Shown here: in pieces, positions 1 through 64,000 of the stretch | How positions within the stretch are numbered: the stretch's first letter is position 1 | Layout: each line of letters starts with the position of its first letter | From: Candidatus Omnitrophota bacterium | Lineage (GTDB): Bacteria; Omnitrophota; Gorgyraeia; Pluralincolimonadales; Pluralincolimonadaceae | Length of the DNA stretch: 64,000 nucleotides | Direction: 5' to 3' | NCBI GenBank assembly: GCA_003141835.1 | Contig: PLNR01000007.1 | Coordinates: 3,639-67,638, forward strand | The notes under the pieces: generated by a model | Seen by the model: the letters and a program-made list of their open reading frames with translations, nothing else | Database searches by the model: none | Told to the model about the DNA's origin: nothing | Position numbers and translations under genes: made by a program

Positions 1-360
1 ATAATCCCGGATTCGTGCATCCTCCTGGATTATATGCTGAACCTCGCAACGGATGTCGCCATGCACATGGCCGTCTATCCGGAACGTATGATAGAGAACC
101 TTAACAGGATGAAGGGCCTTGTATTCTCGCAGAGGGTGCTTTTGGCGCTGATCGGCAAGGGGATAACAAGGAACGAGGCGTATGACATGGTCCAGAAATG
201 CGCGATGCGCGCCTGGAAGGAGAATGTCGAATTCAAGTCGATACTCATGGACGATATCGATGTCACGAAGTACCTGCCGCACGAGGAGATAGAGGCCTGT
301 TTTGACCTGGGCTATTATACCAAGAATGTCGACAGGATCTATAAAAGGTTAGGATTATGA
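1..360 (+). CDS. purB: adenylosuccinate lyase, C-terminal fragment (gene begins upstream of window)
   Basis: The reading frame is open from nt 1. The translation (...VYPERMIENLNRMKGLVFSQRVLLALIGKGITRNEAYDMV...) is a typical PurB C-terminus. It is directly followed by purC. Confidence 0.8.
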   Translation: MIPDSCILLDYMLNLATDVAMHMAVYPERMIENLNRMKGLVFSQRVLLALIGKGITRNEAYDMVQKCAMRAWKENVEFKSILMDDIDVTKYLPHEEIEACFDLGYYTKNVDRIYKRLGL

Positions 361-1262
361 CGGAAAAAGTGAAAGAAGAGGTCTTACTCGCCACCGAGAA
401 CATCCCGCTCAAATTCTTCAAGCGCGGGAAGGTCCGGGACATCTACGAGCTCGACGGCAAATTGCTCATCGTCGCGACCGACAGGATATCGTGTTTCGAC
501 GTGGTCCTGTCCGAAGGCGTCCCGTATAAAGGGAAAGTCCTCACCCAGATATCGAAGTTCTGGTTCGAATACCTGAAAGACCTGAGCGAGAACCACGCGG
601 TGACGTTTGACGTTGAATCGCTGCGCGATAAGCTCGGCGGCGCGGCGGATATATTAAAAGACCGCTCGATGCTGGTAAAGAGGACCCGGCCGCTCGCGAT
701 AGAGTGCGTGGTCAGGGGATACCTGGCCGGTTCCGGATGGAAGGAATACAAAGAGACCGGCGAGATATGCTCCATCAAGTTGCCGAAGGGCCTCAAAGAA
801 TCCGACAAACTGCCCGAGCCGTTATTTACCCCCTCGACGAAGGAGGATATCGGCCACGACTTGAATATCACGGAGTTCGGCGCGAGGAAAAAACTCGGCG
901 ACAGGCTTTACGACCTCGTAAAGAGCAAGACGATAGCGATTTACAACAAGGCCGCGGAATACGCGGATTCGAAGGGGATAATAATCGCCGACACAAAGTT
1001 CGAGTTCGGCGTTACCGAAGAGGGCAAGACGATACTTATCGACGAGGTGCTGACCCCGGATTCATCGAGGTTCTGGCCTAAGGAGAAGTACAAGCCGGGC
1101 GGGCCGCAGGTAAGCTTCGATAAGCAGTTCGTGAGGGATTATCTCGAAGGCCTGGACTGGAACAAGACACCACCGGCCCCGCACCTGCCCGAGGATATCA
1201 TCAAGAAGACGAGCAAGAAGTATCTGGAGGCCTTAAGGAAGTTAACCGACAAGGAGCTCTAA
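357..1262 (+). CDS. purC: phosphoribosylaminoimidazole-succinocarboxamide synthase (long-form SAICAR synthetase)
   Basis: 301-aa ORF with ATGA overlap onto purB. The SAICAR synthetase family pattern is recognisable (KVRDIYE..., IIADTKFEFG). It sits inside the pur cluster. Confidence 0.9.
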   Translation: MTEKVKEEVLLATENIPLKFFKRGKVRDIYELDGKLLIVATDRISCFDVVLSEGVPYKGKVLTQISKFWFEYLKDLSENHAVTFDVESLRDKLGGAADILKDRSMLVKRTRPLAIECVVRGYLAGSGWKEYKETGEICSIKLPKGLKESDKLPEPLFTPSTKEDIGHDLNITEFGARKKLGDRLYDLVKSKTIAIYNKAAEYADSKGIIIADTKFEFGVTEEGKTILIDEVLTPDSSRFWPKEKYKPGGPQVSFDKQFVRDYLEGLDWNKTPPAPHLPEDIIKKTSKKYLEALRKLTDKEL

Positions 1263-4157
1263 GTGCTGTGGCGCGTTGAAGTATTCGATAAGGATCATGG
1301 CTTCGACTCCGGCGTCAAGAGGGATATAGAGGACCTGGGCATCAAAGGCGCCGAGTCGGTCGAGGTCGCGCAGGTATATATAATCAAGGGCAGCATCTCC
1401 CGGCCGGGGATAAAAAGGATCGCTGGGGAGTTGCTCACCGATCCCGTTACCCAGGCCTATTCATACAGGTCGAGCCCTATAACAGACAAAAACGCCCGCG
1501 CGAAAAATAAGGCCGTTGTAGAAGTGACCTATAACGCCGGCGTGATGGACCCTGTCGAGGAGAGCGTGAAGAAAGGCATCCTCGATCTCGGCGTAAAAGG
1601 CGTCGAGTCGGTCAAGACCGCGAAAAAATATATCATAAGCGGAAAGATATCAACGGGGCAGCTTAAGACGATAAGCGAAAAGCTCCTCTTCAATAAAGTC
1701 ATCCAGCATGTCGTCACCGGCCCGGATTCCTATAACTTCAAAAACCCTCCGCAATACCATTTTAAACTTATAACGGTGGATATCCCCGGGTCATCCGATA
1801 AGGACCTCGAGGAGATAAGCAAAAAAGGCCAATTATTCCTGAGCCTCGCCGAGATGCGCAGGATAAGGGAATACTTCAGGACGCTCAGGCGCGAACCTAC
1901 GGATGTCGAGCTCGAGACGCTCGCGCAGACGTGGTCCGAGCATTGCGGCCACAAGACATTCCGCGGGATGATAGATTACGAGTCCGGAGGGAAGAGGCGC
2001 CGCATAAATAATCTCCTTAAAGAGACGATAATGAAGGCGACCGCCGAACTTAATAAGCCGTGGTGCGTTTCGGTATTCAAGGATAATTCCGGCGTCATAA
2101 GGTTCGACGGGAAATATAACGTCTGCTTCAAGGCCGAGACGCATAACCATCCGTCGGCCATCGAACCGTACGGCGGCGCGAATACCGGGCTCGGCGGCGT
2201 TATTCGCGATCCGCTCGGCACCGGCCTCGGCGCGAAGCCGATATTGAATACCGACGTCTTCTGTTTCGGCGAGCCGGATTACGCTTTCAACCGCCTGCCG
2301 AAAGGCGTCCTCCACCCGAAGAGGGTCATGAAAGGCGTCGTCGCAGGCGTGCGCGATTACGGCAATAAGATGGGCATACCGACGGTCAACGGCGCCGTGC
2401 TCTTCGACAACAGGTATATCGGGAATCCCCTGGTCTATTGCGGGAATGTCGGCATTATGCCGAAAGATAAATCTTTCAAGGAGGTCGAGAGCGGGGACCT
2501 GGTCGTCCTCGTAGGCGGAAAGACCGGCCGCGACGGGATACACGGCGCGACTTTTTCTTCCGGCGAGTTGACATCGGAATCGGAGCAGGTCTCGGCGCAG
2601 GCCGTCCAGATCGGGAACCCTATCGAAGAGAAGAAGGTGGCCGACTGCATCCTGAAAGCCCGCGACTTAAACCTGTATGACGCGATAACGGATTGCGGCG
2701 GCGGCGGATTATCGAGCGCCGGAGGCGAGATGGGCGAGAAGACAGGCGTCAGGATAGACCTCGATAAGATACCACTCAAATACGAAGGGCTGACCTATAC
2801 CGAGATATGGATATCGGAGGCGCAGGAGAGGATGGTCCTCTCGGTGCCCAAAAATAAAGTAAAAAAACTGCTCGAGGTCTTCGAAAAAGAGGATGTCGAG
2901 GCGACGGTGATCGGCGAGTTCACGCGCACAAAAAAACTGGAACTTTTTTACAAAGGGAAGAAGGTCTGCGACCTCGACATGAAATTCCTGCACGACGGCC
3001 TGCCGAGGATCGTCAGGAAGGCGAGATGGACGAGGCCCAAACGCGTCGAGCCGCGGTTCGCGTGCCCGAAAAACCTGACGCCGTCGCTCTTGAAGATATT
3101 GTCGGACTGGAACGTGTGCAGCAAGGAATGGATAATCAGGCAATACGACCATGAGGTCCAGGCCGCCTCCGTCATAAAACCGCTCACCGGCGCGGATAAC
3201 GACGGGCCGTCAGACGCGGCCGTCGCCAGGCCGGTATTAAATTCGGACAGGGGCGTAATAATATCGAACGGGATAAACCCGAGGTACGGGGAGATCGACC
3301 CGTACTGGATGGCGGCGTCGAATATCGACGAGGCGATGAGGCAGATAATTGCGGTGGGAGGCGACCTCAAAGAAGTGGCGCTGCTGGACAATTTTTGCTG
3401 GGGCGACACTGACCAGCCGTCGCAATTAGGAAGCCTCGTAAGGGCGGCCGAGGGTTGTTATGACATGTCGAAGGGTTTCCAGGCGCCTTTCATTTCGGGC
3501 AAGGACAGCCTCCATAACGAATATATCGTCGGCAAGAAACGCGTATCGATCCCGGGAACCCTGCTCGTCTCGGCTATCAGCGTGGCCGATAACGTAAAAA
3601 AATGCATCACTATGGATTTTAAGGAAGCCGGCGACCTCATATATGTTGTTGGCATGACCTATGACGAGCTCGGCGGTTCATATTATTATAAGTCGCGGGG
3701 CGCGGCGGCAGGGAATTCCGTGCCGACCGTGGACGCGAAACGCGGCCGCGCGCTGATGGAAAAATTGAGCCGCGCGATAAAAGGCGGACTCGTGAACGCA
3801 TGCCATGATTGCTCGGAGGGCGGTATAGGGGTCGCGGCGGCAGAGATGGCGTTCGCCGGAGGGTTCGGTGCAGAGATAAAACTGGAAAAGGTGCCTTTCA
3901 AGGCAAAATATGATAAGCGCGGGAAGAAACGCGATGATGTCACTCTCTTCTCGGAGTCTAACACCCGCTTCATTGTCGGGGTAAGCCCGGAAAAACAGAG
4001 GGGGTTTGATAAGGCGATGAGGGGCGCCCCAGTCGGGTTAATAGGCGGCGTCCTCGATGAAAAATATTTTGCGGTCTATGGCCTGGGCGGAGACATCGTC
4101 GTCAGGACCGACTATAAAGAATTAAAGGAGGCCTGGCAGGCGCCGTTAAGATGGTAG
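1263..4157 (+). CDS. purL: FGAM synthase large subunit PurL with two N-terminal PurS-like domains (PurS-PurS-PurL fusion)
   Basis: 964-aa ORF starting at GTG right after the purC stop. The first ~170 aa form two similar ~80-aa PurS-like modules (VEVFDKDHGFDSGVKRDIEDLGIKGAESVEVAQVYII / VEVTYNAGVMDPVEESVKKGILDLGVKGVESVKTAKKYII). The remainder is PurL (AIR-synthase-related folds, GKDSL motif). Confidence 0.85.
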   Translation: MLWRVEVFDKDHGFDSGVKRDIEDLGIKGAESVEVAQVYIIKGSISRPGIKRIAGELLTDPVTQAYSYRSSPITDKNARAKNKAVVEVTYNAGVMDPVEESVKKGILDLGVKGVESVKTAKKYIISGKISTGQLKTISEKLLFNKVIQHVVTGPDSYNFKNPPQYHFKLITVDIPGSSDKDLEEISKKGQLFLSLAEMRRIREYFRTLRREPTDVELETLAQTWSEHCGHKTFRGMIDYESGGKRRRINNLLKETIMKATAELNKPWCVSVFKDNSGVIRFDGKYNVCFKAETHNHPSAIEPYGGANTGLGGVIRDPLGTGLGAKPILNTDVFCFGEPDYAFNRLPKGVLHPKRVMKGVVAGVRDYGNKMGIPTVNGAVLFDNRYIGNPLVYCGNVGIMPKDKSFKEVESGDLVVLVGGKTGRDGIHGATFSSGELTSESEQVSAQAVQIGNPIEEKKVADCILKARDLNLYDAITDCGGGGLSSAGGEMGEKTGVRIDLDKIPLKYEGLTYTEIWISEAQERMVLSVPKNKVKKLLEVFEKEDVEATVIGEFTRTKKLELFYKGKKVCDLDMKFLHDGLPRIVRKARWTRPKRVEPRFACPKNLTPSLLKILSDWNVCSKEWIIRQYDHEVQAASVIKPLTGADNDGPSDAAVARPVLNSDRGVIISNGINPRYGEIDPYWMAASNIDEAMRQIIAVGGDLKEVALLDNFCWGDTDQPSQLGSLVRAAEGCYDMSKGFQAPFISGKDSLHNEYIVGKKRVSIPGTLLVSAISVADNVKKCITMDFKEAGDLIYVVGMTYDELGGSYYYKSRGAAAGNSVPTVDAKRGRALMEKLSRAIKGGLVNACHDCSEGGIGVAAAEMAFAGGFGAEIKLEKVPFKAKYDKRGKKRDDVTLFSESNTRFIVGVSPEKQRGFDKAMRGAPVGLIGGVLDEKYFAVYGLGGDIVVRTDYKELKEAWQAPLRW

Positions 4158-4960
4158 CGCTAAAGGGCAGGCCGAAGGTAGTGGTGCTGCGCGCGGCAGG
4201 GACGAATTGCGATATGGAGACGGCTTTCGCGTTCGAGCACGCCGGCGCTATACCGGAAGCGGTCCATATAAACCAGCTTGTCAGCGGCGAGAAGAAGCTG
4301 CGCGATTACCATATCCTGGCGGTACCCGGCGGTTTTACTTACGGCGACGACGTCGGTTCCGGAAAGATATTGGCGAATGAATTAAAATATAAATTGGCCG
4401 GCGACCTCGAAAAATTCGTCGGCGCGGGAAAGCTCATTATCGGGATATGCAACGGTTTCCAGGTCCTCGTCAAGGCGGGCCTGCTGCCGGGCAAGGGAAC
4501 GGACGGCGAGCAGCTCGAAGCGACGCTTACGACGAACGACACGGCGCGCTATGAAGACAGGTGGGTGCACCTGAAACCCGCCAAAGGCTTGAATATCGGA
4601 TTTAAGAGCAAGTGCGTCTGGACAAAAGGCATTGAGCGGATGATATATATACCTGCAGCCCACGGCGAAGGGAAATTCATCCCGAAGGACGACGAGGTCT
4701 TGGGGAAATTGTGGGCGAACGGGCAGGTTGTTTTCAGGTACGTCGACCCGTACGGCAAACTCGCCGGGTTCCCGTGGAACCCTAACGGGTCGGTCGATAA
4801 TATCGCCGGAGTATGCGACATAACCGGGAGGATATTTGGGCTTATGCCGCATCCGGAGAGGCATCTATTCGCTTCCCAGCATCCGCGATGGACGCGCGGA
4901 GAGGCGCAGGGAGAAGGGGACGGAGTCAGTATCTTCAGAAACGGGGTCAAGAGTGTATAA
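4151..4960 (+). CDS. purQ: FGAM synthase glutamine amidotransferase subunit
   Basis: 269-aa ORF overlapping the purL end. Class I GATase motifs are present (GICNGFQ, HPE). Confidence 0.9.
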   Translation: MVALKGRPKVVVLRAAGTNCDMETAFAFEHAGAIPEAVHINQLVSGEKKLRDYHILAVPGGFTYGDDVGSGKILANELKYKLAGDLEKFVGAGKLIIGICNGFQVLVKAGLLPGKGTDGEQLEATLTTNDTARYEDRWVHLKPAKGLNIGFKSKCVWTKGIERMIYIPAAHGEGKFIPKDDEVLGKLWANGQVVFRYVDPYGKLAGFPWNPNGSVDNIAGVCDITGRIFGLMPHPERHLFASQHPRWTRGEAQGEGDGVSIFRNGVKSV

Positions 4961-4972
4961 TCGAGGTGCAAA

Positions 4973-6373
4973 ATGGGCAAGGATATAAAAGAATACTGCG
5001 GACTATTCGGTGTCTACGGCCACAAGGATGCGGCGCGCCTTACGTATCTCGGTCTTTATGCGCTCCAGCACAGGGGAGAGGAGTCGGCCGGTATAGTCTC
5101 TTACGACGGGGAGACTAATCACATCCACAAAGGGATGGGGCTGGTGGCGGACGTTTTCAAAGAGGAAAATTTGAACAGCCTTAAAGGCGAGACCGCCATA
5201 GGGCATGTCAGGTATTCCACGACCGGTTCGACGACGCTGAAGAACGCGCAGCCCGTAGTGACGGATTATTCGCGCGGGACTATTGCGATCGGGCATAACG
5301 GCAACCTCGTGAACGGGGCGGACCTCCGAGATGAGCTTGAGGCGCGCGGTTCGATATTCCAGACAACGCTCGATTCCGAGATAATAGTGCATCTTATGGC
5401 GCGCCCGGAACACAAAAATTTCGAGGAAGGCCTCGCGTACGCGCTTAAGCAGATCAAGGGGGCTTTTTCCCTCATCATAATGAAAGAGGATATGCTCGTC
5501 GGGGTGCGCGACCCGCACGGATGGAAACCCCTGTGCCTTGGCAAGCTTGACGGAGCATATGTCCTGGCGAGCGAGACTACGGCATTGGACCTGATCGAAG
5601 CGGAGTTCATCCGCGAACTGGAGCCGGGAGAGGTCCTGTATATCACCAAGAAAGGCTTACGCTCGACCAAGCCGCAGGTGGAAAGTAAGAGGTTGGCCCA
5701 TTGCATATTTGAACTTGTATATTTTGCCAGGCCGGATTCATTTATCTTCGGGGAATCCGTCCATCTGGTGAGGCAGAGGCTCGGACACAGGCTTGCGCAG
5801 GAGCATCCGGTCGACGCGGACCTTGTCATCCCGGTGCCTGATTCCGGAACGCCTGCCGCGCTCGGCCTCTCGCATGAATCCGGGATAGAGCTCGAGATGG
5901 GCATAATAAGGAACCATTACATCGGCAGGACATTCATCCAGCCGCTGCAGCATATACGGGATTTCAGCGTGAAGATAAAGTTGAACCCGATCAAGGAACT
6001 GCTGAAGGACAAGAGGATAATCGTCGTAGATGATTCGATCGTCCGCGGGACGACCTCGCGCACCAGGATAAAGAAGCTTTACGATGCCGGGGCCAAGGAA
6101 GTCCACATGAGGATATCGTGCCCGCCCATAAAGTATCCGTGCTTTTACGGGATAGATTTCCCGACGAAGAAAGAATTGATCGCGGCGACGCATTCTATCG
6201 AAGAGATAAGGAAGTTCCTGGGCGTCACCACGCTCGGTTATCTTTCGATCGAGGGACTGTTAAGCTGCGTCTCGTGCCCTAAGGATTACTGCACCGCATG
6301 TTATACCGGGGATTATCCGGTGCCGTTCGGCGGCCAGGCGAATAAGTTCGCGACAGAATACAAAGGATATTAA
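4973..6373 (+). CDS. purF: amidophosphoribosyltransferase (B. subtilis-type, with propeptide and C-terminal 4Fe-4S cysteine ligands)
   Basis: An N-terminal propeptide (MGKDIKEY) precedes the catalytic Cys (CGLFGVYG). PRTase motif (IIVVDDSIVRGTT). A C-terminal Cys cluster (CPPIKYPC, CVSCPKDYCTAC) is present. Confidence 0.9.
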   Translation: MGKDIKEYCGLFGVYGHKDAARLTYLGLYALQHRGEESAGIVSYDGETNHIHKGMGLVADVFKEENLNSLKGETAIGHVRYSTTGSTTLKNAQPVVTDYSRGTIAIGHNGNLVNGADLRDELEARGSIFQTTLDSEIIVHLMARPEHKNFEEGLAYALKQIKGAFSLIIMKEDMLVGVRDPHGWKPLCLGKLDGAYVLASETTALDLIEAEFIRELEPGEVLYITKKGLRSTKPQVESKRLAHCIFELVYFARPDSFIFGESVHLVRQRLGHRLAQEHPVDADLVIPVPDSGTPAALGLSHESGIELEMGIIRNHYIGRTFIQPLQHIRDFSVKIKLNPIKELLKDKRIIVVDDSIVRGTTSRTRIKKLYDAGAKEVHMRISCPPIKYPCFYGIDFPTKKELIAATHSIEEIRKFLGVTTLGYLSIEGLLSCVSCPKDYCTACYTGDYPVPFGGQANKFATEYKGY

Positions 6374-6374
6374 G

Positions 6375-7379
6375 ATGGGGCTTACTTACAAGAAAGCGGG
6401 AGTGGACATCCTGAAGGCTACCCGTTTCGTAGATGCCATAAAAAAGCATACGAGGGCGACGGCGCGCAAGGGCGCGGACTGCAGGCTCGGAGGGTTCGGC
6501 GGGCTCTTCGACCTTAAGGCGGCCGGGTACAAAGACCCGGTGCTCGTTTCGTCTACCGACGGGGTCGGCACGAAATTAAAGATCGCGTTCCTGGCGGATA
6601 AGCACGACACCGTAGGCATAGACATGGTAGCGATGAACGTCAACGACATATTGACATCGGGCGCCGAACCGCTATTCTTCTTCGATTATATTGCGACCGG
6701 AAAGATAGACAAGAAGGTACTGGTCGATGTAGTGGAGGGGATCGCCGAGGGATGCAGGCAAGCGGGCTGCGCGCTGATAGGCGGCGAGACCGCAGAGATG
6801 CCGTCGTTCTATAAAGAAGGCGAATATGACCTCGCCGGTTTTTGCGTCGGGGCGGTCGAGAGGAGCAAGATAGTCGACAGCTCTAAAATGAAGGCGGGCG
6901 ACATCGCCGTAGGCCTCGCTTCGAACGGCCTGCACTCGAACGGGTATTCGCTGGTCAGGAAAGTATTTTCACGGGCCGAGCAGAAGGCGCTTTCGAAAGA
7001 ACTTCTGCGCCCGACGAGGATCTACGTAAAGCCCGTACTGGAACTAAAGAAGAAGGCGGAGATAAAAGGCATCGCCCACATAACCGGCGGCGCCTATTTC
7101 GAGAAGCTGCCGCGCATCGTCCCCGGAGATAAAGACCTTATCATCGAAAAGGGGGCGTGGATAGTCCCGGAAATATTCAAGAGGATCCAGCGCAAGGGAA
7201 AGATCGAAGAGATAGAGATGTTCCGGACATTCAATATGGGCCTCGGGATGGTGATAGTCATATCGCCGGAAGATTACCCCGCGGCAAAAAAAATATTCGA
7301 CAAATGGAAGATGGATTCGTGGATCGTCGGTTCGGTGGATAAAGGGAAGGGCAAAGTAAGGATAATATGCGGGTTCTGA
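6375..7379 (+). CDS. purM: phosphoribosylformylglycinamidine cyclo-ligase (AIR synthase)
   Basis: 334-aa ORF with the PurM family pattern (YKKAGVDI, GGFGGLFDL, DGVGTK). Confidence 0.9.
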   Translation: MGLTYKKAGVDILKATRFVDAIKKHTRATARKGADCRLGGFGGLFDLKAAGYKDPVLVSSTDGVGTKLKIAFLADKHDTVGIDMVAMNVNDILTSGAEPLFFFDYIATGKIDKKVLVDVVEGIAEGCRQAGCALIGGETAEMPSFYKEGEYDLAGFCVGAVERSKIVDSSKMKAGDIAVGLASNGLHSNGYSLVRKVFSRAEQKALSKELLRPTRIYVKPVLELKKKAEIKGIAHITGGAYFEKLPRIVPGDKDLIIEKGAWIVPEIFKRIQRKGKIEEIEMFRTFNMGLGMVIVISPEDYPAAKKIFDKWKMDSWIVGSVDKGKGKVRIICGF

Positions 7380-8641
7380 TAGTGGGTTCGGGCGGGAGGG
7401 AACACGCGCTCGCCTGGAAGATAAGGCAGTCGCCGCTGGTCGATAAGGTATTCTGCGCGCCGGGGAACGGCGGAATATCGCAGATCGCCGAATGCGTCGA
7501 CATAAAAGCCGATGACATAGCCGCCCTGACCGCTTTTGCCTCGAGGAACAGGATAGACCTTACGGTCGTCGGGCCTGAGGCGCCCCTCTCAGGGGGGATA
7601 ACGGATAAATTCTGCGCGAACGGCCTCAGGGTATTCGGGCCGTCCAAAGAAGCCGCGCGGCTCGAGTCGAGCAAGGTCTTCATGAAAGAACTCGCGAAGA
7701 AATACGGGATCCCGACCGCGGGATTTGAGGTCTTCACCGACAGCGCCGCCGCAAAAAAATATATAAACGGGTCCAAGGGAAAATTTGTCGTGAAAGCGGA
7801 CGGGCTGGCCGCGGGAAAAGGCGTGGTCGTCTGCTCCTCGAAAGAGGAAGGCCTTGAGGCGGTAGAAGCGATGATGGAAAAGAAGATATTCAAGGACGCC
7901 GGCAAAAAAGTGATAATCGAAGAATGCCTTGAAGGCGAAGAGGCGTCGATCATCGTCGTGACCGACGGGAAAGACGCGGTCCCTCTCGCCTCGGCCCAGG
8001 ACCACAAGAGGATCCTGGACGGGGATAAGGGCCCGAATACCGGCGGGATGGGCGCGTATTCGCCCGCGCCTGTCGTTTCTGAAGCGATGATGAATACCGT
8101 AATGAAGGATATAATCAGGCCGGCGATAGACGGGTTGAACAAAGAGGGTATAAAATATACCGGCGCCCTGTATGCCGGGCTGATGATAGACGGCTCCGGC
8201 CCGAAACTGCTCGAGTTCAACTGCAGGTTCGGCGATCCCGAGACTCAGGCGATATTGCCGCGCTTAAAGAGCGATTTCGTGGAACTGGTCGAGGCTTCGG
8301 TGGACGATGAGATAGATATAGTTTCGCTCGAGTGGGACGCCAGGCCGTGCGTTTCGGTCGTGGTCTCCTCCGGCGGGTATCCCGGGGAATATAAGACGGG
8401 TTTTGAGATCGACGGGCTCGATGCCCTGGAAAAAATGAAAGATGTCCATGTCTTCCATGCCGGGACGAGGTTATCCGGCGAAAAGACGGTGACTGCGGGC
8501 GGGCGGGTCCTGAACGTGACCGCGCTCGGCTCGGACATAAAAGACGCGATAGACAGGTGCTATAACGCCGTAAACCTCATAGAGTTCGAGGGGATGCATT
8601 TCAGGAGAGATATAGGTTACAGGGCGCTAAACAGGAGATGA
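7367..8641 (+). CDS. purD: phosphoribosylamine-glycine ligase
   Basis: 424-aa ORF starting MRVLIVGSGGREHALAWK, an ATP-grasp PurD pattern. Confidence 0.9.
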   Translation: MRVLIVGSGGREHALAWKIRQSPLVDKVFCAPGNGGISQIAECVDIKADDIAALTAFASRNRIDLTVVGPEAPLSGGITDKFCANGLRVFGPSKEAARLESSKVFMKELAKKYGIPTAGFEVFTDSAAAKKYINGSKGKFVVKADGLAAGKGVVVCSSKEEGLEAVEAMMEKKIFKDAGKKVIIEECLEGEEASIIVVTDGKDAVPLASAQDHKRILDGDKGPNTGGMGAYSPAPVVSEAMMNTVMKDIIRPAIDGLNKEGIKYTGALYAGLMIDGSGPKLLEFNCRFGDPETQAILPRLKSDFVELVEASVDDEIDIVSLEWDARPCVSVVVSSGGYPGEYKTGFEIDGLDALEKMKDVHVFHAGTRLSGEKTVTAGGRVLNVTALGSDIKDAIDRCYNAVNLIEFEGMHFRRDIGYRALNRR

Positions 8642-9141
8642 CAAAAATGGCAAAGCCAAGGATCGCGGTCATATTAGGTTCCGATTCGGACCTTCCGGCG
8701 ATGGAGGAAGGGCTTAAGGTATTGAAGGATTTCAAGGTGCCCTTCCATCTCAAGATAATGTCCGCCCACAGGAGCCCGGCCCTGGTGCATGATTTTGCGA
8801 AGTCGGCTGAGAAGAACGGGATAAAGGTCGTGATAGCTGCCGCGGGCGGCGCCGCCCACCTGGCAGGCGTCATCGCGTCCATGACCAAACTGCCGGTCAT
8901 CGGCGTCCCGATGGAAACGCGCAGCCTTAACGGCATGGATTCGCTCTTCTCGACCGTGCAGATGCCTTACGGCGTCCCGGTCGCGACTATGGCCATAGGA
9001 AAATCCGGCGCCAGGAACGCCTCGATATTCGCGCTGCAGATACTCGGCCTGACCGACACTAAGATTGCGGGAGAGCTCAACGCTTTCAAAAAGAGGCTCG
9101 AGGCGGACGTGATAGCGAAGAACAAAAAACTGAAATTATGA
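8638..9141 (+). CDS. purE: 5-(carboxyamino)imidazole ribonucleotide mutase / AIR carboxylase catalytic subunit
   Basis: 167-aa ORF with the PurE pattern (IAVILGSDSDL, AAGGAAHLAGV). No purK is present in the window. Confidence 0.9.
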   Translation: MTKMAKPRIAVILGSDSDLPAMEEGLKVLKDFKVPFHLKIMSAHRSPALVHDFAKSAEKNGIKVVIAAAGGAAHLAGVIASMTKLPVIGVPMETRSLNGMDSLFSTVQMPYGVPVATMAIGKSGARNASIFALQILGLTDTKIAGELNAFKKRLEADVIAKNKKLKL

Positions 9142-9740
9142 CGGAAGTCATCCGCATAAGCGCTTCGAGGCCCAGCGCGGCTGCCGTAAAAAAGGCAGCC
9201 TCGGTCCTAAAAAAAGGGGGACTAGTGGCTTTCCCGACCGAGACGGTCTACGGCCTCGGCGCGAACCTCCTCGATAAAAAAGCGGTAGGGAAGGTGTACG
9301 AAATAAAAAAACGCCCGAGGAACAAGCCGCTTACGGTGCATGTTGCCGATACGGCCTCGGTAAGGAAGATAACGGGGAATATCCCTCTCCGCGCCGCGAA
9401 GCTTATAAAGAAGTATTGGCCGGGCCCGTTGACGGTCATATTGAAGGATAGGCGCGGGAAAAAGACCGGCTTCAGGATGCCGGACAATAAGATAGCTTTC
9501 GGCCTGATAAAAAAAGCCGGCGTCCCGGTCGTGGCGCCGAGTGCTAATATCTCTGGTAATAAACCGCCGACGGACGCCAAAGGGGTATTGCGCGACCTCG
9601 ACGGGAAGATCGACATTGTGATCGACGGCGGAAAGACGGTGATCGGCATCGAATCTACGGTAGTCGATATGACCGGACGGACGCCTAAGATATTGCGCGA
9701 AGGCGCGATATCAAAAGCGGAGATCGAGAAGATATGGTAA
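9138..9740 (+). CDS. tsaC: L-threonylcarbamoyladenylate synthase (YrdC/Sua5 family)
   Basis: 200-aa ORF with YrdC motifs (AFPTETVYGLGA, KKRPRNKPLTVHV). Confidence 0.85.
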   Translation: MTEVIRISASRPSAAAVKKAASVLKKGGLVAFPTETVYGLGANLLDKKAVGKVYEIKKRPRNKPLTVHVADTASVRKITGNIPLRAAKLIKKYWPGPLTVILKDRRGKKTGFRMPDNKIAFGLIKKAGVPVVAPSANISGNKPPTDAKGVLRDLDGKIDIVIDGGKTVIGIESTVVDMTGRTPKILREGAISKAEIEKIW

Positions 9741-10204
9741 AGTCGGTATTGATGGTATGCACCGGCAACTCATGCCGCAGCGTAATGGCCGAAGGGCTTT
9801 TGAAAAAATGGCTCAAAGACAACGGATGCGGCGATGTCAGGGTCGCCTCGGCCGGGATAGCGACCATCCCGGGCATGATGGCCAGCTCGAACGCGATAGA
9901 CGTGATGAAGAGGGAGCATGTCGACATTTCAAGCCACCGGGCCCAGGCCGTTTCCGAAAGATTAATAAATGAGTACGATCTCATACTTTGCATGGAGCCG
10001 GTGCACGTAGCGACGATAACCGGGATTTTACCCGGCGCGGAGCGGAAAACCTACTTACTTTTGGATTACGCCTATGACGGCGATGAAAAACCCAAGAATT
10101 TGCGGATCACCGACCCTATCGGGAAACCGAAAGAGGTCTATGAATCAGTGCTTATAACCTTAAAAGACGCGATAGAAAAGTTAGGGAGGAAGATATGCGG
10201 ATAG
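9734..10204 (+). CDS. low-molecular-weight protein-tyrosine/arginine phosphatase (YwlE-like)
   Basis: CX5R P-loop (CTGNSCRS) near the N-terminus and a DP loop (ITDPIGKP). It lacks the Cys82/Cys89 pair of LMW-PTP-type ArsC. Confidence 0.75.
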   Translation: MVKSVLMVCTGNSCRSVMAEGLLKKWLKDNGCGDVRVASAGIATIPGMMASSNAIDVMKREHVDISSHRAQAVSERLINEYDLILCMEPVHVATITGILPGAERKTYLLLDYAYDGDEKPKNLRITDPIGKPKEVYESVLITLKDAIEKLGRKICG

Positions 10205-10638
10205 CTATCGGCGCCGACCACGGCGGTTTCGATCTCAAGAGTAAGGTCATAAAATACCTCAAGTCGAAAGGCTATGAGATAAAGGATTTCGGGTGCTATG
10301 CGCCGGAGCCATGCGATTATCCCAAATACGGGTTCCTCGTCGCGGAAGCGGTCGGGAAGAAGAAATTCGCGCGCGGCATATTGATATGCAAAAGCGGCAT
10401 AGGGATGTCGATAGTCGCCAATAAGGCCCGCGGCGTGAGGGCAGCCCTCGTCTACAATATCGAGGACGCGCGCTTATCCCGCGAACACAACGACGCGAAC
10501 GTCGTGGTCTTCGGCTCGAGATCTATGAACACTTATAAGGTGAAGAAGATACTGGACGTGTGGCTTTCGACGAGGAGGCTCGGCGGGAGGCACTTAAGGA
10601 GAGTAAAGCAAATATCCGACCTGGAGGCGAGCCGATGA
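10195..10638 (+). CDS. rpiB: ribose-5-phosphate isomerase B
   Basis: 147-aa ORF with the RpiB/LacAB pattern ([33 protein letters not shown]). Confidence 0.85.
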
Positions 10639-11891
10639 ATAATCTTAAGAGGGTGGATCCGGAGATCTACGAGGCGATCGTAAACGAGACGCGCCGCGAG
10701 GAGGAGAATATAGAGCTCATTGCGAGCGAGAATTTCGTGAGCCGCGCGGTACTCGAGGCGCAGGGCTCGGTCCTTACGAATAAATATGCCGAGGGTTATC
10801 CGGCGGCGCGGTGGTACGGCGGGTGCGAGCACATAGATGTCGCGGAAAAACTGGCCATTGAGCGCGCGAAGGAGTTGTTTAAGGCCGATCACGCCAACGT
10901 CCAGCCGCACTGCGGTTCGTCTGCTAACATGGCGGTATATTTCTCGGCGCTAAACATGGGCGACACGGTCATGGCGCTCGACCTGGCGTGCGGCGGCCAC
11001 CTCACCCACGGCCACAAGGCCAATTTCTCGGGAAAATATTTCAACATCGTCCCTTACATGGTCGACCGCAAGACCGAGATGCTCGATTACGACGAAATAG
11101 AAAAGACAGCCCTGCAATGCAAACCGAAGATGATACTTGCCGGCGCGTCTAATTATTCACGGGCGATAGATTTTCGAAGGTTCCGCCAGATATGCGACAA
11201 AGTCGGGGCGTATCTCATGGTCGATATGGCGCATTTCGCCGGGCTTGTCGCAGCCGGGATACATCCGGACCCGGTCCCTTACGCGGAATTCGTCACGACC
11301 ACGACGCATAAGACGCTTCGCGGGCCGCGCGGCGGCATGATATTATGTAAAAAAGAGTTCGCAAGGAAGATAGATTCGATGGTATTCCCGGGCATCCAGG
11401 GCGGTCCGTTGATGCACGTTATAGCCGCGAAAGCCGTGTCATTCAAAGAAGCGCTCAAGCCCGAATTCAAGGAATACCAGAACCAGATATTGAAAAATGC
11501 GCGTGCCCTAGCAGGGGCATTCCAGAAACGCGGCTACAGAGTCGTCTCAGGCGGGACAGATAACCACCTCTTCTCGCTCGACCTCAATACCAGCAAGGGC
11601 ATAAGCGGCAAGGACGCGCAGGAAGCCCTCGACAAGGCCGGGATAACCGTAAATAAAAACACGATCCCGTACGATCCGAACCCTCCGGCGAAGCCGAGCG
11701 GGATAAGGATAGGCGTTCCGGCGGTGACTACGCGGGGCATGAAAGAAAAAGATATGGAAGAGATAGCCGGCCTCATCGACGAAGTTTTAAGCAATATTAC
11801 CGACGCGGCCGTCGCAGGACGCGTAAAGGAAAAAGTGCGCGCGGTGGTAAAGAAGTTCCCGCTCTATCGCGACCTTTTGAGCGAGGCTTAA
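10635..11891 (+). CDS. glyA: serine hydroxymethyltransferase
   Basis: Start chosen at the internal ATG 10635, which is preceded by GGAGG. The track ORF's upstream extension lies inside rpiB. SHMT motifs are present ([20 protein letters not shown]). Confidence 0.9.
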
Positions 11892-11892
11892 T

Positions 11893-12375
11893 ATGGTTAA
11901 AAAGAACGAGGTAAAAAGGAAGCGCCCGGACTGGGACGAATATTTCCTGGGAATAGCGGACCTGATATCCGAGCGTTCGACATGCCTGAGGCGGCAGGTC
12001 GGCGCGCTGATCGTAAAGAATAAAAGGATACTTACCACCGGCTATAACGGCACGCCGAGCGGCATTACGCACTGCGAGGTCACGGGCTGCTTAAGGGATA
12101 AGCTCAAGGTCCCGTCCGGCGAGAGGCATGAGCTCTGCCGCGGGCTGCACGCGGAGCAGAACGCCATAATCCAGGCCGCGCTCCACGGCGTCGATATCCA
12201 CGGCGCCGTTCTGTATTGCACTAACCAGCCGTGCTCTATCTGCGCGAAGATGCTCATAAACGCCGGCATAAAAGAGATAGTGATGCAAGCGGGCTATCCC
12301 GACGAGATGGCGAAAGAATTTTTTGAGGAGGCGGGCGTGGAGGTAAGGATGGCTAAGTCAGGAAAGAAGGTGTAG
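11893..12375 (+). CDS. deoxycytidylate (dCMP) deaminase, ComEB-like
   Basis: 160-aa ORF with cytidine/deoxycytidylate deaminase zinc motifs ([15 protein letters not shown]). Confidence 0.8.
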
Positions 12376-12376
12376 G

Positions 12377-12859
12377 GTGAAATGCCCATTTTGCGGTAAC
12401 GTAGAAGATAAAGTCATAGATTCCCGCATTTCGGCCGAGGGCGGCTCTATCAGGCGCAGGCGCGAGTGCCTCAAGTGCCAGAAAAGGTTCACGACATACG
12501 AGCGCCTCGAGGAACACCCCCTGATGGTGATAAAGAAGGACGGGCGGCGCGAACCGTTCGACCGCAAGAAACTGCTTTCAGGCATACTCAAGGCCTGCGA
12601 GAAACGCCCGGTACCGATGGACAGGGTCGAAGGGATGGTAGACGAGGTCGAGAGGATCATCCAGCGCAATTACGAGAAGGAAGTCTCCTCGACGGCGATA
12701 GGCGAATTCGTAATGAAAGAGCTGCATGACCTCGATGAGGTCGCCTACGTTAGGTTCGCATCGGTCTACCGCCAGTTCAAGGACATAAACCAGTTCATGA
12801 AGGAGTTGTCGTCACTTCTGAAAGAGGGGCAAAAGCCCGACGAGAAGAACAGATTTTAA
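12377..12859 (+). CDS. nrdR: transcriptional repressor NrdR
   Basis: GTG start. N-terminal zinc ribbon (CPFCG...CLKC) followed by an ATP-cone. Confidence 0.85.
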
Positions 12860-13704
12860 AGGAAGCGCTTTACTGGGAAAAGTCGGACGGGGCGGTCCAC
12901 TGCCTGCTATGCCCGCACGATTGCAAGATCGTTAACGGCGTCACCGGCGTCTGCGGCGTGCGGCGGAATATCGGCGGAAAGTTATACTCCCTCGTTTACG
13001 GGGAGACGACGTCGGTATCGCTCGACCCGGTCGAGAAGAAGCCCCTATACCATTTCCACCCCGGCGAAAATATACTCTCCCTCGGCACTAAAGGCTGCAA
13101 TTTCAAATGCCCGTTCTGCCAGAACTGGGCGATATCCCAGGACCTCGAAGTCCAGACCCGGAAGATAACGCCGCAATGGGTCGTCGATAAGGCCGGGGAA
13201 TGCAAGTCGTTCGGCATCGCCTACACGTATAACGAGCCGTTCATATGGTACGAGTTCGTCCTCGACACCGCGAAGCTCGCGAAAAAGAACGGGCTCGAGA
13301 ACGTCCTGGTCACGAATGGTTATGTGAACCCAAAACCGCTGGAAGAGATGCTCCCGTTCATCGGCGCGATGAACATAGACCTTAAATCCATCGACGACGA
13401 ATTTTACAGGAAATACTGCAAGGGCAGCCTCGATCCGGTCCTTTATACAATAAAAACGTCGGTCAAGGCGTGCCATGTGGAATTGACCAACCTGGTCATA
13501 CCCGGCTTGAACGATTCCGAGGAGGATTTCAAGCGCCTCGTCGATTGGATATACGATAATGCCGGCGCGGACGTGCCGCTCCATTTTTCGAGGTATTTCC
13601 CGTGCTATAAGCTCGACTTGCCTATCACCTCGAAGGAGACCCTCGAGAAGGCCTATAAAATAGCGAAGAAGAAATTAAGGAACGTCTATCTCGGGAATGT
13701 TTAA
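12853..13704 (+). CDS. AmmeMemoRadiSam-system-type radical SAM enzyme (AmrS-like); 5' boundary uncertain
   Basis: [11 protein letters not shown] radical SAM motif. The conserved N-terminal Cys-rich segment ([23 protein letters not shown]...) is in frame upstream of the track's GTG at 12958. No ATG/GTG/TTG exists between the in-frame stop at 12751 and that segment. ATT at 12853 is the only plausible initiator. Confidence 0.65.
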
Positions 13705-13724
13705 CGGCTTCCCGGATAACTTCC

Positions 13725-13754
13725 TTGACAATGTAACCGATATTTTGGTATTCT
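13725..13754 (+). promoter_or_regulatory. possible sigma70-type promoter for gdhA (TTGACA -35, weak -10 TATTCT)
   Basis: TTGACA at 13725-13730, then an 18-nt spacer, then TATTCT. It sits in the 190-bp gap before gdhA. Confidence 0.25.
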
Positions 13755-13894
13755 TATTGCACCTGCGATACAAAGCCGTATCGGAAGTTTTCCTGCAATA
13801 AAAACAGCGAGGCACATCTAGACAAAGACGTCTTCTGTTACATCCTATTATGCGTTGGGGGACGCATCCATTTTTTAAAAAAGGAGCCAGCCAA

Positions 13895-15235
13895 ATGCCA
13901 GCAAAGAAGATCGAAGATTTCATGGCGAAAGTCATGGAGAGAGACCCTGCCCAGCCCGAATTTTACCAGGCGGTGCAGGAAGTCGCGGAGTCCGTATGGG
14001 ATCATATAAGTGACAATCCCAAGTACCAGGAAGAGAAGATACTCGAAAGGATGGTCGAGCCCGAAAGGGTCTTCATGTTCAGGGTTCCCTGGACAGACGA
14101 CAAGGGCAACATCCAGATAAACCGCGGTTTTCGCATCCAGATGAACAGCGCGATAGGCCCGTATAAAGGCGGCCTTCGCTTCCACCCCAGCGTCAACCTC
14201 GGCATACTCAAATTCCTCGCTTTCGAACAGGTATTCAAGAACGCGCTTACGACGCTTCCCATGGGCGGCGGAAAAGGCGGCTCGGATTTTGACCCTAAGG
14301 GAAAGTCCGACTCCGAGGTCATGAGGTTCTGCCAGAGTTTTATGACGGAGCTCCAGAGGCATATCGGCCCGGACACAGACGTACCTGCCGGCGATATAGG
14401 CGTCGGCGGCCGCGAGATAGGGTTTTTGTTCGGCCAGTATAAGAGATTACGCAACGAGTTCACCGGAGTCTTGACCGGCAAGGGCCTGAAATGGGGCGGA
14501 AGCCTCATAAGGCCGGAAGCGACCGGTTACGGCTGCGTATATTTCGTAGAAGAGATGATGAAGACGAAGGGCCAGAGCCTCAAGGGCAAGACCTGCGCGG
14601 TATCCGGCGCCGGTAACGTCGCCCAGTATACCGTCGAGAAGCTCATCGATCTCGGCGCGAAAGTAGTCACGCTTTCCGACTCGAACGGCTTCATATATGA
14701 CGAGGGCGGCATCGACAATAAAGAATTGAGCTGCGTCCTCGAGCTTAAGAACGTCCGCCGCGGAAGGATCAAGGAATGCGCGAAAGAGTTCAAGTGCAAG
14801 TATTTCGATAACCAGCGCCCGTGGGGCATCAAGTGCGATGTCGCTTTCCCGAGCGCCACGCAGAACGAGATATCCGGCGAAGACGCGAAGATGCTGGTCA
14901 AGAACGGGTGCATCGCCATAGGCGAAGGCGCGAACATGCCTACGACGCCCGAAGGCATCAAGGTCTTCCAGAAGGCGAAAGTCCTTTATGCGCCGGGAAA
15001 GGCCTCGAACGCCGGCGGTGTCGCAACCTCGGGCCTCGAGATGTCCCAGAACAGTATGAGGCTATCATGGTCGCGCGCTGAGGTCGACAGCAAGCTGCAT
15101 GATATAATGATCGCGATACACGAGCAGTGCGTCAAGTACGGCAAAGAAGGCAATTACATAAACTACGTCAAGGGCGCTAACATAGCCGGCTTCGTAAAAG
15201 TAGCCGACGCTATGATAGACCAGGGCCTGGTCTAA
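13895..15235 (+). CDS. gdhA: NADP-specific glutamate dehydrogenase
   Basis: Start at the internal ATG 13895, preceded by AAAGGAG. GDH motifs are present (GGGKGG, GAGNVA). Confidence 0.9.
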
Positions 15236-15254
15236 CCGCCGAAGATAAGGCAGG

Positions 15255-15288
15255 CAAGGGCGTCCCTAAAGGGCGCCCTTGTTTTTTA
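15255..15288 (+). terminator. rho-independent terminator after gdhA
   Basis: Stem CAAGGGCG/CGCCCTTG (extendable, imperfect) followed by TTTTTT, 20 nt after the gdhA stop. Confidence 0.6.
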
Positions 15289-15297
15289 GGAGAGGAT

Positions 15298-17871
15298 ATG
15301 GTCAGCACCGGCTTTAAGGGCCTCGATAAGGTAATAACCGGATTAAGGGTGGGCGATAACGTCGTCTGGCAGATCGACGATATCAGGAATTACCAGGATT
15401 TCCTCGGTCCGTTCGTCAAGAAGGCCCTAGAAGAGAAGAAGGAAGTCGTATATATAAGGTTCGCGGACCATAAGCCCCTCATTGAGGCGGGAAAGGGCGT
15501 AAAGATATACAAGCTTGACGCCCACGAAGGGTTCGAATCGTTCTCCACCCAGCTTAACAGCATCATAAAGGAACACGGGGAAGGCGTCTATTACGTATTC
15601 GATTGCCTCTCCGACCTGCTCTCGGCGTGGGCGAACGACCTCATGATAGGCAATTTCTTCAAGATAACATGCCCGTACCTCTACGAGCTCAATACCATAG
15701 CCTACTTTTCAATACTGCGCAACAGGCACTCCTTTAAGACCATCGCCCGTATCCGCGAGATAACGCAGCTCCTGATAGACGTCTACGAATACGAGGGCAG
15801 GTACTATGTCCACCCTCTCAAGGTCTGGAACAGGTATTCGCCGACGATGTTCCTGCCTCACCTGATGAACAAGGACCGCTTTGTGCCGATAGCGAACAGC
15901 GTCGATACGGCGCGCCTCTTCTCTAATGTCCTCAAGAAAGGCACAAAGAGCACCCGCAGGATACTCGATTACTGGGACCGCCTATTCATAAAAGTGGAGG
16001 ACCTCGCCTCAAAGGCGGGCTCGCAGGACGAGAAGAAGGACATGATAAAGCAGCTCTGCAGGATAATGATCGCGCGCGAGGAAAAACTCCTTTCGCTGGT
16101 CGAAGAATATTACTCCCTCGAGGACCTGCTGGGCATCAAGTCAAAGATGATAGGCACGGGGTTCATCGGCGGCAAGGCCGTCGGCATGCTGCTCGCGAGG
16201 AAGATGCTCCTTAAGGAGCGTTCGCTGGGCATGGAGAAATATTTCGAGCCGCACGATTCGTTCTATGTGGGTTCCGACGTCTTCTACACTTATATAGTCG
16301 AGAACGGGTGGTGGAAACTCAGGATGGAGCAGAAGACGAAGGAGGGATATTTTTCCGTAGCCGAGGCGCTCCGCGAAAAGATGATGGGGGGGATCTTCCC
16401 GGAAGAGATAAAGGAGCAGTTCCGGCAGATGGTAGAATATTTCGGGCAGTCGCCCATAATCGTGCGTTCCAGCAGCCTGCTGGAAGACAGTTTCGGCAAC
16501 GCCTTTGCCGGGAAATACGAGAGCATATTCCTGGTGAACCAGGGTTCGCCGGAGGAGCGGTACAATAAATTCGTGGAGGCGGTGAGGCGTATCTACGCGA
16601 GCGCCATGAACAAGGACGCGCTGGCATACCGACTGCAGCGCGGCCTCGACCGGGCCGATGAACAGATGGCCCTGCTGGTCCAGAGGGTCTCGGGCGCGTA
16701 CCATTCGGATTATTTCTTCCCGGATATCGCGGGAGTGGGGATATCGTATAACACATACGTTTGGAACAAGGATATGGACCCCAAGGCCGGGATGCTAAGG
16801 ATAGTGGCGGGCCTGGGGACGCGTGCCGTCAACCGCGTAGAGGGCGACTATCCCAGGATAGTGGCCCTCGACATGCCCCTGGTCAAACCGCTGGCCGGCG
16901 CAAAAGATATGCAGAGGTTCTCCCAGCACGACCTTGATGTCCTTAACATTAAAGAGAACAGGCTCGAGGCAGTGCCGCTGAGGAAGTTATTGGCCGATAA
17001 GGTGGAGATCAGCCTTGAATATACCGGCGCCAGGGATTACGAGGCGGACCGCCGCACGGAAGAGGCGGGAAAAGCCGCCGAAGAGCACTGGATACTGACT
17101 TTCGACAAGCTTTTCTCCGGGACGTCATTCGGCGAGATGATGCAGAAGATACTCAAGCTCCTCGAAAAGCGTTACGGATACCCGCTCGACATCGAGTTCA
17201 CCGTGAATTTCAAGAAAGACGGGACATTCCAGATAAACCTGCTGCAATGCCGTCCGCTGCAGACGAAGGGCCTCGGAAAAAAGGTGGAGTTCCCGGAGGA
17301 TATCAAGAACGAAGATATCATCTTCCGTTCAAAGGGTTCTTTTTTGGGAGGGAATATATCACAGCCGATAAAGAGGCTGATATTCATCGACCCGCAAAAA
17401 TACAGCGCGCTGCCGATCTCTTCAAAGTACGATATCGCCCGCGCGGTGGGGGAGCTCAACAAGCTTATCAGTGACAGGGAAGCCCTGCCGTGTTTCCTTA
17501 TGGGCCCGGGCAGGTGGGGCACGACGACGCCGTCGCTCGGGGTCCCGGTCTCATTCTCCGAGATAAATAATATGGCAGTCCTGGGAGAGCTCGGGTTTTC
17601 CGGGGCCAATTTAACTCCCGAGCTTTCGTTCGGCACGCACTTTTTCCAGGACCTGGTGGAGACGAGCATATTCTATGTTGCGCTCTTCCCCGAGAGCGGG
17701 CAGACCCTCTTCAACCGCGGAATGATCGATTCCTGCCGGAACCTGTTAAAGAAACTGGCGCCTTCATATGGGAAATATGAGGACGTCATAAAGGTCTGCG
17801 AGCCTGCCAACAGGCAGATGCGCCTTGTCGCTGACATCGTCTCCCAGGATATCCTGATGTTCTTCCGATAA
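15298..17871 (+). CDS. multidomain protein: N-terminal KaiC/RecA-like domain lacking a P-loop + PEP synthase/PPDK-type ATP-grasp nucleotide-binding domain + degenerate His-less swivel-like C-terminus
   Basis: The N-terminal ~280 aa resemble KaiC-like ATPases (GFKGLDKVITGL, DxLS-like VFDCLSDLL), but the Walker A is replaced by GLRVGDNVVW. Residues ~285-620 carry PPDK_N/PEP-synthase ATP-binding signatures (IGGKAVGM, IIVRSSSLLEDSFGNAFAGKYES). The C-terminus has GPGRWGTTTPSLGVPV where a GGRTSHAAI phosphohistidine motif would be. Confidence 0.6.
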   Translation: MVSTGFKGLDKVITGLRVGDNVVWQIDDIRNYQDFLGPFVKKALEEKKEVVYIRFADHKPLIEAGKGVKIYKLDAHEGFESFSTQLNSIIKEHGEGVYYVFDCLSDLLSAWANDLMIGNFFKITCPYLYELNTIAYFSILRNRHSFKTIARIREITQLLIDVYEYEGRYYVHPLKVWNRYSPTMFLPHLMNKDRFVPIANSVDTARLFSNVLKKGTKSTRRILDYWDRLFIKVEDLASKAGSQDEKKDMIKQLCRIMIAREEKLLSLVEEYYSLEDLLGIKSKMIGTGFIGGKAVGMLLARKMLLKERSLGMEKYFEPHDSFYVGSDVFYTYIVENGWWKLRMEQKTKEGYFSVAEALREKMMGGIFPEEIKEQFRQMVEYFGQSPIIVRSSSLLEDSFGNAFAGKYESIFLVNQGSPEERYNKFVEAVRRIYASAMNKDALAYRLQRGLDRADEQMALLVQRVSGAYHSDYFFPDIAGVGISYNTYVWNKDMDPKAGMLRIVAGLGTRAVNRVEGDYPRIVALDMPLVKPLAGAKDMQRFSQHDLDVLNIKENRLEAVPLRKLLADKVEISLEYTGARDYEADRRTEEAGKAAEEHWILTFDKLFSGTSFGEMMQKILKLLEKRYGYPLDIEFTVNFKKDGTFQINLLQCRPLQTKGLGKKVEFPEDIKNEDIIFRSKGSFLGGNISQPIKRLIFIDPQKYSALPISSKYDIARAVGELNKLISDREALPCFLMGPGRWGTTTPSLGVPVSFSEINNMAVLGELGFSGANLTPELSFGTHFFQDLVETSIFYVALFPESGQTLFNRGMIDSCRNLLKKLAPSYGKYEDVIKVCEPANRQMRLVADIVSQDILMFFR

Positions 17872-17923
17872 AGGTCGACAAACCCGTTTTTTAGTAGTAA
17901 AATAACCGTCAAAACGATATCAG

Positions 17924-19210
17924 ATGAATATAAACGTACCCTATGGAAAAAAACAAGTAAGCGTATCTATCCACGAGAAGAACCTCTTGGGAGTCCTCTA
18001 CCCGAAGAGGTCCCATAGCAAGAAACCCGAATCCCGCATAATAAAAGAAGCTATCCTCAACCCGATGGGCTGTTGCCGGCTCAGGGACCTCGTCTCGCCC
18101 AAAGAGACGATCGCCATAGTCGTTCCGGACCTCGCAAGGGTATGCCCCCGTAAGCTCATACTTCCCATATTACTTGATGAGCTGAAAAAGGGCGGGATAA
18201 AGTACAAGGATGTGACGATCTTCATGGCGGTCGGGATGCTCACGCCCCCGACAAGGCAGGAGATCGAAGAAGCTTTCGGCAAAAAGATCGTCAAGCGGAT
18301 AAAAGTAAAGATCCACGACCCCTCGGATAGCTCAAACCTGACCAACCTGGGATATGTCGCCAACGGCGTCCCTGTAATAGTCAACAAAGAGATGCTTTAT
18401 AACGACCATGTCATTTCGATCGGCGTCATCGAGCCGCACCTGCACGCCGGTTTTTCGGGCGGGCCAGAGACGCTGAGCATAGGCATGGCAGGGGAAGAGA
18501 CGATAAGGTTCACCCATTCGCCGAAATTCATCGATAGGCCGGGCGCGAAACCCGGTGTTATCAAGGATAACCCCTTCCACCGCTGGATCATGGAATTCGC
18601 GTGCATAGCCAAGCTGAAATTCATAATAAACGTCGTGAATGACGACCTGGGGTGCACGATATTCGCGACCGCGGGAGAGCCACAGCTGGCTTTTTACAGG
18701 GGGATAGAACACGCGATGCTCCATTACAGGGTGAAGGTGGATGAGCCGGCCGATATAATCATCTGCGGAGTGGGCTGGCCTAAAGATGTCAACCTCTACC
18801 AGGCATCACGCGCCCTGACCTACCTGACCAACACGCAGAAACCCATCGTCAAAAGGGGAGGGCTTATACTCATCTCCGCGCGATGCGAAGACGGCATAGG
18901 TAAGGGGCTGGGGGAACGCAGGTTCTATGAAGCTATGGTCAGGGCGAAGAGCCCCGCCGAGATCGTAAAGAAGATGAAGAACAAGGCTTGTCTTGCCGGA
19001 GAACAGAGGGCGTATGCCGTGGCGAAATCCCTTCTTTTTGCCGATTGCGCGTTCGTCGGGACAAAATTCCCCGATATGGCAAAGAAGATGAAGATGTTGT
19101 CTTTTAAGGATATGGATGAGGCGCTGGAATATGCTTTTGCCACCCGCGGAAAGGACGCGAAGGTCTATGTCGTCCCGCACGCGCTCGTAACCCTGCCAAT
19201 ATCGCGATGA
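17924..19210 (+). CDS. larA: LarA-family nickel-pincer-dependent 2-hydroxyacid (lactate) racemase/epimerase
   Basis: 428-aa ORF. Strong colinear similarity to LarA is seen by eye (VPYGK, IEPHLHAGFSGG, GEETIRFTH, NLYQASRAL, CEDGIG). Confidence 0.8.
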   Translation: MNINVPYGKKQVSVSIHEKNLLGVLYPKRSHSKKPESRIIKEAILNPMGCCRLRDLVSPKETIAIVVPDLARVCPRKLILPILLDELKKGGIKYKDVTIFMAVGMLTPPTRQEIEEAFGKKIVKRIKVKIHDPSDSSNLTNLGYVANGVPVIVNKEMLYNDHVISIGVIEPHLHAGFSGGPETLSIGMAGEETIRFTHSPKFIDRPGAKPGVIKDNPFHRWIMEFACIAKLKFIINVVNDDLGCTIFATAGEPQLAFYRGIEHAMLHYRVKVDEPADIIICGVGWPKDVNLYQASRALTYLTNTQKPIVKRGGLILISARCEDGIGKGLGERRFYEAMVRAKSPAEIVKKMKNKACLAGEQRAYAVAKSLLFADCAFVGTKFPDMAKKMKMLSFKDMDEALEYAFATRGKDAKVYVVPHALVTLPISR

Positions 19211-21987
19211 CCCAGCCGGAGAAAGAATTAAAAAAGATCATCAAAGGCGACGTCCTCTTTGATGATATGGCCCGCTATGTCTATTCGTTCGGCGCCTCGA
19301 TCTATAAGATAAAACCAAAAGGCGTCGTCATACCTAAAGACAAAAATGATGTCGTCGAGCTCGTCAAATACGCTTCGCGCAACAATATCCCGCTTACCGC
19401 GCGCGGCGCGTGCACAAGCCTCGCCGGACAGGCGGTCGGCAACGGCATAATAATCGATTTCACAAAATACATGAACAAGGCCGTCGACTATAAAGGCGGC
19501 GATACGGTCACGGTCCAGCCCGGCATAGTCTACGGCGAATTGAATAAATTAACGGCCAAATACGGGAAATTTTTCCCGCCGGACCCGTCGAGCGGCGCTT
19601 ATTGCACGATAGGCGGGATGATCGCCGATAATTCCGGCGGCCCGCATTCGATAAAATACGGCACCGCAGCGGATTGGATCCTCGAGCTCGAGGTCGTCCT
19701 CGCTAATGGTGACAGGGTAACCCTGCTACCGCGCGCGAAGATAAAAAATATTTCGGCCCCGCTCGCGGAATTGCTTAAAGGGAACGAAGAGACCATAAAA
19801 AAGTACGCTCCCAAGGTCATGAGGAGCTCGAGCGGATACAATGTATACGATATCCTTAAGGGCGACATCGTAGACCTGGTGAAATTAATGGCCGGGTCCG
19901 AGGGGACGCTTGCGGTCATAACGGAAGCGAAGTTGAAATTGGCGCCGCTGCCGGGGTTCCGCGCCACGCTTTTACTTTCCCTGAAAGACCTCCGGTCGCT
20001 GGGCGATGCCGTAGCGGAATTGCGCAAGCTATCGCCGTCCGCTGTAGAGTTCATGGACGAAACTTTCATTAAACTTGCCGTCGAGGCGGAACCGAAGCTT
20101 ACAGACCTGCTCCGGAGCGCGTCAAAGGGAGTATTGCTCGTCGAACTGGAAGAGGCAAGCACGCCCGCCCTTGACGAGAAGATAGCTGCGGTAAAGGAAC
20201 GGCTCCTCGGAGAGGGGAAGTTTATATCCGGGATAAATGCCGCGAAGGATGCGGACGAGCAGGACCGCATCTGGGGAGTCAGGCGCGCGGCGGTCCCGAT
20301 CACTAACAGGATAAAAGGAAAGAAACGCCCGATACCGTTCATCGAGGACGCGATAGTCCCGCCGGAGAACCTCGGCGATTTTTTAATAGGCGCTTACGCG
20401 ATATTCGAGAAATACGGCGTAGAGGCGTGCGTCTACGGGCATGCCGGCGACGGCAACATGCATATACGGCCGCTCCTCGACATGAAGGACAAGGCCGACC
20501 TCGCAAAGATCGACAGCATAGCCGACGATTTTTACAGGATGGTCATCTCCCTCGGCGGCTCGACGACGGCCGAACACGGCGATGGAATCCTAAGGATTCC
20601 ATACCTCAAGAAACAGTTCGGCCCGCTTTACGATGTTTTCGTAAAGATAAAGGATATATTCGACCCGAAGGGCATTTTAAATCCCGGGAAAAAGATAGGG
20701 AAAGACGCCGGCATCACCCATGACCTCATCTATGACCCCGATATAAAATACGTCAGCACCAAGACGGTATTCGATTCCGGGAAGATAAGGGAGGAGATAG
20801 AGAGGTGCCACGCCTGCGGCCTTTGCAGGAACGTCTGCCCGGTGAATGTTAACCTGCCGCAGGAACTCGCTTCGCCGCGCGCGAAGGCGGCGATACTCAA
20901 GGCCATCATCACCGGAGAGCTGGACAAAAAAATTCTCCTCAGCCCCGCCATCAAGGAAGTCCTCGACCTTTGCATCAATTGCAAGTCCTGCCGCGTCGAA
21001 TGCCCGACAGGCGCCGACGTCTCAGGGCTTTGCGCCATGGCGAAAGAGATATATGTCAGGGAATGGGGAATTCCTTTCTCCCAGTCGATCCTCGAGAATA
21101 TGAGGCTCCTCGGGTCGGCCTCGGCCGAATTGACGTCCCTCGCCGATATCCTAATGTGTACCGCGTTCGGCAGGAGCCTGATGGAAGCATTCCTAGGCCT
21201 GGACAAGAGGCGAATCCTTCCCAGGCCGAGCGTGCCGCCGTTTGAAAAAAGAAAATTAAGCGGGAAGGGCGGCAGGAGGAAGGTCGCGTATTTTTATGGT
21301 TGCTATGTGAATTTCTTCAATGCGGAAGGCGAAGGCGCGGCCGTGCTTAAGGTGTTCGAGAAAAATGATATAGATGTCATCATCCCGCGCCAGAGATGCT
21401 GCGGTATCCCGAGCATCTCATCGGGCAACGCGGACGCGGTCAAGGCGGATATTGCCTATAACCTCAAATACCTCAATGAAGCTGTCAAGTCGGGATGCGA
21501 TATTGTGACCGGATGCCCGAGCTGCGGGCTCGCGATCAAGGAAGATTACCCGAGGATACTGTCTACACCCACGGCGCTCCTCGTCTCGCAGAAGACCTTT
21601 GATATCCATGAATACCTGTGGCTCTTGTTCAACGAGGGCGAGATGAACACCGATTTCAAATCCTCGCAGAAGACCGTCGTATTCCATGTGCCCTGCCACC
21701 TGAAGGCGCAGGAGATCGGCGACCTGCAGGAGTGCCTGGTCGAGCTGATCCCGGGGATACTGATAAAGAAGATCGCGGATTCCTGCTGCGGCATGGGCGG
21801 GACGTTCGGGCTCAAAAAGAAGAACTACGACTTATCGCTCGCCATCGGGGAAAGATTGTTCGACGCGATAAAAGAAGCGAAGGCCGACTACGTAGTCACA
21901 AGCTGCGGAGCGTGCAAGGCCCAGATATTCCAGGCCACTTCAGCGAAGGTCATCCATCCTATCGAGCTCCTCGCCGAATCTTATTGA
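19207..21987 (+). CDS. FAD-binding oxidase fused to 4Fe-4S dicluster + CCG domains (Dld-II / GlcD-GlcF fusion type D-lactate dehydrogenase-like)
   Basis: 926-aa ORF. The N-terminal half is an FAD-linked oxidase (GlcD-like). It contains CHACGLCRNVCP and CINCKSCRVECP clusters plus two CCG motifs (CCGIPS, SCCGMGG). ATGA overlap with larA. Confidence 0.8.
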   Translation: MTQPEKELKKIIKGDVLFDDMARYVYSFGASIYKIKPKGVVIPKDKNDVVELVKYASRNNIPLTARGACTSLAGQAVGNGIIIDFTKYMNKAVDYKGGDTVTVQPGIVYGELNKLTAKYGKFFPPDPSSGAYCTIGGMIADNSGGPHSIKYGTAADWILELEVVLANGDRVTLLPRAKIKNISAPLAELLKGNEETIKKYAPKVMRSSSGYNVYDILKGDIVDLVKLMAGSEGTLAVITEAKLKLAPLPGFRATLLLSLKDLRSLGDAVAELRKLSPSAVEFMDETFIKLAVEAEPKLTDLLRSASKGVLLVELEEASTPALDEKIAAVKERLLGEGKFISGINAAKDADEQDRIWGVRRAAVPITNRIKGKKRPIPFIEDAIVPPENLGDFLIGAYAIFEKYGVEACVYGHAGDGNMHIRPLLDMKDKADLAKIDSIADDFYRMVISLGGSTTAEHGDGILRIPYLKKQFGPLYDVFVKIKDIFDPKGILNPGKKIGKDAGITHDLIYDPDIKYVSTKTVFDSGKIREEIERCHACGLCRNVCPVNVNLPQELASPRAKAAILKAIITGELDKKILLSPAIKEVLDLCINCKSCRVECPTGADVSGLCAMAKEIYVREWGIPFSQSILENMRLLGSASAELTSLADILMCTAFGRSLMEAFLGLDKRRILPRPSVPPFEKRKLSGKGGRRKVAYFYGCYVNFFNAEGEGAAVLKVFEKNDIDVIIPRQRCCGIPSISSGNADAVKADIAYNLKYLNEAVKSGCDIVTGCPSCGLAIKEDYPRILSTPTALLVSQKTFDIHEYLWLLFNEGEMNTDFKSSQKTVVFHVPCHLKAQEIGDLQECLVELIPGILIKKIADSCCGMGGTFGLKKKNYDLSLAIGERLFDAIKEAKADYVVTSCGACKAQIFQATSAKVIHPIELLAESY

Positions 21988-23104
21988 GGATTATTTCCGC
22001 GGCGCGACTGCTCGCGCCCGGCCCGCCCAATCCTGACCTTACCGCGGCAAGGCGCGTCCTCATCGCTTCCATTTTTTCGGGGGAGGATAAGAGCGAGGAG
22101 GCCTCGGAGGTTATCTTTGAAGGCGTGGCGTCGAATTGCACCAGCTCCGGCACTATCTTTTCCCCGGCGATGATATTCACCAGCCCGATATTCGGTATCC
22201 TTACCAGCATTTTTCCAATAAGCCATGTAAGCAAAGAGACCTTGTAAATTATCAGCATCGGCTTATCGAGTATCATCGTCTCTACCGTCGCCGTCCCTGA
22301 GGCGACCAGCACAAGTTCCGCGGCATTTATACAATCATACGGGTAACCTTCCGCGACCACCGGCTTAAGAGGCGCCCTCTTCAATATTTTTTCGTATACG
22401 GAAGAGCTTATCTCCGCCGGCTTGGCCAGTATGAACTGCGAATCCCCGAACCTGTCCTTTATCCTCTTGGCAGCCTTTAACATTATGGGGAGATTTCTTT
22501 CTATCTCCGTGAGGCGCGAGCCGGGGAGGAGGGCGATCGTCTTAAAGGCCGGTTCAAGCCCGTATTTTTTCATGAACTCCTCTTTTTTAAACGACGGCCT
22601 TACCGAATCGAGCAGGGGATGGCCCACGAATTCCACGTCGACGCCTTCTTCCGCATAGAAATCCTTTTCAAAACCCAGGATGACGATCATCTTGTCGACG
22701 TATTCCTTGATGATATTTACGCGTTCCTTGCGCCAGGCCCATATCTGCGGGCTGATGTAATATATGACCGGGATGCCGCGCTTCTTCGCCTCTTTCGCGA
22801 ATCGCAGGTTGAATTCCGGGTAATCTATGAGGACGACGCAATCAGGTTTTTCGGAATCGAGTTTTCCTGCGAGGAGGTTGAAGGCGGCCTTGAATTTCCC
22901 GAGGCTGCTCAATATCTCGATGAGGCCAATGACCGAAAGGTCTTTTATGTCCTGGAATGACTGCAGGCCGGCCTTTACCATCTTCTCGCCGCCCATCCCG
23001 ATGAGTTTTACGTCCGGTTCCAGCTCTTTTAACGCGAGAGCGAGGCTTGAGCCGTGCAGGTCGCCCGAAGCCTCGCCAGCTATTATCATTATCTTTTTAG
23101 GCAT
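21959..23104 (-). CDS. lpxB: lipid-A-disaccharide synthase
   Basis: 381-aa minus-strand ORF (MPKKIMIIAGEASGDLHGS...), GT19 LpxB pattern. Its 3' end overlaps the 3' end of the convergent oxidase gene by 29 nt. Confidence 0.85.
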   Translation of the reverse strand: MPKKIMIIAGEASGDLHGSSLALALKELEPDVKLIGMGGEKMVKAGLQSFQDIKDLSVIGLIEILSSLGKFKAAFNLLAGKLDSEKPDCVVLIDYPEFNLRFAKEAKKRGIPVIYYISPQIWAWRKERVNIIKEYVDKMIVILGFEKDFYAEEGVDVEFVGHPLLDSVRPSFKKEEFMKKYGLEPAFKTIALLPGSRLTEIERNLPIMLKAAKRIKDRFGDSQFILAKPAEISSSVYEKILKRAPLKPVVAEGYPYDCINAAELVLVASGTATVETMILDKPMLIIYKVSLLTWLIGKMLVRIPNIGLVNIIAGEKIVPELVQFDATPSKITSEASSLLSSPEKMEAMRTRLAAVRSGLGGPGASSRAAEIILNKIRRGAR

Positions 23105-24029
23105 TATTCTTTAAATTTTCTTTTATAGCGTCCTCTATTTGCAGGGCTATCTTCAGCGCGTCGCGCCCTTCCTCGCCGGAGACGAGCGGCCGCTCGCCGG
23201 TCCTGATGCAGTTGACGAACGCCTCGAGCTCCTTTTTCAGGGGTTCCTCTTTTTTGATATTGATGAGCTTGCCGGTTATCCTGTTGTTTATCTTCCTGTA
23301 AAGGACGGCGTCTTGCTTTATGTAATCGAGCGATATATAACAGTCGTCTTTGAAGAGGCGAATCTTGCGCATCTCGGCTTTCGTGACGCGGCTTGCGGTC
23401 AGGTTCGCGACAGCCCCGTTCTTGAATCTTATCCTGACGTTGGCGAGGTCCTCGTGGTCGGTCAGGATATTTACGCCGACCGCGTCTATCGAGACGACCT
23501 CGGATTTGACGAGGCCGAGGATTATGTCTATGTCGTGTATCATCAGGTCGAGGACCACTCCGACGTCGAGGGCTCGTTTCTTGAAAGGCCCGAGGCGGTG
23601 GCATTCGATGAACCTGACGTTGCCCGGGATCTCGTCGAGGGCGCGGACCGCGGCGTTGAACCTTTCTATGTGCCCGACCTGGATTATTAGGTTGCGGTCC
23701 CTGGCGATGTTCAAGAGGTCATCGGCCTCGCCGACGAATTTTGTCACCGGTTTCTCGATAAGGACCGATACACCGTTTAAGAGGCAATCTTTAGCTACAT
23801 TATAGTGGAGTTCGGTCGGGACGACGACCGAGGCGCAGTTCACCACGCCGAACATCTGCCTGTAATCGGTAAATGTGCTGGTCCTGTATTTCCTGGCGAA
23901 TTTCTTCGCGCGCCGGATATCAGTATCGCATATCCCGGCTAGCTCGACGCCATCCATGCCCGCGTATATGCGCGCGTGGTGCTGACCGAGATGGCCTACG
24001 CCTATTACCCCTACCTTTATCTTGTCCAT
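23097..24029 (-). CDS. Gfo/Idh/MocA-family NAD(P)-dependent oxidoreductase (possible UDP-GlcNAc 3-dehydrogenase GnnA-like, given lpxB linkage)
   Basis: N-terminal Rossmann motif (KVGVIGVGHLGQHHARIY) and EKP motif (VLIEKPV). The ORF overlaps the lpxB start. Confidence 0.75.
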   Translation of the reverse strand: MDKIKVGVIGVGHLGQHHARIYAGMDGVELAGICDTDIRRAKKFARKYRTSTFTDYRQMFGVVNCASVVVPTELHYNVAKDCLLNGVSVLIEKPVTKFVGEADDLLNIARDRNLIIQVGHIERFNAAVRALDEIPGNVRFIECHRLGPFKKRALDVGVVLDLMIHDIDIILGLVKSEVVSIDAVGVNILTDHEDLANVRIRFKNGAVANLTASRVTKAEMRKIRLFKDDCYISLDYIKQDAVLYRKINNRITGKLINIKKEEPLKKELEAFVNCIRTGERPLVSGEEGRDALKIALQIEDAIKENLKNNA

Positions 24030-24171
24030 GGTTTATTAAGCAGTATTTTATCAAGTCGCACTGCGATTAACAACATTTATTCTGCGGGGGGATTAATTAT
24101 TTGTTTGTCTTGACGCGAGAATACATATATAATATGCCAAAGTAGGCAGAAAAGGGGAGGAGGGTTTTATC

Positions 24172-27100
24172 ATGAGCCTTAAAAAGGAAACTTGCGTTCA
24201 TCGTAAAATAATTACGCTTTTGATTGTATCCGTAATAGCGGTGTTCGCGTTCATTAAGCCGGCCGGCGCGGCGACAGTTAACGTAACGAATACAAATGAC
24301 AGCGGGCTGGGCTCGCTCAGGCAGGCGATAACAGACCTGAACGCGACCGGAGCCGACGGCGATATCATCCAATTTACCGTGGCAGGCACTATCACTTTGG
24401 CCACCGGCCTTCCTCTTCTCACCCACGAGACGAAATTCGATCCCAACGGCAACGACGTCACATTGACGGGCAAAAACGGCGGAACGGACGCGGGTAAATG
24501 GTTTAAAGTCGAAGGCGCGAGCACAAACACCGTTACTTTCGGGACCGGCACGACGTGGTCGGTTGCCGGCGGGCTGGTCGTCGGAGATAACGCTAAAGGC
24601 TCGATGACCATTTCAGGCGGCGGTTCGGTGACCAACGCCGATAAAGCATATGTCGGTGGAGGCGCAGGCTCAAACGGTGCCATAACTGTTAACGGAGCAG
24701 GTTCCACCTGGACCAATGCCCAGGATATATTTGTCGGCCACCTTGGCACCGGTACCCTGACCATCTCCAACGGCGGTACTGTAAGCGATACCTACGGCAA
24801 TATCGGAAGTAATGTAGGCGGAATCGGCACCGTAACGGTTGACGGGGCGGCCGGCGCCACGCACTCCACTTGGACCAATAACACGGGGCTTATCGTCGGC
24901 AATACCGGCACCGGCACATTGAATATCACCAACGGCGGCCACGTCACCAACGTCTGGGACTCATTTCTCGGCGTCGGGGCGGGATCTTCCGGCACCGTTA
25001 ATGTCGACGGCGCAGGTTCAACGTGGACCAATACCGCAAAGATGTATGTCGGATCCGACCGCACCGGCATATTAACCATTTCCAGCGGCGGTTCGGTAAG
25101 CGATGCCCATGGTTATATCGGCGGTTTCGCGGGCTCAGACGGTACCGTGACCGTCAAAAATGCGGGTTCCTCTTGGGTCAATGTTGCCGGAGGGGGCAAC
25201 GATGGCGGTCTCAGTATCGGCGACATCGGCACCGGCACGCTGCATATCCAGAGCGGCGGCGCTGTGACCAGCGATTACGTAGATCTTGGCATTAACAATA
25301 CCGGCACCATAACCGTTGACGGTGCCGGTTCTACCTTGACCAGCAATGGTGACCTTAATGTCGGCAAAGCCGTCACTGGTATAAAAACCGGAACATTGAC
25401 CGTCACTAACGGCGGCGCGGTAAGCAGCGTTCACGGTTATATAGGCAAGGACGCCGGTTCAAACGGTAATGCCACGGTTAGCGGTGCAGGTTCCACATGG
25501 ACCAATACCACCGATCTGTATGTCGGTTCCAGCGGTAACGGTGACCTGACGATATCAGGCGGAGGCACCGTAACGGTCGCGGGCGGGGCAGGAACGGTTA
25601 CCGTCGGAAATATTGCGGGTTCCGACGGCGTACTTTTCATAGGCAACGCCGGGGCAGCCGGTACTTTAAATGCCACGGAGGTTACCGGAGGCCTGGGCAC
25701 CGCGACACTGGCCTTCAACCATACCGATGCAGCCTATACTTTTGCGCCCCTGATCTCCGGCAGTTTGAGCGTTGAGCAGGATGGCGCCGGCACCACGGCC
25801 CCCACAGCCGCCAACACCTACACCGGCGTAACGACGTTAAATGCCGGAACTTTAGGCATTGCCACGATCAGTAACGGTGGTACGGCAAGTAACCTTGGTG
25901 CCGCTACGAGCGCCGCGGCCAATCTCGTTTTCGCGGGCGGCACGCTGAAATATACCGGCGCCGACGCAGCCACCGACCGGAATTTTACTATCGCTGCAAA
26001 TAAGGCAGCCGTCATAGAGGTGACCGTAAATACCCTGACAATGAACGGAGCAAGTACCGGAGTGACGAACGGCGGATTGACCAAGACCGGCAACGGCACT
26101 CTTGTCCTGGCGGGAGCCAGCGCTTACACGGGAGCCACTGCGATAAATGCCGGCAGGTTAGCGGCCAGGAACGCCAACGCCCTAGGCAACGGATCGGCGG
26201 TTACTGTCGCGAACGGCGCTACACTTGACGTCGGGACTACCAATGTCACGGTTAATAATACCTATACCCAGGATGCCGGCTCGACCCTGGCCCTTACCGT
26301 CTCAGGGCCGTCATCGTCGGGCAAGATAACATCCGACCACGCTGCGGCCGTATCTGCAGGGAGCAATGTCAATGTTACGGTCCCAGGCAGTATCTATATT
26401 CCTAATAACGCCACATTCACGGTAATAGACGCTGCGGCAGGCGCCGGAGTAAACGCCCCCGGCACTATCACGTCAAGCGATCCCCGCCTGACGTTCTCGG
26501 CTATAAGCTCAAACGGCAGCCTTATACTTATGGTAAACCGTTCCGCGACCGGTTTCTCCAGCATAGCCACAAATTCCAATTCCGCCGCCGTAGGCGCGGT
26601 CCTCGATAACATAACAAACCCGACAGCCGATATGACGACCGTCTTGAATACGCTCGAGGGTTTGAGCGCTTCACAGGCAGCTTCAGCCCTTGATACCATT
26701 GTCCCGACCATGGATAGCGGAGTGGTCACAACCAGCACCACCTCACTTAACGGGTTCACCGGGGTAACGATCGAAAGGCTCGGAGAGCTTTTTGCCCAAG
26801 CCCGCGACGCCGAGACCGGCGTGTCTACGGGAAGCGAGGGATCTAAGGGCATTGAGGCCTGGGGCCGCGGCTTCGGTGAATATGTGCACCAGAGTCCTCG
26901 CGGGACAAGCAACGGCTATTTCGCGACGGTCTGGGGTACGGCCATCGGCGGCGATATCCCGGTATTTGATGACAGGGTCCGTGTGGGTTTGAGCGGAGGA
27001 TATGCGAGGAGCGATATCAATTCCAAAGATAACAGCGGCAGGACGGATATCAACAGCTACCAGGGCACATTATACGGCGGTTACATAGACGGCAATAATC

Positions 27101-27684
27101 CCTACTACATAAACGGCGCTTTCTCCTTCGTGTATAACCAGTACAAGGGCTTAAGGAATATATCCGTCGGTACTATCCAAAGGACTGCCGACGCCGATTA
27201 CGACGGCCAACAGTATTCTATATTATTAGACGGGGGCTATACCTTCAAGGCCGGCGACCTGCGGATAACCCCGCTGGCGTCATTGCAATATCTCCGCCTG
27301 CACCTCCAGAGCTATACCGAAAGCGGGGCGGATGCGCTTGATCTAAATGTGAAGAGCCAGAATTACGATATGCTCCAGTCGGGTGTGGGCCTGAGGTTAG
27401 AGCGGCCCTTCGAAGTCGAATACGGCATACTTACGCCCGAGGTCCACGCCAAATGGCTCTACGATTTCATAGGTGACAAACAGGAGACGACTTCTACGTT
27501 CTCCGGCGGCGGCGGCTCGTTCGCCACGCAGGGATTCAAACCCGCGCAAAACGCGTTAAATGCCGGGGCGAAGCTTACGTATAACATTAAAGATAACTGG
27601 TCCATCGACGCTAATTATGATTTTGAATATAAAGAAGACTTCGTTGCCCACACAGGTTGGATCGATCTGGGATACAGGTTCTAG
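24172..27684 (+). CDS. type Va autotransporter with PATR (autotransporter-associated beta-strand) repeat passenger and C-terminal beta-barrel
   Basis: Strong RBS (GGGGAGGAGGG) and a signal peptide. It has more than 10 degenerate ~45-50-aa repeats (GAGSTWTN...YVG..GTGTLTISNGGTVS). The ~280-aa C-terminus is an autotransporter beta-domain ending ...GWIDLGYRF. Confidence 0.8.
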   Translation: MSLKKETCVHRKIITLLIVSVIAVFAFIKPAGAATVNVTNTNDSGLGSLRQAITDLNATGADGDIIQFTVAGTITLATGLPLLTHETKFDPNGNDVTLTGKNGGTDAGKWFKVEGASTNTVTFGTGTTWSVAGGLVVGDNAKGSMTISGGGSVTNADKAYVGGGAGSNGAITVNGAGSTWTNAQDIFVGHLGTGTLTISNGGTVSDTYGNIGSNVGGIGTVTVDGAAGATHSTWTNNTGLIVGNTGTGTLNITNGGHVTNVWDSFLGVGAGSSGTVNVDGAGSTWTNTAKMYVGSDRTGILTISSGGSVSDAHGYIGGFAGSDGTVTVKNAGSSWVNVAGGGNDGGLSIGDIGTGTLHIQSGGAVTSDYVDLGINNTGTITVDGAGSTLTSNGDLNVGKAVTGIKTGTLTVTNGGAVSSVHGYIGKDAGSNGNATVSGAGSTWTNTTDLYVGSSGNGDLTISGGGTVTVAGGAGTVTVGNIAGSDGVLFIGNAGAAGTLNATEVTGGLGTATLAFNHTDAAYTFAPLISGSLSVEQDGAGTTAPTAANTYTGVTTLNAGTLGIATISNGGTASNLGAATSAAANLVFAGGTLKYTGADAATDRNFTIAANKAAVIEVTVNTLTMNGASTGVTNGGLTKTGNGTLVLAGASAYTGATAINAGRLAARNANALGNGSAVTVANGATLDVGTTNVTVNNTYTQDAGSTLALTVSGPSSSGKITSDHAAAVSAGSNVNVTVPGSIYIPNNATFTVIDAAAGAGVNAPGTITSSDPRLTFSAISSNGSLILMVNRSATGFSSIATNSNSAAVGAVLDNITNPTADMTTVLNTLEGLSASQAASALDTIVPTMDSGVVTTSTTSLNGFTGVTIERLGELFAQARDAETGVSTGSEGSKGIEAWGRGFGEYVHQSPRGTSNGYFATVWGTAIGGDIPVFDDRVRVGLSGGYARSDINSKDNSGRTDINSYQGTLYGGYIDGNNPYYINGAFSFVYNQYKGLRNISVGTIQRTADADYDGQQYSILLDGGYTFKAGDLRITPLASLQYLRLHLQSYTESGADALDLNVKSQNYDMLQSGVGLRLERPFEVEYGILTPEVHAKWLYDFIGDKQETTSTFSGGGGSFATQGFKPAQNALNAGAKLTYNIKDNWSIDANYDFEYKEDFVAHTGWIDLGYRF
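26270..27684 (+). repeat. autochaperone + beta-barrel-encoding segment; dispersed paralogous copy of 47730-49141
   Basis: The C-terminal ~470 aa of the two autotransporters align colinearly. Long identical runs include LQYLRLHLQSYTE, GADAL.LNVKSQNYDMLQS, LTPEVHA.WLYDFI and TTSTF.GGGGSFATQGF. Confidence 0.6.
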
Positions 27685-27687
27685 GCT

Positions 27688-29520
27688 TTGAAGCTCTACC
27701 TGCGGCTCCTGAAGTTTTTAAATCCCCACATCCGGTTATTGTCACTGGCCACGTTTTTTATGCTCTTGAACAGCGTGGCGACCAACGGCGTTTCTGTCTC
27801 GATGGTAATCCCGCTTGTGGACAAGATAATCGGCGGAAAACAGATAGTACTTCCGACGAAAGTTCCGGATTTTATACAGAATATCGTAAATAGCATAAAC
27901 GTCATGTCGACGGCAGACCTCTTTAAGTGGCTGATATGGTTCCTCCTTGTGGCGTTTCTCCTGAAGGAAATATTCACTTTTTTACAATCGTACCTTATGA
28001 CCGATGTAAGCACGCGTGTCCTGACAGACCTGCGCAACAAGGTTTACAACAAGCTTCTTGATTTCTCACTAGACTTCTATACTAAAGAACATGCCGGAAA
28101 CCTCGTATCCCGAATCACTTACGACACAAGCATAATACAGAATTCAATAACCGAAGGATTGACCACTCTCGTCTCCCAGAGCTTCCAGGTAGTCGTATGC
28201 CTGGTCATGGTTTTTTCAGTACGGGCGATATACAAAATAGATTGGATGCTCCTTATCCTTAGCATGCTGGTCCTGCCTACGCTGGTTTATCCCATAGTGA
28301 GGATAGGCAAGAAGCTCAAGAAGATCTCGACTAGCACGCAGGAACAAATGGGAGCGGTAACAACGACGCTTTTTGAGACGATCTCGGGAATACGTGTTGT
28401 AAAAGCCTTCGGAATGGAGGAATACGAACGTAATAAATTTGCCAAACAGAATCACGGCCTTTACAGGTTATTCATGAAGTCGGCAAAGAGAGAGCAGCTT
28501 ATAGGCCCCATAACCGAATATATAGGCGTTGTGTGCGCGGCTCTCGTACTTTGGTTGGGAGGCAGCAAGGTCGTGTCCGGCGAGCTGAGCGCCGGCGCTT
28601 TTATAGCTTTTTTGGTATCATTGATGCTTATGGTAAGGCCGTTCAACCAGCTCAGCCGGGTCTACTCGATAATCCAGAAGGCGCTTGCCGCGGCAGAACG
28701 GATATATAATATAATGGATACCGAAGCCACCATAAAAGACATGCCGAATGCCGTTGCGATACCTGTCCTTAAGGACAGGATAACATTCAAAAACATCAAT
28801 TTTGGATACGATTCGGTCCCCGTCCTCAAGGATATTGGTCTTGAAGTGAAAAAAGGCGAAGTGGTCGCCATAGTCGGCCCTAGCGGGTGCGGCAAATCTA
28901 CGTTAGTCAACCTGATCCCGAGGTTTTATGACCCGACCAGGGGGGAGGTCCTTATAGATGGCCGTGACATAAAAAGCGCTACACTTGAATCGTTGCGCGG
29001 CCAAGTAGGCATCGTTACCCAGGAGACGATACTCTTCCACGACACGATAAGGGCTAATATCGCCTACGGCGGGCAGGTTGCCTCAGACGAGGAGATCGCG
29101 AATGCCGCCAAAATAGCCAATGCCCACGACTTCATCTCGAAACTGCCGGAGGGCTATAATACGATTGTCGGGGAGAGGGGCCACAGGATATCGGGCGGCG
29201 AAAGGCAGAGGATAGCCATAGCCCGCGCCGTGCTCAGGAATGAGTCTATTTTGATATTAGATGAGGCGACCTCCCAACTCGACATGGAGTCGGAGAAGCT
29301 TGTCCAGGATGCCCTGGAGAAGCTGATGAAGGGCAGGACCGTCTTTGTCATCGCCCACAGGCTCTCAACCGTCAAATTTGCCACCAAGATCATCGTTTTG
29401 GACAAGGGAAGGATAGTTGAGACAGGCACCCACGAGGAATTACTCCGCAAGAACGGCCTCTACAAGCGTCTCTACGACCTACAGTTCCTTGAGGAAGAGA
29501 CAAGGTCCTCTGAAGCGTAG
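27688..29520 (+). CDS. msbA: ABC transporter permease/ATPase fusion, MsbA-like lipid A/lipid exporter
   Basis: 610-aa ORF with a TTG start 3 nt after the autotransporter stop. Six-TM N-terminal half, then Walker A (GPSGCGKST), signature (ISGGERQR) and Walker B (ILILDEATS). Confidence 0.8.
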   Translation: MKLYLRLLKFLNPHIRLLSLATFFMLLNSVATNGVSVSMVIPLVDKIIGGKQIVLPTKVPDFIQNIVNSINVMSTADLFKWLIWFLLVAFLLKEIFTFLQSYLMTDVSTRVLTDLRNKVYNKLLDFSLDFYTKEHAGNLVSRITYDTSIIQNSITEGLTTLVSQSFQVVVCLVMVFSVRAIYKIDWMLLILSMLVLPTLVYPIVRIGKKLKKISTSTQEQMGAVTTTLFETISGIRVVKAFGMEEYERNKFAKQNHGLYRLFMKSAKREQLIGPITEYIGVVCAALVLWLGGSKVVSGELSAGAFIAFLVSLMLMVRPFNQLSRVYSIIQKALAAAERIYNIMDTEATIKDMPNAVAIPVLKDRITFKNINFGYDSVPVLKDIGLEVKKGEVVAIVGPSGCGKSTLVNLIPRFYDPTRGEVLIDGRDIKSATLESLRGQVGIVTQETILFHDTIRANIAYGGQVASDEEIANAAKIANAHDFISKLPEGYNTIVGERGHRISGGERQRIAIARAVLRNESILILDEATSQLDMESEKLVQDALEKLMKGRTVFVIAHRLSTVKFATKIIVLDKGRIVETGTHEELLRKNGLYKRLYDLQFLEEETRSSEA

Positions 29521-29540
29521 CGAAAGAGGATAGAAAAGGC

Positions 29541-29569
29541 TTGAAATAACCCTCTGGTTGTGCTAAAAT
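29541..29569 (+). promoter_or_regulatory. sigma70-type promoter of rpsB-tsf-pyrH-frr operon
   Basis: TTGAAA, then a 17-nt spacer, then TAAAAT. It lies about 35 nt upstream of the AGGAGG RBS. Confidence 0.5.
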
Positions 29570-29604
29570 TTTCCCCTTAACCATAATAAAAGGAGGAAGT
29601 TGAA

Positions 29605-30465
29605 TTGGCAGCTACACAGACAATAAAACAGTTACTTGAAGCGGGAGTCCACTTCGGCCACCAGAAGAAGCGCTGGAACCCCAAGATGAAGAAGTTCATC
29701 TTCGGAGAGAAGAATGGGATCTACATAATCGACCTGGAGAAGACCGAAAAGGCGCTGGAGAAGGCGCTCGGATTTTTGAGGGATATAGCCTCAAAAGGCG
29801 ATATAGTCCTGTTCGTGGGGACGAAGAAACAGGCGAAAGACGTCATGAAGGAAGAAGCGCTGCGCAGCGGCATGTTCTACGTGACCGAGCGCTGGCTGGG
29901 CGGGATGCTCACCAACTTCGCGACCTTAAAAAAATCGATAAAAAGGCATAAAGATATCACCCGCATGAGGGAAGACGGCACCATGGAGAAGCTTTCCAAG
30001 AAAGAAGTGGCAAAGCTTACTAAGGAGCAGGCGAAACTCAACCGAAACCTCGAGGGCGTGCTCGATATGGGCAAGGTTCCGGCCGCCATCTTCATAGTCG
30101 ACTCGAAGAAAGAGGAGATAGCCGTCGCCGAAGCAAACAAACTCGGACTTGCGATAATCGGGCTCATAGATACCAACTGCGACCCGGACAAGATAGATTA
30201 CCCGATACCGGGCAACGACGACGCCATACGCTCGATAAAGCTTATTTCGGGCATGGTATCGGACGCGATCATGCAAGGCAGGAAGGCTTTTCTTGACGGC
30301 AAAGCCGCGGAAGAAGCAAGGGCCGCAGCCGAAGCCGGCGAAGAAGAGAAGGTAGTCGTGGATGAAGACGCGGTAGAGGAACTCAAGAAGAAGGTCCTTA
30401 AAGGCAAGAAGACCGCTGAAGAAGAAGCAGTAGCGAAGAAAACCAAAAAAACAACGAAAGTCTAG
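29605..30465 (+). CDS. rpsB: 30S ribosomal protein S2
   Basis: TTG start 8 nt after AGGAGG. S2 pattern ([14 protein letters not shown]) and a lysine-rich C-terminal tail. Confidence 0.9.
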
Positions 30466-30469
30466 ATAA

Positions 30470-31715
<1,246 letters not shown>

Positions 31716-31733
31716 AAAGGAGGCGAGGACCGG

Positions 31734-32309
31734 ATGGATTTCGAAGGCCATACCATTAAAGAGATCCTTATCGACGCGGAAGCGAGGATGAGGAAGAGCG
31801 CGGAAGTGCTGGCGCATGAATTTTCTACCGTGCGCACCGGCCGCGCGACACCATCGCTCGTCGACGGAATAAAGGTGGATTATTTTGGTGTCCCGACACC
31901 GCTGAAATCGCTGGCCGCGATATCGACGCCGGACGCAAAACTTATAGTCATCCAGCCGTGGGACGCGTCGATCTGCGGCGAGATCGAGAAAGCTATCCAG
32001 AAATCGGACCTCGGCATCACGCCGGTAAACGACGGCAAGCTCGTGCGCCTGCAGATACCCGACCTTTCGAAAGAGCGCCGCAACGAGCTGGCAAAAGTGG
32101 TCAAAAAGATGACCGAGGACGGCAGGATATCGGTCAGGAACATCCGCCACGCCGCGATAGAGCATATCAAGAAGATCGAAAAAGACAAAGTCATCACCGA
32201 AGACGAGAAGTTCACCGGCCAGGACGCCATCCAGAAGCTGACCGACAAGTATATCGCCAAAGTCGAAGAACTCTTGGCGGCCAAAGATAAAGAGATAACA
32301 GAGATTTAA
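31734..32309 (+). CDS. frr: ribosome recycling factor
   Basis: 191-aa ORF with the RRF pattern (RTGRATPSLVDGIKVDYFG, IPDLSKERR). Confidence 0.9.
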   Translation: MDFEGHTIKEILIDAEARMRKSAEVLAHEFSTVRTGRATPSLVDGIKVDYFGVPTPLKSLAAISTPDAKLIVIQPWDASICGEIEKAIQKSDLGITPVNDGKLVRLQIPDLSKERRNELAKVVKKMTEDGRISVRNIRHAAIEHIKKIEKDKVITEDEKFTGQDAIQKLTDKYIAKVEELLAAKDKEITEI

Positions 32310-32313
32310 AAGT

Positions 32314-32389
32314 GAGCCGCTAGCTCATCCGGTAGAGCAACGGCCTTTTAAGCCGTGGGTGCTGAGTTCAAGTCTCAGGCGGCTCACCA
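32314..32389 (+). tRNA. tRNA-Lys (anticodon UUU)
   Basis: Cloverleaf read by eye. Acceptor GAGCCGC/GCGGCTC, anticodon stem ACGGC/GCCGT with loop CTTTTAA, T-arm GTTCAAGTC, 3' ACCA. The track's serS extension overlaps it. Confidence 0.8.
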
Positions 32390-32402
32390 TTTATTTAATA
32401 CG

Positions 32403-33686
32403 ATGCTCGACCTAAAATTCATAAGAGATAACCCAGAAAAGGTAAAGAAAGCCTGCGAGAACCGCGGCAAACCCGCGGATATCGACGGCCTGCTTGCGCT
32501 TGACGAAAAACGCCGCAGATCCCTCAAGGAGACCGAGGATATAAAACGCAGCAAGAATATCGCCTCCGACGAGATCGCGAAGCTCATGCGCGAGAAGAAG
32601 GATGCTAAAGGCAAGATCGCCGAGATGAAGGCGATATCCGAAAAAGAGAAATCTCTCGACGAGGAGATAAGGGCGGTAGAGAAAGAGATCCAGGCGGCGT
32701 TATATAATATCCCGAACATCCCGCACGAGTCTGTGCCTGTCGGCAAGGACGCCTCTGCAAATAAGATCGTAAAGACGTGGGGCAAGGAGAAAAAACTCGA
32801 TTTTAAGCCGCTAACGCATATCGAGATCGGCGAATATCTCGATATCCTGGATTTCCCGCGCGCCGCGAAGATATCAGGGAGCAATTTCCCGCTTTTTAAA
32901 GGCGACGGCGCGAAACTTGAGCGTTCTTTGATAAATTTTATGCTGGACCTCCACACGAAGGAGCACGGGTACAGGGAGATATTCCCGCCATTTTTGGTCA
33001 ACCGCGCCGCGATGACCGGCACCGGACAGCTCCCGAAATTCGAGGAGGATATGTACCGGCTGAAAGACGAGGACCTCTTTCTTGTCCCGACCGCCGAGGT
33101 GCCCCTAACGAACCTCCATATGAACGAGATACTCGACGGGGAAACCCTCCCGGTCTATTACACGGGCTATACGGCGTGTTTCAGGCGCGAGGCCGGCTCT
33201 TACGGCAAGGATACCAAGGGCTTGATGCGCGTCCACCAATTCGACAAGGTCGAGCTGGTGAAATTCGTGAAACCCGGCACATCCTATGATGAGCTCGAAA
33301 AACTCGTCGGGAACGCCGAAAAGGTCCTCCAGAAACTCGACCTGCAATACAGGATCGTCGCGTTATCTACCGGCGACTTAAGCTTCTCGGCCGCGAAATG
33401 CTATGATTTTGAGGCGTACGCGCCCGGTGTCAACGCCTGGCTTGAAGTCTCGAGCTGCTCCAATTTCGAGGATTTCCAGGCGAGGCGCGCCAACATAAAA
33501 TTCCGCTCCAAGGATACGGGTAAGTCTGAATATGTCCATACGTTGAACGGCTCGGGCGTGGCAATGGCGCGCACGGTCATCGCAATACTCGAGAATTACC
33601 AGAACAAGGACGGCAGCGTGACTATCCCGGAAGTTCTCCGCCCGTATATGGACGGAAGAGACAAAATAGTCCCGCCGAAAAAATAA
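32403..33686 (+). CDS. serS: seryl-tRNA synthetase
   Basis: Start at the internal ATG 32403, just after tRNA-Lys. N-terminal coiled coil plus class II aaRS core (FRREAGS, GSGVAMARTV). Confidence 0.9.
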   Translation: MLDLKFIRDNPEKVKKACENRGKPADIDGLLALDEKRRRSLKETEDIKRSKNIASDEIAKLMREKKDAKGKIAEMKAISEKEKSLDEEIRAVEKEIQAALYNIPNIPHESVPVGKDASANKIVKTWGKEKKLDFKPLTHIEIGEYLDILDFPRAAKISGSNFPLFKGDGAKLERSLINFMLDLHTKEHGYREIFPPFLVNRAAMTGTGQLPKFEEDMYRLKDEDLFLVPTAEVPLTNLHMNEILDGETLPVYYTGYTACFRREAGSYGKDTKGLMRVHQFDKVELVKFVKPGTSYDELEKLVGNAEKVLQKLDLQYRIVALSTGDLSFSAAKCYDFEAYAPGVNAWLEVSSCSNFEDFQARRANIKFRSKDTGKSEYVHTLNGSGVAMARTVIAILENYQNKDGSVTIPEVLRPYMDGRDKIVPPKK

Positions 33687-34357
33687 TGGGCCGCATCACA
33701 AAATTCATCGTCGCGATCCTGGCCATACCTTTCGTAATCTCCGCCTCTTATTCGCTTTACCACGAGATAGGGAAGATCTATTCCGTCGACAACAACCAGT
33801 GGTATTTCCTCCTCGGCATAGTCGTCTACCTGATAATTCACACCGTGCTTTTCAAGCCGAATATCGTCTATATCTTCGGCCACGAGCTGACGCACGCGCT
33901 GGCGATGTTCCTCTCGGCCGGCAAGGTCAAGAGTTTCAAGGTCTCGAAGAAGGGCGGGGAGGTGAAGGGGACGAAGGCCAACCTGTTCATCAGCCTGGCT
34001 CCGTATTTCTTCCCCACGTATACCCTGGTGATCATCCTCATCTGGCACATCGCCAGGCAGATCTGGGACATAAAGGATTTTATCGGAGTATTCCTCTTCG
34101 CGGTCGGGCTGACGCTGACTTTCCATTTCGTCATGACCGTAGAGTTCCTGAAGACAAAACAACCCGACCTGGTCAAGAGCGGTTATCTTTTTTCGATAGT
34201 CCTGATATACCTGATAAATTTGAGCATCGCGGCGCTGATACTGAATTTTGTATTTTTCGATTTCTCGTTCAAGAATTATGCGATAAACGCTTACGAGGTG
34301 GCGAGGGATATCTACCTCTGGCTCTTCCGGCAGATGTTTTCCTTGAGGCGAGCGTAA
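33686..34357 (+). CDS. polytopic membrane protein with HExxH zincin-like motif (DUF3267-like putative membrane metallopeptidase)
   Basis: 223-aa hydrophobic ORF with FGHELTHAL between TM helices. ATG overlaps the serS stop. Confidence 0.5.
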   Translation: MGRITKFIVAILAIPFVISASYSLYHEIGKIYSVDNNQWYFLLGIVVYLIIHTVLFKPNIVYIFGHELTHALAMFLSAGKVKSFKVSKKGGEVKGTKANLFISLAPYFFPTYTLVIILIWHIARQIWDIKDFIGVFLFAVGLTLTFHFVMTVEFLKTKQPDLVKSGYLFSIVLIYLINLSIAALILNFVFFDFSFKNYAINAYEVARDIYLWLFRQMFSLRRA

Positions 34358-34392
34358 GCTATATGATATAGTTGGATAGATCGAACGAGATC

Positions 34393-34472
34393 CCACGGGA
34401 TATGCCCGTGGAAAGCGTGAGATACTTTTGGATATGCCCGAGCATCTATCCCGCGGGATATACCCGCGGGAT
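34393..34472. repeat. cluster of three GGGATAT(G/A)CCCG units forming two GC-rich hairpins (34393-34411 and 34448-34472)
   Basis: Hairpin 1: CCACGGG-atatg-CCCGTGG. Hairpin 2: ATCCCGCGGG-atata-CCCGCGGGAT. A third GGATATGCCCG lies between them. No U-tract follows. Confidence 0.5.
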
Positions 34473-34502
34473 CCTGCTCGCTACCACCAAAATAGAGCGA
34501 GC

Positions 34503-34593
34503 GGAGAGGTGGCTGAGCGGTTGAAAGCGGCAGTCTTGAAAACTGTTGAGGGTGTTATGCCCTCCCCGAGTTCGAATCTCGGCCTCTCCGCCA
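34503..34593 (+). tRNA. tRNA-Ser (anticodon UGA), long variable arm
   Basis: Acceptor GGAGAGG/CCTCTCC, anticodon loop CTTGAAA, long variable arm, T-arm GTTCGAATC, 3' GCCA. Confidence 0.85.
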
Positions 34594-34624
34594 TTTATTA
34601 CTTTAAATATAGGACAGTAACGAG

Positions 34625-35830
34625 ATGAAAAATCTAAATTGTGCAGGGGTTTTGGTCGCGGGAGTGGTCGTTGCCGCCCTGTTTATCGGCGGATGCGGTC
34701 CCGGCCCGTCCCTTTCGAAGACCCTGGAAACCGGATGGCAGGCGTATAAAAGTGATAAGCCTAATTTTAACGGCGGGCTTGCCATGCAGATACTTTCGCC
34801 TAAGAGAAACTATTTTATATCGACAGGCATGGGCGATGTCACTAACGCCTGCCATTTCCGCATAGCGAGCGTCACCAAAACATTTACCGCCGCCGGGATC
34901 ATGCTGCTTAACCAAAAGGGATTGCTTAACATCAACGATAAGATAACGGATAATATCCCGGGCACGAACATCCCTTATTTGCCCGATGCTGCTGCGTATG
35001 ACGTCCCTTATAAAAAAGATATTACGATCAGGATGCTCCTTATGCACCGCGCCGGCATATTCGATATAACCAATAATGATATACCTGATAATAAGTTCTC
35101 CCGCGGCCGTCCGTATGCAGGCAAGGATTATCTCGGCTATATGCTGGGCATAGACGAAAGGCACACTTTTACATTTGACGAATTAGTCGGTATTGATGCC
35201 AAAAACCAATTATCTTTTTTTGAGCCGGGTTCGGCTTACCACTATTCCGATACGGGATATTCGATGCTCGGCAAGATCATCGAGAGGGTCTCCGGAAAGA
35301 CATATGCCGATTTCGTCAAAGAAGAGCTTTTGGTCCCGAATGGCCTTAATGATACCAGCGTCCCGTGGGAAGGTTCGGACCGGGCATTGCCCAAGCCTTT
35401 TGTAAAAGGGTATGTATGGATTAACAGCGCCGTCAAAGACGTCACCGAATCGAATATGTCGCCGCACGTAGCCGAGGGGAACATAACCTCGACTCCCATC
35501 GACCTCGCCAACTGGGGCAAGAAATTGCTGAAGGGAGAGGCCGGTCTCACAAAAACGACCGTTGAGATGATGAAGGCGGAAACGGGCAGGGGGAGCGCAA
35601 AGGCCTCCAGCTACGGCCTCGGGATTTTTTATATTCCCGGGTTCGGCTACGGCCACAACGGCGCCCATGAAGGATATTTGACATATATGGCCTATAATCC
35701 CAAGACGGATGTCGCGATTGTCATGTTCACTAATGCGTGGGACCTGCACAAGGGCTTGGAATCGATAAAGGCCGAATTGGACGTCATGACAAAGATAGCC
35801 GGCGACGTCATGAAAAAGATAGGCTATTGA
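34625..35830 (+). CDS. lipoprotein, beta-lactamase/transpeptidase-fold serine hydrolase (class C beta-lactamase / esterase family)
   Basis: Lipobox (LFIGGCG) and SxxK motif (ASVTKTF). 401 aa. Flanked on both sides by tRNA-Ser genes. Confidence 0.7.
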   Translation: MKNLNCAGVLVAGVVVAALFIGGCGPGPSLSKTLETGWQAYKSDKPNFNGGLAMQILSPKRNYFISTGMGDVTNACHFRIASVTKTFTAAGIMLLNQKGLLNINDKITDNIPGTNIPYLPDAAAYDVPYKKDITIRMLLMHRAGIFDITNNDIPDNKFSRGRPYAGKDYLGYMLGIDERHTFTFDELVGIDAKNQLSFFEPGSAYHYSDTGYSMLGKIIERVSGKTYADFVKEELLVPNGLNDTSVPWEGSDRALPKPFVKGYVWINSAVKDVTESNMSPHVAEGNITSTPIDLANWGKKLLKGEAGLTKTTVEMMKAETGRGSAKASSYGLGIFYIPGFGYGHNGAHEGYLTYMAYNPKTDVAIVMFTNAWDLHKGLESIKAELDVMTKIAGDVMKKIGY

Positions 35831-35842
35831 AATAGAGCGAGC

Positions 35843-35932
35843 GGAGAGTTGGCAGAGCGGTCGAATGCGGCGGTCTCGAAAACCGTTGTCGACGTAAGTC
35901 GACCGGAGGTTCGAATCCTCCACTCTCCGCCA
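35843..35932 (+). tRNA. tRNA-Ser (anticodon CGA), long variable arm
   Basis: Acceptor GGAGAGT/ACTCTCC, anticodon loop CTCGAAA, 3' GCCA. It shares the 14-nt upstream leader AAATAGAGCGAGC with tRNA-Ser(UGA). Confidence 0.85.
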
Positions 35933-36025
35933 TTTTTTCACGACAAGTGAAAAAATGGCGGATGCTGCAACGAGCGTAGCGAGGCGACAAGCCGAGCAGC
36001 GAGTACGGCGCCGCCCCCAAGATTT

Positions 36026-36068
36026 AACGCAACTTATTGAGGGATCGGTAAGTTGCGTTTGTTTTTAT
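36026..36068 (+). terminator. rho-independent terminator downstream of tRNA-Ser(CGA)
   Basis: 10-bp perfect stem AACGCAACTT/AAGTTGCGTT with a 14-nt loop, followed by TGTTTTTAT. Confidence 0.5.
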
Positions 36069-36116
36069 ATGTAGGCGCTTGCTTCCATTTGCTGTTAGTA
36101 GCGCCTAATAATTTAC

Positions 36117-36145
36117 TTGACAAGAAAGAAGCCGCAATATATAAT
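36117..36145 (+). promoter_or_regulatory. consensus sigma70 promoter (TTGACA-N17-TATAAT) for the DUF134 operon
   Basis: Perfect hexamers at 36117-36122 and 36140-36145 with an exact 17-nt spacer. ATG follows at 36177 with an AGAGGAG RBS. Confidence 0.6.
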
Positions 36146-36159
36146 TGGCATATGCCAAT
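36144..36159. promoter_or_regulatory. 16-bp perfect palindrome ATTGGCATATGCCAAT overlapping -10/TSS (candidate operator)
   Basis: It is exactly self-complementary. It lies at the predicted transcription start of the promoter above. Confidence 0.4.
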
Positions 36160-36176
36160 AACTAAAGAGGAGATAT

Positions 36177-36473
36177 ATGACTAGGCCATGCAGATGCAGG
36201 AAAATAAGATGCAGCCCGGGTACGAATTACTTCAAGCCTCGAGGCATCCCTCTGGATATGTTAGAAGAGGTGAACCTTACTTTGGATGAGTTGGAAGCGG
36301 TAAGGCTCGCGGATATGGAAGGGCTGTACCAGGAAGATGCAGCGAAGAAGATGGATGTCTCCCGGCAGACCTTCGGCAATATCATTAATTTAGCCCATAA
36401 AAAAATAGCGGACGCTCTTTTAAATGCCAAGGCGTTGAAGATCGAAGGCGGAACAGTGAGAAAGGTACGTTAA
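36177..36473 (+). CDS. DUF134 (UPF0251) family predicted DNA-binding protein
   Basis: 98-aa ORF with the family-typical pattern (RPCRCRKI..SPGTNYFKPRGIP...LTLDELEAVRLAD.EGL.QEDAAKKM.VSRQTF). Confidence 0.75.
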   Translation: MTRPCRCRKIRCSPGTNYFKPRGIPLDMLEEVNLTLDELEAVRLADMEGLYQEDAAKKMDVSRQTFGNIINLAHKKIADALLNAKALKIEGGTVRKVR

Positions 36474-37070
36474 ATGGAAGGCTTGACAAAACAGGACCGG
36501 GACAGATTGAAACTGTTCAAGAAATACGGCTATGACATCCCGAAAGCAAGGGGTTTTATCCTCAGGAAGGCCGGGTTAGACAAAGGCAGTATTTTAGAGA
36601 TCGGCACCGGAAGGGGGCATATGGCCATTGCCTTAGCGAAAAAGGGCTTTAGGGTGGTATCAATAGACCTGGATAATGATGCGCAAAAGGCTGCCGGATC
36701 AAATCTCAAGGCTCTCGGGCTTGATAAGCTAGTGACCCTGAAAATAATGGATGCCGGAGTCTTGAAATTTAAAGACAGTTCTTTTGAAAATGCGATCTCG
36801 GTCAATTTTCTTCATCACGCGAAAGCCCCGGTCAAATGCCTTAAAGAGATGGCCAGGGTATCTGGAAATAAGCTGGTAATCGCGGATTTCAACCGGAAGG
36901 GTGAACGGATAGCGGAAAAGATACACGGGATGGAAGGCCATACACATCCGCGCTCTAGATTGTCTCCGGGTTCAATAGCGGCATTATTAAGGAAGTTGGG
37001 CATGAATGTAATTAAACACAATGACAGCTGTCAGTATGTTCTGATAGCAACGAAAGGAGAAACAAAATGA
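36474..37070 (+). CDS. class I SAM-dependent methyltransferase
   Basis: SAM-binding motif I (ILEIGTGRGHMA) and an acidic motif II (VVSIDLD). 198 aa. Confidence 0.7.
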   Translation: MEGLTKQDRDRLKLFKKYGYDIPKARGFILRKAGLDKGSILEIGTGRGHMAIALAKKGFRVVSIDLDNDAQKAAGSNLKALGLDKLVTLKIMDAGVLKFKDSSFENAISVNFLHHAKAPVKCLKEMARVSGNKLVIADFNRKGERIAEKIHGMEGHTHPRSRLSPGSIAALLRKLGMNVIKHNDSCQYVLIATKGETK

Positions 37071-37432
37071 GGATATGCATACCTACGGAAACAAATGAAG
37101 GTAAAACCGCAAAGACGTTCGGTCATTTCGGCAGCGCGCCGTATTTTACCATCGTTGATACGGAGAAAGATACCGTAGAGATCATTGACAATGAAAATCA
37201 GCACCATGCGCACGGTATGTGCCAGCCAATGAATGCTTTAATTGGTAAGAAGATTGACGCAGTGGTTACCGGCGGAATGGGCGGCCGTGTGGTTCAAAAG
37301 CTAAACGAGGGCGGGATCAAGGCTTATCGGGCTATTCAGGGAACAGTCGCAGATATTGTCAGCCAGTTCGCCAAAGGCGGGCTCGAGGAGATAACTGTTC
37401 AGAATGCCTGCGCGCAGCACGGGTGCCATTAA
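37067..37432 (+). CDS. dinitrogenase FeMo-cofactor-binding domain protein (NifX/NafY/NifB-C-terminal-like)
   Basis: 121-aa ORF with FGHFGSAPYFTIVD and GGMGGRVVQKL motifs typical of the Nitro_FeMo-Co family. Confidence 0.75.
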   Translation: MRICIPTETNEGKTAKTFGHFGSAPYFTIVDTEKDTVEIIDNENQHHAHGMCQPMNALIGKKIDAVVTGGMGGRVVQKLNEGGIKAYRAIQGTVADIVSQFAKGGLEEITVQNACAQHGCH

Positions 37433-37623
37433 AGATGAATAAAATTGTCATCATTGATGAGGAAAAATGTATTGGTTGCGGCGCATGCGTTAAATTGTGT
37501 CCGAGGAAAATTTTGTTTATTGACGGCTCAAGTAACAAGTGTGGGGTGAGCGATGAATCAAAATGCGATCGCCGTCGCGGGTGCGAGAAAGTTTGTCCGG
37601 TGGAAGCTATAAAGATTAGCTGA
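37423..37623 (+). CDS. small 4Fe-4S ferredoxin-type protein
   Basis: CIGCGACVKLCP motif plus a second, atypical Cys cluster. The start may instead be the ATG at 37435. Confidence 0.65.
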   Translation: MPLKMNKIVIIDEEKCIGCGACVKLCPRKILFIDGSSNKCGVSDESKCDRRRGCEKVCPVEAIKIS

Positions 37624-37624
37624 C

Positions 37625-37649
37625 AAAACTGTACGATTCCTGTATAGCG
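37625..37649 (+). repeat. intergenic motif AAAACTGTACGATTCCTGTATAGCG (copy A; copy B at 44892-44916)
   Basis: 24 of 25 nt are identical to 44892-44916. Both copies begin a few nt after a stop codon. A truncated relative (AAAACTGTATAG) is at 39574-39585. Confidence 0.5.
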
Positions 37650-37709
37650 AGCAGCTTGTATTAACGTAATTTATTTATTATAATGACGTTGGAAGCGGAG
37701 ATGTTCTGC

Positions 37710-37726
37710 TCCTCCACTCTCCGCCA
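37710..37726 (+). repeat. 17-nt direct repeat of the tRNA-Ser(CGA) 3' end (att-like)
   Basis: TCCTCCACTCTCCGCCA is identical to 35916-35932. Confidence 0.55.
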
Positions 37727-37761
37727 GAGATTCGTTACTATAAAGAGAACCCATTCCTATA

Positions 37762-39507
37762 ATGCAGCCCAATCCACAAAAACCATCCCATAGGCAACTC
37801 ATCTTTAATATATCTGCGGTAATTATCCTCTGTTGCGTGGGCACTATCATCTACTCCAACACCTTCCACAGCCCGTTTCAATTTGACGACACCCCTTCAA
37901 TCGTGGATAATTACGTCATAAGAAATATCTTGAATCTGCAAGCTATCTGGAAATGCTGGGCCAGTCGTTTTATAACTTTTTTTACCTTCGCTCTTAATTA
38001 TCATTTTGACGGGCTTCACGTATTCAGTTACCATCTGGTCAACCTTATCATCCATTTAATTTCAGGCCTAACGGCCTTCTGGCTTATAACCCTTCTTCTC
38101 TCCACGCCGGAGATGAAAAAGGATAAGATCACCAAGCATGCAAACCTGATAGCCTTCCTCGCGGCTTTGATATTCTTAAGCCATCCCATTCAGACCGAGT
38201 CCGTCACATATATATTCCAGAGGTCAAGTTCTCTTGCCGGATTTTTTTATCTATTTTGCCTTTGTATATATACCAAGTCGAGGCAACTGAGAGCAGATGG
38301 CAATCCGTTATCAAGGTGGGGCTTTTTGTATTTATTCTCCTGGTTCTTAGGGATATTCGCCATGTTAACAAAAGAGAATACGTCTACCCTCCCTTTGATG
38401 GTTATCTTATTGGAGATCTATTTTTTTAAGGCGGATAAACCCATAAGATGGAAGTACATCTTTCCACTTTTGATTTTATTGCCGCTTGTGCCTCTATTGT
38501 TGCTCTATACCAGGCCGGTCACCTTTTCCGATGTGCAGACACTGATGAACTCGCCCTTAGACAAAGGGATAAGTTATCTCTTAACCCAGCCCAGAGTCCT
38601 GCTAACCTATATAAGGCTTCTGCTTATTCCCGTTAATCAAAATCTCGATTACGACTACCCTATTACGAAGAGCTTGTTGGAATTGCCCAGCCTATTAAGC
38701 ATTTTAGTCTTAGCTTTTATTCTGATAAGCGCGGTCAAGCTATTTCGCCGGCAACGGCTTATCTCCTTTGGTGTCGCTTGGTTCTTCTTGACCCTTCTGC
38801 CCGAATCGAGCATTATCCCGCTTAATGACGTAATCTTCGAGCACAGGCTATACTTGCCGCTTTTTGGTTATAGCCTTTTTCTTGTGAGCATTGCCTATTA
38901 CCTCTTCGGGAAGGAGTTCTTCAAGGTGATGGTTTCAATGCTGCTTGTGATAGTAGCCTGTTATTCGATTTTGGCCTACAACAGGAACCTCGCCTGGAAA
39001 GACGAGCTTACTTTATGGAACGATGCGGTTCTTAAATCCCCCCAAAAAGCAAGACCTTACAACAACCGCGGGCTTGCCTATTTCGATAAAGGCAACCTTG
39101 GCCAGGCCATCTCTGACTACAACAAAGCCATAGGGATTGATCCCAACCATGCTTTGGCCTACATCAACCGTGGCAATGCCTATTCCAACGAAGGCAACCT
39201 TGGCCAGGCCATCTCTGACTACAACAAAGCCATAGAGATCAACCCTAACCTTGCAGAGGCCTACTACAACCGTGGCAATGCCTATTCCAACAAAGGCAAC
39301 CTTGGCCAGGCCATCTCCGACTACAACAAAGCCATAGAGATCAACCCTAACCTTGCTTTGGCCTATAACAACCGCGGGCTTGCCTATTTTAACAAGAAGG
39401 ACTATGATAAAACTTGGAAAGACGTGCATAAAGCCGAAGGACTAGGATACAAGGTTAATCCCCAATTTCTTGCTGAACTAAAGAAGGTCTCAGGAAGAGA
39501 AAAGTAA
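37762..39507 (+). CDS. TMTC/PMT-like polytopic membrane glycosyltransferase-fold protein (DUF1736-type) with C-terminal TPR repeats
   Basis: 581-aa ORF. N-terminal FQFDDTPSIVDNYVIRN motif, many TM helices, and at least 4 C-terminal 34-aa TPRs. Confidence 0.65.
   Translation: MQPNPQKPSHRQLIFNISAVIILCCVGTIIYSNTFHSPFQFDDTPSIVDNYVIRNILNLQAIWKCWASRFITFFTFALNYHFDGLHVFSYHLVNLIIHLISGLTAFWLITLLLSTPEMKKDKITKHANLIAFLAALIFLSHPIQTESVTYIFQRSSSLAGFFYLFCLCIYTKSRQLRADGNPLSRWGFLYLFSWFLGIFAMLTKENTSTLPLMVILLEIYFFKADKPIRWKYIFPLLILLPLVPLLLLYTRPVTFSDVQTLMNSPLDKGISYLLTQPRVLLTYIRLLLIPVNQNLDYDYPITKSLLELPSLLSILVLAFILISAVKLFRRQRLISFGVAWFFLTLLPESSIIPLNDVIFEHRLYLPLFGYSLFLVSIAYYLFGKEFFKVMVSMLLVIVACYSILAYNRNLAWKDELTLWNDAVLKSPQKARPYNNRGLAYFDKGNLGQAISDYNKAIGIDPNHALAYINRGNAYSNEGNLGQAISDYNKAIEINPNLAEAYYNRGNAYSNKGNLGQAISDYNKAIEINPNLALAYNNRGLAYFNKKDYDKTWKDVHKAEGLGYKVNPQFLAELKKVSGREK
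39055..39400 (+). repeat. 3.4 tandem copies of a 102-bp repeat (TPR coding units), copies 2 and 3 near-identical
   Basis: GGCAACCTTGGCCAGGCCATCTC(T/C)GACTACAACAAAGCCATAG recurs at 39091, 39193 and 39295. The minus-strand track ORF here is a repeat artefact. Confidence 0.7.
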
Positions 39508-39591
39508 AATATTCTTGTGCCCAAACAGTGCCCGCCTAAAGCGAAAACGCATCATAATGCATCACAATAGACGAAAACTGTATAGTTGAAA

Positions 39592-39628
39592 AAAGTCTAT
39601 TTGATGGATATTTGGTAGTATAATTAAA
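39592..39628 (+). promoter_or_regulatory. promoter-like conserved element (…TTTGGTAGTATAATTAAA) upstream of DUF1266-TPR gene; paralogous copy at 42303-42338
   Basis: About 30 of 36 nt are identical between the two copies. Each contains a TATAAT hexamer 10-55 nt upstream of the start codon. Confidence 0.4.
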
Positions 39629-39683
39629 CAAATGAATTGCCACCGCCGCTGAGTTCAACGTCGGGCAGTCAAAGAGAGGAACG

Positions 39684-41288
39684 ATGGCTGAAACAGATAC
39701 CAAGATCCAGGGGTTGGCAATTGCCAGTTTGTCGTTGGCGATATTGGCATATATGTCGGCATGGCTCATAATCGGCCTGCTTTTCGCGATCCCGTCGGTC
39801 ATTTGCGGACACCTGGCCTTGGCTCGCGCCAAGGGAGTACAGGGCGCAGCAGCCGGAAAACCCTTGGCGATCATCGGCCTGGTCGTCGGATATATCTCTA
39901 TAGTCTTGAGTATCCTCGTTGCTGCCGCGCTGGCCCTGGCCCTGTTCCTTACCTATCAACATTCACAAGAGGCAGTAGAGTTAGCCAGAAGAGAGGCAAA
40001 AATCACAGCAATTAATGTTTCTTATCTCACACACGACCAGAAGATGTGGATCTGGGCGACCTGCGCTCTGCTTACAGAGTCGAACGGGAAACGCCATGAC
40101 GTATTTGGCGGCGCCGTGCCGACGCCGGAAGAGATTGCGCAAGAAAAGCAATTATTGCGGGAGTGGTGGGACGTGTACGACAGAGAAAGCATGCTGAGTA
40201 CCCTTGATTGGTTGTGGCAAGGGGGCCACAGGGACGATTTTGAGAAACTGAGTTTACGCGTACAGTCGCTTGATCCCGGGAAATTGCAGGCCATGAAAGA
40301 CATGGCAAAAGACAACCCGGAGCTGCTTCACAGGATAACCGTGGTAGAAAAATACTACAAGGACGTTGGGCCAAAGGGTATCTGCGGATGGGACTATTCC
40401 CGGTATGTAGCCCTCTGTGGCTGGGGATATCTCGCCGGCTACTTGAGCGAAAAGGAAGCGTGGCAGCACGCATTACCGGCAGCGCTGATCCTGCAGGCAA
40501 GGTTTGATTCCTGGGATGACCTGGGAAAGAATTACCTGATCGGCCGTGAGTTCTGGTCCCTGGAAGATACCCGGAAGACCGGAGCCCGCTTCCGCCGGTC
40601 ATATATCAGGCTAACCATAGATCCAACCAGCCCCTGGAGAGAGTATCCTTGGAATCTTGATCTTGAAAACCGGAAAATAACAAAGTCCAATCAAATCAAA
40701 AGCACGGCAAACAACCCTAGAAAGCCAGAAGGTCTGGATGATCTCAGCCATAACTATTATGACAAGGACAACTTCGACCGATCCATTTCTGACTGCACTA
40801 AGGCTATAGAAATTAACCCTAAAGATGCAGTCGCCTATATTAACCGTGGTATCGCATACAAAAAGGAAGGCGACTACGATAAGGCGATCTCGGATTACAA
40901 TAGGGCGTTGGAGATCGATCCAATGTATGCCGCCGCTTACTCCAACCTGGGAAGCATCTATTGCGACAAAAAGAAAGAATACGACCGCGCCGTATCATAT
41001 TTTAGTAAGGCGATAGAAATTAATCCTGGTTTCGCCGCCGCGTATTACAACAGGGGAAATGCCTATAAGAATAAAAATAACAATGACCTGGCGATTTCTA
41101 ATTATAATCTGGCAATACAAATAAACCCGAAATACGCCAATGCCTATTACAACCGGGCGCATAGTTATTATAATAAACATGAATACGAAAAAGCGAGGGA
41201 AGATGTTAATAAGGCGGAATCGTTAGGGCAAGTGGCGGATCTCGAATTCCTCGAAGACCTTAAAAAAGCCTCAGGTAGAGATGATTAA
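39684..41288 (+). CDS. membrane-anchored DUF4190/DUF1266-like protein with C-terminal TPR repeats
   Basis: N-terminal TM hairpin, then a GWDYSRYVALCGWGYLAGYLSEKEAW motif (DUF1266-like), then 4 TPRs. The C-terminal tail (...LEFLEDLKKASGRDD) is homologous to the tail of the preceding TPR protein. Confidence 0.55.
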   Translation: MAETDTKIQGLAIASLSLAILAYMSAWLIIGLLFAIPSVICGHLALARAKGVQGAAAGKPLAIIGLVVGYISIVLSILVAAALALALFLTYQHSQEAVELARREAKITAINVSYLTHDQKMWIWATCALLTESNGKRHDVFGGAVPTPEEIAQEKQLLREWWDVYDRESMLSTLDWLWQGGHRDDFEKLSLRVQSLDPGKLQAMKDMAKDNPELLHRITVVEKYYKDVGPKGICGWDYSRYVALCGWGYLAGYLSEKEAWQHALPAALILQARFDSWDDLGKNYLIGREFWSLEDTRKTGARFRRSYIRLTIDPTSPWREYPWNLDLENRKITKSNQIKSTANNPRKPEGLDDLSHNYYDKDNFDRSISDCTKAIEINPKDAVAYINRGIAYKKEGDYDKAISDYNRALEIDPMYAAAYSNLGSIYCDKKKEYDRAVSYFSKAIEINPGFAAAYYNRGNAYKNKNNNDLAISNYNLAIQINPKYANAYYNRAHSYYNKHEYEKAREDVNKAESLGQVADLEFLEDLKKASGRDD

Positions 41289-42276
41289 ACGGATAGCGGC
41301 TGTTTTTTTATTTGTCGCGATAGCAGAGGGTGTATCTTTTGCCGACGTCATACACCTTAAATCCGGCGCTTCAGTCGAATGTATGATCAAGGTAGAAACG
41401 GACGACGCGGTAGTCGTCACGGTAAGCATCGGGGAAATGACGTATCCAAGGGACCTCATTGAATCGGTCTCGAAAGCCGGCGACGAAGAGAATACTAAGT
41501 TAAAAAAGAAATGGGAAGACCAGAAAAAACAGCGCGAGGCCGAGCAGGAACAGCAGAGGAAGCTCGCCGCAGAGCAGGAGAAATCAGCCCCGCCGAAAGC
41601 CCCGGAAAAGAAAGAGACCGCAAAAGAAAAGCCCCAGGAACAAAATCCGCCGGCAGAAAAACCAAAAGAGGAAAAACCCCTTAAATCTGTCGATACTATA
41701 AATTTCTACGATAAGTTTACATACAGATATGCCGTCCGCCTTCCGCCTAACTATAATATGAAGACCAAATATCCCGTCCTCTTCTGTTTTGACCCGGGGG
41801 CGAACGGAGACGATGCCGCCAAAAGATTCGCTTACGCCGCCGATAAACTAAACTGGATCATAGTCGGTTCGTTGGATGCGCACAACGGCCCTTGGCCTCC
41901 CATAAAAAGGGCGCAAGAGGCGATGCTAAAAGACATCCCGAAGCGATTCAGCGTGGATGAGAAACGGTTTTATGCGGCAGGCCTTTCAGGCGGGGCCAGA
42001 ATGTCGTTCTGTATAGCGCGTAACCATCCGGATCAATTCAAGGGCGTGATTGCCTGTGGCGCAGGACTTGATGATGCAAAAGAGGGCGTAATTAGAAATG
42101 TTGCCGTGTATCTTTGTGTCGGTAAGAATGATTCTAATCTGGGGGAGATGCAGGAGCTTTATAAAAAATTAGACATAGCCCATGTAAAAGCTTATAAGAA
42201 TGAATTTGAGGGAGGGCACGAATGGCCTTCTTCGGAGATCATTTCGCAGGCCCTGGACTGGATGACAAAACAGTGA
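41281..42276 (+). CDS. secreted alpha/beta-hydrolase esterase with K/E/P/Q-rich linker
   Basis: Signal peptide, a low-complexity charged region (residues ~70-130) and a GLSGG nucleophile elbow in the C-terminal hydrolase domain. Confidence 0.6.
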   Translation: MIKRIAAVFLFVAIAEGVSFADVIHLKSGASVECMIKVETDDAVVVTVSIGEMTYPRDLIESVSKAGDEENTKLKKKWEDQKKQREAEQEQQRKLAAEQEKSAPPKAPEKKETAKEKPQEQNPPAEKPKEEKPLKSVDTINFYDKFTYRYAVRLPPNYNMKTKYPVLFCFDPGANGDDAAKRFAYAADKLNWIIVGSLDAHNGPWPPIKRAQEAMLKDIPKRFSVDEKRFYAAGLSGGARMSFCIARNHPDQFKGVIACGAGLDDAKEGVIRNVAVYLCVGKNDSNLGEMQELYKKLDIAHVKAYKNEFEGGHEWPSSEIISQALDWMTKQ

Positions 42277-42302
42277 TTTAACACTTGCTACGTTTAGCTG
42301 AA

Positions 42303-42338
42303 AAGTCTATTTAAAGAATATTTGGTGGTATAATTAAA
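42303..42338 (+). promoter_or_regulatory. promoter-like conserved element (…TTTGGTGGTATAATTAAA), paralog of 39592-39628
   Basis: TGGTATAAT extended -10 at 42326-42334. It lies 17 nt upstream of the NHL gene ATG. Confidence 0.4.
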
Positions 42339-42350
42339 GAAAAAGAGAAT

Positions 42351-43496
42351 ATGACTAAAAAGAGATCAGGGGGAGTATGCACCTTATTTATCTTTCTCCT
42401 TGTTATATTCAACCCCACCTCCGGTTTTTCGGAAGAACAATATAATCCTCCGGCACCCGAACTGCAAATTCATCCTTTTTGTAAGCTTGGAACAGGCAGG
42501 GCAGATGCTTCATCACCCGCCATCAATCCGCCCGACGGTTTGGCGTTTACCGAGGACGGATTGTTGCTGGCCACGGATGCGATGAATCACAGAGTACAGA
42601 TTTTCGATCCCTATTCCGGCGAACATCTGGGGTCGATCGGCAATCCCGGTCTTTTTAAGGGTGAAATCGTATGTATTATTGTCTTACCTGACCAGGGATT
42701 GCTGATAAGCGATGAAAAGGCTAATCAGGTTTACCGGTTCAAACGGACCGCGGTTTCACCGGCGGCATTTCAATCAATGTCCCAGCCTCTCTTAAGCGGC
42801 GAAGGGTACAAAAAACTCTGCGGGATGGCGCGTGATTCAAAGGGGCGGATATATGTCGTCGACGGGATTACAGGGCACGTATGCCGGTATCTTCCGGACT
42901 TTAAACCGGACTCCAGTTGGAAATTTCAATCAAGACGTCCGGACAATGGGCTTATCCTCAATAAGGCCGAAGGGATCGCGATCGACGAGTCAAGAGGAAT
43001 GCTGTTTTTATCCAGCGAGTGGGACGGCATGATCCATGCATTTAATCTTGAAACAGGAGAATGGACAGGCAAATCAATCGGCCGGGGGACGGATGCTTTG
43101 ACCGGTAAACCGCTTGGTCAATCAGTGTTTTTCAGGTCTGTAGAAGGGCTTGCCATAATAGATAACTATCTTTTGGCAGTTGATGAGGGCGAAATCTCCA
43201 AATTAAAAAATTGTCACGGGCATCTGTTGGTTTTCGATCTGCGCAGTCCCGTGCTGTATGAAACGGATGCGGAGAAATGCCGGAAGAGAATGGCTGATGG
43301 ATTCTCAGATGGATTAGTAGGATGGTTTGGATCCTACGCGTCGCCTGATTCAGTCGCAATTTTCCCCGGCAGCACGGAACATCCGGAACCGCTGATAGCA
43401 GTTGCGGACCAAGGCTCGTACCTGGTCCAGGTTTATAGGTGGAAAGAAATCCAGGATGCGCTTCAGAAACTTAGAAAAGAAGAATTCCGTGATTAA
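42351..43496 (+). CDS. secreted NHL-repeat beta-propeller protein
   Basis: Signal peptide plus repeated NHL-like units (NHRVQIFD, YVVD, and others). Confidence 0.6.
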   Translation: MTKKRSGGVCTLFIFLLVIFNPTSGFSEEQYNPPAPELQIHPFCKLGTGRADASSPAINPPDGLAFTEDGLLLATDAMNHRVQIFDPYSGEHLGSIGNPGLFKGEIVCIIVLPDQGLLISDEKANQVYRFKRTAVSPAAFQSMSQPLLSGEGYKKLCGMARDSKGRIYVVDGITGHVCRYLPDFKPDSSWKFQSRRPDNGLILNKAEGIAIDESRGMLFLSSEWDGMIHAFNLETGEWTGKSIGRGTDALTGKPLGQSVFFRSVEGLAIIDNYLLAVDEGEISKLKNCHGHLLVFDLRSPVLYETDAEKCRKRMADGFSDGLVGWFGSYASPDSVAIFPGSTEHPEPLIAVADQGSYLVQVYRWKEIQDALQKLRKEEFRD

Positions 43497-44874
43497 ACGA
43501 TTACTGGCTAAATGGTACGGGGATTTTACGCGCGAAGAATTTATCAGAGTCTTGCTGCTAGGGACAGCGTTTGCTTTACTAATCGGTACTTACTGGACAT
43601 TGAGGCCGTTAAAGGACGCGTTATTCAAGGCATTTATAATTGGAGACGGTCTTCATAAAGATGCTTCGCCTCTGGCATGGGCCAAAATACTCTCTGTTTG
43701 CGCGTTGATCCCTTTGGTAATGTTTTATAGCCGTCTTGTGGACCGATTCAAAAGGCAGTCGCTCTTTTATGTGATAGGCGGATTTATGGCATGCGTGTTG
43801 GTTATTTTCAGCTTTTTATTTGTCCATCCGACGCTTGGATTGGCTAACAAGGTAGCTAGTCCGGAACGGTGGATTGGCTGGTTGTGGTATGTCTTTGTCG
43901 AGGCTTATGGTTCGTTGATGGTTGCGCTGTTTTGGGCGTATACTTCGGATTCGATTGACGCCGAATGTGCAAAAAAATCATTCCCGATGATCGTCATGTT
44001 TGGACAAGTGGGAGGGATTTTAGGCCCGCAGTCGACGCATTTACCGGCATTGCTGGGTTTTCGCAGCTGTGCGCCTTTGGTGGCGGCATGCGCTGTCAGC
44101 ACGGTGGTTATAGTGATGATAATTCGCCAGTTTGCCATAAGAGTGGCACGGCAGGCTGTTGCAATACCCGTCAAAGAGGTATGTTTGCCTCGTCCCAAGG
44201 AAGAAGGAGCCGGTTTTATTGAAGGGCTTCGGCTGTTAGTCAAAGACCGCTATTTGCTCGGCATATTCCTAGTCGTGGCTTTTTACGAAGTGGTCGTTAC
44301 AATTTTTGATTTCAATTTCAAGCGGCTCGTGTTTCAAAATGCCGTCGGGCACCAGGCTACGGCATCGTTGCTTGGTAATTACGGCACGGCGGTAAATACG
44401 GTTTCATTCCTATGCCTTGCATTGGGTATCGGTAATGTGCAGCGCCGGCTGGGAATGAAGACAGCCTTGTGCGCAATGCCATTCATAATCGGGATAATGG
44501 TAATAGGTTTCAAATTGGCTCCTTCGCTCGCCCCGCTTTTTTGGATTATGGTGGCCGCCAAGGCGCTCAATTACGCCCTTAACTCGCCCTCCTTAAAACA
44601 ACTCTATATCCCCACTTCGACGGCCGCTAAGTACAAAGCCCAGGCGTGGATCGAAATGTTCGGCGCTCGCAGCGCCAAGGCGGGCGGCTCAGGCATCAAC
44701 ACTTTGCTGAAAGTTTTCCAGACACGGGCCGGCGATGTTGCCGTTGGTTTTGCTTTATATGTTACTTTCGCAAGTTTATTTTCCGGGGTGATCCTTGTAT
44801 GCTGGTTCTTCGTCGCGCTTTTCCTTTCAAGGGAATATGATCGCCGGGTAAATTGCATTAAAGACAGCCGGTAA
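43456..44874 (+). CDS. TLC-family nucleotide (ATP/ADP) translocase-like transporter
   Basis: About 12 TM helices. The N-terminal region aligns by eye with Npt1-type translocases (YWTLRPLKDALF ~ NYTILRDTKDTL; AWAKI...LFYVI; HP; WYVFVEAYGSLMVALFWAY). The start could be ATG 43456 or GTG 43489, overlapping the NHL stop. Confidence 0.6.
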   Translation: MRFRNLEKKNSVIKRLLAKWYGDFTREEFIRVLLLGTAFALLIGTYWTLRPLKDALFKAFIIGDGLHKDASPLAWAKILSVCALIPLVMFYSRLVDRFKRQSLFYVIGGFMACVLVIFSFLFVHPTLGLANKVASPERWIGWLWYVFVEAYGSLMVALFWAYTSDSIDAECAKKSFPMIVMFGQVGGILGPQSTHLPALLGFRSCAPLVAACAVSTVVIVMIIRQFAIRVARQAVAIPVKEVCLPRPKEEGAGFIEGLRLLVKDRYLLGIFLVVAFYEVVVTIFDFNFKRLVFQNAVGHQATASLLGNYGTAVNTVSFLCLALGIGNVQRRLGMKTALCAMPFIIGIMVIGFKLAPSLAPLFWIMVAAKALNYALNSPSLKQLYIPTSTAAKYKAQAWIEMFGARSAKAGGSGINTLLKVFQTRAGDVAVGFALYVTFASLFSGVILVCWFFVALFLSREYDRRVNCIKDSR

Positions 44875-44891
44875 ATGATGCGTCCCATTCA

Positions 44892-44916
44892 AAAACTGTA
44901 CGTTTCCTGTATAGCG
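44892..44916 (+). repeat. intergenic motif AAAACTGTACGTTTCCTGTATAGCG (copy B)
   Basis: See 37625-37649. Confidence 0.5.
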
Positions 44917-44952
44917 CAACCTTTTTGGCTAAGAGAGGTTGCGTTTGTTTTT
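44914..44952 (+). terminator. rho-independent terminator after TLC transporter gene
   Basis: Stem GCGCAACC/GGTTGCGT followed by TTGTTTTTAT. Confidence 0.5.
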
Positions 44953-45022
44953 ATATTGCTTTTACGCTGTTTTAATGGTAAAAAGTACCAAACAACGTAC
45001 ACCCAGTTCAGCGTATATTAAA

Positions 45023-48000
45023 ATGAAAACGGAGGGCGCAGTGAAAAAGATTAACGCATTAATATTTACCGGATTTTTTATATTTATTGCGGCCACTTTA
45101 AACTCGACGACAGTTTTTGCGGCTCCTAAAATTTGGACTGGCAACAATTCATCTGCGTGGTCGGATCCTTTAAACTGGGGTGGCTCAGCCCCCGGCTCCG
45201 GCGATTCATTAACTTTCACGGGAACAAATACGACAAACTCGAATGATTTTACCGGTTATTCTTTTAGCGGCATTACTTTGAGTAGCGCTACCAATTCCTT
45301 TAATCTTGGCGGCAATCCCATAACTCTTACCGGAGATATCGTTGATACCGCCCCTTCGGCTCAAGGTGTTAATTTAAATATTACGCTGGGTAGCCCCGTT
45401 ACCTTCCGAACCACTGTCGGGACATTATTTATAAATACCGGATATACCGTAGATAATAACGGGAAACTGCTTACGGTCGATGCCGGCTATTGGGTTATTT
45501 TTGACTCTAACCTGATCGGAAGCGGCGGATTGACCAAGACCGGTAGTAGTACACTTGCATTAAGGGGGACTAACACCTACAGTGGCGCAACAAGGGTTAG
45601 TGCAGGGCTCTTGGAACTGGACAACGGCTTTGCCATTGGAGATAATTCGGCTGTCACACTGGATAATACAGCAGGGGTCTCGCTAAAACTTAACAATGCC
45701 AACGAGGCCATCGGCTCTCTTGCAGGGGGCGGCACCACCGGAGGCAATGTTGACCTGCAGACATTTACCCTATCAACCGGCGGCGATAACACTTCCACGG
45801 CATATGCCGGAGTAATGAGCGGGACCGGCGGCCTGACCAAAACCGGCAATGGCACCCTTACCCTCACCGGCATCAACACCTACACAGGACTCACAACGGT
45901 AACTGCCGGAGAGTTGGATTTGAACACAGTCGGTACCTCGATTGCCGGTAACCTCACGGTAAGCGGGGGAACCGCGAAGCTCCTCGCGGCAAGCCAAATC
46001 GCGGCTACCAAGAACCTGGTCGTTTCTGGCGGCACGTTCAATATTCAAGGTTTCAATCAAACGCTGGCAGGCGTGCAGATGACAAGCGGCAGCATCAGCG
46101 GATCGGGTGGTATCCTCACAAACAACACGACCGCCTACGATATGCAGTCAGGTGCAGTTTCCGCCATTCTTGCCGGCACGGCTGCTCTGAATAAGACTAC
46201 GGCCGGGACAGTGACCCTCTCAGGCGCCAACACCTACTCAGGCGCGACCACACTGACGGACGGCACACTGAGCGTCGGCGCGGCCGGGAACCTCGGCGCG
46301 GCGGCTTCTAACCTCGTGTTCGATGGCGGTACGCTGCAGATCACCGGTACGGCTTTAACCAGTATCTCGGGCATCGGACACACCGTCATTACCAATGCGG
46401 ACAAGACCGTCGGCCTGGATATCGACAATGCGGCCAACACATTCACATTTGATCGAGTCCTGAACCAGGCGACCGGAGGCCTGGTTAAATCGGGCGCGGG
46501 TACCTTAGTCCTCAATCAAGCCAACACCTACACAGGCGGGACGACTCTTAATGCGGGCAAACTGACCCTTGGCAACAATGAAGCTCTCGGTACGGGAAGA
46601 TTCACCATAAACGGCGGCACGCTCGACGTCACCGGCGTCACCTATCTGAATAATAATAACCCCCAGACCTGGGGCGGCGACTTTACCTTCGCCGGTTCCA
46701 ACATCCTGAATCTCGGCAATGGCGCGGTTACGATGGCAGCTGACCGGAAGATTACGGTCGACGGAAGCTGGATGGTTGTTGCCGGCAAGATCAGCGGCGC
46801 AGGAAAATTGACCAAGGACGGTGCAGGTATGCTTTATTTAACCGGCGCGAACGATTACTCAGGCGGAACGACTCTTAATGCGGGCGCACTGAGACTCGGC
46901 AACAATACTGCTCTCGGTACGGGGATATTCACCATAAACGGCGGCACGCTCGACTCCAACGGCATCACTCTGACTAATAACAATCTTCAAACCTGGGGCG
47001 GAGACTTTGGCTTTACCGGTACCAACGACCTAAATCTCGGCACTGGCGCGGTTACGCTTACCGCTACTCCTACGGTTACAGTGGATGCCAACACGCTGAC
47101 CGAAGGCGGTGCCATTGGCGGGGCGTTTGGCTTGACGAAAGACGGCGCAGGAACCCTTATTTTGACAGGCAACAACGGCTACACAGGCGTGACCGGGATT
47201 GCCAACGGAGTGCTTAACATCCAAAACGCCGGCGCGTTGGGAACCGTCGGTAATGGTACAAATGTCGGCATTGGCGGGGCACTCCAGATCCAGGGCGGTA
47301 TTACTACCCTGGCCGAACCCTTACACATCGCCGGCACAGGTATTTTACTGGATGGAGCATTGCGTAATATCCAAGACAATAACGAATACACCGGAGCTAT
47401 AACGCTCGACGTTAACTCGCGGATCAATTCCGATGCCGGCACATTGACGCTCAGCGGAGGCATAACAGGCGGGGGCAACGCTCTTACGGTAGGCGGCGCA
47501 GGTAACACGACCATCAACAGCGTCATTGGGGGCGCAGCTAGCGCACTAACCAAAGACGGCGCGGGCATCCTTATGCTTTCCGGAGCGAACACCTATACCG
47601 GACTTACTACGATAGGTGGCGGCACTCTTCAGGTCTCCAATGCTAACGCTGTCGGTACCGGAGCCCTTACCAACAACGCCACCTTGAGCGTGGGCACAAC
47701 GGCTCTGTCTGTTCCCGGCATATATACCCAGAACGCCGGTTCAGCTTTAACACTTACCGCCAATTCCACGTCCAACTTCGGTAATATTATCTCTCCCGCT
47801 AATGCCGTAGTGGATGCAGGAAGCACTGTTGCTGTCAACGTCGGCGGTTATATGCCCAATAACGCGACCCTTAAGGTGATCGCCGGCGGAGGAGGAGCCG
47901 GAGTAGCCGTCCCGACGACGATTACATCCAGCAATCCTAAATATACGTTTACGGGTTTGAGCTCAAACGGTAACCTCATTCTTACCGTAAACCGTTCAGC

Positions 48001-49141
48001 AAACGGCTTCGAACCTGATGGCCGTGATCCTAACGGCAAGAAGGTAGGCAAGGTCTTAGACGATGTCGTTGATCCCACTCCCGATATGAGAGGCATCCTG
48101 GATACCATGGACGCGATGAGCAATACCAACGTAGGCCAGGCGCTTTCAACCCTTAGCCCGGTCGTCGACAGCGGGGTTACTAATGTAAGTAACACCGCCA
48201 TAGTGCAGTTTGTCGGCGCTTCAGAGGACAGGCTGGTCAACCTCTATGCCCAGGCGCATAATGAGGAGACCGGCGTCTCTACCGGAAGCAAGGAAAAAAG
48301 CGGCTTCGAGGCATGGGGCAGGGGATTCGGCCAGGCCGCCCACCAGGATGCCAGGGGTAACAGTAACGGCTACTCCGCCACCATCTGGGGCACGGCCTTA
48401 GGCGGCGATATCCCCGCATTCCACGAGAAGGTTCGCTTCGGCGCAAGCGGCGGCTACGCCTCATCCAACGTAAACTCCAAAGACAACAGCGGAAAAACCT
48501 ACATCAACAGCTACCAGTCAACCCTCTACGGCGGCTACATTGACCCGGCGAAGCCCTACTACATAAACGGCGCCTTCGCCTTCGCATATAACACATACAA
48601 GTCAAAAAGGGATATCGTAATAGGCAATACTATCCAAAGAAGAGCCAACTCAAGCTATAGAGGCCAGCAGTACTCTGTTCTTTTAGACGGCGGCTACACA
48701 TTTAAGACCAAGAATGTAAATATAACACCCATAGCTTCACTCCAATACCTCCACCTGCACCTCCAGAGCTATACCGAAACCGGAGCAGATGCCCTCAACT
48801 TAACCGTCAAGAGCCAGGACTATGACATGCTCCAGTCAGCCCTTGGCGCAAAACTAGACCATCCCTTTGAGTTAAGCTACGGCACATTAACCCCGGAGGT
48901 CCACGCAAGGTGGCTCTACGACTTCATAAACGATAACCAGGATACGACATCTACCTTCGCAGGCGGCGGCGGCTCATTCGCCACCCAGGGCTTTACTCCC
49001 GCGCGTAACGCCTTAAACGTCGGCGGACGCCTTGCCTTGGCCACGAAAGGCAACTGGAGCGTCGATGCCAACTACGACTTCGAATACAAGCAGGACTACA
49101 CCTCACATACGGGTTGGGCTGATATTAGATATAAGTTCTAA
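45023..49141 (+). CDS. type Va autotransporter (PATR-repeat passenger), paralog of 24172-27684
   Basis: Signal peptide (the alternative GTG at 45041 sits 5 nt after GGAGGG). Passenger with NTYTGGTT.NAG.L-type PATR repeats. C-terminal beta-domain ending ...GWADIRYKF. Confidence 0.8.
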   Translation: MKTEGAVKKINALIFTGFFIFIAATLNSTTVFAAPKIWTGNNSSAWSDPLNWGGSAPGSGDSLTFTGTNTTNSNDFTGYSFSGITLSSATNSFNLGGNPITLTGDIVDTAPSAQGVNLNITLGSPVTFRTTVGTLFINTGYTVDNNGKLLTVDAGYWVIFDSNLIGSGGLTKTGSSTLALRGTNTYSGATRVSAGLLELDNGFAIGDNSAVTLDNTAGVSLKLNNANEAIGSLAGGGTTGGNVDLQTFTLSTGGDNTSTAYAGVMSGTGGLTKTGNGTLTLTGINTYTGLTTVTAGELDLNTVGTSIAGNLTVSGGTAKLLAASQIAATKNLVVSGGTFNIQGFNQTLAGVQMTSGSISGSGGILTNNTTAYDMQSGAVSAILAGTAALNKTTAGTVTLSGANTYSGATTLTDGTLSVGAAGNLGAAASNLVFDGGTLQITGTALTSISGIGHTVITNADKTVGLDIDNAANTFTFDRVLNQATGGLVKSGAGTLVLNQANTYTGGTTLNAGKLTLGNNEALGTGRFTINGGTLDVTGVTYLNNNNPQTWGGDFTFAGSNILNLGNGAVTMAADRKITVDGSWMVVAGKISGAGKLTKDGAGMLYLTGANDYSGGTTLNAGALRLGNNTALGTGIFTINGGTLDSNGITLTNNNLQTWGGDFGFTGTNDLNLGTGAVTLTATPTVTVDANTLTEGGAIGGAFGLTKDGAGTLILTGNNGYTGVTGIANGVLNIQNAGALGTVGNGTNVGIGGALQIQGGITTLAEPLHIAGTGILLDGALRNIQDNNEYTGAITLDVNSRINSDAGTLTLSGGITGGGNALTVGGAGNTTINSVIGGAASALTKDGAGILMLSGANTYTGLTTIGGGTLQVSNANAVGTGALTNNATLSVGTTALSVPGIYTQNAGSALTLTANSTSNFGNIISPANAVVDAGSTVAVNVGGYMPNNATLKVIAGGGGAGVAVPTTITSSNPKYTFTGLSSNGNLILTVNRSANGFEPDGRDPNGKKVGKVLDDVVDPTPDMRGILDTMDAMSNTNVGQALSTLSPVVDSGVTNVSNTAIVQFVGASEDRLVNLYAQAHNEETGVSTGSKEKSGFEAWGRGFGQAAHQDARGNSNGYSATIWGTALGGDIPAFHEKVRFGASGGYASSNVNSKDNSGKTYINSYQSTLYGGYIDPAKPYYINGAFAFAYNTYKSKRDIVIGNTIQRRANSSYRGQQYSVLLDGGYTFKTKNVNITPIASLQYLHLHLQSYTETGADALNLTVKSQDYDMLQSALGAKLDHPFELSYGTLTPEVHARWLYDFINDNQDTTSTFAGGGGSFATQGFTPARNALNVGGRLALATKGNWSVDANYDFEYKQDYTSHTGWADIRYKF
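47730..49141 (+). repeat. autochaperone + beta-barrel-encoding segment; dispersed paralogous copy of 26270-27684
   Basis: See 26270-27684. Confidence 0.6.
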
Positions 49142-49292
49142 CCCTAAAAATTTACCTATAAAAAGCAATTTAATTTCCTTGATAAAGCCTGCCTACATGG
49201 TAGAATCACTTCTATAGGTTAAGATATAACTCGGAGTGACATATGTTATTCTTTTTTTCCTCAGGAGTGCCCTTGTGGGCAAAATCACCGAA

Positions 49293-49967
49293 ATGAAAAA
49301 AGCATTCTTCCTAGGATTAGTTGTCGGGTTAATTTTCTTCTTAACATCTCCGGCGTACGCCGCCAATTTGTTGGCCAATCCCGATTTTGAGATGTGGGGG
49401 CCATGGGGTCCTGGCGGTGCCGAGGTTCCCGCAGATTGGTGGAGTATGTTCAATGACCCAAGCGTGATCGGAGCAAAGGAATCCGCTATAAAATGGAGCG
49501 GATCTTATTCCGCAAAGGCAGAGTTTGCGGGTACTGCCGCCGGATGGGGCGGATGGGGCCAGAGGATACCTTTTACGGCCGGAAACACATTGTACGTCCG
49601 CCAGCCTATGAATATGCCGGCGGCTTTGGGAGGCAACCATTCGCTGGCGACCCTGGAAATAGCGTTTGAAAGCGCGCCTGACGTTACCATAGGCTCTCCG
49701 GTTAAGGGATCGGTATCTGAGGCATACGGAAGCGAGTGGGGCGCCTGGCGGTGGGAGGCAGTTGCGCCGGCAGGCACGACTTCTATCAGGTATGCCGTCC
49801 TTTTGGAGACATGGGGGAGCGGCAGCGGCACTGCATATTTTGACGATTGTTATGCCGGTGATACTCCATGGGTGCCAATTCCGGAACCGGCGAGCATGTT
49901 ATTGTTAAGCTCCGGCTTACTCGGGCTGTTTGGTATCGCAAGAAGGAAGGATAATAGCAATAAATAG
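49293..49967 (+). CDS. PEP-CTERM sorting-domain secreted protein
   Basis: Start at the internal ATG 49293 with a signal peptide. C-terminus VPIPEPASMLLLSSGLLGLFGIARRK matches PEP motif + TM + basic tail. Confidence 0.75.
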   Translation: MKKAFFLGLVVGLIFFLTSPAYAANLLANPDFEMWGPWGPGGAEVPADWWSMFNDPSVIGAKESAIKWSGSYSAKAEFAGTAAGWGGWGQRIPFTAGNTLYVRQPMNMPAALGGNHSLATLEIAFESAPDVTIGSPVKGSVSEAYGSEWGAWRWEAVAPAGTTSIRYAVLLETWGSGSGTAYFDDCYAGDTPWVPIPEPASMLLLSSGLLGLFGIARRKDNSNK

Positions 49968-50084
49968 GCCCGTCTATTTTCAGTATCCTCGCCATTTCTC
50001 TTCTTCTTCCTTTACTTCTTATCTTTCACAGAGTTATAATGGCCCCAAGACATCGCGATCTTTATTATTTAAAGGAGAATATCG

Positions 50085-51377
50085 ATGACTGAATTTACGT
50101 TGGCGGCGCCCGCCGCACTCTTCGGAAAAGGTTTTGATTGCAGGATCAGGGGGTTTATTGGCAGGATAACCAGAAGGTTATCTTTGCATATCTCGAAGGC
50201 CATTTCATCGAACAATTTCCGGCTTTCTGTCATTGCGACGATGTTCCTGTCCCTTATTTTGGCAAGGGTAGCGGTACACTCTTTCGGCGTATCCCTGGGC
50301 TATCTCTATTTGGTCGTGATATCACTTGCTGGCATCTGGTTCGGAATTATGGGAGGGCTGCTTGCGGCGGCGGCCTCTGTCCTGATATTCTCCGCAGAGA
50401 TAATCGTTTTAAGGGACTGGCCTTTTAGGGACCTTGTCCTGAATGGGGCGCCTTTCAGGCTGCTAGCTTTTTCCCTCGGAGGGATCATAGTAGGTTATAT
50501 TTCTGAAGCGGAGAGAAGGCTGAAAGAAAGATTAAGGGAATTAGCCTACAAGGATGAACTTACCGGTTGTGTAAATTACAGATGGGCAATGCAAATACTC
50601 GAGAACGAGATTGAACGCAGCGAACGTTATCAAAAGGAGACAGCAGTAATAATAATCGACATTGACCACTTTAAGGATATCAATGACGCATACGGCCATC
50701 TGGCCGGAAACGACGTCTTGAAGACTTTTGTTGATGTGCTCAAAAACAACATAAGGACTATCGATACCGTAGGCAGGTATGGAGGCGAGGAGTTCATTAT
50801 AATCTTCCCCGAAAAGAATTCCGAAGAGGCGCTCGTGGCCGTGGACAGGATCAGGGAACGGCTCTCCGAGCTTCATATGGCGGGCAGGCACTTCAAGCAT
50901 GGCTTGGATATCCGGTTGACGTTCAGCGCCGGCGTCGTATCTTTCCCCTTAAACGGCAAGGACCTCGATGTCTTAATAGATACAGCCGATAAAGCGCTTT
51001 ACAGGGCTAAGAATGACGGCCGCAACCGGACGACTATCGAAAAAAGGAAATGGGCGAGATTCGATCCGGGCCGTAATATTAAGATCAATATCCTCGAACC
51101 ATCGGGCAAAGATTGCCTGCAACCGCTAAAAATAAAAGATGTTTCTCAAAAAGGTATGCTGCTTGTCTTTCCAAAGGATATTTCCTCGGGGGAATTACTG
51201 CTGAGGATCCATTTTCCCGAAGAAAAGTTCGTTTCGGAGTTCAGGGGCAAAGTTATCCATAAGAGGAATGAAAAAGGGCTTTGTTACGCCGGCATTTATT
51301 TTGTTGATATACCGGTAGACATAGAAAAGAAGATAATGAATGTGATCGTGAGCGAAAACCAAAACATTCCCAGCTAA
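50085..51377 (+). CDS. membrane-anchored diguanylate cyclase (GGDEF) fused to C-terminal PilZ domain
   Basis: AAAGGAG RBS. About 4 TM helices. GGDEF domain with an intact RYGGEEF motif. C-terminal RxxxR ... D.S.KG PilZ-like motifs. Confidence 0.75.
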   Translation: MTEFTLAAPAALFGKGFDCRIRGFIGRITRRLSLHISKAISSNNFRLSVIATMFLSLILARVAVHSFGVSLGYLYLVVISLAGIWFGIMGGLLAAAASVLIFSAEIIVLRDWPFRDLVLNGAPFRLLAFSLGGIIVGYISEAERRLKERLRELAYKDELTGCVNYRWAMQILENEIERSERYQKETAVIIIDIDHFKDINDAYGHLAGNDVLKTFVDVLKNNIRTIDTVGRYGGEEFIIIFPEKNSEEALVAVDRIRERLSELHMAGRHFKHGLDIRLTFSAGVVSFPLNGKDLDVLIDTADKALYRAKNDGRNRTTIEKRKWARFDPGRNIKINILEPSGKDCLQPLKIKDVSQKGMLLVFPKDISSGELLLRIHFPEEKFVSEFRGKVIHKRNEKGLCYAGIYFVDIPVDIEKKIMNVIVSENQNIPS

Positions 51378-51461
51378 ATGGACAGTAAAACGGGCTTGAC
51401 AGGAATAAAAGCGCATGATGTAGTTCTATCACTATGAAACTATCAGATGCTAAAACCTGAT

Positions 51462-51500
51462 ATGCTGGGGGGATATGCGCATATTCCCCCAGCATTTTTG
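51462..51500 (+). terminator. 35-nt perfect palindrome (17-bp stem) + T-tract: strong intrinsic terminator
   Basis: ATGCTGGGGGGATATGCGCATATCCCCCCAGCAT followed by TTTT. It lies 85 nt after the GGDEF stop. Confidence 0.7.
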
Positions 51501-51504
51501 TTGT

Positions 51505-51513
51505 GGTATAATT
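51505..51513 (+). promoter_or_regulatory. extended -10 element TGGTATAAT upstream of ACR3 gene
   Basis: TGnTATAAT sits 33 nt before the ATG. It shares GTATAATTAA with elements at 39615 and 42325. Confidence 0.3.
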
Positions 51514-51545
51514 AACACAAAGGCCAACGAGAAAGAAAAGCTATC

Positions 51546-52586
51546 ATGCCTGAGAGTATCACTAAAAAGCTGTCATTTTTGGACAGGTTCTTGACCCTGT
51601 GGATCTTTATGGCCATGGCCATAGGCGTACTGTCCGGATATTTCTTTTCGGGTATTGTGGGATTTTGGAATAGGTTCCAGGTAGGGACGACCAATATACC
51701 GATCGCTATCGGCCTTATTCTTATGATGTATCCGCCCTTGGCAAAGGTTAAATATGAAGAAATGGGCGGGGTTTTTAAGGACGTCAAAGTGCTAATCCTG
51801 TCGCTCGTCCAGAACTGGATCATCGGCCCTGTTTTTATGTTTTTATTGGCGGTGATATTTTTAAGGAATTATCCGGAATATATGGTCGGGCTGATCATGA
51901 TCGGGCTTGCCAGGTGCATCGCGATGGTCATCGTCTGGAACGAGTTAGCCAAAGGCGATACCGAATATTGCGCGGGCCTCGTGGCTTTTAATTCACTGTT
52001 CCAGGTCATATTTTTTTCGGCATATGCGTGGTTTTTTATCACAGTGCTGCCTCCGTATTTCGGGATAAAGGGGACTCAAGTTAATATAAGCATTTCCCAG
52101 ATCGCGAACAGCGTCTTTATTTATCTCGGCATCCCGTTCCTGGCGGGCATTATTACGAGGATCACATTGCTGAGGTTAAAAAGCAGGAAATGGTATGAAG
52201 AAAAATTCATACCTAAGATCAGTCCCATTACCCTTGCATCCCTGTTGTTCACTATCATCGTTATGTTTTCGCTCAAGGGCGAATATATAGTTAAAATTCC
52301 CATGGATGTCCTGCGGATCGCCGTGCCGCTCTTGATCTATTTCGTGCTGATGTTTTTTATATCTTTCTATATGGGTATGAGGATCAACGCGGGATATGCG
52401 AAAACCGCGACTTTGTCATTTACCGCGGCCAGCAACAATTTCGAGCTGGCGATCGCGGTAGCAGTGGCTGTTTTCGGGATAAATTCAGGAGTTGCTTTTG
52501 CTGCGGTCATCGGGCCGTTAGTAGAGGTGCCGGCGCTTATAATCCTAGTCAACGTCGCATTGCGGTTAAAAAAGGGGATAAGATGA
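51546..52586 (+). CDS. arsB: ACR3-family arsenite efflux transporter
   Basis: 346-aa, 10-TM ORF with Acr3 signatures ([21 protein letters not shown]). Confidence 0.85.
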
Positions 52587-54607
52587 AAAGGCCAATGGTT
52601 ATTGCCAGTGTTTTAGTTTTGGTTTTAGCGTGCGGGATAATTTACAAAATAACCACAGCCGGGCTCCCCATCGATAATGTACTTCCGGGCGGAGCAATGG
52701 GGTATATCCGTATTTCGGACGTGGAAAAGCAGGTAAATGACTTCAAGGCCACGCGGCTTTGGAAGAACGTCAAAAAGATCAACATAGAATTGTTGATGGA
52801 AAAAAGCGGCGCGAGCAAGAAGGATATAGAAGGATACCAGGACACGAAGAAATGGTTTTCAAGCGCCTTCGGCGGCTCGGTGATGAGGGAATTGTTCGGG
52901 AAGGAGATGGCGTTCGCGGTATATCCCGGCAATATCAAGGAAGCGACCCCCGCAGCTATAGATGAAACCGTGTCGAATTTATTCCTGGTGACGAGGGTCA
53001 AGCCCGGGGCCGATTTCATCGAATTCGCATCAAAGATCATAAACAAGGCCGGTCAAAAAGCCGACGTATCCGAGGAGACCTATAAGGGGAGGAAGATCAC
53101 GATCATCAAGATCGGCGGCGATGTCAATATCGCCTATACCAAGATAAAGGACTTGCTGGTGGTCGGCTTAGGCAAGAAGGCCGCTTCTTCCTGTATTGAT
53201 GTCATTAACAGGGATAAACCTTCTCTTTCCAGGGACAAAGACTACGTCACTACCATGTCAAAGTTCCCGAAAAACGCAAGCACCGTTGCCTTTATAAATG
53301 TCGAATCATTTATCCCTGCCTTCAAGCAGCCTGTTGCGGCAAACCAGCAGATGAGCAAGACGTTCGACAAGCTCCTCAGTTTGTACCCGGGATTCAAGAC
53401 GATGGGTTATGCCTATTTCGCCAAGACCAATGAATTAAAGACGGTATTCTTTTATGATAAAGAGAAGATGATCCCGCTTTATGCGAAATTATATTCTTTT
53501 GCGCCCCGGAAGAACGAGACCATCAAGTTCGCGCCTGAAAATGTCATCAGCTATCAATGGGGGACTTTCGACTTTAAGTCGTACTGGGGATACCTCAGGT
53601 CCGAAATGGAGCAGCCTTCCGCCCGGGCCGGCCAAACCGGTAACGTGTCCCCGATAAAAGGCCTCGTCTCCGGATTGGAAAGCAAGATCGGGATGAGTAT
53701 TGATAATGAACTGATCCCGGCGCTGGGTGATGAATCCGCTTTTATCCTTACGGACATCAACGTAGAAGGCCTGTTCCCCATGCCGGAATTTGTCGTTTGT
53801 TTAAAAGTGAAAGATAAGGCGACTATCGACAAGGCGCTAAACTCCTTGTTGAAAGGCGGAGATATATCATTCCAGCCGGAAGGATATAAAGGCATCGACC
53901 TGAAATATATCGCTTTACCGTTCGGCGCGAACCTGCAGCCGTCATACTGCTATGCGGGGGATTATCTGCTTGTATCATTGGGGCGCAAATCCTTAAAACA
54001 GTCGATAGACTCTTCTAAAGGCGCCGCAAAGTCCCTCCTGGAGAACGAGGATTTCAAGGCCGTTAACCGCGACCTCACCGGCGAGTCCAACGCCGTATAT
54101 TTCCTTAAGGCTGATGTCTTGATGCAAAGAGCCAAAAGCGTGTGCGAATGGCTCTACGGGTGGATGGGGATCATGGATAAACAGGCCGAGAAATACAAGG
54201 AGATGGCGAAGATCAGGGCTGACGCCCTTGCGGCCGGTATAGCCAAGGATGAGACGGCTCTTGAAGAATCCAAAGCGGCCCTCCTGTTACTTGAAAATGA
54301 GATCGAAGGTCTTAAGGCGCAAGCGGCAGATACCGCTGCGAAGCAGGCCGAATCGGATAAGCTGAAAGACGATATCGCATTAAAGCAGGGGATGCTCGAT
54401 AAGGAGAAGAAGGACCTTGAACAGGCGAAGGCAATGGCCGGCCGAGAGCCTGCAAAAAAGACGGATCTTACGCTGGTAAAGCTTTATCTGGATAATCTGG
54501 TTTATCCCGTTTTGGACGGTTTCCAACCCCTGAAGGCCGTTGGATCAAAGGTTACCTTCGGAGATAATATGACGCATTCGGAGACATTTTTTAAGGTTGC
54601 GGAATGA
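52583..54607 (+). CDS. uncharacterised signal-anchored/exported 674-aa protein with coiled-coil C-terminal region
   Basis: N-terminal TM/signal anchor. No recognisable catalytic motif. A Q/K/E/A-rich coiled coil at residues ~520-610. ATGA overlap with the ACR3 stop. Confidence 0.5.
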
Positions 54608-54667
54608 TGGATAAAATAAAATACTTAATTGATTTCCCGTCGGGAATAATGTAATATAGTGCCTCAC

Positions 54668-54757
54668 GGAGAGGTGTGAGAGCGGTTGAATCAGCACGCT
54701 TGGAAGGCGTGTAGGTCCGTAAGGGCCTCCAGGGTTCAAATCCCTGCCTCTCCGCCA
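54668..54757 (+). tRNA. tRNA-Ser (anticodon GGA), long variable arm
   Basis: Acceptor GGAGAGG/CCTCTCC, anticodon loop TTGGAAG, T-arm GTTCAAATC, 3' GCCA. Confidence 0.85.
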
Positions 54758-54792
54758 TTTATTTTATAGCATATCGCGAAAAGGGCTTCCCT

Positions 54793-56211
54793 ATGAAGAG
54801 AGTCCTGCTGGTCAATCCTCCCGAAAGCGGCATGGGAGAGCATTCTTCCGCCCCCGCAGGCCTTTTGTATATCGCGGGGGTATTGCAAAAACATGATATC
54901 CCGGTAAAGGTCGTCGACGGATTTTTAGAAGGATGGAAAGGCGTAGAGGAAACGATCAGGGATTACCGGCCCGATATCATAGGTATCACCTGCCATACTT
55001 ATGCCAGGGCCAGGGCGTTAAAGATCGCCAAACTGGCGAAAGATATCCTCCCCGAAGCAACGGTAGTTGTCGGCGGGGCGCATCCTACGGTAATGCCCAG
55101 GCAGATGCTCGAGAATTACCCCTTCATAGACATAGCGGCTATAGGAGAAGCGGATTATGTCCTGCGGGATGTATGCGAAAATAAAAGCTATTCGGCTATC
55201 CCCGGGATAGCGTACCGCGAGAACGGCAGCGTTGTCATAAATCCGAGGCGGGACGTTATCGCGGACCTGGACACCCTGCCGTTCCCGGCTTGGAACCTCC
55301 TCGACCTGAAACGCTACCCTCCGGACGGCCAAGGCGTCTACCGCGGCATAGACCTCGCTAAAGAGCCGCGCATCTCCGTGGTATTTTCAAGAGGATGCGT
55401 AGGCGACTGCAATTTTTGCTCCAACAGGCTGATGTGGAAAAGATGGAGGCACCGTTCCCCGGAAAACATGCTCGGGGAGTTGGAGCTTTTAAACAAGACC
55501 TTCGGCATAAAGCACATCCATTTCAATGACGACTGCTTTTCAGTGGATAAGAAAGCGGCTATAGGCTTGTGCCGCGGCATCGCGGACAGGAAATTGGATA
55601 TCGTCTTTGACATCGTTACGCGCACGGATTGTGTCGATGCCGAAATATTACAGGCGTTGAAAGACGCCGGATGCTATAGTATCAGTTACGGCGTGGAGAC
55701 GGCCTCTCCGATCCTGCTTAAGATCATGGGAAAACCGATAAATACAAAAAAACAGGAAGAGGCCATAAAATTAACAAATTCGTTCGGGATAAGGACCTTG
55801 GTCCTCCTCATTGCCGGCTGCGTCGGAGAGACGTGGGAGACGATCAACGAGACCGTGGATTCCATGGACCGGGCGCAGCCCTCGGCGGTCGGCATAGCTA
55901 ACGGACTGATGATATTCCCCGGCACAAAGGTCTACGAGATAGCCAAGAAGAACGGCGTGATCGATGACAGTTTTTGGCTGACAGATTATGCCTGGAAGAT
56001 GTATACTTTTGAAAACTCCCCTTTATGGCTGGATATCTTCAGCCGCGCGCTTGAGACGAGGCGGAGGTTGTCCCGGTCCCGGATCGTTAATTTGATCAGG
56101 AACCACAGGTTCGTCTCGCGCCGGATCGGGCGCAGGATAAAGGACCTTCTTATGGGATTCGGACTGGCGAAACAGGGAACGGCAGGCGGCAAATACAAGG
56201 TGGTCCGGTAG
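54793..56211 (+). CDS. B12-binding-domain radical SAM protein (class B)
   Basis: N-terminal cobalamin-binding-like Rossmann region, then a CVGDCNFC cluster motif. 472 aa. Confidence 0.75.
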   Translation: MKRVLLVNPPESGMGEHSSAPAGLLYIAGVLQKHDIPVKVVDGFLEGWKGVEETIRDYRPDIIGITCHTYARARALKIAKLAKDILPEATVVVGGAHPTVMPRQMLENYPFIDIAAIGEADYVLRDVCENKSYSAIPGIAYRENGSVVINPRRDVIADLDTLPFPAWNLLDLKRYPPDGQGVYRGIDLAKEPRISVVFSRGCVGDCNFCSNRLMWKRWRHRSPENMLGELELLNKTFGIKHIHFNDDCFSVDKKAAIGLCRGIADRKLDIVFDIVTRTDCVDAEILQALKDAGCYSISYGVETASPILLKIMGKPINTKKQEEAIKLTNSFGIRTLVLLIAGCVGETWETINETVDSMDRAQPSAVGIANGLMIFPGTKVYEIAKKNGVIDDSFWLTDYAWKMYTFENSPLWLDIFSRALETRRRLSRSRIVNLIRNHRFVSRRIGRRIKDLLMGFGLAKQGTAGGKYKVVR

Positions 56212-56243
56212 AAGCCGCCAATCGCTTACTAAACGGAGGATAC

Positions 56244-57233
56244 ATGAGATATATCAAGGTCGTGATGGTTTTCCTGGCGATAACGGTCCTGGCGGCAAAT
56301 ATCTCTTATGCCGCGGGCGCAAATAAAAAAATAAAAGTGGGCGTGAGCGTCGCCACGATGAAAGAGGCGGTATATTCTTTCATGAAAAAGGCGATGATGG
56401 ATAATAAGGACGAATATAACGCGGAGATCTACTGGGTCGCGGCAAATAACGACGAAATGGCCCAAGTCGCAAACGTCGAAGACCTCCTGGCCCAGGGCAT
56501 CGACGTCCTTATCCTGCACCCGGTAAATACGGTCGCGGCCGGAAGCCTCGTCGAAAAGGCGAGGAAGGAGAACGTCCCCGTCATCTCGATGGACAGGCTG
56601 CCGGTCAACGCCAACGTCAATTGCCACGTCACCGCCAACAGCTTCCTCGTCGGGCAGACGCAAGCCAAATACCTCGCTGAGAAACTTAACGGCAAGGGGA
56701 ACGTCGTCATCCTCGAAGGCGAGTCCGGAAACGATGTTGCGAAGGAGATAACGGCCGGCAATAAAGATATCCTGAAGAATTATCCAGGCATGAAGATAGT
56801 CGTGGACCAGACGCATAAATCGTGGTCGAGAGACCTGGCGATGGCCACCACAGAGAACGCGCTGACGAATTACAAGAATGACATCCAGGGCATAGCGGCC
56901 AATAACAGCGGCATGATAATGGGCGCGGTCCAGGCAATACTAGCAGAGGGACTGAAAGGCAAGATAATCACGGTCGGCTCTGACGCGGACAAGGACAGCT
57001 GCCAGGCGATAATCGACGGCACGAACAGCGCCGATGTCGATAAGGAGCCGTACCAGCTGGGCTTGATAAGTTTCGAGACTGCGGTCAAGATCGCCAGGGG
57101 CGAGAAAGTCGAAACGGACACGACGGTACAGAACGGGAAATATAAAGTGCCGGTGAAATTCACCCCGGTCCGCCTCATCACGAAAGAGAACGTCAAAGAT
57201 ATGAAGGACCGCTGGCCCGAACTGAAATTCTAA
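56244..57233 (+). CDS. sugar ABC transporter periplasmic substrate-binding protein (RbsB/PBP1 type)
   Basis: Signal peptide and a type-1 periplasmic binding fold pattern. Confidence 0.8.
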   Translation: MRYIKVVMVFLAITVLAANISYAAGANKKIKVGVSVATMKEAVYSFMKKAMMDNKDEYNAEIYWVAANNDEMAQVANVEDLLAQGIDVLILHPVNTVAAGSLVEKARKENVPVISMDRLPVNANVNCHVTANSFLVGQTQAKYLAEKLNGKGNVVILEGESGNDVAKEITAGNKDILKNYPGMKIVVDQTHKSWSRDLAMATTENALTNYKNDIQGIAANNSGMIMGAVQAILAEGLKGKIITVGSDADKDSCQAIIDGTNSADVDKEPYQLGLISFETAVKIARGEKVETDTTVQNGKYKVPVKFTPVRLITKENVKDMKDRWPELKF

Positions 57234-57234
57234 G

Positions 57235-58770
57235 GTGATCCCATTGGAAAACCCAGTTATTTTAGAGACTAAGAACATAACGAAAGATTTCCCCGGCGTC
57301 CGCGCCTTGGACAGCGTCTCTTTCCAGCTTAAAAAAGGCGAAGTCCTGGGATTGGTCGGCGAGAACGGCGCAGGGAAATCGACCCTGATGAAGATATTCA
57401 GCGGCGCCTATCCCGCCAATACTTACGACGGCGAGATCTCCATAGAGGGCAAGCGCTGCATCTTCAACAGCCCGAAAGATTCCCAAAAGGCCGGCATAGC
57501 CATCATCTACCAGGAATTGAACCTTATTCCCGAACTTACGGTCGCGGAAAATATATTTTTAGCCCGCGAACCCACGGTGGGAAAAACCGGCGTCATTGAC
57601 CGTAAAAAACTTTTCATCCAGACCAAAGACCTACTCGACCGGATAAATATCCCCATATCCTCCCAAGAGCAGATAAAAAATTTAAGCATCGGCAAACAGC
57701 AGATGGTCGAGATAGCCAAAGCCCTTTCTTACAACGCCAAGATCCTTATCCTCGACGAGCCTACGAGCGCCCTCACTGAACAGGAAGTCGAAGTCCTCTT
57801 AAAGATGATAGATTCGCTGCGCGCGCGCGGCGTAAGCATGATATACATTTCGCATAAGCTCGATGAGATCTTCAAGATCACCGACAGCGTGACCGTGATG
57901 CGCGACGGAAAGACAGTCTCCTCAAGGCGCACCCCGGAACTGGGCCGGCAGGAGATGGTCGCGCTCATGGTAGGCCGCAACATAGAAGATATGTATCCAA
58001 AGAAGGAGGCCGGGATAAGCGACGTGATCCTTGAGGTGAGGGGCCTGTTCGTGGACCATCCCTTTCTCGCCGGGGAAAAAGTGGTCAAAGATGTCAGTTT
58101 TAAAGTAAGGAGAGGGGAGATCGTCGGAATATCCGGCCTGATGGGGTCGGGCAGGTCGGAATTGGTCACCTCTATCTTCGGAGCTTTTCCCGCCCATTCT
58201 TCAGGAGAAATATATATTGGCGGCAAGCGCGTGAAAATAAGCTGCCCGCATGAGGCGATAAATTACGGCCTCGGGCTGGTGACCGAAGACCGCAAGTTAT
58301 TCGGCCTTGTGCTCGGCATGGAGGTGGGGGAGAATATCACGCTATCATGCCTGGAAAAATTAAGCTGGCACCAGATAATAATACGGCGCCGGGAGGGCGA
58401 ATTGGTAAACAAATATATGAGCGCGTTGAGGGTAAAGGCCCGCAGTTCGGAGACGGTAGTCAATACGTTGAGCGGCGGCAACCAGCAAAAAGTCGTCATC
58501 GCCAAATGGCTTGCCACGAACCCCAAAGTGCTTTTGCTGGACGAGCCGACGCGCGGCGTCGATGTCGCCGCGAAAGCCGAGATATACCAATTGATGACCA
58601 ATCTTGCCGGCGAAGGGATAGGCATAGTGATGGTCTCATCCGACCTTCCCGAAGTAGTGAGCATGAGCGACAGGATCCTGATAATGCACGAGGGCAGCAT
58701 GGTAAAGGAACTGCAAAAAAATGAAGCCACGCAGGAGAAGATAATGTTTTACGCGACGGGGGGCAAATGA
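57235..58770 (+). CDS. sugar ABC transporter ATP-binding protein (tandem ABC domains)
   Basis: Two Walker A motifs (GENGAGKST; GLMGSGRSE) and two LSGG-type signature motifs (LSIGKQQ, LSGGNQQK). Confidence 0.85.
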   Translation: MIPLENPVILETKNITKDFPGVRALDSVSFQLKKGEVLGLVGENGAGKSTLMKIFSGAYPANTYDGEISIEGKRCIFNSPKDSQKAGIAIIYQELNLIPELTVAENIFLAREPTVGKTGVIDRKKLFIQTKDLLDRINIPISSQEQIKNLSIGKQQMVEIAKALSYNAKILILDEPTSALTEQEVEVLLKMIDSLRARGVSMIYISHKLDEIFKITDSVTVMRDGKTVSSRRTPELGRQEMVALMVGRNIEDMYPKKEAGISDVILEVRGLFVDHPFLAGEKVVKDVSFKVRRGEIVGISGLMGSGRSELVTSIFGAFPAHSSGEIYIGGKRVKISCPHEAINYGLGLVTEDRKLFGLVLGMEVGENITLSCLEKLSWHQIIIRRREGELVNKYMSALRVKARSSETVVNTLSGGNQQKVVIAKWLATNPKVLLLDEPTRGVDVAAKAEIYQLMTNLAGEGIGIVMVSSDLPEVVSMSDRILIMHEGSMVKELQKNEATQEKIMFYATGGK

Positions 58771-59888
58771 AAAACCAGGGTAAAAGCAGCCTCGGCCGGA
58801 TGATCATCGGGAAATACGGGAACCTGATAGGCCTTGTCGTCCTGATAGCCCTGACGACGATATTGACGAACGGCATGTTCTTTACCCAGAGGAACCTTAT
58901 AAATGTCCTGCGCCAGGTATCGGTAAACGGCATACTCGCCGTCGGAATGACGCTGGTCATCATCACCGGCGGCATCGACCTCTCGGTCGGTTCCGTGGTA
59001 GCCCTGACCGGCATCATCGCGGCGCTGCTGCAGCCTCAAGGGACTGTCGCGGCGATCGCGCTTACCATGGTGGCAGGGGCGGTGATCGGCGGATGTAACG
59101 GCTTCTTCGTAACGAAATTCAGGATACCCTCATTTATAATCACCCTGGGCATGATGACGATCGCCAGGGGGCTTGCTTTGGTATTTTCAAAGGGAGAGGC
59201 GATATCGGGGCTCAATGACAACTTTTTAGCCATAAGCGAAAGTTATATCTCCCCGTTTATTTCCCTTACGGTTTTTGGTTTTATATGCTTTCTCGCCGTA
59301 TTCATCTATTTTAAAGAAAGAAAAAGCTCCGGATACGAAAGAAAATTAATCACCTTCAATTTTATCGGTGTGCTGAACATCCTGTTTATTGCGGCTGCCG
59401 CAGCGGTCCTGGTGTGGCTGATAGGATTCCGCGGGATGCCCGCCGGAGTGGCGGTGTTCTTGGGCATCGCATTCCTGGGCGCTTATACGCTTAACCAGAC
59501 GAGATTCGGCCGTTATGTATACGCTATCGGAGGCAACGAAGAGGCGTCGCGGCTCTCCGGCATAAATGTCAAAGCGGTCAAGCTCCTGGTCTTCCTCATC
59601 ATGGGCGTTTTGGCCGCGGTCTCAGGGATGGTCCTGGCCGCGCGGCTTAATTCCGGCGTGCCGACTTCCGGCGTGATGTTCGAGCTGGACGCTATCGCGT
59701 CGGTCGTCATAGGCGGGACCAGCCTTTCGGGCGGCTACGGCAGCGTCGGCGGCTCGATAATAGGAGCTTTCATAATCGGGACATTGAATAACGGGATGCA
59801 GTTATTGCACATAGATCCCTTTTACCAGGAGATAGCCAAAGGCGTCATAATCATCGGCGCGGTCTTGATGGACAGGAAGAAAAAATAA
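58767..59888 (+). CDS. sugar ABC transporter permease
   Basis: 373-aa polytopic ORF with ATGA overlap onto the ATPase gene. RbsC/XylH-like. Confidence 0.8.
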   Translation: MKNQGKSSLGRMIIGKYGNLIGLVVLIALTTILTNGMFFTQRNLINVLRQVSVNGILAVGMTLVIITGGIDLSVGSVVALTGIIAALLQPQGTVAAIALTMVAGAVIGGCNGFFVTKFRIPSFIITLGMMTIARGLALVFSKGEAISGLNDNFLAISESYISPFISLTVFGFICFLAVFIYFKERKSSGYERKLITFNFIGVLNILFIAAAAAVLVWLIGFRGMPAGVAVFLGIAFLGAYTLNQTRFGRYVYAIGGNEEASRLSGINVKAVKLLVFLIMGVLAAVSGMVLAARLNSGVPTSGVMFELDAIASVVIGGTSLSGGYGSVGGSIIGAFIIGTLNNGMQLLHIDPFYQEIAKGVIIIGAVLMDRKKK

Positions 59889-60020
59889 CCAAAGATTAAG
59901 CCGTGAACCTTCCGCCTCGCGCGGCAGAGCGGGAGAAGCCGCCGTTAAGAAAAACATATATAATTCTACAAAGGGCCGGATCTAACCCTCCGCCCCTTTT
60001 TGTTAAATGCCATAAAAAAC

Positions 60021-60049
60021 TGGATATAGTGGGAAAAATAAGGTATAAT
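60021..60049 (+). promoter_or_regulatory. possible promoter (TGGATA-N17-TATAAT) for ZIP transporter gene
   Basis: Read directly from the sequence. It lies 28 nt upstream of the ATG. Confidence 0.3.
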
Positions 60050-60077
60050 CTGTGCTCTTCTAGCCAAAGGTGAGCCT

Positions 60078-60821
60078 ATGGGAATTTTACCCAACATACT
60101 AATAAGTGTCCTTATCGTAAGCTCAATATCGCTTATCGGTATAGTCACTGTTTTATTTAGGATCAAATCGATGGACAAGCTGTTTTTCGTGCTTGTCAGT
60201 TTTGCGGTCGGCGCGCTGCTCGGAGCGGCGTTCCTGGACCTTCTGCCCGAATCTATAAAGGCAGGCGAACCGTTCTGGGTGTTCGTCTGCGTTCTGGTAG
60301 GGATACTCTTTTTCCTGTTGATGGAAAGTTTTTTGTACTGGTACCATTGCCATGACCGCGAATGCAAGGTACATGAGTTTAATTACCTGTGTTTAATGGG
60401 CGCTTCTATACATAATTTTTTCGACGGCGTCATAATCGCTGCGACTTACATGAGCGGGGCGTCGATCGGTTTCATAGCTACTATCGCGATAATATTCCAT
60501 GAGATACCCCGCGAGCTGGGGGATTATGGCATCCTGGTTTTCGGCGGTTTCAGCAAAAGGAAGGCGCTCTTCTATAATTTTTTAACGGCGATCACCGCTT
60601 TTGCCGGGGCGCTATGCGCGTATTTTTTCCTCGATAAGTTCAGGACGTACATACCTTATCTGGTGAGCATCGCGGCAGGGGGATTTATTTATATTTCACT
60701 TACGGACTTGATACCGGAGTTGGGTAAGAAGAAGATGCTTTCAAGGTCCATCGCCCAATTTGCGTTGATATCGCTTGGCATAGGGGTGATCCTGGCTGGT
60801 AAGATATTCTTCAAAGAATAG
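60078..60821 (+). CDS. ZIP-family divalent metal (zinc) transporter, ZupT-like
   Basis: 8-TM ORF with a [13 protein letters not shown] motif. Confidence 0.8.
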
Positions 60822-60848
60822 CCCGCCTTAAACCACAATAAGAAAAAT

Positions 60849-62675
60849 ATGATAAAACAAGAGAAGATACGGAACATAGCCATCATTGCGCACGTCGACC
60901 ACGGCAAGACCACGCTCGTCGACGCAATATTGAGGCAGACGCATGTCCACCGCAACATCGAGGAGATGGGCGAGTGCATCATGGACTCGATGGACCTCGA
61001 GCGCGAGCGCGGCATAACCATACGTGCCAAGAACGTGAGCGTCAACTACAAGGGCATAAAGATAAACGTCGTCGACACGCCGGGCCACGCGGATTTCGGA
61101 GGCGAGGTCGAGAGGATAATGCGCATGGTCGATGGCGTACTGCTTTTGGTCGACGCGAAGGACGGCCCTATGCCGCAGACGCGTTTCGTCCTGCGCAAGG
61201 CGCTCGAACTCGGGCTCAAGGCGATAGTCGTCATCAATAAGATAGACGTGGCCGACGCGCAGGTCGATGAAGTCGTGAACAGGACGTTCGACCTTTTCGT
61301 GGAGCTCAACGCCAGCGATAAACAGCTGGATTTCCCCATAATCTACGCTTCCGCGTTAAAAGGCACGGCGACGGTGGATATGAGGCTTCCCTCGGATAAT
61401 ATACTCCCGCTGCTTGACGCGATAATAAAGCACGTGGAACCTCCGACCGTAGATCCGCAGGCGCCTTTGCAGATACTGATCCTTGCGCTGCTGGGAGATT
61501 ACTATAAGGGAAAGATGGGGATCGGAAAGATAACCGGCGGTTCACTGAAAGTCGGCGACAACGCCCTCCTCGCAAAGAAAGACGGGACGAAAGAGATTTC
61601 TAAGATCGCGGCCATCCTTACATACGAGGGCCTGGAGCGCACCGAACGCGAGAGCGCCGTCGCCGGAGAGATAGTGGCGGTCGCTGGTTTTGATGATATC
61701 GGGATAGGCGATACAGTGACCGACCCGGTCAACCCGACACCGCTTACGCCGCCGGAAATAGATGAACCGACGGTCCAGATGACATTCGGAGTGAACAAAA
61801 GCCCGTTCGCGGGCCGCGAAGGCAAATATGTCACGTCGCGCAACATCCGCGACAGGCTTTTTAAGGAGACCGAAACGAACGTCTCGCTGCGTATTAACGA
61901 GACCGAGGCCGCGGATACTTTCCTGGTGTCGGGCCGCGGCGAATTGCACCTGGCCATTTTAGTCGAGCAGATGCGCCGCGAGGGTTTCGAACTCCAGGTA
62001 TCGCAGCCCGAGGTCATTTACCACGAAAAAAACGGCGTAAGGCAGGAACCTTTCGAATTTTTAACGATAGAGATCCCGGCGGAATACCAGGGTTCGGTCA
62101 TAGAAGAGGTCGGCCGCAGGAAAGGGAAGCTGAAGCACGTCTCCCAGAGCGCGACCGGTTCGCTCCATCTCGAATACCAGATATCGACGCGCGGCATAAT
62201 CGGACTCAAAGGCGCGCTGATGACCAAGACGCGCGGAATGGCCGTAATAAACCACGTCTTCGACGAATATAAACCCGTGGAAGAGGGCGCGTTCAATACC
62301 GGCTCGCGCGGCTCGCTGGTCGCTATCGAACCGGGCACGTCCACGGCATATGCCCTGGAGAACGCGCAGCAGCGCGGAGAATTATTCATCGGGCCCAATG
62401 TCGAGGTATATGAGGGGATGATAGTTGGCGAGAACCCGCGCGGAGAGGACATGCCGCTCAGCCCCTGCAAAATGAAGAAGCTTACAAACATGAGGTCTTC
62501 CACCTCCGATATCGCGGTAGTGCTTACGCCGCCGAGGGAATTGTCCCTTGAGCTGTCTATAGAGTATATCGGGCCAGATGAACTTGTTGAAGTCACGCCG
62601 AAAAGCATACGCCTGCGCAAGAAGATACTGGATACGCTGGCCAGGAAACGCGCCGGCAGGGATAACAAGGAGTAA
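60849..62675 (+). CDS. typA: translational GTPase TypA/BipA
   Basis: 608-aa ORF with GTPase motifs ([18 protein letters not shown]) and a BipA C-terminal region. Confidence 0.9.
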
Positions 62676-62679
62676 GGAG

Positions 62680-63177
62680 ATGGCCGCGAGTTTTTCTTTC
62701 GATATCGTCTCGGAGATCGACCTGCAGGAGGTCGATAACGCCGTAAACCAGGCAAAGAAGGAACTCTCCCAGAGGTTCGATTTCAGGGGCAGCAAGTCCT
62801 CCATAGATTATAACCGCGAAGAGAAGAAGATAACCCTTATCGCGGACGACGACTTTAAACTGCGCTCCCTCCAGGATATACTTAACGGCAGGATGATAAA
62901 ACGCAATATCTCGATCAAGGCCCTTACGTATAAGGAGCCGGAGAAGGCGTTCGAGGGGACGTTCCGCCAGGTGATCGAGCTTGTGAGCGGGCTGGAGCGC
63001 GAGAAACAGAAGGAACTTGTGAAAATAATCAGGGACATCAGCCCCAAGATACAGACCCAGGTAGAAGGCGAAAAGATAAAGGTCTCTTCCCCGAAAAAGG
63101 ATGACCTCCAGACCGTGATAAATCACCTGCGGAGCATAGAATTCCCCGTCGCACTGCAATTTACTAATTACAGGTAG
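62680..63177 (+). CDS. yajQ: YajQ-family (UPF0234) nucleotide/c-di-GMP-binding protein
   Basis: Start at the internal ATG 62680, preceded by AAGGAG. The track's upstream extension overlaps the typA end. Confidence 0.8.
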   Translation: MAASFSFDIVSEIDLQEVDNAVNQAKKELSQRFDFRGSKSSIDYNREEKKITLIADDDFKLRSLQDILNGRMIKRNISIKALTYKEPEKAFEGTFRQVIELVSGLEREKQKELVKIIRDISPKIQTQVEGEKIKVSSPKKDDLQTVINHLRSIEFPVALQFTNYR

Positions 63178-63197
63178 TATGATATAATTTTTTCGAC

Positions 63198-63274
63198 GCG
63201 CCCGTAGCTCAACTGGATAGAGCGTTGGTCTACGGAACCAAAGGTTGGGCGTTCGATCCGCCCCGGGCGCGCCA
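63198..63274 (+). tRNA. tRNA-Arg (anticodon ACG)
   Basis: Acceptor GCGCCCG/CGGGCGC, anticodon loop CTACGGA, T-arm GTTCGATCC, 3' GCCA. Confidence 0.85.
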
Positions 63275-63287
63275 TCCTTATTTAAAA

Positions 63288-63755
63288 ATGAGCAAGATAG
63301 ACGAAATATACATGTCCGAAGCCCTCAAGCAGGCCTACGAGGCGTTCGAGGCCGACGAAGTGCCTGTCGGCGCCGTCATAGTCCACGAGGGCCGGATAAT
63401 CGCGCGCGCCCATAACCAGATAGAGATGCTTAAGGATCCCACCGCGCACGCCGAGATGATAGCCATCACGCAGGCGGCCGCGTACCTTAAAAGCGAGCGA
63501 TTGCCCGGCTGTTCCATATATGCTACAATTGAACCGTGTTCGATGTGCGCCGGGGCTCTCGTCCTCGCCCGCGTAAAACATATATATTACGGCGCGAAGG
63601 ACCCGAAGACCGGGGCATGCGGCTCGGTATTCGACATCGCGAACAGCAAGAAACTGAACCACAGGATAAAGGTCACCGGCGGGGTCTTGGCCGATGACTG
63701 CGGGTCGCTTATATCAGAGTTTTTTAAGAAGCAAAGGAAAAAAGGGAAGAAGTAG
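63288..63755 (+). CDS. tadA: tRNA-specific adenosine-34 deaminase
   Basis: Start at the internal ATG 63288. The track's extension overlaps tRNA-Arg. CDA-fold zinc motifs are present (HAEMIAI, PCSMCAGAL). Confidence 0.85.
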   Translation: MSKIDEIYMSEALKQAYEAFEADEVPVGAVIVHEGRIIARAHNQIEMLKDPTAHAEMIAITQAAAYLKSERLPGCSIYATIEPCSMCAGALVLARVKHIYYGAKDPKTGACGSVFDIANSKKLNHRIKVTGGVLADDCGSLISEFFKKQRKKGKK

Positions 63756-63815
63756 CTTGCGGTCCCGCAGAATATATCCGCGGGATCCGCTGCGCTTCTT
63801 CCAAATAGAGTTTGC

Positions 63816-63907
63816 GGAGAGGTGGCTGAGTGGCCGAAAGCAGTCGCCTGCTAAGCGATTGACCCGCGAAAGCGGGTCCCTGGGTTCGAATCCCAGCCTC
63901 TCCGCCA
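63816..63907 (+). tRNA. tRNA-Ser (anticodon GCU), long variable arm
   Basis: Acceptor GGAGAGG/CCTCTCC, anticodon loop CTGCTAA, T-arm GTTCGAATC, 3' GCCA. Confidence 0.85.
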
Positions 63908-63925
63908 GTGTTTTTTAGGAGTTGA

Positions 63926-64000
63926 ATGATGCAAAACTACGGATTCTGCAATACCTGCAAAGAGATAGTCCCCGCGACGCATCTCGAGAAAGACGGCAAA
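63926..64000 (+). CDS. 5' end of an unidentified CDS (runs off window)
   Basis: AGGAG RBS, then ATGATG. The frame is open to the window edge (MMQNYGFCNTCKEIVPATHLEKDGK), with a CxxC at the N-terminus. Confidence 0.3.
   Translation, partial: MMQNYGFCNTCKEIVPATHLEKDGK

What the first reader, a model, noticed from the sequence alone, without database searches (positions are those of the whole stretch)
15298..17871. Unusual fusion: P-loop-less KaiC/RecA-like domain + PEP-synthase-type ATP-grasp domain + swivel-like domain lacking the phosphohistidine
Seen in sequence:
- The N-terminal ~280 aa have the KaiC/RadA-like layout (GLD..I.GL ... DxLS), but the Walker A GxxGxGKT is replaced by GLRVGDNVVW.
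- The central region carries clear PPDK_N/PEP synthase nucleotide-binding signatures (IIVRSSSLLEDSFGNAFAGKYES).
- The C-terminal segment resembles the PEP-utilising mobile domain (GR...LGVPV), but the catalytic His is absent.

Established knowledge: PEP synthase and PPDK require the phospho-His swivel and a TIM-barrel PEP/pyruvate domain.

Inference: this is not a functional PEP synthase. It may be an ATP-grasp kinase or regulator with a pseudo-ATPase oligomerisation module. It lies immediately upstream of the larA / D-lactate dehydrogenase pair and may act in the same 2-hydroxyacid/pyruvate node.
Basis: partly seen in the sequence, partly recalled or inferred. Interest (0 to 1): 0.65.

Follow-up and report, generated by a model that had tools for sequence, protein, structure and literature searches.

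The report
Glutamate-dehydrogenase-linked ATP-grasp enzyme, uncharacterised family
This gene encodes a three-domain ATP-using enzyme that is not a PEP synthase; it belongs to a large, unstudied family found next to glutamate dehydrogenase and other ammonium-assimilation genes in many bacterial phyla, so it probably marks an unknown step or control point in nitrogen metabolism.

Summary
The 857-aa ORF at 15298..17871 (+) is real. Pfam finds only PPDK_N (aa 290-670, E 1e-51), with all ATP-site motifs invariant. The N-terminal ~200 aa give no sequence-profile hit. A confident AlphaFold model matches KaiC and FlaH (Foldseek E ~1e-11), and no Walker A is present, so the "P-loop-less KaiC-like" claim holds.

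The "swivel-like domain lacking the His" claim does not hold. The C-terminal ~190 aa model confidently (pLDDT 91) but match nothing in the PDB or Pfam. They carry R739, E764 and H781 invariant in 117/117 homologous domains, and S777 in 116/117.

The proposed larA/lactate link is not conserved (0 of 77 other loci). The conserved partner is the upstream gene, glutamate dehydrogenase (GDH):
- GDH lies within 8 kb in 30/78 loci.
- At least one ammonium-assimilation gene (GDH, GOGAT, GS, Amt, PII, NrpR, sigma54 activator) is present in 49/78.
- A sister clade without the KaiC-like domain has GDH directly upstream in 24/51 loci.

Best reading: an ATP-driven phosphotransferase, probably relaying through His781, coupled to GDH and ammonium assimilation, with a pseudo-ATPase assembly or sensor domain. 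The family is widespread (at least 584 species genomes), and I found no literature on it. The substrate is unknown.

The parts
13746..13761 (+). Candidate sigma54 -24/-12 promoter element (TGGTATTCTTATTGCA) upstream of gdh
   Evidence: It is the only match to TGGYAYN5TTGCW in the 64-kb window on either strand (expected 0.08). It is not general: only 2 of 78 homologous loci have such a site.
13850..15235 (+). Glutamate dehydrogenase (gdhA type). The true start is probably the ATG at 13895, which follows AAGGAG. This is the conserved genomic partner of the family.
   Evidence: Pfam ELFV_dehydrog E 5.8e-93 and ELFV_dehydrog_N E 1.1e-52. Sequence. It belongs to neighbour cluster 1, present in 30 of 78 loci.
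15252..15287 (+). GC-rich hairpin followed by a U6 run (intrinsic terminator or attenuator) in the 62-nt gdh-target spacer, immediately before the target's RBS (AGGAG 15288-15292)
   Evidence: RNA fold dG -28.8 kcal/mol, z -3.5, with 0 of 200 shuffles as stable. Sequence.
15298..15897 (+). N-terminal P-loop-less KaiC/FlaH/Elp4-like RecA-fold domain (aa 1-200). Conserved motifs are G19-D20-N21, Y52/F55, G78-F79-E80, F101-D102(invariant)-x-L-S105, D114 and R179.
   Evidence: AF2 model pLDDT 89.9. Foldseek matches KaiC and FlaH at E 2e-11 to 3e-10. No Walker A in 47/47 members. Weak PAXNEB/Elp4 hits in 3/30 members (best E 3.7e-4). Conservation.
15898..16017 (+). Helical linker (aa 201-240), lower confidence and poorly conserved
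   Evidence: pLDDT dips to 58-71 around aa 210-230, and helices cover 201-238. The consensus is mostly 'x' here.
16018..17307 (+). PPDK_N-type ATP-grasp core (aa 241-670), including the lead-in helices 241-285 that N-domain-less relatives share. Invariant residues are G291-G292-K293, R390-S-S-S393, E396-D397, G405-K406, E633, Q650-C651-R652.
   Evidence: Pfam PF01326 E 9.8e-52. Alignment to the PEP synthase 8a8e motifs. Invariant columns. hhalign shows that only aa 241-285 of the N-terminal region is shared with the sister clade.
17308..17868 (+). C-terminal alpha/beta domain (aa 671-857) of unclassified fold, with motifs GPGRWG(T/S) and PELSxG(T/S)HFFQDLVE. R739, E764 and H781 are invariant and S777 is near-invariant. 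H781 (codon 17638-17640) is the first residue of a helix.
   Evidence: AF2 model pLDDT 90.9, pTM 0.89, helix at model residues 127-134 = aa 781-788. No significant Foldseek PDB hit. No Pfam or PDB sequence hit. Conservation across 117 domains: R739, E764, H781 117/117, S777 116/117. Codons checked.
17875..17903 (+). Sigma70-like promoter match (TCGACA-17-TAAAAT, 10/12) in the 52-nt spacer before the larA homolog
   Evidence: sequence. This is a consensus match only.
17924..21987 (+). Window-specific downstream pair, not part of the conserved system: a LarA-family 2-hydroxyacid racemase homolog (17924-19210) overlapping by 4 nt a GlcD/YdiJ-like FAD oxidase fused to FeS/CCG domains (19207-21987)
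   Evidence: Pfam Lar_N/LarA_C and FAD_binding_4/FAD-oxidase_C/Fer4/CCG. No substrate-defining NCBIfam equivalog is reached; only the C-terminal FeS/CCG half passes a GlpC-subunit model (308.8 vs 278). Both genes are singletons among the 78 loci.

Best explanation
The ORF encodes a member of a large, uncharacterised family of ATP-dependent phosphotransferases. The family's conserved genomic partner is glutamate dehydrogenase (GDH) and, more broadly, the ammonium-assimilation machinery.

Proposed mechanism:
1. The PPDK_N-type ATP-grasp has an intact ATP site and binds ATP.
2. As in all characterised PPDK_N enzymes, it phosphorylates a histidine. Here the acceptor would be the invariant His781, which sits at the N-terminus of a helix in the C-terminal domain. 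That domain is tethered to the ATP-grasp by a low-confidence (probably flexible) linker.
3. The C-domain pocket (R739, E764, S777, H781) passes the phosphoryl group to a target in the glutamate / 2-oxoglutarate / ammonium node. My preferred target is a protein: GDH itself or another assimilation or regulatory protein. This would tune ammonium assimilation.
4. The P-loop-less KaiC/Elp4-like N-domain cannot bind ATP in the canonical way. It serves as a ring-assembly and/or effector-sensing input module.

Shown: the domain identities, the invariant residues, the absence of swivel and TIM-barrel domains, and the gene linkage.
Inferred: the His781 relay, the nature of the target, and the regulatory role.
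For: ATP-grasp:
- PPDK_N hit E 1e-51 over the full model.
- K293, R390-SSS, E396-D397, G405-K406, E633 and Q650/R652 are invariant in 47 diverse members. They align to the PEP synthase motifs VRSSxxxED / FAGQ / DIEW / QSRP.

C-domain:
- It always follows the ATP-grasp in the 117 cases examined, including 66 proteins without the N-domain.
- R739, E764 and H781 are 117/117; S777 is 116/117.
- H781 is at a helix N-terminus, and the first 10 residues of the C-domain model (aa 655-664, the junction) have low confidence.

Gene linkage, KaiC-N clade (one genome per species, more than 10 phyla):
- GDH within 8 kb in 30/78 loci, directly upstream on the same strand in 13.
- At least one of GDH, GltB, GltD, GS-I, GS-III, Amt, PII, NrpR or GAF-sigma54 activator in 49/78.
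- Among the 46 loci with at least 3 kb on both sides, 29 have such a gene and in 25 it is directly adjacent.

Gene linkage, sister clade without the N-domain:
- GDH directly upstream on the same strand in 24/51 loci with upstream sequence, median gap 42 nt.

In the window, only gdh recurs among the neighbours.

Hints of a regulatory role:
- Neighbours include PII, NrpR and sigma54 activators.
- The N-terminal modules are interchangeable.
- Some relatives add a pol-beta nucleotidyltransferase domain.
- A terminator-like hairpin lies between gdh and the gene.
Against: - No characterised PPDK_N enzyme phosphorylates a protein. The known ones (PEPS, PPDK, rifampin phosphotransferase, glucan water dikinase, PigC/RedH) act on small molecules or glucans (my own knowledge).
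- High conservation of the whole protein across phyla (about 65% identity between Omnitrophota and Deltaproteobacteria) fits a metabolic enzyme at least as well.
- The His781 relay is untested.
- About 37% of loci show no nitrogen gene within 8 kb.
Confidence: 0.35

Rival explanations
1. A small-molecule dikinase. The enzyme phosphorylates a metabolite of the glutamate / 2-oxoglutarate node, with ATP going to AMP + Pi through a phospho-His781 intermediate, in the same way that PEP synthase acts on pyruvate. The C-domain would be both the His carrier and the substrate-binding site. GDH would supply or consume the substrate.
For: - All characterised PPDK_N enzymes act on small molecules or glucans (my own knowledge).
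- The ATP site is intact.
- The R-E-S-H constellation looks like a small-substrate active site.
- Sequence conservation across phyla is very high.
- GDH->T operons are tight, with a median gap of 42 nt.
- In this window gdh, the gene, a LarA-type 2-hydroxyacid racemase homolog and a YdiJ-like 2-hydroxyacid oxidase lie in a row, and all could converge on 2-oxoglutarate.
Against: - There is no PEP/pyruvate-type TIM barrel or any other recognisable substrate domain.
- The partner varies in the KaiC-N clade (GOGAT, GS, Amt-PII, NrpR and sigma54 activators, not only GDH). That pattern is more typical of regulatory components.
- The variable N-terminal modules and the added NTase domains are typical of signalling proteins.
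Confidence: 0.3
2. A non-catalytic or only ATP-sensing regulator or scaffold. The protein binds ATP or an effector and controls GDH or nitrogen regulators by binding. There is no phosphoryl relay, and the conserved His has a structural or ligand-binding role.
For: - The N-domain is a pseudo-ATPase of the Elp4/5/6 kind, whose members act as scaffolds.
- No canonical phospho-His swivel domain is present.
Against: Every catalytic ATP-grasp motif is invariant across about 50 diverse members and in the sister clade. The same is true of the Arg, Glu and His in the C-domain (Ser in 116 of 117). This degree of conservation argues for catalysis.
Confidence: 0.15
3. One reading: the protein functions with the downstream larA / D-lactate dehydrogenase pair in a lactate, 2-hydroxyacid and pyruvate node.
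For: The genes lie on the same strand with a 52-nt gap to larA, and larA overlaps the oxidase gene by 4 nt.
Against: - The LarA homolog and the oxidase are found in 0 of 77 other loci and in none of the sister-clade loci.
- A sigma70-like promoter match lies between the gene and larA.
- The LarA homolog is below the NCBIfam cut-off for lactate racemase, and the oxidase matches YdiJ/GlcD/GlpC families rather than a D-lactate dehydrogenase model.
Confidence: 0.05
4. An ordinary or diverged PEP synthase or PPDK.
For: Database names such as 'phosphoenolpyruvate synthase' and 'PEP/pyruvate-binding domain-containing protein', and the PPDK_N domain.
Against: There is no PF00391 and no PF02896. NCBIfam PEPS and PPDK equivalogs are matched only over about 110-150 aa, at 10-70 bits against cut-offs of 450-1060.
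Confidence: 0.01

Closest known systems
PEP synthase / pyruvate phosphate dikinase (PEP-utilising enzyme superfamily)
   Same: It shares the PPDK_N-type ATP-grasp nucleotide-binding domain with all signature motifs (GGK, VRSSxxxED, FAG, D/ExE, QxR). It therefore probably shares the first half-reaction, ATP-dependent phosphorylation of a histidine.
   Different: It lacks the swivelling phospho-His domain (PF00391) and the PEP/pyruvate TIM barrel (PF02896). The ATP-grasp is preceded by a pseudo-KaiC domain and followed by an unclassified 190-aa domain with its own invariant His. The genomic context is glutamate dehydrogenase and nitrogen assimilation, not gluconeogenesis.
Rifampin phosphotransferase (Rph) and prodigiosin ligases PigC/RedH
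   Same: These are PPDK_N enzymes recruited to substrates other than pyruvate. There are partial NCBIfam hits over the ATP-grasp (E 1e-10 to 1e-13). They are precedents for new substrate modules attached to this ATP-grasp.
   Different: Those enzymes keep a canonical C-terminal swivel His domain; this protein does not. Scores are far below their cut-offs (38-48 bits against 999-1350).
KaiC / archaeal FlaH (ArlH) RecA-superfamily ATPases
   Same: The N-domain has the same fold (Foldseek E 2e-11 and 2.7e-10, prob 1.00). It has the STG..GLD lead-in motif and a Walker-B-like invariant Asp (D102).
   Different: There is no Walker A and the P-loop is deleted. The acidic pair after strand 2 is missing (YIRFA instead). 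No Pfam KaiC/ATPase hit is obtained. It is a pseudo-ATPase.
Elongator Elp4/Elp5/Elp6 (PAXNEB, Iki1) pseudo-ATPase ring subunits
   Same: These are RecA/KaiC-like folds that have lost their nucleotide-binding motifs and act as hexameric ring scaffolds (my own knowledge). Three of 30 N-domains hit PAXNEB (best E 3.7e-4) and one hits Elong_Iki1.
   Different: The hits are weak and occur in a minority of members. Those proteins are eukaryotic or archaeal tRNA-modification scaffolds and are not fused to an enzyme. Ring formation here is untested.
Covalent-modification and phosphorelay regulators of nitrogen assimilation (GlnE, GlnD, nitrogen-PTS Enzyme I-Ntr)
   Same: This is a functional analogy only. 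Those are enzymes encoded near, or acting on, GS, PII and nitrogen regulators, with N-terminal sensor domains. EI-Ntr uses a phospho-His relay. Some relatives of this family add a pol-beta nucleotidyltransferase domain, the fold class of GlnE and GlnD.
   Different: There is no sequence or fold relationship to those proteins. The phosphoryl donor would be ATP through an ATP-grasp rather than PEP. The target is unknown.

Membership tests
PEP synthase / PPDK (PEP-utilising enzymes) | PPDK_N ATP-grasp nucleotide-binding domain | tested here: met
   PF01326 E 9.8e-52, aa 290-670, model positions 4-325 of 328. The motifs are invariant.
PEP synthase / PPDK (PEP-utilising enzymes) | Swivelling phosphohistidine domain (PF00391, G-G-x-T-S-H-A-A-x-x-A-R motif) | tested here: not met
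   No Pfam hit at E<=10 for this protein or for 30 homologous C-domains. The profile search of the PDB finds no PPDK, PEPS or EI chain. Foldseek with a confident model finds no significant match.
PEP synthase / PPDK (PEP-utilising enzymes) | PEP/pyruvate-binding TIM-barrel domain (PF02896) | tested here: not met
   No hit. The protein ends 187 aa after the ATP-grasp.
PEP synthase / PPDK (PEP-utilising enzymes) | Score above the curated NCBIfam equivalog cut-off | tested here: not met
   Best hit NF004881 at 69.8 bits against 883; TIGR01418 at 49.9 against 739.75; TIGR01828 at 10.6 against 843.
Rifampin phosphotransferase / PigC-RedH | ATP-grasp plus C-terminal swivel His domain; score above the NCBIfam cut-off | tested here: not met
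   Only the ATP-grasp is matched, at 38.5 bits against 999 (Rph) and 48.5 against 1300 (PigC). No swivel domain is present.
KaiC / RecA-superfamily ATPases (PF06745) | RecA-like alpha/beta fold | tested here: met
   Foldseek matches KaiC at E 2e-11 and FlaH at E 2.7e-10 (TMt 0.64), with 827 PDB hits at E<=1e-3, using a model of pLDDT 89.9.
KaiC / RecA-superfamily ATPases (PF06745) | Walker A P-loop GxxxxGK[ST] | tested here: not met
   Absent in 47/47 family members. Only two residues separate strand 1 from helix 1 in the model.
KaiC / RecA-superfamily ATPases (PF06745) | Walker B acidic residue at the end of a hydrophobic strand | tested here: inconclusive
   YVFD102 is invariant and lies at the end of strand 97-103. 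Equivalence to Walker B was not verified by a residue-level structural alignment.
KaiC / RecA-superfamily ATPases (PF06745) | Match to the family's sequence profile | tested here: not met
   No Pfam hit at E<=10 for this protein or 30 homologs. No PDB KaiC, RadA or RecA chain is found by the profile search.
Elp4/5/6-type pseudo-ATPases | RecA-like fold without nucleotide-binding motifs, forming a hexameric ring | tested here: inconclusive
   The fold and the loss of motifs are met. PAXNEB is hit by 3/30 members (best E 3.7e-4) and Iki1 by 1/30. Oligomeric state cannot be tested with these tools.
Uncharacterised 'PEP/pyruvate-binding domain-containing protein' family, ~857-aa type (KaiC-like N-domain + PPDK_N + C-domain) | Full-length collinear similarity, with the invariant N-domain D102 and C-domain R739/E764/S777/H781 | tested here: met
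   There are 120 listed hits at 62-100% identity and 100% coverage, 58 representatives with the N+C architecture, and invariant columns as listed.
Uncharacterised 'PEP/pyruvate-binding domain-containing protein' family, ~857-aa type (KaiC-like N-domain + PPDK_N + C-domain) | Genomic association with glutamate dehydrogenase or ammonium-assimilation genes | tested here: met
   In the window, gdh ends 62 nt upstream on the same strand. In the family, GDH is present in 30/78 loci and any nitrogen-assimilation gene in 49/78.

The most novel reading that the evidence does not exclude
The enzyme could couple ATP hydrolysis directly to GDH-catalysed ammonium assimilation. By analogy with pyruvate -> PEP, it would phosphorylate the enol form of 2-oxoglutarate through phospho-His781. 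Displacement of the phosphate by ammonia would give the 2-iminoglutarate / enamine intermediate, which GDH then reduces. This would amount to a high-affinity, ATP-driven 'GDH pathway', an alternative to GS-GOGAT in anaerobes. It would explain why the conserved operon partner is GDH, and why GOGAT or GS genes replace GDH as neighbours in some lineages. A second, less radical novel reading is that this is the first protein kinase built on a PPDK_N ATP-grasp, serving as the covalent switch for GDH or PII in organisms that lack GlnD and GlnE.
Probability: 0.07. Interest if true: 0.9.

Novelty: new variant of a known kind. Interest (0 to 1): 0.68.

Why it matters
Glutamate dehydrogenase, GS-GOGAT, Amt and PII form one of the best-studied metabolic nodes in microbiology. 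Here a large, highly conserved enzyme family sits in operons with these genes in hundreds of species across more than ten phyla, and I found no description of it in eight full-text literature searches. The family has at least 8000 database proteins, at least 584 species genomes in one clade, and at least 579 metagenomic relatives in a sister clade.

If it is a regulator, it would be a new type of post-translational control of ammonium assimilation in anaerobes. If it is a metabolic enzyme, it would add an ATP-dependent reaction at the 2-oxoglutarate / glutamate node.

It also provides:
- a bacterial example of a KaiC-derived pseudo-ATPase fused to an enzyme;
- a 190-aa domain with no detectable structural relative in the PDB and an Arg-Glu-Ser-His constellation (Arg, Glu, His invariant);
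- a correction to the current annotations ('phosphoenolpyruvate synthase', 'PEP/pyruvate-binding'), which mislead metabolic reconstructions of Omnitrophota, Planctomycetota, Syntrophia and others.

Tried and rejected
- **Pfam, NCBIfam and PDB sequence searches of the N- and C-terminal pieces** found nothing. This covered single sequences, profiles, and 30 members scanned individually at E<=10.
- **A full-length structure model** was not made. Both prediction jobs went to the separate N- and C-domains so that each could be fold-searched alone.
- **NTase-fold idea for the C-domain.** GPGRWGTTTPSLGVPV loosely resembles the G-S-x-x-R-G-E...S-D-x-D motif, and one source names a sister-clade protein 'Nucleotidyltransferase'. 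I rejected it: no NTase family hit for 30 members and no NTase among the Foldseek hits. The NTP_transf_2 hits in the ~1060-aa relatives lie in an extra domain beyond the C-domain.
- **Sigma54 control as a general feature** was rejected. The window has a very good -24/-12 site upstream of gdh, but only 2 of 78 loci have one.
- **The N-domain profile search of the 5.8-billion-protein database** returned almost only truncated fragments of the same family, so it showed no informative alternative architectures.
- **The alternative N-termini of the ~770-aa relatives** are not related to the KaiC-like domain (hhalign).
- **Literature.** Eight full-text searches combined PPDK_N, pyruvate-binding domain, PEP synthase(-like), KaiC(-like), ATP-grasp, pseudo-ATPase, glutamate dehydrogenase, gdhA, NrpR, nitrogen and Geobacter. 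None found a paper on this family.
- **Other nitrogen genes in the window.** None is present apart from gdh.

Full report
**1. The observation**

An 857-aa ORF occupies 15298..17871 (+), exactly as stated. AGGAG lies 6 nt upstream of the ATG, and homologs start at the same residue.

Pfam finds one domain only: PPDK_N (PF01326), aa 290-670, E 9.8e-52, covering model positions 4-325 of 328. NCBIfam PEP synthase, PPDK, Rph and PigC models are matched only over the ATP-grasp. Scores are 10-70 bits against cut-offs of 450-1350. PDB sequence hits are likewise confined to the ATP-grasp of PEP synthases. No swivel domain (PF00391) and no PEP/pyruvate TIM barrel (PF02896) is present, so this is not a PEP synthase.

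**2. N-terminal domain**

Sequence methods see nothing:
- no Pfam hit at E<=10 for the 290-aa piece;
- no Pfam KaiC/ATPase hit for 30 homologs scanned individually;
- nothing from a profile search of the PDB.

An AlphaFold2 model built from a 30-sequence alignment is confident (pLDDT 89.9, pTM 0.84). Foldseek against the PDB returns KaiC (7s65_B, E 2e-11) and archaeal FlaH (4yds, E 2.7e-10, TMt 0.64), with probability 1.00 and 827 hits at E<=1e-3. The KaiC-like fold is therefore real.

No family member has a Walker A motif anywhere (0 of 47). In the model, strand 21-26 is followed after two residues by helix 29-45, so the P-loop is deleted. The acidic pair that follows strand 2 in KaiC-type ATPases is replaced by YIRFA.

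The domain is not decaying. G19-D20-N21, Y52, F55, G78-F79-E80, D102 (invariant), S105, D114 and R179 are conserved at 90% or more across members only 32-45% identical overall. Three of 30 members weakly hit PAXNEB/Elp4 (best E 3.7e-4) and one hits Elp5/Iki1. These are the classic RecA/KaiC-like pseudo-ATPases that form rings.

The KaiC-like part is aa 1-200. Helices 201-240 are a poorly conserved linker. Helices 241-285 belong to the core, because relatives without the N-domain share them.

**3. ATP-grasp**

These residues are invariant in 47 diverse sequences and in the sister clade:
- G291-G292-K293
- R390-S-S-S393, E396-D397
- G405-K406
- E633 (with D/E631)
- Q650-C651-R652

They align with the PEP synthase motifs VRSSxxxED, FAGQ, DIEW and QSRP. 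From my recollection of the PPDK literature, these correspond to the Lys, Arg, Glu, Gln and Arg that bind ATP and Mg2+. That correspondence is recalled, not tested here. The domain looks catalytically competent.

**4. C-terminal domain**

- The last ~190 aa have no Pfam hit, either alone or in 30 homologs at E<=10.
- A profile search of the PDB finds no PPDK, PEPS or Enzyme I chain.
- The AlphaFold2 model is confident (pLDDT 90.9, pTM 0.89).
- Foldseek against 350,542 PDB chains finds nothing better than E 0.087 and TM 0.33.

The domain also does not lack a catalytic His. Across 117 C-domains, 66 of them from proteins without the KaiC-like N-domain, conservation is as follows:

| Residue | Conservation |
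|---|---|
| R739 | 100% |
| G748 | 100% |
| E764 | 100% |
| S777 | 99% |
| G779 | 100% |
| H781 | 100% |

H781 lies in the motif PELSxG(T/S)HFFQDLVE and is the first residue of a helix (model residues 127-134 = aa 781-788). R739 and E764 lie in strands 732-740 (near its C-terminal end) and 761-765. The first ten residues of the model, at the junction with the ATP-grasp, have low confidence (mean pLDDT 61), which is compatible with a flexible tether. A G-(T/S)-H at a helix N-terminus recalls known phosphohistidine sites, but this is an inference.

**5. Family and architectures**

The protein belongs to a very large family. At least 8000 database proteins hit it. The best full-length ones (~857 aa) are 62-96% identical and are named only 'PEP/pyruvate-binding domain-containing protein' or, wrongly, 'phosphoenolpyruvate synthase'. 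The closest come from Omnitrophota MAGs.

The exhaustive search of 1.84 billion cluster representatives gives 895 representatives at E<=1e-30. Among the best 150 (plus one extra double form, P0009), 58 have N-domain + core, 58 have the core only, and a few are double forms. The core-only forms are ~600 aa, or ~770 and ~1060 aa with unrelated N-termini. For example, the 1472-aa Geobacter sp. OR-1 protein is [core]+[N-domain+core]. Some ~1060-aa relatives add a pol-beta nucleotidyltransferase domain after the C-domain. The unit 'ATP-grasp + C-domain' is therefore constant, and the N-terminal module is exchangeable.

**6. Genomic context**

A scan of one genome per species found at least 584 genomes with a relative. 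The 80 best loci span Omnitrophota, Planctomycetota, Desulfobacterota/Syntrophia, Bacillota, Spirochaetota, Actinomycetota, Acidobacteriota, Elusimicrobiota, Margulisiibacteriota, Gammaproteobacteria and Methanoregula. I called ORFs in +-8 kb and clustered all neighbours without prior labels.

| Neighbour cluster | Loci |
|---|---|
| Glutamate dehydrogenase | 30 of 78 |
| GltD-like | 13 |
| Amt | 10 |
| PII | 9 |
| GAF-sigma54 activator | 8 |
| NrpR | 7 |
| GltB | 6 |
| GS-I | 6 |
| GS-III | 5 |

GDH is by far the most frequent neighbour. It lies directly upstream on the same strand in 13 loci, with gaps of 5-235 nt. The identities of GltD-like, Amt, PII, the GAF-sigma54 activator and NrpR were confirmed by Pfam. 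GDH and GS-III rest on precomputed Pfam labels at example loci and on homology to the window's Pfam-confirmed gdh. GltB and GS-I were assigned from size, sequence inspection and gene order.

At least one of these genes is present in 49/78 loci. Among the 46 loci with at least 3 kb on both sides, 29 have one and in 25 it is directly adjacent. GDH is typically one gene among thousands, so this is far beyond chance. The arrangements differ between lineages (GDH->T; GltB-GltD->T; PII-Amt...sigma54 activator->T; T with convergent NrpR-GDH; GS->T), so this is not inherited synteny.

The sister clade without the KaiC-like domain shows the same link even more specifically. In metagenome contigs, GDH is within 8 kb in 36/75 loci and directly adjacent in 30. 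Among the 51 loci with upstream sequence, GDH lies directly upstream on the same strand in 24, with a median gap of 42 nt. The gene is often followed by a second paralog (GDH->T->T').

In the window itself, gdh is the only neighbour that recurs. The LarA homolog and the FAD/FeS oxidase occur in none of the other 77 loci.

**7. Local transcription signals in the window**

- The 62-nt gdh-target spacer holds a strong hairpin followed by U6 (dG -28.8 kcal/mol, z -3.5), then the RBS. There is no room for a promoter. Transcription of the gene probably depends on read-through from gdh at a reduced level, or on an internal promoter.
- A sigma70-like match (10/12) lies between the gene and larA.
- The only sigma54 -24/-12 match in the 64-kb window lies upstream of gdh, but such sites are not general in the family.

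**8. Interpretation**

Shown:
- a three-domain protein made of a pseudo-KaiC domain, an intact PPDK_N ATP-grasp, and an unclassified C-domain with an Arg-Glu-Ser-His constellation (Arg, Glu and His invariant, Ser in 116 of 117);
- membership of a widespread family;
- GDH and ammonium-assimilation genes as the conserved genomic partners.

Inferred: the ATP-grasp phosphorylates H781, and the phosphoryl group is passed to a target at the glutamate / 2-oxoglutarate / ammonium node.

I slightly prefer a protein or regulatory target (0.35), for these reasons:
- the neighbours include regulators;
- the N-terminal modules are exchangeable, in the manner of sensor domains;
- some relatives add an NTase domain;
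- a terminator lies after gdh;
- no small-molecule substrate domain is recognisable.

A metabolite dikinase is nearly as likely (0.30), because every characterised PPDK_N enzyme acts on small molecules or glucans and the family is very highly conserved. A non-catalytic sensor or scaffold (0.15), the larA/lactate link (0.05) and a true PEP synthase (0.01) are less likely.

**9. Novelty**

The ATP-grasp chemistry is of a known kind. The accessory domains and the biological context appear undescribed: eight full-text searches found nothing. I rate it a new variant of a known kind, with interest 0.68. It would surprise specialists in nitrogen metabolism, and it is directly testable.

Noticed in passing
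window 13746-13761 (+): TGGTATTCTTATTGCA is the only match to the sigma54 -24/-12 pattern in the whole window (expected 0.08). It lies about 135 nt upstream of the likely gdh start and overlaps a sigma70-like match at 13725-13754. Only 2 of 78 homologous loci have a comparable site.
   Followed up: partly
window 13850-13897: The mechanical ORF for gdh starts at 13850, but AAGGAG followed by the ATG at 13895 (MPAKKIEDF...) is the more likely start. A hairpin plus T-run (13850-13877) was also flagged in this leader.
   Followed up: no
window 17924-21987 (+): A LarA-family racemase homolog and a 926-aa FAD oxidase fused to FeS/CCG domains overlap by 4 nt, so they are probably one operon. The LarA homolog's best NCBIfam hit is malate racemase LarAH6 (348 bits against a cut-off of 500). 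The oxidase's best hit is the D-2-hydroxyglutarate dehydrogenase YdiJ (399 against 1350). The substrate is unassigned. Together with gdh, the cluster could converge on 2-oxoglutarate. No larB, larC or larE genes were looked for.
   Followed up: partly
L004 8001-12419 (P0009, Geobacter sp. OR-1) and P0006-P0018: These are double-length relatives (~1470-1500 aa) built as [ATP-grasp+C-domain]+[KaiC-like N+ATP-grasp+C-domain]. In Geobacter sp. OR-1 the gene is flanked by a 1149-aa alpha-amylase-family gene and glucose-6-phosphate isomerase, which is a carbohydrate context rather than a nitrogen one.
   Followed up: no
L087 2780-10234; L116, L117, L124, L127, L130, L133, L137, L138, L141, L154, L159, L163, L164: Sister-clade operons have the form GDH -> T -> T', with two tandem paralogs. 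In L087 these are 973 aa and 1077 aa, and the second carries an extra C-terminal pol-beta nucleotidyltransferase domain. This suggests a heteromeric or two-step system.
   Followed up: partly
P0328 (508 aa) and P0300 (461 aa): These are isolated cases of the KaiC-like N-domain on proteins whose precomputed Pfam domains are GAF (PF13185/PF01590) or PF07221, instead of PPDK_N. They may be real fusions or assembly or gene-calling artefacts.
   Followed up: no
L011, L020, L027 (Planctomycetota loci): The arrangement GS - PII - Amt (minus strand) followed by GAF-sigma54 activator -> T (plus strand) recurs. The enhancer-binding protein lies directly upstream of the family gene on the same strand.
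   Followed up: no
window 357-13704 (+): A long co-directional run of housekeeping genes precedes gdh: purC, purS/L, purQ, purF, purM, purD, purE, a Sua5/YrdC-like gene and an LMW phosphatase (Pfam), a radical-SAM protein (Pfam), and, from their translations only, likely SHMT, dCMP deaminase and NrdR genes.
   Followed up: partly
P0388 (Desulfacinum sp., 776 aa): One source names a sister-clade member 'Nucleotidyltransferase protein', although it has no detectable NTase domain. Names in the databases for this family (PEP synthase, pyruvate kinase, nucleotidyltransferase) are inconsistent and unreliable.
   Followed up: partly

Follow-up and report, generated by a model that had tools for sequence, protein, structure and literature searches.

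A LarA-fold protein with a replaced catalytic centre, encoded in overlap with a probable fused FAD/Fe-S 2-hydroxyacid dehydrogenase in an Omnitrophota bacterium

Racemases encoded beside flavin-dependent dehydrogenases have a known precedent in the lct operon of Acetobacterium woodii, where a racemase clusters with an FAD-dependent lactate dehydrogenase, and Shewanella Dld-II is a D-lactate dehydrogenase in which the FAD and Fe-S parts are fused. Within the LarA superfamily the same logic, a LarA-family racemase together with a stereospecific flavin dehydrogenase, is seen in groups 1 and 4, the former often lying beside COG0277 dehydrogenases and also EtfAB, and the latter beside the COG0247 Fe-S oxidoreductase (PMC7583248 Table S1), so modules of this type are already familiar from gene neighbourhoods. 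The superfamily also contains the malate racemases Mar1 and Mar2 (LarAH5 and LarAH6), which share its two-domain fold (Desguin 2020, PMC7583248; Urdiain-Arraiza 2024, PMC11770544). The textbook mechanism relies on a Lys-tethered nickel-pincer nucleotide (NPN) cofactor and two histidines; the tether, Lys184, is described in the literature as universally conserved, and the catalytic base acting on the D-enantiomer is His108 (PMC12611868 section 2.5). Departures from this scheme include LarA_Sp and LarA_Bw (groups 14, 15 and 17), which have a single catalytic histidine instead of two and which specialists on the family consider probably functional, by a mechanism other than the standard one (Gatreddi 2025, PMC12611868; PDB 9Q2U, 9Q3J, 9Q3K).

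The locus compared here with these systems lies in a 64,000-nucleotide stretch of DNA from an uncultivated Candidatus Omnitrophota bacterium (contig PLNR01000007.1), which we refer to as the window; all features described are on the + strand. A gene for a 428-aa LarA-fold protein (17924..19210) is followed by one for a 926-aa fused FAD/Fe-S D-2-hydroxyacid dehydrogenase of Dld-II/YdiJ architecture (19207..21987), and the two share an ATGA start/stop overlap (19207..19210) indicative of translational coupling. The pair and its overlap are kept in all related Omnitrophota loci that contain both genes (L001-L004, L006, L007, L009, L011, L012, L014, L017 and L026), across dS > 1.5, which argues that the overlap is not due to chance. 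A sigma-70-like promoter match directly 5' of the LarA-like gene (TCGACA-17-TAAAAT, 17875..17903, 10/12, a consensus match and not functional evidence) could possibly mark the start of the bicistronic unit. We know of no coupling to a LarA-family gene for either YdiJ or Dld-II. Unlike the clusters of LarA groups 1 and 4, the window combines overlapping genes, a dehydrogenase of the fused Fe-S type, a likely dicarboxylate substrate and a non-canonical catalytic centre. The first-pass annotation had described a LarA-family protein coupled through an ATGA overlap to a GlcD-like FAD oxidase fused to 2x[4Fe-4S] and 2xCCG modules, and this architecture is borne out; its assignment of the LarA-like protein as a lactate racemase is not.

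The 428-aa protein is a malate-racemase-like member of the LarA fold. Pfam assigns it Lar_N (E 4e-53) and LarA_C (E 3e-17), phmmer aligns it to solved LarA structures (E 1e-62 to 2YJG), and its AF2 model (pLDDT 95.6) reaches TM 0.94 to I. pallida LarA (0.94 to 9EID), with a range of 0.87-0.94 over the LarA structures and 0.68-0.70 to the open-state Mar2 apoprotein. Its best NCBIfam model is the LarAH6 malate racemase, at 349 against a cutoff of 500, while the LarA model scores 310 against 460, and every curated cutoff of the LarA family lies above its score.

Residues were mapped onto genuine L. plantarum LarA, with numbering that agrees with the literature. As in Mar1/Mar2 and the wider superfamily, Asp72, Arg75, His174, His200, Tyr294 and Gln295 are kept, among them the ribose, phosphate and nickel ligands of the cofactor (Asp72, Arg75, His200). 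Four otherwise invariant residues of the catalytic centre are replaced in this lineage (T74A, H108L, Y/F176H and K184E). Thus codon 71 (GCA, 18134..18136) encodes Ala in place of Thr74, codons 106-107 (18239..18244) encode Leu-Thr in place of His108-Arg109, codon 182 (GAG, 18467..18469) encodes Glu in place of the tether Lys184, and codons 172-174 (18437..18445) encode His-Leu-His, in which His172 is the retained catalytic His174 and the second histidine is new at the Phe176/Tyr position. Aligned to solved LarA by phmmer, the protein shows the same replacements. The conserved active-site motifs read by the first-pass annotation are not confirmed, these four positions being Ala, Leu, His and Glu, and the loss of the lysine tether or of a catalytic histidine, which it had named beforehand as evidence against its model, is what is found: both the tether and one catalytic histidine are gone.

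These replacements behave as a set. A MAFFT alignment of 120 homologues has Ala/Leu/Glu at positions 74, 108 and 184 in the query and its seven nearest relatives, and Thr/His/Lys in the remaining 22 members of the clade and in 90 homologues further away, so that Thr74, His108 and Lys184 are each present in 112/112 homologues from this one search outside the Leu/Glu (L/E) form. Among superfamily representatives at 50% clustering, His108 occurs in 141/144 and Lys184 in 142/146 (~97-98% of 147). Thirteen columns have disjoint residue sets in the L/E and His/Lys (H/K) forms, each conserved inside its own group, and about nine positions besides the four replaced ones are fixed differently from the H/K form. 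One of these differences lies at codons 195-198 (18506..18517), where Arg195 precedes the retained His198 (the nickel ligand His200) by three residues; it is Arg or Lys in all L/E sequences and never so in H/K sequences, where it is mostly Ser. The sister H/K allele has, like Mar1/Mar2, the complete set of catalytic residues. LarA_Sp and LarA_Bw, only 17-20% identical to the window protein, differ from it in what is missing: there the L-side His174 is Asn and the Lys tether is kept, with covalent NPN seen in LarA_Sp (PMC12611868), whereas the window protein lacks the D-side His108 and the lysine and is recently derived from a canonical malate-racemase-like enzyme.

The partner protein carries Pfam FAD_binding_4, FAD-oxidase_C, a Fer4 dicluster and two CCG domains. 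Its GlcD/D-LDH/D2HGDH-type flavin domain (19315..20691; FAD_binding_4 at aa 37-173, FAD-oxidase_C at aa 249-495; PMC7801405) contains WGVRR (aa 356-360), GHAGDGNMHIR (411-421) and EHGDG (456-460), and is followed by a 2x[4Fe-4S] ferredoxin-like dicluster with two CxxCxxCxxxCP motifs (20794..21015), CHACGLCRNVCP and CINCKSCRVECP, and by two cysteine-rich domains (21280..21927, the boundaries of the first being approximate) with CCG at aa 731 and 860. None of the motifs is disrupted, and the gene is under purifying selection (omega 0.10-0.17). The full-length domain order is that of YdiJ (PMC9504171) and Dld-II (PMC4481167), and the protein is probably a dehydrogenase of this type. With YdiJ it shares the 'PIPFxED..VPPE' and 'H-[IV]-R-P' motifs, although identity is only 25% and the score 399 against a YdiJ cutoff of 1350; the likeness to Dld-II is one of architecture, not of sequence alignment.

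Lactate had been proposed as the substrate, and several features of both proteins point elsewhere. The W358/T359 specificity positions of the LarA-like protein are Gln and Arg, malate-racemase-like and not lactate-racemase-like (PMC11770544 section 6); the Gly-x-Gln-Arg at D356/W358/T359 resembles the GHK or (H/Q)+K signature of NPN-dependent malate racemases and is nearer to it than to the published signature of 2-hydroxyglutarate racemases (Y, F, H/Q, T). In the dehydrogenase, Arg occupies the position equivalent to Asn443 of human D2HGDH, as it does in YdiJ, and D-LDH, LctD and glycolate oxidase have I/Y/L there (comparison drawing on PMC7801405 and PMC9504171); this residue varies between R, N and M across 120 fused homologues, and the pocket is polar and basic where D-LDHs are hydrophobic. 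E. coli YdiJ is strictly specific for D-2-hydroxyglutarate (PMC9504171). In the basal H/K lineage L025, a DAO-family protein is encoded 10 nt 3' of the LarA-like gene in place of the FAD/Fe-S partner; its best match is the L-2-hydroxyglutarate oxidase LhgO (NF008726, 253 bits against a cutoff of 299, over the first 270 residues only), and this neighbour, which has no counterpart in the window, suggests 2-hydroxyglutarate as the common substrate of the clade. The window also encodes the 2-oxoglutarate consumer GdhA, an NADP-glutamate dehydrogenase (13850..15235), in whose place H/K lineages have a GltB-like PF01645 protein; of five arrangements, four have one or other of these genes next to the LarA-like gene, rearranged neighbourhoods included. 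The gene 52 nt upstream (15298..17871), for an 857-aa protein whose sole domain is PPDK_N (ATP-grasp), is found beside the LarA-like gene in some lineages only. Judged from single-residue analogies and from gene order in one closely related clade, an order that may be conserved by descent alone, a dicarboxylic 2-hydroxyacid is a more likely substrate than lactate, most likely D-2-hydroxyglutarate and possibly D-malate. The first-pass annotation had also allowed for a divergent LarA homologue acting on another substrate, and this comes nearer the truth than its headline.

Other readings of both genes need to be weighed. NCBI and JGI name homologues of the 926-aa protein as subunit C of anaerobic glycerol-3-phosphate dehydrogenase (GlpC), and NCBIfam NF008369 matches its C-terminal half above cutoff (309 against 278). 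GlpC is a separate polypeptide of about 400 aa with GlpA and GlpB as partners, whereas the GlpC-like part here is joined to an entire GlcD-type flavin domain, neither glpA nor glpB was found among those open reading frames of the window that were examined, and YdiJ/Dld-II match over the full length, which leaves the GlpC name barely credible. Its missing catalytic residues might suggest that the LarA-like gene is a pseudogene in decay, or an artefact of annotation or assembly, and that the dehydrogenase alone is functional; so might a frameshift in one related genome, L008, which could be a real inactivation but lies on a contig of 2.7x coverage. The analysis of selection contradicts this reading, which we consider highly improbable: the same four substitutions are shared by 14 independent sequences, all full-length and taken from different samples, the modelled fold is intact, all copies but L008 are free of stops and indels and exactly 428 aa long, and dN/dS is 0.045-0.10 (nine L/E genes, dS up to 1.7), below that of the partner. 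Outside the replaced core, the family-conserved residues are under strong purifying selection, including the ribose, phosphate and nickel ligands of the cofactor and the ligands of the substrate carboxylate. Distant homologues conserve 59 positions at 95% or more; in the 14 L/E sequences 52 of these do not vary, three are conservatively variable (55/59 retained) and four are fixed to a new residue.

Still strongly conserved, yet without the lysine and one of the histidines on which all characterised members of the family depend, the LarA-like protein is no ordinary lactate racemase. The model proposed at first, an active NPN-dependent enzyme converting L-lactate to D-lactate for a respiratory Dld-II with larBCE elsewhere in the genome, draws on the fold and domain matches, the retained His174, His200, Asp72 and Arg75, the Dld-II architecture of the partner, the gene neighbourhoods of LarA group 1 and the finding that covalent NPN is not required in every LarA (PMC11796402). 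It is nonetheless improbable given the replaced His108, Lys184 and Thr74, the scores below cutoff, specificity residues of L, H, Q, R rather than the F, F, W, E/Q of lactate racemases, and the dehydrogenase pocket. A cofactor-free pseudoenzyme, a non-catalytic substrate-binding or scaffold subunit kept because the complex needs it, would account for the lost tether and histidine, for the removal of cationic and hydrogen-bonding groups (R107T, T71A, K182E), for bulky hydrophobic residues that could fill the cofactor pocket (V221W, T265M, H106L) and for the conserved coupling. Neither Pfam/NCBIfam searches nor tblastn with L. plantarum LarB/C1/C2/E found larB, larC or larE in the window, as first noted, the only AIRC protein there being a 167-aa PurE of the pur operon; nor was larBCE found in about 330 kb of related loci, which likewise fits a cofactor-free protein. 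Such genes are often unlinked. Against a pseudoenzyme, constraint at the family-conserved active-site positions is not relaxed (3/59 variable, 6/59 in the canonical H/K clade) and extends to His200, Asp72 and His174, which would be expected to drift in a pure scaffold over dS > 1.5; moreover, fused FAD/Fe-S homologues are widespread, and the LarA-like gene occurs without this partner in group D and L025. We regard the pseudoenzyme as rather unlikely.

On balance we lean towards the overlapping genes forming a 2-hydroxyacid oxidation module, in which a rewired LarA-like protein works with a dicarboxylate-oxidising FAD/Fe-S dehydrogenase. The L/E protein is probably incapable of the textbook mechanism; that it would still bind a 2-hydroxyacid and an untethered nucleotide cofactor and, through a modified mechanism with a single histidine, process the substrate of the dehydrogenase or hand it over, we judge an evenly balanced prospect. 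The kept Asp72, Arg75 and His200 would fit a bound cofactor. A Glu next to the thiocarboxylate is unfavourable. In the dehydrogenase, the D-2-hydroxyacid would be converted to the 2-oxoacid at the GlcD-like flavin domain, which would use a catalytic His and a metal site formed by His-His-Glu. The electrons would travel by way of the two [4Fe-4S] clusters and the pair of CCG domains to a quinone or a different acceptor, and a 2-oxoglutarate product could feed the adjacent GdhA.

The window gene is itself a recombinant mosaic with a Leu/Glu core. Over codons 1-75 it shares 85% of nucleotides with H/K lineage C, against 65-71% with the more distant L/E lineage B, and over codons 125-375 it shares 79-85% with lineage B and 66-77% with lineage C; the recombinant tract, approximately nt 300-1200 of the gene (18224..19124), resembles lineage B and not the sister lineage C (Fisher p = 2e-11, and 3e-4 to 5e-5 at third codon positions in comparisons with L009 and L010, all uncorrected from a breakpoint scan), while the partner and flanking genes group the window with lineage C. 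The full NPN racemase site is the ancestral state of the clade and persists in sister lineages, where the canonical His108/Lys184 allele stands beside the same partner gene. There the scheme first suggested for the window, racemisation followed by oxidation of the D-isomer, remains sensible, and a sister H/K racemase would enable one stereospecific dehydrogenase to handle both enantiomers; in the window, with Lys184 and His108 replaced, it does not hold. The rewired core behaves as an allele, exchanged by recombination among related species.

The LarA-like gene of the pair occupies 17924-19210 (+) and encodes a 428-aa protein, assigned from its ORF, Pfam and a structure model, and the gene that follows at 19207-21987 (+) encodes a 926-aa fused FAD/Fe-S protein, assigned from its ORF, Pfam and motifs. 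The two share an ATGA stop/start overlap at 19207-19210 (+), seen directly in the sequence, and a promoter-like element at 17875-17903 is a consensus match only. The LarA-like protein has the two-domain LarA fold (Pfam Lar_N, E 4e-53; LarA_C, E 3e-17), matches the solved lactate/malate racemases (E 1e-62 to 2YJG) and gives an AlphaFold (AF2) model of pLDDT 95.6 with a TM-score of 0.94 to I. pallida LarA (9EID) and 0.92 to 5HUQ. Pfam recognises FAD_binding_4, FAD-oxidase_C, a ferredoxin segment with two clusters and a pair of CCG domains in its partner, in which the CxxCxxCxxxCP and CCG motifs each occur twice and which aligns collinearly with E. coli YdiJ over its full length at 25% identity. 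No exact match to the sequence of the window's LarA-like protein turned up, and its relatives were analysed instead. Related loci were collected from a genome-contig scan (two) and a metagenome scan (ten), the contigs of the nearest relatives being annotated as Candidatus Omnitrophota MAGs, and the pair with its 4-nt overlap was found in every related contig with both genes, so the observation is real rather than a chance arrangement. The first-pass annotation had described a LarA homologue joined by ATGA to a GlcD-like FAD/Fe-S partner, and the ORFs, the Pfam domains and the overlap kept in relatives bear this out. Scans of the window for tRNA and Rfam elements returned none tied to the pair.

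The same annotation had also credited the protein with conserved LarA active-site motifs, and this did not hold. Residues were mapped onto the genuine L. plantarum LarA of the plasmid-borne lar operon, whose numbering matches every published residue number. To our knowledge, all biochemically characterised LarA-family enzymes rely on two histidines, bar a single-histidine subfamily of unknown function without His174, and on the lysine as well. Lys184, which tethers the cofactor nickel-pincer nucleotide (NPN), is termed 'universally conserved' in the literature. The base that acts on D-enantiomers is His108, and the one that acts on L-enantiomers is His174; the cofactor is bound through its ribose by Asp72 and through its phosphate by Arg75, which also binds the substrate carboxylate, and nickel has His200 as a ligand (PMC12611868). 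In the window protein Thr74 is replaced by Ala71, His108 by Leu106 (codon CTC), Arg109 by Thr107, Phe176 by His174, Lys184 by Glu182 (codon GAG) and Lys298 by Arg, and Asp72, Arg75, His174, His200, Tyr294 and Gln295 are retained. The Lys tether and the catalytic histidines had been singled out beforehand as residues whose absence would tell against the racemase proposal; the tether and the D-side histidine are missing, and the second catalytic histidine, His174, is present as His172. The cofactor and nickel ligands His198 (=His200), Asp69 (=Asp72) and Arg72 (=Arg75) are invariant. In the single-histidine LarA homologues described so far, it is His174 that is missing and the lysine is still there (PMC12611868); the window variant is the opposite case.

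This signature is rare. In an alignment of 120 database homologues, Ala/Leu/Glu is confined to the query and its seven closest relatives; the remaining 22 clade members, 68-80% identical, have Thr/His/Lys, as do all 90 homologues further away (112/112). Across 147 superfamily representatives clustered at 50%, position 108 is His in 141/144 and position 184 is Lys in 142/146, and only one other protein, the unrelated P0298, has lost both. P0298, a 449-aa LarA homologue of the representative library, has independently acquired H108Y, K184E, D72H and R75I, so the change from Lys to Glu arose more than once in the superfamily. A literature search found no description of a LarA variant without both His108 and Lys184. 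All curated equivalog cutoffs are missed by the LarA-like protein (LarAH6 348.6 against 500, LarA 309.8 against 460, LarAH5 297.5 against 462).

The Leu/Glu (L/E) form is under strong constraint. Nine distinct L/E genes from different samples are every one exactly 428 codons long, and their pairwise dN/dS is 0.045-0.10 at dS 0.2-1.7 (n=9), the partner gene having the higher dN/dS of 0.10-0.17. Leu106 is shared by the window protein and every one of the 14 L/E sequences. Site conservation was judged against 59 positions that are at least 95% conserved in distant homologues; in the 14 L/E sequences 52/59 are invariant, 3/59 conservatively variable and 4/59 fixed to another residue (T71A, H106L, Y174H and K182E, in window numbering), and the canonical His/Lys (H/K) clade is itself variable at 6/59. 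Active-site constraint, cofactor and nickel ligands included, is therefore without relaxation in the L/E proteins, and the pseudogene reading was rejected, as the dN/dS values and site conservation together argue against it. At 13 alignment columns the L/E and H/K residue sets are disjoint and each is conserved inside its own group, namely (L/E first) 71 A/T, 106 L/H, 107 T/R, 109 P/L, 174 H/Y, 182 E/K, 195 R,K/S and 221 W/V, with columns 208, 210, 265, 301 and 315. Three pairs of these changes, K182E with S195R/K, H106L with Y174H and T71A with R107T, may represent functional groups that have been relocated. One L/E gene, at L008:10001-11290 of the Omnitrophota MAG STB_86 (98% identical to the window gene), carries a frameshift at about codon 151 on a contig of 2.7x coverage, which is either an assembly error or a true L/E inactivation.

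L/E proteins occur in lineage A (the window and related contigs L001 and L007) and in lineage B (L003, L009-L012 and L017), and H/K carriers comprise lineage C (L006, L013 and L014), L026 and more basal lineages. Flanking genes place the window nearer to C than to B (tsaC 77% vs 69%, rSAM 85% vs 75-77%, and likewise the glyA, deaminase and nrdR flanks), as does the partner protein (82% identity to lineage C vs 66% to B), on whose tree L/E and H/K carriers are intermixed. Inside the LarA-like gene, the window is 85% identical at the nucleotide level to C and 65-71% to B over codons 1-75, whereas over codons 125-375 its identity is 79-85% with B and 66-77% with C; past about nt 1200, and through the partner gene, it is nearer to C once more. 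Informative sites 5' of the breakpoint number 20 for A=B and 67 for A=C, and those 3' of it 148 and 81. The Fisher p for a mosaic is 2e-11, a value that comes uncorrected from a breakpoint scan and that holds after a 170-fold correction. This switch of affinity inside the gene marks the window gene as a mosaic. Third codon positions alone repeat the pattern (p = 3e-4 to 5e-5, L009 and L010 comparisons), and convergent evolution of the L/E signature is disfavoured on that account. As read from these sequence affinities, the active-site core has been swapped between lineages by homologous recombination, either L/E into A or H/K into C. Between window 13850-23104 and L001, the gdhA, PPDK_N and LarA-like proteins are 95-96% identical and the partner and lpxB 85-88%, and synonymous divergence is 0.29 in the LarA-like gene and 0.69 in the partner, a contrast which suggests that, within lineage A, recombination had a further breakpoint close to where the two genes meet.

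The partner unites a GlcD-type FAD domain, 2x[4Fe-4S] and 2xCCG in one polypeptide, which is a feature of the Dld-II/YdiJ type (about 920-1020 aa). Its WGVRR, GHAGDGNMH and EHGDG segments align to LDHD, LctD and 3PM9 and are kept in 10 orthologues, and, like the D-2-hydroxyacid dehydrogenase subfamily, it possesses the His/His/Glu that binds metal, the catalytic His and the Arg that binds the carboxylate, residues whose roles have been described (PMC7801405). It shares with YdiJ an Arg after the second metal-binding His, and scores 398.7 bits against the cutoff of 1350 for the YdiJ equivalog model, which it does not pass. Glycolate oxidase is made of three separate subunits, GlcD, GlcE and GlcF, and was rejected as an identity for the partner, in which D-like and F-like parts are fused, no GlcE gene is found and the scores are 277.8 bits against 567.9 (TIGR00387) and 207.9 against 897. 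GlpC is a stand-alone Fe-S/CCG subunit of ~400 aa encoded with glpA and glpB; it too was rejected, as the GlpC-like half is fused to a flavin domain and neither glpA nor glpB is among the window ORFs examined. Homologues of the 926-aa protein are named 'anaerobic glycerol-3-phosphate dehydrogenase subunit C' by both NCBI and JGI. The naming arises because NF008369 (GlpC) scores above cutoff on the C-terminal half (309 against 278), and a very large family (7786 hits at E <= 1e-50) has probably been misannotated systematically in this way.

Lactate, the substrate originally proposed, is not favoured. The best NCBIfam model for the LarA-like protein, at a score under cutoff, is the LarAH6 malate racemase, and its specificity positions W358/T359 are Gln/Arg, where malate racemases have H/Q+K, lactate racemases W+E/Q and 2-hydroxyglutarate racemases H/Q+T (PMC11770544). 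On the dehydrogenase side, Asn443 of human D2HGDH contacts the distal carboxylate (PMC7801405), and the equivalent position is Arg both in the partner and in YdiJ, an enzyme strictly specific for D-2-hydroxyglutarate (PMC9504171). It is Ile in mouse LDHD, Tyr in LctD and Leu in a glycolate oxidase, and among 120 fused homologues 51 have Arg, 27 Asn and 30 Met. Tyr432 is likewise matched, and Lys401 and Thr390 of human D2HGDH have no confident equivalents in the alignment. An NADP-glutamate dehydrogenase gene (gdhA) adjoins the LarA-like gene, or is one gene removed from it, in lineages A, B and D, and a GltB-like PF01645 gene adjoins it in two H/K lineages, one with a rearranged neighbourhood. 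In a basal lineage with a His/Lys LarA-like gene, the FAD/Fe-S partner is replaced by a DAO-family protein with L-2-hydroxyglutarate oxidase (LhgO-like) as its best match (253 bits, cutoff 299). Taken together, the LarA-side signature, the dehydrogenase residues and the gene context favour a dicarboxylic 2-hydroxyacid over lactate as the predicted substrate, 2-hydroxyglutarate being the first choice and malate the next. Each of these lines of evidence is indirect, and common descent may account for part of the shared gene order.

Several of these neighbours merit description in their own right. The PF01645 protein is a 525-aa stand-alone Glu_synthase, GltB FMN-domain-like and without an NCBIfam match (L006:8407-9984, L014 and L026:2476-4053), which takes the place of gdhA directly upstream of the LarA-like gene in these two His/Lys lineages; at L026 the PF01645, LarA-like and partner genes stay together despite rearranged surroundings. 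The DAO-family flavoprotein of the basal lineage has 376 aa and lies at L025:11298-12428 (contig ERR3281021_30832), 10 nt downstream of the LarA-like gene. Between gdhA and the LarA-like gene of the window, at 15298-17871 (+), an 857-aa protein has PPDK_N (the ATP-grasp of PEP-utilising enzymes) as its sole recognisable domain; it occurs in lineage A and in most of B, but L012 and lineages C and D are without it. Elsewhere in the window, a 490-aa protein matching the TLC ATP/ADP transporter family is encoded at 43402-44874 (+) (Pfam E 1.4e-18); for an Omnitrophota genome, having a nucleotide translocase is a hint of energy parasitism or of a life dependent on a host. A 1170-aa autotransporter at 24172-27684 (+), with T5SS/PEP-CTERM-associated repeats and an autotransporter beta-barrel (Pfam/NCBIfam), is absent from the otherwise syntenic L001 and so marks a variable insertion between GFO/IDH and msbA; another, of 1400 aa, at 44939-49141 (+), was recognised from sequence only. 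After a tRNA-Ser gene, 36177-37432 (+) encodes a DUF134 protein, a class I methyltransferase and a dinitrogenase FeMo-cofactor-binding (NifX/NifB-like) domain protein.

What the window contains is a LarA-fold protein coupled to a fused flavin/Fe-S dehydrogenase. The dehydrogenase is intact; the LarA-fold protein has had its canonical catalytic centre replaced, and the rest of its active site is fully constrained. The dehydrogenase would oxidise the D-isomer of a 2-hydroxy-dicarboxylate to the 2-oxoacid, with the electrons leaving through its Fe-S/CCG module. In the H/K lineages, the LarA-type partner would racemise the substrate, one stereospecific dehydrogenase thereby serving both enantiomers, and the pair would form a compact salvage route for 2-hydroxyglutarate into GdhA or the GltB-like enzyme. 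In the lineage of the window, the tethered-cofactor, two-histidine mechanism should not be usable by the LarA-like protein. As the first-pass annotation had stated, larB, larC and larE are absent from the 64-kb window; tblastn with L. plantarum queries and Pfam lists found none there or in 22 related loci (~330 kb), nor were they found near canonical or H/K-type LarA genes.

Ligands for the ribose, phosphate, nickel and carboxylate all remain in place, as does the L-side histidine, and on that ground the most likely reading, to which we would give roughly even chances, is that the L/E protein still binds substrate and an untethered cofactor and carries out a modified reaction. The main alternative, a non-catalytic binding subunit, accords with the lost catalytic residues and is appreciably less probable; the unrelaxed active-site constraint counts against a mere scaffold, albeit less strongly than it does against a pseudogene. 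A one-way racemase is thermodynamically impossible, kcat/Km being equal in both directions, so without His108 the reaction would be slower either way, barring a substitute for that group. Public databases call LarA-like proteins of this kind 'nickel-dependent lactate racemase', a name which, like GlpC, is probably misleading for this pair, and we regard a normal lactate racemase as very improbable. Returning to a modified reaction, a fuller proposal is put forward tentatively: the Leu/Glu allele would be a working LarA-family enzyme by a new catalytic solution, with no Lys tether, no D-side histidine, a new histidine at 176 and the positive charge moved to 195, and Omnitrophota species would exchange the His/Lys and Leu/Glu cores through homologous recombination, perhaps in step with the availability of nickel or of the NPN pathway. 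In such an enzyme NPN would be untethered, or its place would be taken by another nicotinamide-type cofactor or by a metal bound directly, for which Glu182, His172, His174 and His198 of the window protein offer one conceivable candidate site.

The type of module itself is known, as pairings of LarA with flavin or Fe-S dehydrogenases are already recorded: COG0277 adjoins 35% of group 1 LarA genes and COG0247 adjoins 39% of group 4 (PMC7583248). In other Omnitrophota, at L020:8514-11281 and L023:8505-11272, a 494-499-aa GlcD-like flavoprotein without the Fe-S module is paired with a LarA homologue that has all canonical residues, its gene lying directly upstream of the homologue or overlapping it by 4 nt. 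New here is a selected LarA variant without His108 and the lysine, sister species carrying the canonical allele and the core being exchanged by recombination. For small-genome Omnitrophota, the arrangement suggests a compact way to clear 2-hydroxyglutarate, in which a racemase works with a single stereospecific flavin dehydrogenase and an enzyme that forms glutamate. For the LarA family, a recent and strongly selected lineage has swapped exactly those catalytic residues and kept the rest, and the sister species supply a natural 'wild-type' control allele in the same operon, a clean experimental pair with which to address the need for the Lys tether, the need for His108 and the function of the LarA fold without NPN.

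Follow-up and report, generated by a model that had tools for sequence, protein, structure and literature searches.

In the window (the whole 64-kb stretch of DNA that was analysed), a tRNA-Ser(CGA) gene is followed by a small operon, a ferredoxin gene, a conserved non-coding module (module A), and the gene for a TPR membrane protein, and the last 17 nt of the tRNA recur at the 3′ end of the module. These features, with related tRNA-derived sequences elsewhere in the window, are:

34490..34548, + strand: 13-nt leader and 5′ part of tRNA-Ser(TGA), repeated at 35830-35888 (88%)
35843..35932, + strand: tRNA-Ser(CGA) (ARAGORN; Rfam tRNA, 57.7 bits), the last 17 nt of which (35916-35932) are the proximal repeat
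35933..36026, + strand: native 3′ flank of tRNA-Ser(CGA), aligned with L100 5693-5784 and not part of any insertion
36027..36176, + strand: left end of the block common with L095 (promoter/terminator scan; homology to L095)
36177..37432, + strand: DUF134–SAM methyltransferase–NifX-like operon (Pfam), a conserved Omnitrophota cassette
36177-36473, + strand: DUF134 gene (PF02001, 4e-23)
36474-37070, + strand: SAM methyltransferase gene
37067-37432, + strand: NifX-like gene (PF02579, 3e-22)
37435..37623 (ends approximate), + strand: small 2x[4Fe-4S] ferredoxin gene (Pfam Fer4)
37625..37726, + strand: module A, about 105 bp (8 distinct copies in 6 lineages, by nhmmer and alignment)
37628-37646, + strand: box C, direct repeats CTGTAY-N5-CTGTAY, 11 bp apart
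37656-37661, + strand: −35 element TTGTAT of module A, at a spacing of 17 to the −10 element
37679-37684, + strand: −10 element TATAAT of module A
37695-37701 / 37718-37724, + strand: module A hairpin GCGGAGA / TCTCCGC, ending in CCA
37710-37726, + strand: distal 17-mer, the 3′ end of module A
37727..39507, + strand: right flank and TPR membrane protein gene (37762-39507; Pfam TPR), the gene that module A would drive
44892..44958, + strand: incomplete repeat of box C (44892-44916, 24/25 identical), joined to another copy of terminator-like module T, upstream of an autotransporter gene
49976..50054, + strand: decayed tRNA-like relic TTCAGTATCCTCGCCA (49976-49993), then promoter module B, upstream of a GGDEF-PilZ gene (50085-51377)

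Pattern search of the window gives exactly two occurrences of the 17-mer TCCTCCACTCTCCGCCA, both on the + strand (35916-35932 and 37710-37726), and no further copy is present in the 64 kb when up to two mismatches are allowed. The proximal copy starts in the T-loop of tRNA-Ser(CGA); the displaced 3′ part at the far end of the segment lies in direct orientation and matches at 17/17 positions, and 4/8 bases upstream of the two copies also agree. With no match in 100 shuffled sequences (0/100) and 0 expected, a chance repeat is ruled out, and the exact same-orientation recurrence reported in the initial annotation is confirmed. The 17-mer is likewise ruled out as an element-specific marker, being a common tRNA-Ser 3′ end that is also found in four phage-encoded tRNA-Ser genes.

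Pfam upholds the four original gene calls (DUF134, methyltransferase, NifX-like, and ferredoxin), and the promoter ascribed to the segment is borne out by a predicted TTGACA-17-TATAAT at 36117-36145 with 12/12 consensus matches. The terminator ascribed to it exists as a hairpin, but in another place: the sole terminator-like hairpin (36026-36059, with a T run) is upstream of this promoter, and the promoter/terminator scan detected none 3′ of the ferredoxin gene. Besides the promoter, the left end of the block (36027..36176) contains terminator-like module T (36026-36069), with further copies at 44914-44958 and L095 5275-5319, and a palindrome, ATTGGCATATGCCAAT (36144-36159). Orthologues of the DUF134–methyltransferase–NifX trio occur across Omnitrophota at 58–83% identity; the best 120 of 318 methyltransferase homologues are at least 58% identical, and those named by source are from Omnitrophota/Omnitrophica. 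The trio was found in four other contexts and recurs in L095, L097/L098, and L099, a distribution that shows it to be, as judged from these orthologues, a stable operon of the phylum. The copy in L100 is only 76% identical and located elsewhere, adjoining FUR/ZnuA/ZIP genes; these metal-homeostasis neighbours offer a lead on the function of the trio. The ferredoxin is found after NifX in this genome only, being absent from that position in the L095, L098, and L099 copies (the gene called 3′ of NifX in L099 encodes a CxxCxxCC protein), and the DUF134/NifX/ferredoxin neighbourhood described at the outset is therefore recurrent for the trio and specific to this genome for the ferredoxin.

The cassette genes have a GC content of 0.43–0.50 vs. 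0.54 for positions 1-34357, in agreement with the lower GC noted originally. Because this clade-wide operon has ~47–49% GC in every context in which it sits, its low GC is not a foreign signature; the unchanged composition and clade-wide distribution speak against delivery of the operon by an integrative element. In the computed composition profile, tetranucleotide distance from the core is elevated in every tested 1.3–1.5 kb segment from 36177 to 54545 and is normal again at 54.8 kb, which supports the entire interval from tRNA-Ser(CGA) to tRNA-Ser(GGA) being compositionally atypical accessory DNA. No recombinase or transposase was matched by Pfam among all ORFs of 34.6–56.2 kb and the large ORFs of the remaining 64-kb window. 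Because the intergenic gaps from 35.9 to 54.6 kb are all ≤250 nt, there is no room for an integrase pseudogene either, in accord with the earlier statement that the segment lacks an integrase. Relatives were compared as loci, i.e., parts of each genome (denoted L), and the recombinase search covers those parts: no recombinase was present in module-bounded units across seven loci, and no related intact integrative element in ~25 loci. A recombinase could be encoded elsewhere in the genome.

L100 is the closest relative (88% nucleotide identity in the core), and its tRNA-Ser(CGA) and flank are 87.6% identical to those of the window over 186 nt. In the flank, TGGCGGA pairs back onto the tRNA 3′ end to form a hairpin (arms 35926-35941 / 35947-35962) that is followed by a GC-rich stretch, and the differences between the window and L100 in the hairpin arms are compensatory changes. 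Gene order in L100 is tRNA-Ser(CGA), the same 94-nt flank, an autotransporter gene, module A, and GGDEF-PilZ; at the homologous site there is no DUF134 cassette, yet the flank and a module with the 17-mer are both present. Because the flank is common to the cassette-less L100, the left border of the variable DNA is at 36026/36027 and not at the end of the tRNA. From there, 94 nt past the tRNA, the cargo difference between the window and L100 extends to box C, rather than from one core to the other. An empty site, with tRNA-Ser(CGA) joined directly to GAGATTCGTTAC, was seen in none of the loci compared; in L100 the autotransporter gene stands after the flank. In L095, a sister lineage, the cassette block is behind tRNA-Ser(GGA), with the module ~2.5 kb behind that tRNA. 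In L094 the resident tRNA-Ser(CGA) ends in CTCACCCCCTCCGCCA, and the module nonetheless retains the 17-mer. The comparison with the closest genomes that had been suggested in the initial annotation, with the cassette missing from its site in L100 and placed behind another tRNA-Ser in the sister lineage, supports its location in DNA that, from these alignments, differs among close relatives. The adjacency of cassette and module is evidently older than the split from L095.

Module A is represented by 8 distinct copies in 6 related Omnitrophota lineages (window, L095/L096 A1 and A2, L100, L092, L094 A1 and A2, and L002), with 1–2 per locus behind unrelated genes, and has a mean column identity of 79%. 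The −10 element is TATAAT in 7 copies and TATAAG in L002, and the −35 element is invariant only in TTG. A LexA-type palindrome was rejected for box C, which is palindromic in some copies only; its conserved feature is the 11-bp-spaced direct repeat, which we take to resemble a Pho box. A hairpin of 35–40 nt starts at about the predicted transcription start and pairs the two strands of a tRNA-Ser acceptor stem, GGAGA from the 5′ side and TCTCC from the 3′ side, before ending in GCCA. Its stem is paired in 94.6% of cells vs. 43–66% in slid controls, through conservation and G-U changes only, with no double compensatory change among the copies and with one mismatch in L002. Minihelix registers with a full T-stem were discarded, as 65–68% of cells were paired, which is not above controls. 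The module exists in two flavours, one with a tRNA-Ser(CGA)-type end and the other with a tRNA-Ser(GGA)-type end (type 2). Type 1 modules have 5–7 bp of acceptor pairing in an ambiguous register (z −0.65 for the window copy). Type 2 modules fold into a clean minihelix, GGAGAG.CGGG-loop-CCUG.CUCUCC-GCCA (z −2.3 to −3.3), with a core, ATCCC(T/A)GCCTCTCCGCCA, that matches tRNA-Ser(GGA) and with GGAGAG directly 5′ of a short T-arm. L096 3789-4173 matches window 37620-38004 at 81%, but the L096 module is type 2. No known RNA family was detected at 37620-37730 (cmscan of 30000-58000, E ≤ 1) and no gene by ARAGORN, and an Rfam identity was dismissed for the module and for small inserts in L030, L051, and L061, which had no match. 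A retroelement primer-binding site on the minus strand (TGGCGGAGAG...) was also rejected, given that there is no reverse transcriptase and no LTR-like structure.

The left edge of the module is sharp at AAAACTGTAY, just past the end of a differing upstream gene, except in L002, where box C has diverged. In relatives its neighbour is tRNA-Ser(GGA), or a tRNA-Ser(CGA) with a different 3′ end. The 17-mer is conserved at 17/17 positions in four lineages, against variation at about half of the 10 positions that precede it. The left and right halves of the module group differently, and because the promoter half and the tRNA-like half have incongruent relationships the module is a mosaic. Module A is the sole promoter-like region upstream of GGDEF as far back as NifX in L095, and as far back as the autotransporter gene in L100. 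Single genes are flanked by modules in L095 (A1-GGDEF-A2), L094, and L105; the L100 autotransporter gene has 20-nt repeats of the box C edge, not cores, on its two sides. To the right of CCGCCA, L105 and L106 show 100% identity for 1461 nt; on the other side their partners differ, one being the tRNA-like module and the other the 3′ end of a genuine tRNA-Ser(GGA), with ~6 nt in common at the junction. L107 has the native tRNA-Ser(GGA) upstream region (97% over 34 nt), then a decayed remnant of ~55 nt, the last bases of which are CCGCTCTCCGCCA and border immediately on the GGDEF leader.

Module A is located within the tandem tRNA-Ser array that comes after serS. Other Omnitrophota have this array in a compact form, and in this clade it is filled with accessory genes, in an order that differs even between genomes that are 88–93% identical. 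The genes behind the array include autotransporters, GGDEF-PilZ, TPR and ankyrin proteins, and the DUF134 operon. Array breakpoints coincide with tRNA-derived sequences, lying inside them or at their ends, and this holds for 5′ as well as 3′ parts. On the evidence of gene order, the array is a recombination-prone accessory slot, and the comparisons support the view that tRNA 3′-end copies mark junctions in this clade. Since the leader and 5′ part of tRNA-Ser(TGA) at 34490..34548 are repeated at 35830-35888, a beta-lactamase-like gene is bracketed by tRNA 5′ parts; the same two tRNAs are separated by just 82 nt in L100, where the CGA leader is a different one, and in L002 a PEBP gene lies between them. 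The TGA and CGA tRNA-Ser genes of L002 are near-identical, both being 93.6% identical to the same window tRNA, and L012 has truncated tRNA-Ser copies. The box C/T fusion at 44892..44958 is matched by L095 5271-5317 at 89%. Module B is the start of contig L107. From CGCCA onward, the relic at 49976-49993 aligns to L002 12681-12746, the end of tRNA-Ser(CGA) and its flank; because the relic and module B align in this way, one large island from the tRNA to the relic (35933-49993) was considered, and it is weakened by the L100 counterpart of the relic, which is also behind the PEP-CTERM gene and so travels with it. Hairpins at both ends had suggested an IS200/IS605-type (HUH) insertion 3′ of GCCA, but this was discarded: it leaves the 17–46-nt duplications unexplained and no TnpA was found. 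For the M50B-like gene, every contig of close relatives stops directly after the orthologue, so that these provide no junction information.

Because the distal 17-mer is part of an older module, which relatives carry whether or not the four genes accompany it, it was probably not left behind by an integrating element that has since been lost. The reading that we favour, at about an even chance of being right, is that a conserved non-coding module of ~105 bp, made of a regulated promoter and a tRNA-relic 5′ leader, has the distal 17-mer as its 3′ end. The tRNA-like piece would have descended from a duplicated tRNA-Ser gene whose middle was lost; the L107 sequence, with its tRNA-Ser(GGA) upstream region and decayed remnant, lends support to an origin from a whole tRNA gene. 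The module would be kept as the promoter and leader of the gene on its right (TPR here, GGDEF-PilZ in L100 and L095), and the minihelix might act as a 5′ stabilising or processing element, e.g., as a substrate of RNase P or of 3′ tRNA trimming. Its homology to neighbouring tRNA-Ser genes may make it a recombination hot spot, with the slot from the tRNA flank to the module taken by various alternative occupants, of which the DUF134 operon would be one. Precedents include co-transcription of tRNAs with mRNA, as in the thrU-tyrU-glyT-thrT-tufB operon of E. coli, and acceptor/T-arm minihelices, which are model RNase P substrates. As in such systems, an acceptor-stem hairpin ending in GCCA stands between a predicted promoter and a protein gene, and the same GGDEF leader directly follows the end of a genuine tRNA-Ser(GGA) in L106; unlike in them, the tRNA is cut to ~35–40 nt and cannot decode, and its processing is putative. 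Against the promoter and leader reading, the promoter is a consensus match only, and the stem has no double compensatory change and is mismatched in L002. The L105/L106 swap, with so little sequence in common, fits homologous recombination poorly and has a site-specific look; layouts with a gene between two modules (A1-GGDEF-A2 in L095, and L105) resemble att-site accretion; and the equal length of type 1 and type 2 minihelices is not explained by independent decay.

The strongest competitor, which we consider possible and clearly less probable than the promoter and leader reading, is a cassette system recombined in trans and devoid of its own integrase, in which the module is a portable attR- or attC-like site and a recombinase from elsewhere joins GCCA ends. 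Genes or operons ending in a module would accumulate and be swapped behind tRNA-Ser, as in CIME accretion or a tRNA-anchored integron-like array. Right-hand partners are swapped at or within the last ~13 nt before CCA across lineages and, with 100% identity on one side, at CCGCCA between strains (L105/L106); modules occupy the 3′ end of seven different cargoes and flank single genes in L095, L094, and L105; the box C direct repeats could be arm-type binding sites; and contig breaks in the assemblies of relatives fall at the tRNA-Ser array or within module cores. A 17-nt repeat of a tRNA 3′ end is a classical island signature (PMC4383910), and CIMEs, which are decayed ICEs or IMEs, by definition retain attL and attR after loss of their integration genes and need a related integrase from an incoming element (PMC5704250). 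Tandem units with tRNA-end repeats on both sides and without integration genes are found here too; unlike CIMEs, the units are single genes or operons, and the ~25 loci hold no related intact element. On the other side, searches of the units and of the 64-kb window detected no recombinase. The cargo difference from L100 does not run from core to core, the repeats that bound the L100 autotransporter gene are those of the box C edge, L107 has a tRNA upstream region that att duplication would not copy, and an att site would have no need of a strongly conserved promoter. More specifically, GCCA-ended, promoter-bearing mini-tRNA modules might be the sites of an undescribed cassette system in Omnitrophota, in which a trans recombinase would shift single genes or operons, every one tagged with a module, into tRNA-Ser 3′ ends and from one such end to another, each module serving as the promoter of the next cassette, i.e., a tRNA-anchored, self-expressing analogue of the integron; we regard this version as unlikely.

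Integron arrays carry IntI, with attI and Pc at the head, and attC sites, which are imperfect palindromes with R''/R' (GTTRRRY) boxes, conserved in structure rather than sequence. The likeness lies in a short hairpin site 3′ of many unrelated genes and in a gene order that is shuffled between close relatives. IntI and attI are absent, no recombinase having been detected in the window or the related loci, and inspection of the module ends revealed no GTTRRRY pair; also unlike integrons, the module is conserved in sequence and has its own predicted promoter, and arrays comprise only 1–2 units.

It is similarly unlikely, in our estimation, that the tRNA-like part is a functionless tRNA-Ser pseudogene fragment that hitch-hikes on a useful promoter, with gene conversion keeping its likeness to live tRNAs. 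Tandem duplication of tRNA genes yields pseudogenes and fragments, and here descent from tRNA-Ser genes of the same array is apparent, with intermediate decay in L107 (a tRNA-Ser(GGA) copy in decay at the equivalent position) and in the truncated copies of L012; the near-identical TGA and CGA genes of L002 show duplication or conversion in the array, and the stem lacks covariation. For a neutral fragment, however, conservation of the 3′ 17 nt and the stem across lineages, fixed to a conserved promoter, is unexpected: all 17 positions are kept in four lineages next to 10 nt that vary at about half of positions, L094 retains the 17-mer with no matching tRNA in the locus, and types 1 and 2 are equal in length, with acceptor pairing kept in both.

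Genomic islands in tRNA and tmRNA genes are made by tyrosine integrases and are catalogued in Islander (PMC4383910). The locus resembles them in having a same-orientation 17-nt copy of the tRNA 3′ end a few kilobases downstream, with variable, atypical DNA between, and several tRNA-derived fragments in series; it differs in having no integrase, native DNA directly after the tRNA, a fragment that sits inside a conserved promoter module and is also found without a matching tRNA, and a 5′ acceptor strand that att duplication would not contain. The initial proposal was that a tyrosine-integrase element inserted into the tRNA-Ser(CGA) 3′ end, delivered the four genes, duplicated 17 nt, and later lost its integrase, leaving an islet at 35933-37726; the exact direct repeat from the T-loop onward, the lower GC and own promoter, and the closest genome without the cassette at the site fit it, but we judge it very improbable, as the 94-nt flank is native, the distal repeat occurs in genomes without the cassette at the site and beside non-matching tRNAs, cassette and module are older than the split from L095 (where they stand behind tRNA-Ser(GGA)), the operon is clade-wide with unchanged composition, there is neither an integrase nor pseudogene space, and the L100, L094, and L095 comparisons contradict the two 17-mers as attL and attR from delivery of the four genes.

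Repeats of tRNA ends are routinely taken as island boundaries. Here, the repeat belongs to a conserved, probably functional promoter/mini-tRNA module, and automatic island callers would therefore place the boundaries of the locus wrongly. Should the module be a site that is recombined in trans, this would explain the rapid shuffling of accessory genes behind the tRNA-Ser array. If it is a tRNA-like 5′ leader, it would be a small, testable case of an uncultured phylum putting a tRNA relic to use in gene expression.

The last 17 nt of tRNA-Ser(CGA), TCCTCCACTCTCCGCCA, are present in exactly two copies in the window, both on the + strand; no further copy was found there at ≤2 mismatches, and 100 shuffles gave no match. 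This confirms the repeat reported in the initial annotation, in which the two 17-mers were read as the att scar of a lost integrating element that had delivered the four enclosed genes; the gene content is also as described.

Features of the 17-mer interval (window coordinates)
35916-35932, + strand, proximal copy of TCCTCCACTCTCCGCCA, the last 17 nt of tRNA-Ser(CGA) (35843-35932)
36117-36145, cassette promoter, perfect consensus match (TTGACA-17-TATAAT)
36177-36473, DUF134 gene
36474-37070, class I SAM methyltransferase (MTase) gene
37067-37432, NifX/NafY-type gene
about 37435-37623, small two-cluster ferredoxin gene
37710-37726, + strand, distal copy of TCCTCCACTCTCCGCCA

The integrative-element reading itself is only partly supported. 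Recombinase families have no match among the window ORFs (all ORFs at 34.6-56.2 kb, large ORFs elsewhere), and the spaces between genes are too small to hold an integrase pseudogene, in agreement with the reported lack of an integrase. GC is below that of the core, as claimed (0.43-0.50 across the four genes vs. 0.54 for 1-34357), and tetranucleotide usage is atypical in all tested segments from 36177 to 54545. Of the promoter and terminator ascribed to the segment, the promoter stands, but the sole terminator-like hairpin (36026-36059 plus a T run) lies upstream of it, and none was found 3' of the ferredoxin gene.

The closest genome is L100 (GCA_028716565.1), whose core genes on both sides match the window at 88% identity. 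Its tRNA-Ser(CGA) ends in the same 17-mer, followed by a 94-nt flank equivalent to window 35933-36026 (a TGGCGGA back-pairing hairpin, then a GC-rich stretch), after which homology ends: L100 continues into an autotransporter gene, and the window into the terminator-like module, cassette promoter, and cassette. The tRNA flank is thus native, and variable DNA begins at 36027, not at the tRNA end where the islet border had been placed. The cassette is absent from this site in L100; its copy, only 76% identical, is on another contig beside FUR, ZnuA, ABC-3, and ZIP genes. In the trailer hairpin (window 35926-35962; L100 5686-5722; L012, a related locus, about 5768-5816), a downstream TGGCGGA is base-paired with TCCGCCA at the 3' terminus of tRNA-Ser. 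Because the inner arms differ between window and L100 (TTTTTTCAC/GTGAAAAAA vs. TCCTTTCCG/CGGAAAGGA) yet stay complementary through compensatory changes, the comparison points to a conserved structure in the trailer.

The cassette forms an operon found across the clade. Of 318 methyltransferase homologues, the best 120 are 195-213 aa long and ≥58% identical; the source-named entries among these 120 are Omnitrophota/Omnitrophica. Four further contexts contain the DUF134-MTase-NifX trio, at a GC of 0.476, 0.476, and 0.494 (0.46-0.50 for the three window genes), and only the ferredoxin gene is peculiar to the window genome. The cassette plus module A, a putative promoter and mini-tRNA unit containing the distal 17-mer, are shared with the related locus L095 at 83.5% and 88.6% identity; neighboring genes are similarly conserved, so this adjacency predates the window/L095 split. 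Between the -10 box of the DUF134 operon and its ribosome-binding site there is a perfect 16-bp palindrome, ATTGGCATATGCCAAT (window 36144-36159; L095 about 6385-6400; partly kept in L098), likely an operator that the operon's own DUF134 HTH protein may bind. The operon of the closest species adjoins FUR, ZnuA, ABC-3, and ZIP genes, and an ArsP permease gene there is preceded by a second DUF134 gene (L097 2863-8959 and 15996-16597; L098 1-3061), a gene neighborhood that suggests a tie between DUF134 and metal homeostasis.

Module A (~105 bp) has eight distinct copies, gathered by a metagenome scan, by nhmmer, and from the surroundings of cassette and GGDEF homologues: window 37625-37726, L095/L096 (A1 and A2), L100, L092, L094 (A1 and A2), and L002. 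Every copy except L002, in which box C has diverged, has a sharp left edge at AAAACTGTAY, and, the L002 start edge excepted, each begins just 3' of a different gene: ferredoxin (window), NifX (L095), GGDEF-PilZ (L095 A2), an autotransporter (L100), or unrelated ORFs (L002, L092, L094). The module comprises two CTGTAY repeats 11 bp apart (box C), TTGTAT/TTGCTT 17 bp from TATAAT, and a tRNA-like leader ending in GCCA, in which GGAGA pairs with TCTCC, both strands of the tRNA-Ser acceptor stem. This stem is paired in 94.6% of cells vs. 43-66% in slid controls; its changes are G-U only, with no double compensatory substitution among the aligned copies. In L095/L096 and L094, the A2 copies share this promoter part but have a core matching tRNA-Ser(GGA), ATCCC(T/A)GCCTCTCCGCCA, with GGAGAG directly 5' of a shortened T-arm, and fold as a neat minihelix. 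Box C (CTGTAY-N5-CTGTAY, 11-bp period), which we take to resemble a Pho-box or OmpR-family direct-repeat site, occurs in the window at 37628-37646 and 44895-44913.

Since the promoter and tRNA-like halves group incongruently, the module is a mosaic. Four lineages have the 17-mer at 17/17 positions, whereas about half of the ten positions on its left vary, so its exact identity in the window reflects conservation, not fresh duplication. The distal 17-mer is part of an older, conserved, mosaic module. That module is also independent of a matching tRNA: the resident tRNA-Ser(CGA) of L094 has CTCACCCCCTCCGCCA as its 3' end, yet TCCTCCACTCTCCGCCA is present in the module 1.2 kb downstream; the L095 cassette and A1 follow tRNA-Ser(GGA) at a distance of about 2.5 kb; and the L100 module core differs at two positions from the tRNA of that genome.

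The window belongs to Candidatus Omnitrophota by its SerRS relatives, and the common array of this phylum is compact: tRNA-Lys, serS, M50B-like gene, tRNA-Ser(TGA), Ser(CGA), Ser(GGA), Arg(ACG), and Ser(GCT). Gaps of 0.1-1.5 kb in L007, L017, and L023, loci of this phylum, correspond to 1.2, 18.7, and 8.4 kb in the window; what fills these gaps in relatives is unrelated. The array is a fast-changing slot with breakpoints in tRNA-derived sequence. Borders are formed by tRNA 5' parts too: a 59-nt direct repeat (34490-34548 and 35830-35888; 88% identical; 13-nt leader plus tRNA-Ser 5' part) brackets a beta-lactamase-like gene; the corresponding slot is gene-free in L100 (82 nt) and occupied by a PEBP gene in L002. 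A tadA-like deaminase gene is flanked by tRNA-Ser(GCT) and by tRNA-Arg(ACG), the tRNA on which the enzyme would be expected to act, an arrangement conserved across Omnitrophota loci (window 63198-63907; L007, L017, L023, L105). Independent assemblies of relatives (L082-L087, L101, L102, L106, L107) stop at the tRNA-Ser array, directly after the M50B-like gene, or start inside a module core or at promoter module B, which suggests population-level heterogeneity or repeats there. Gene-free inserts of about 115-170 nt also occur directly 3' of tRNA genes in other loci, with exact copies of the tRNA 3' end, 17-46 nt long, as their borders (L030 12098-12264 and 18108-18296; L051 8838-9016; L061 11905-12036). 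The two L030 inserts are homologous, with a 10-11-bp stem kept via compensatory changes; all four share CCGAC...GGAGG motifs, and none has an Rfam match.

Block order around module A
L096: cassette, A1, GGDEF-PilZ, A2, TPR gene
Window: cassette + ferredoxin, A, TPR gene ... autotransporter, PEP-CTERM, decayed relic (49976-49993), module B, GGDEF-PilZ
L100: autotransporter, A, GGDEF-PilZ, PEP-CTERM + relic

The variable segment also encodes a TLC-family ATP/ADP translocase homologue (43402-44874; also L097 1-641), a noteworthy energy-parasitism type of transporter for an Omnitrophota genome. Two autotransporter paralogues with PATR repeats (24172-27684 and 45042-49141) share patches of 83-94% nucleotide identity in their C-terminal barrel regions; the second contains internal repeats of 294-354 nt in its passenger part, which is unlike that of the L100 orthologue. 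A repeated promoter module with an extended -10, AAAAGTCTATT...TGGTATAAT, precedes the DUF1266-TPR gene, the NHL-repeat gene, and L095 ORF257 (window 39591-39632 and 42301-42342; L095 5393-5434).

The GGDEF-PilZ leader is joined to a GCCA end in five lineages with varying left partners: a type 1 module, with a tRNA-Ser(CGA)-type end (L100, L095); a tRNA-like module, T3 (L105); a genuine tRNA-Ser(GGA) 3' end (L106); and a decayed tRNA remnant behind a native tRNA-Ser(GGA) upstream region (L107). From CCGCCA rightwards, L105 and L106 show 100% identity across 1461 nt, so their swap is recent. T3 (TTTTATAAGTA...GTAGGGTTCGC...ACCCGCCA) is a third kind of CCA-ended, tRNA-like module; in the L002 genome it is found on both sides of a small ORF that lies upstream of GGDEF-PilZ (L105 5161-5277 and 5857-5973), and in strain L106 its position is taken by the genuine tRNA-Ser(GGA) end. 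This swap, like the module-gene-module arrangements, favors the main rival to our reading, in which GCCA-ended modules would serve as att-like sites for a site-specific system acting in trans, comparable to CIME-like accretion (PMC5704250). We regard such a system as less likely, given the missing recombinase (window ORFs and related units), the native tRNA flank, the tRNA upstream region in L107, and the 20-nt repeats of the box C left edge that flank the L100 autotransporter gene (5812-5822 and 9866-9888). A classical decayed island, for which expected endpoints are defined in PMC4383910, is contradicted by four of the five defining tests.

We favor instead an origin of the tRNA-like piece from duplicated tRNA-Ser genes, of which L107 may represent an intermediate state. 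The module would be retained for supplying the gene on its right with a regulated promoter and a tRNA-like 5' leader, and its homology to tRNA-Ser genes would promote rearrangement. Junctions of tRNA-derived sequence at a variable tDNA locus are a known kind of thing; what is unusual here, as judged from sequence, is a putative conserved promoter fused to a mini-tRNA.
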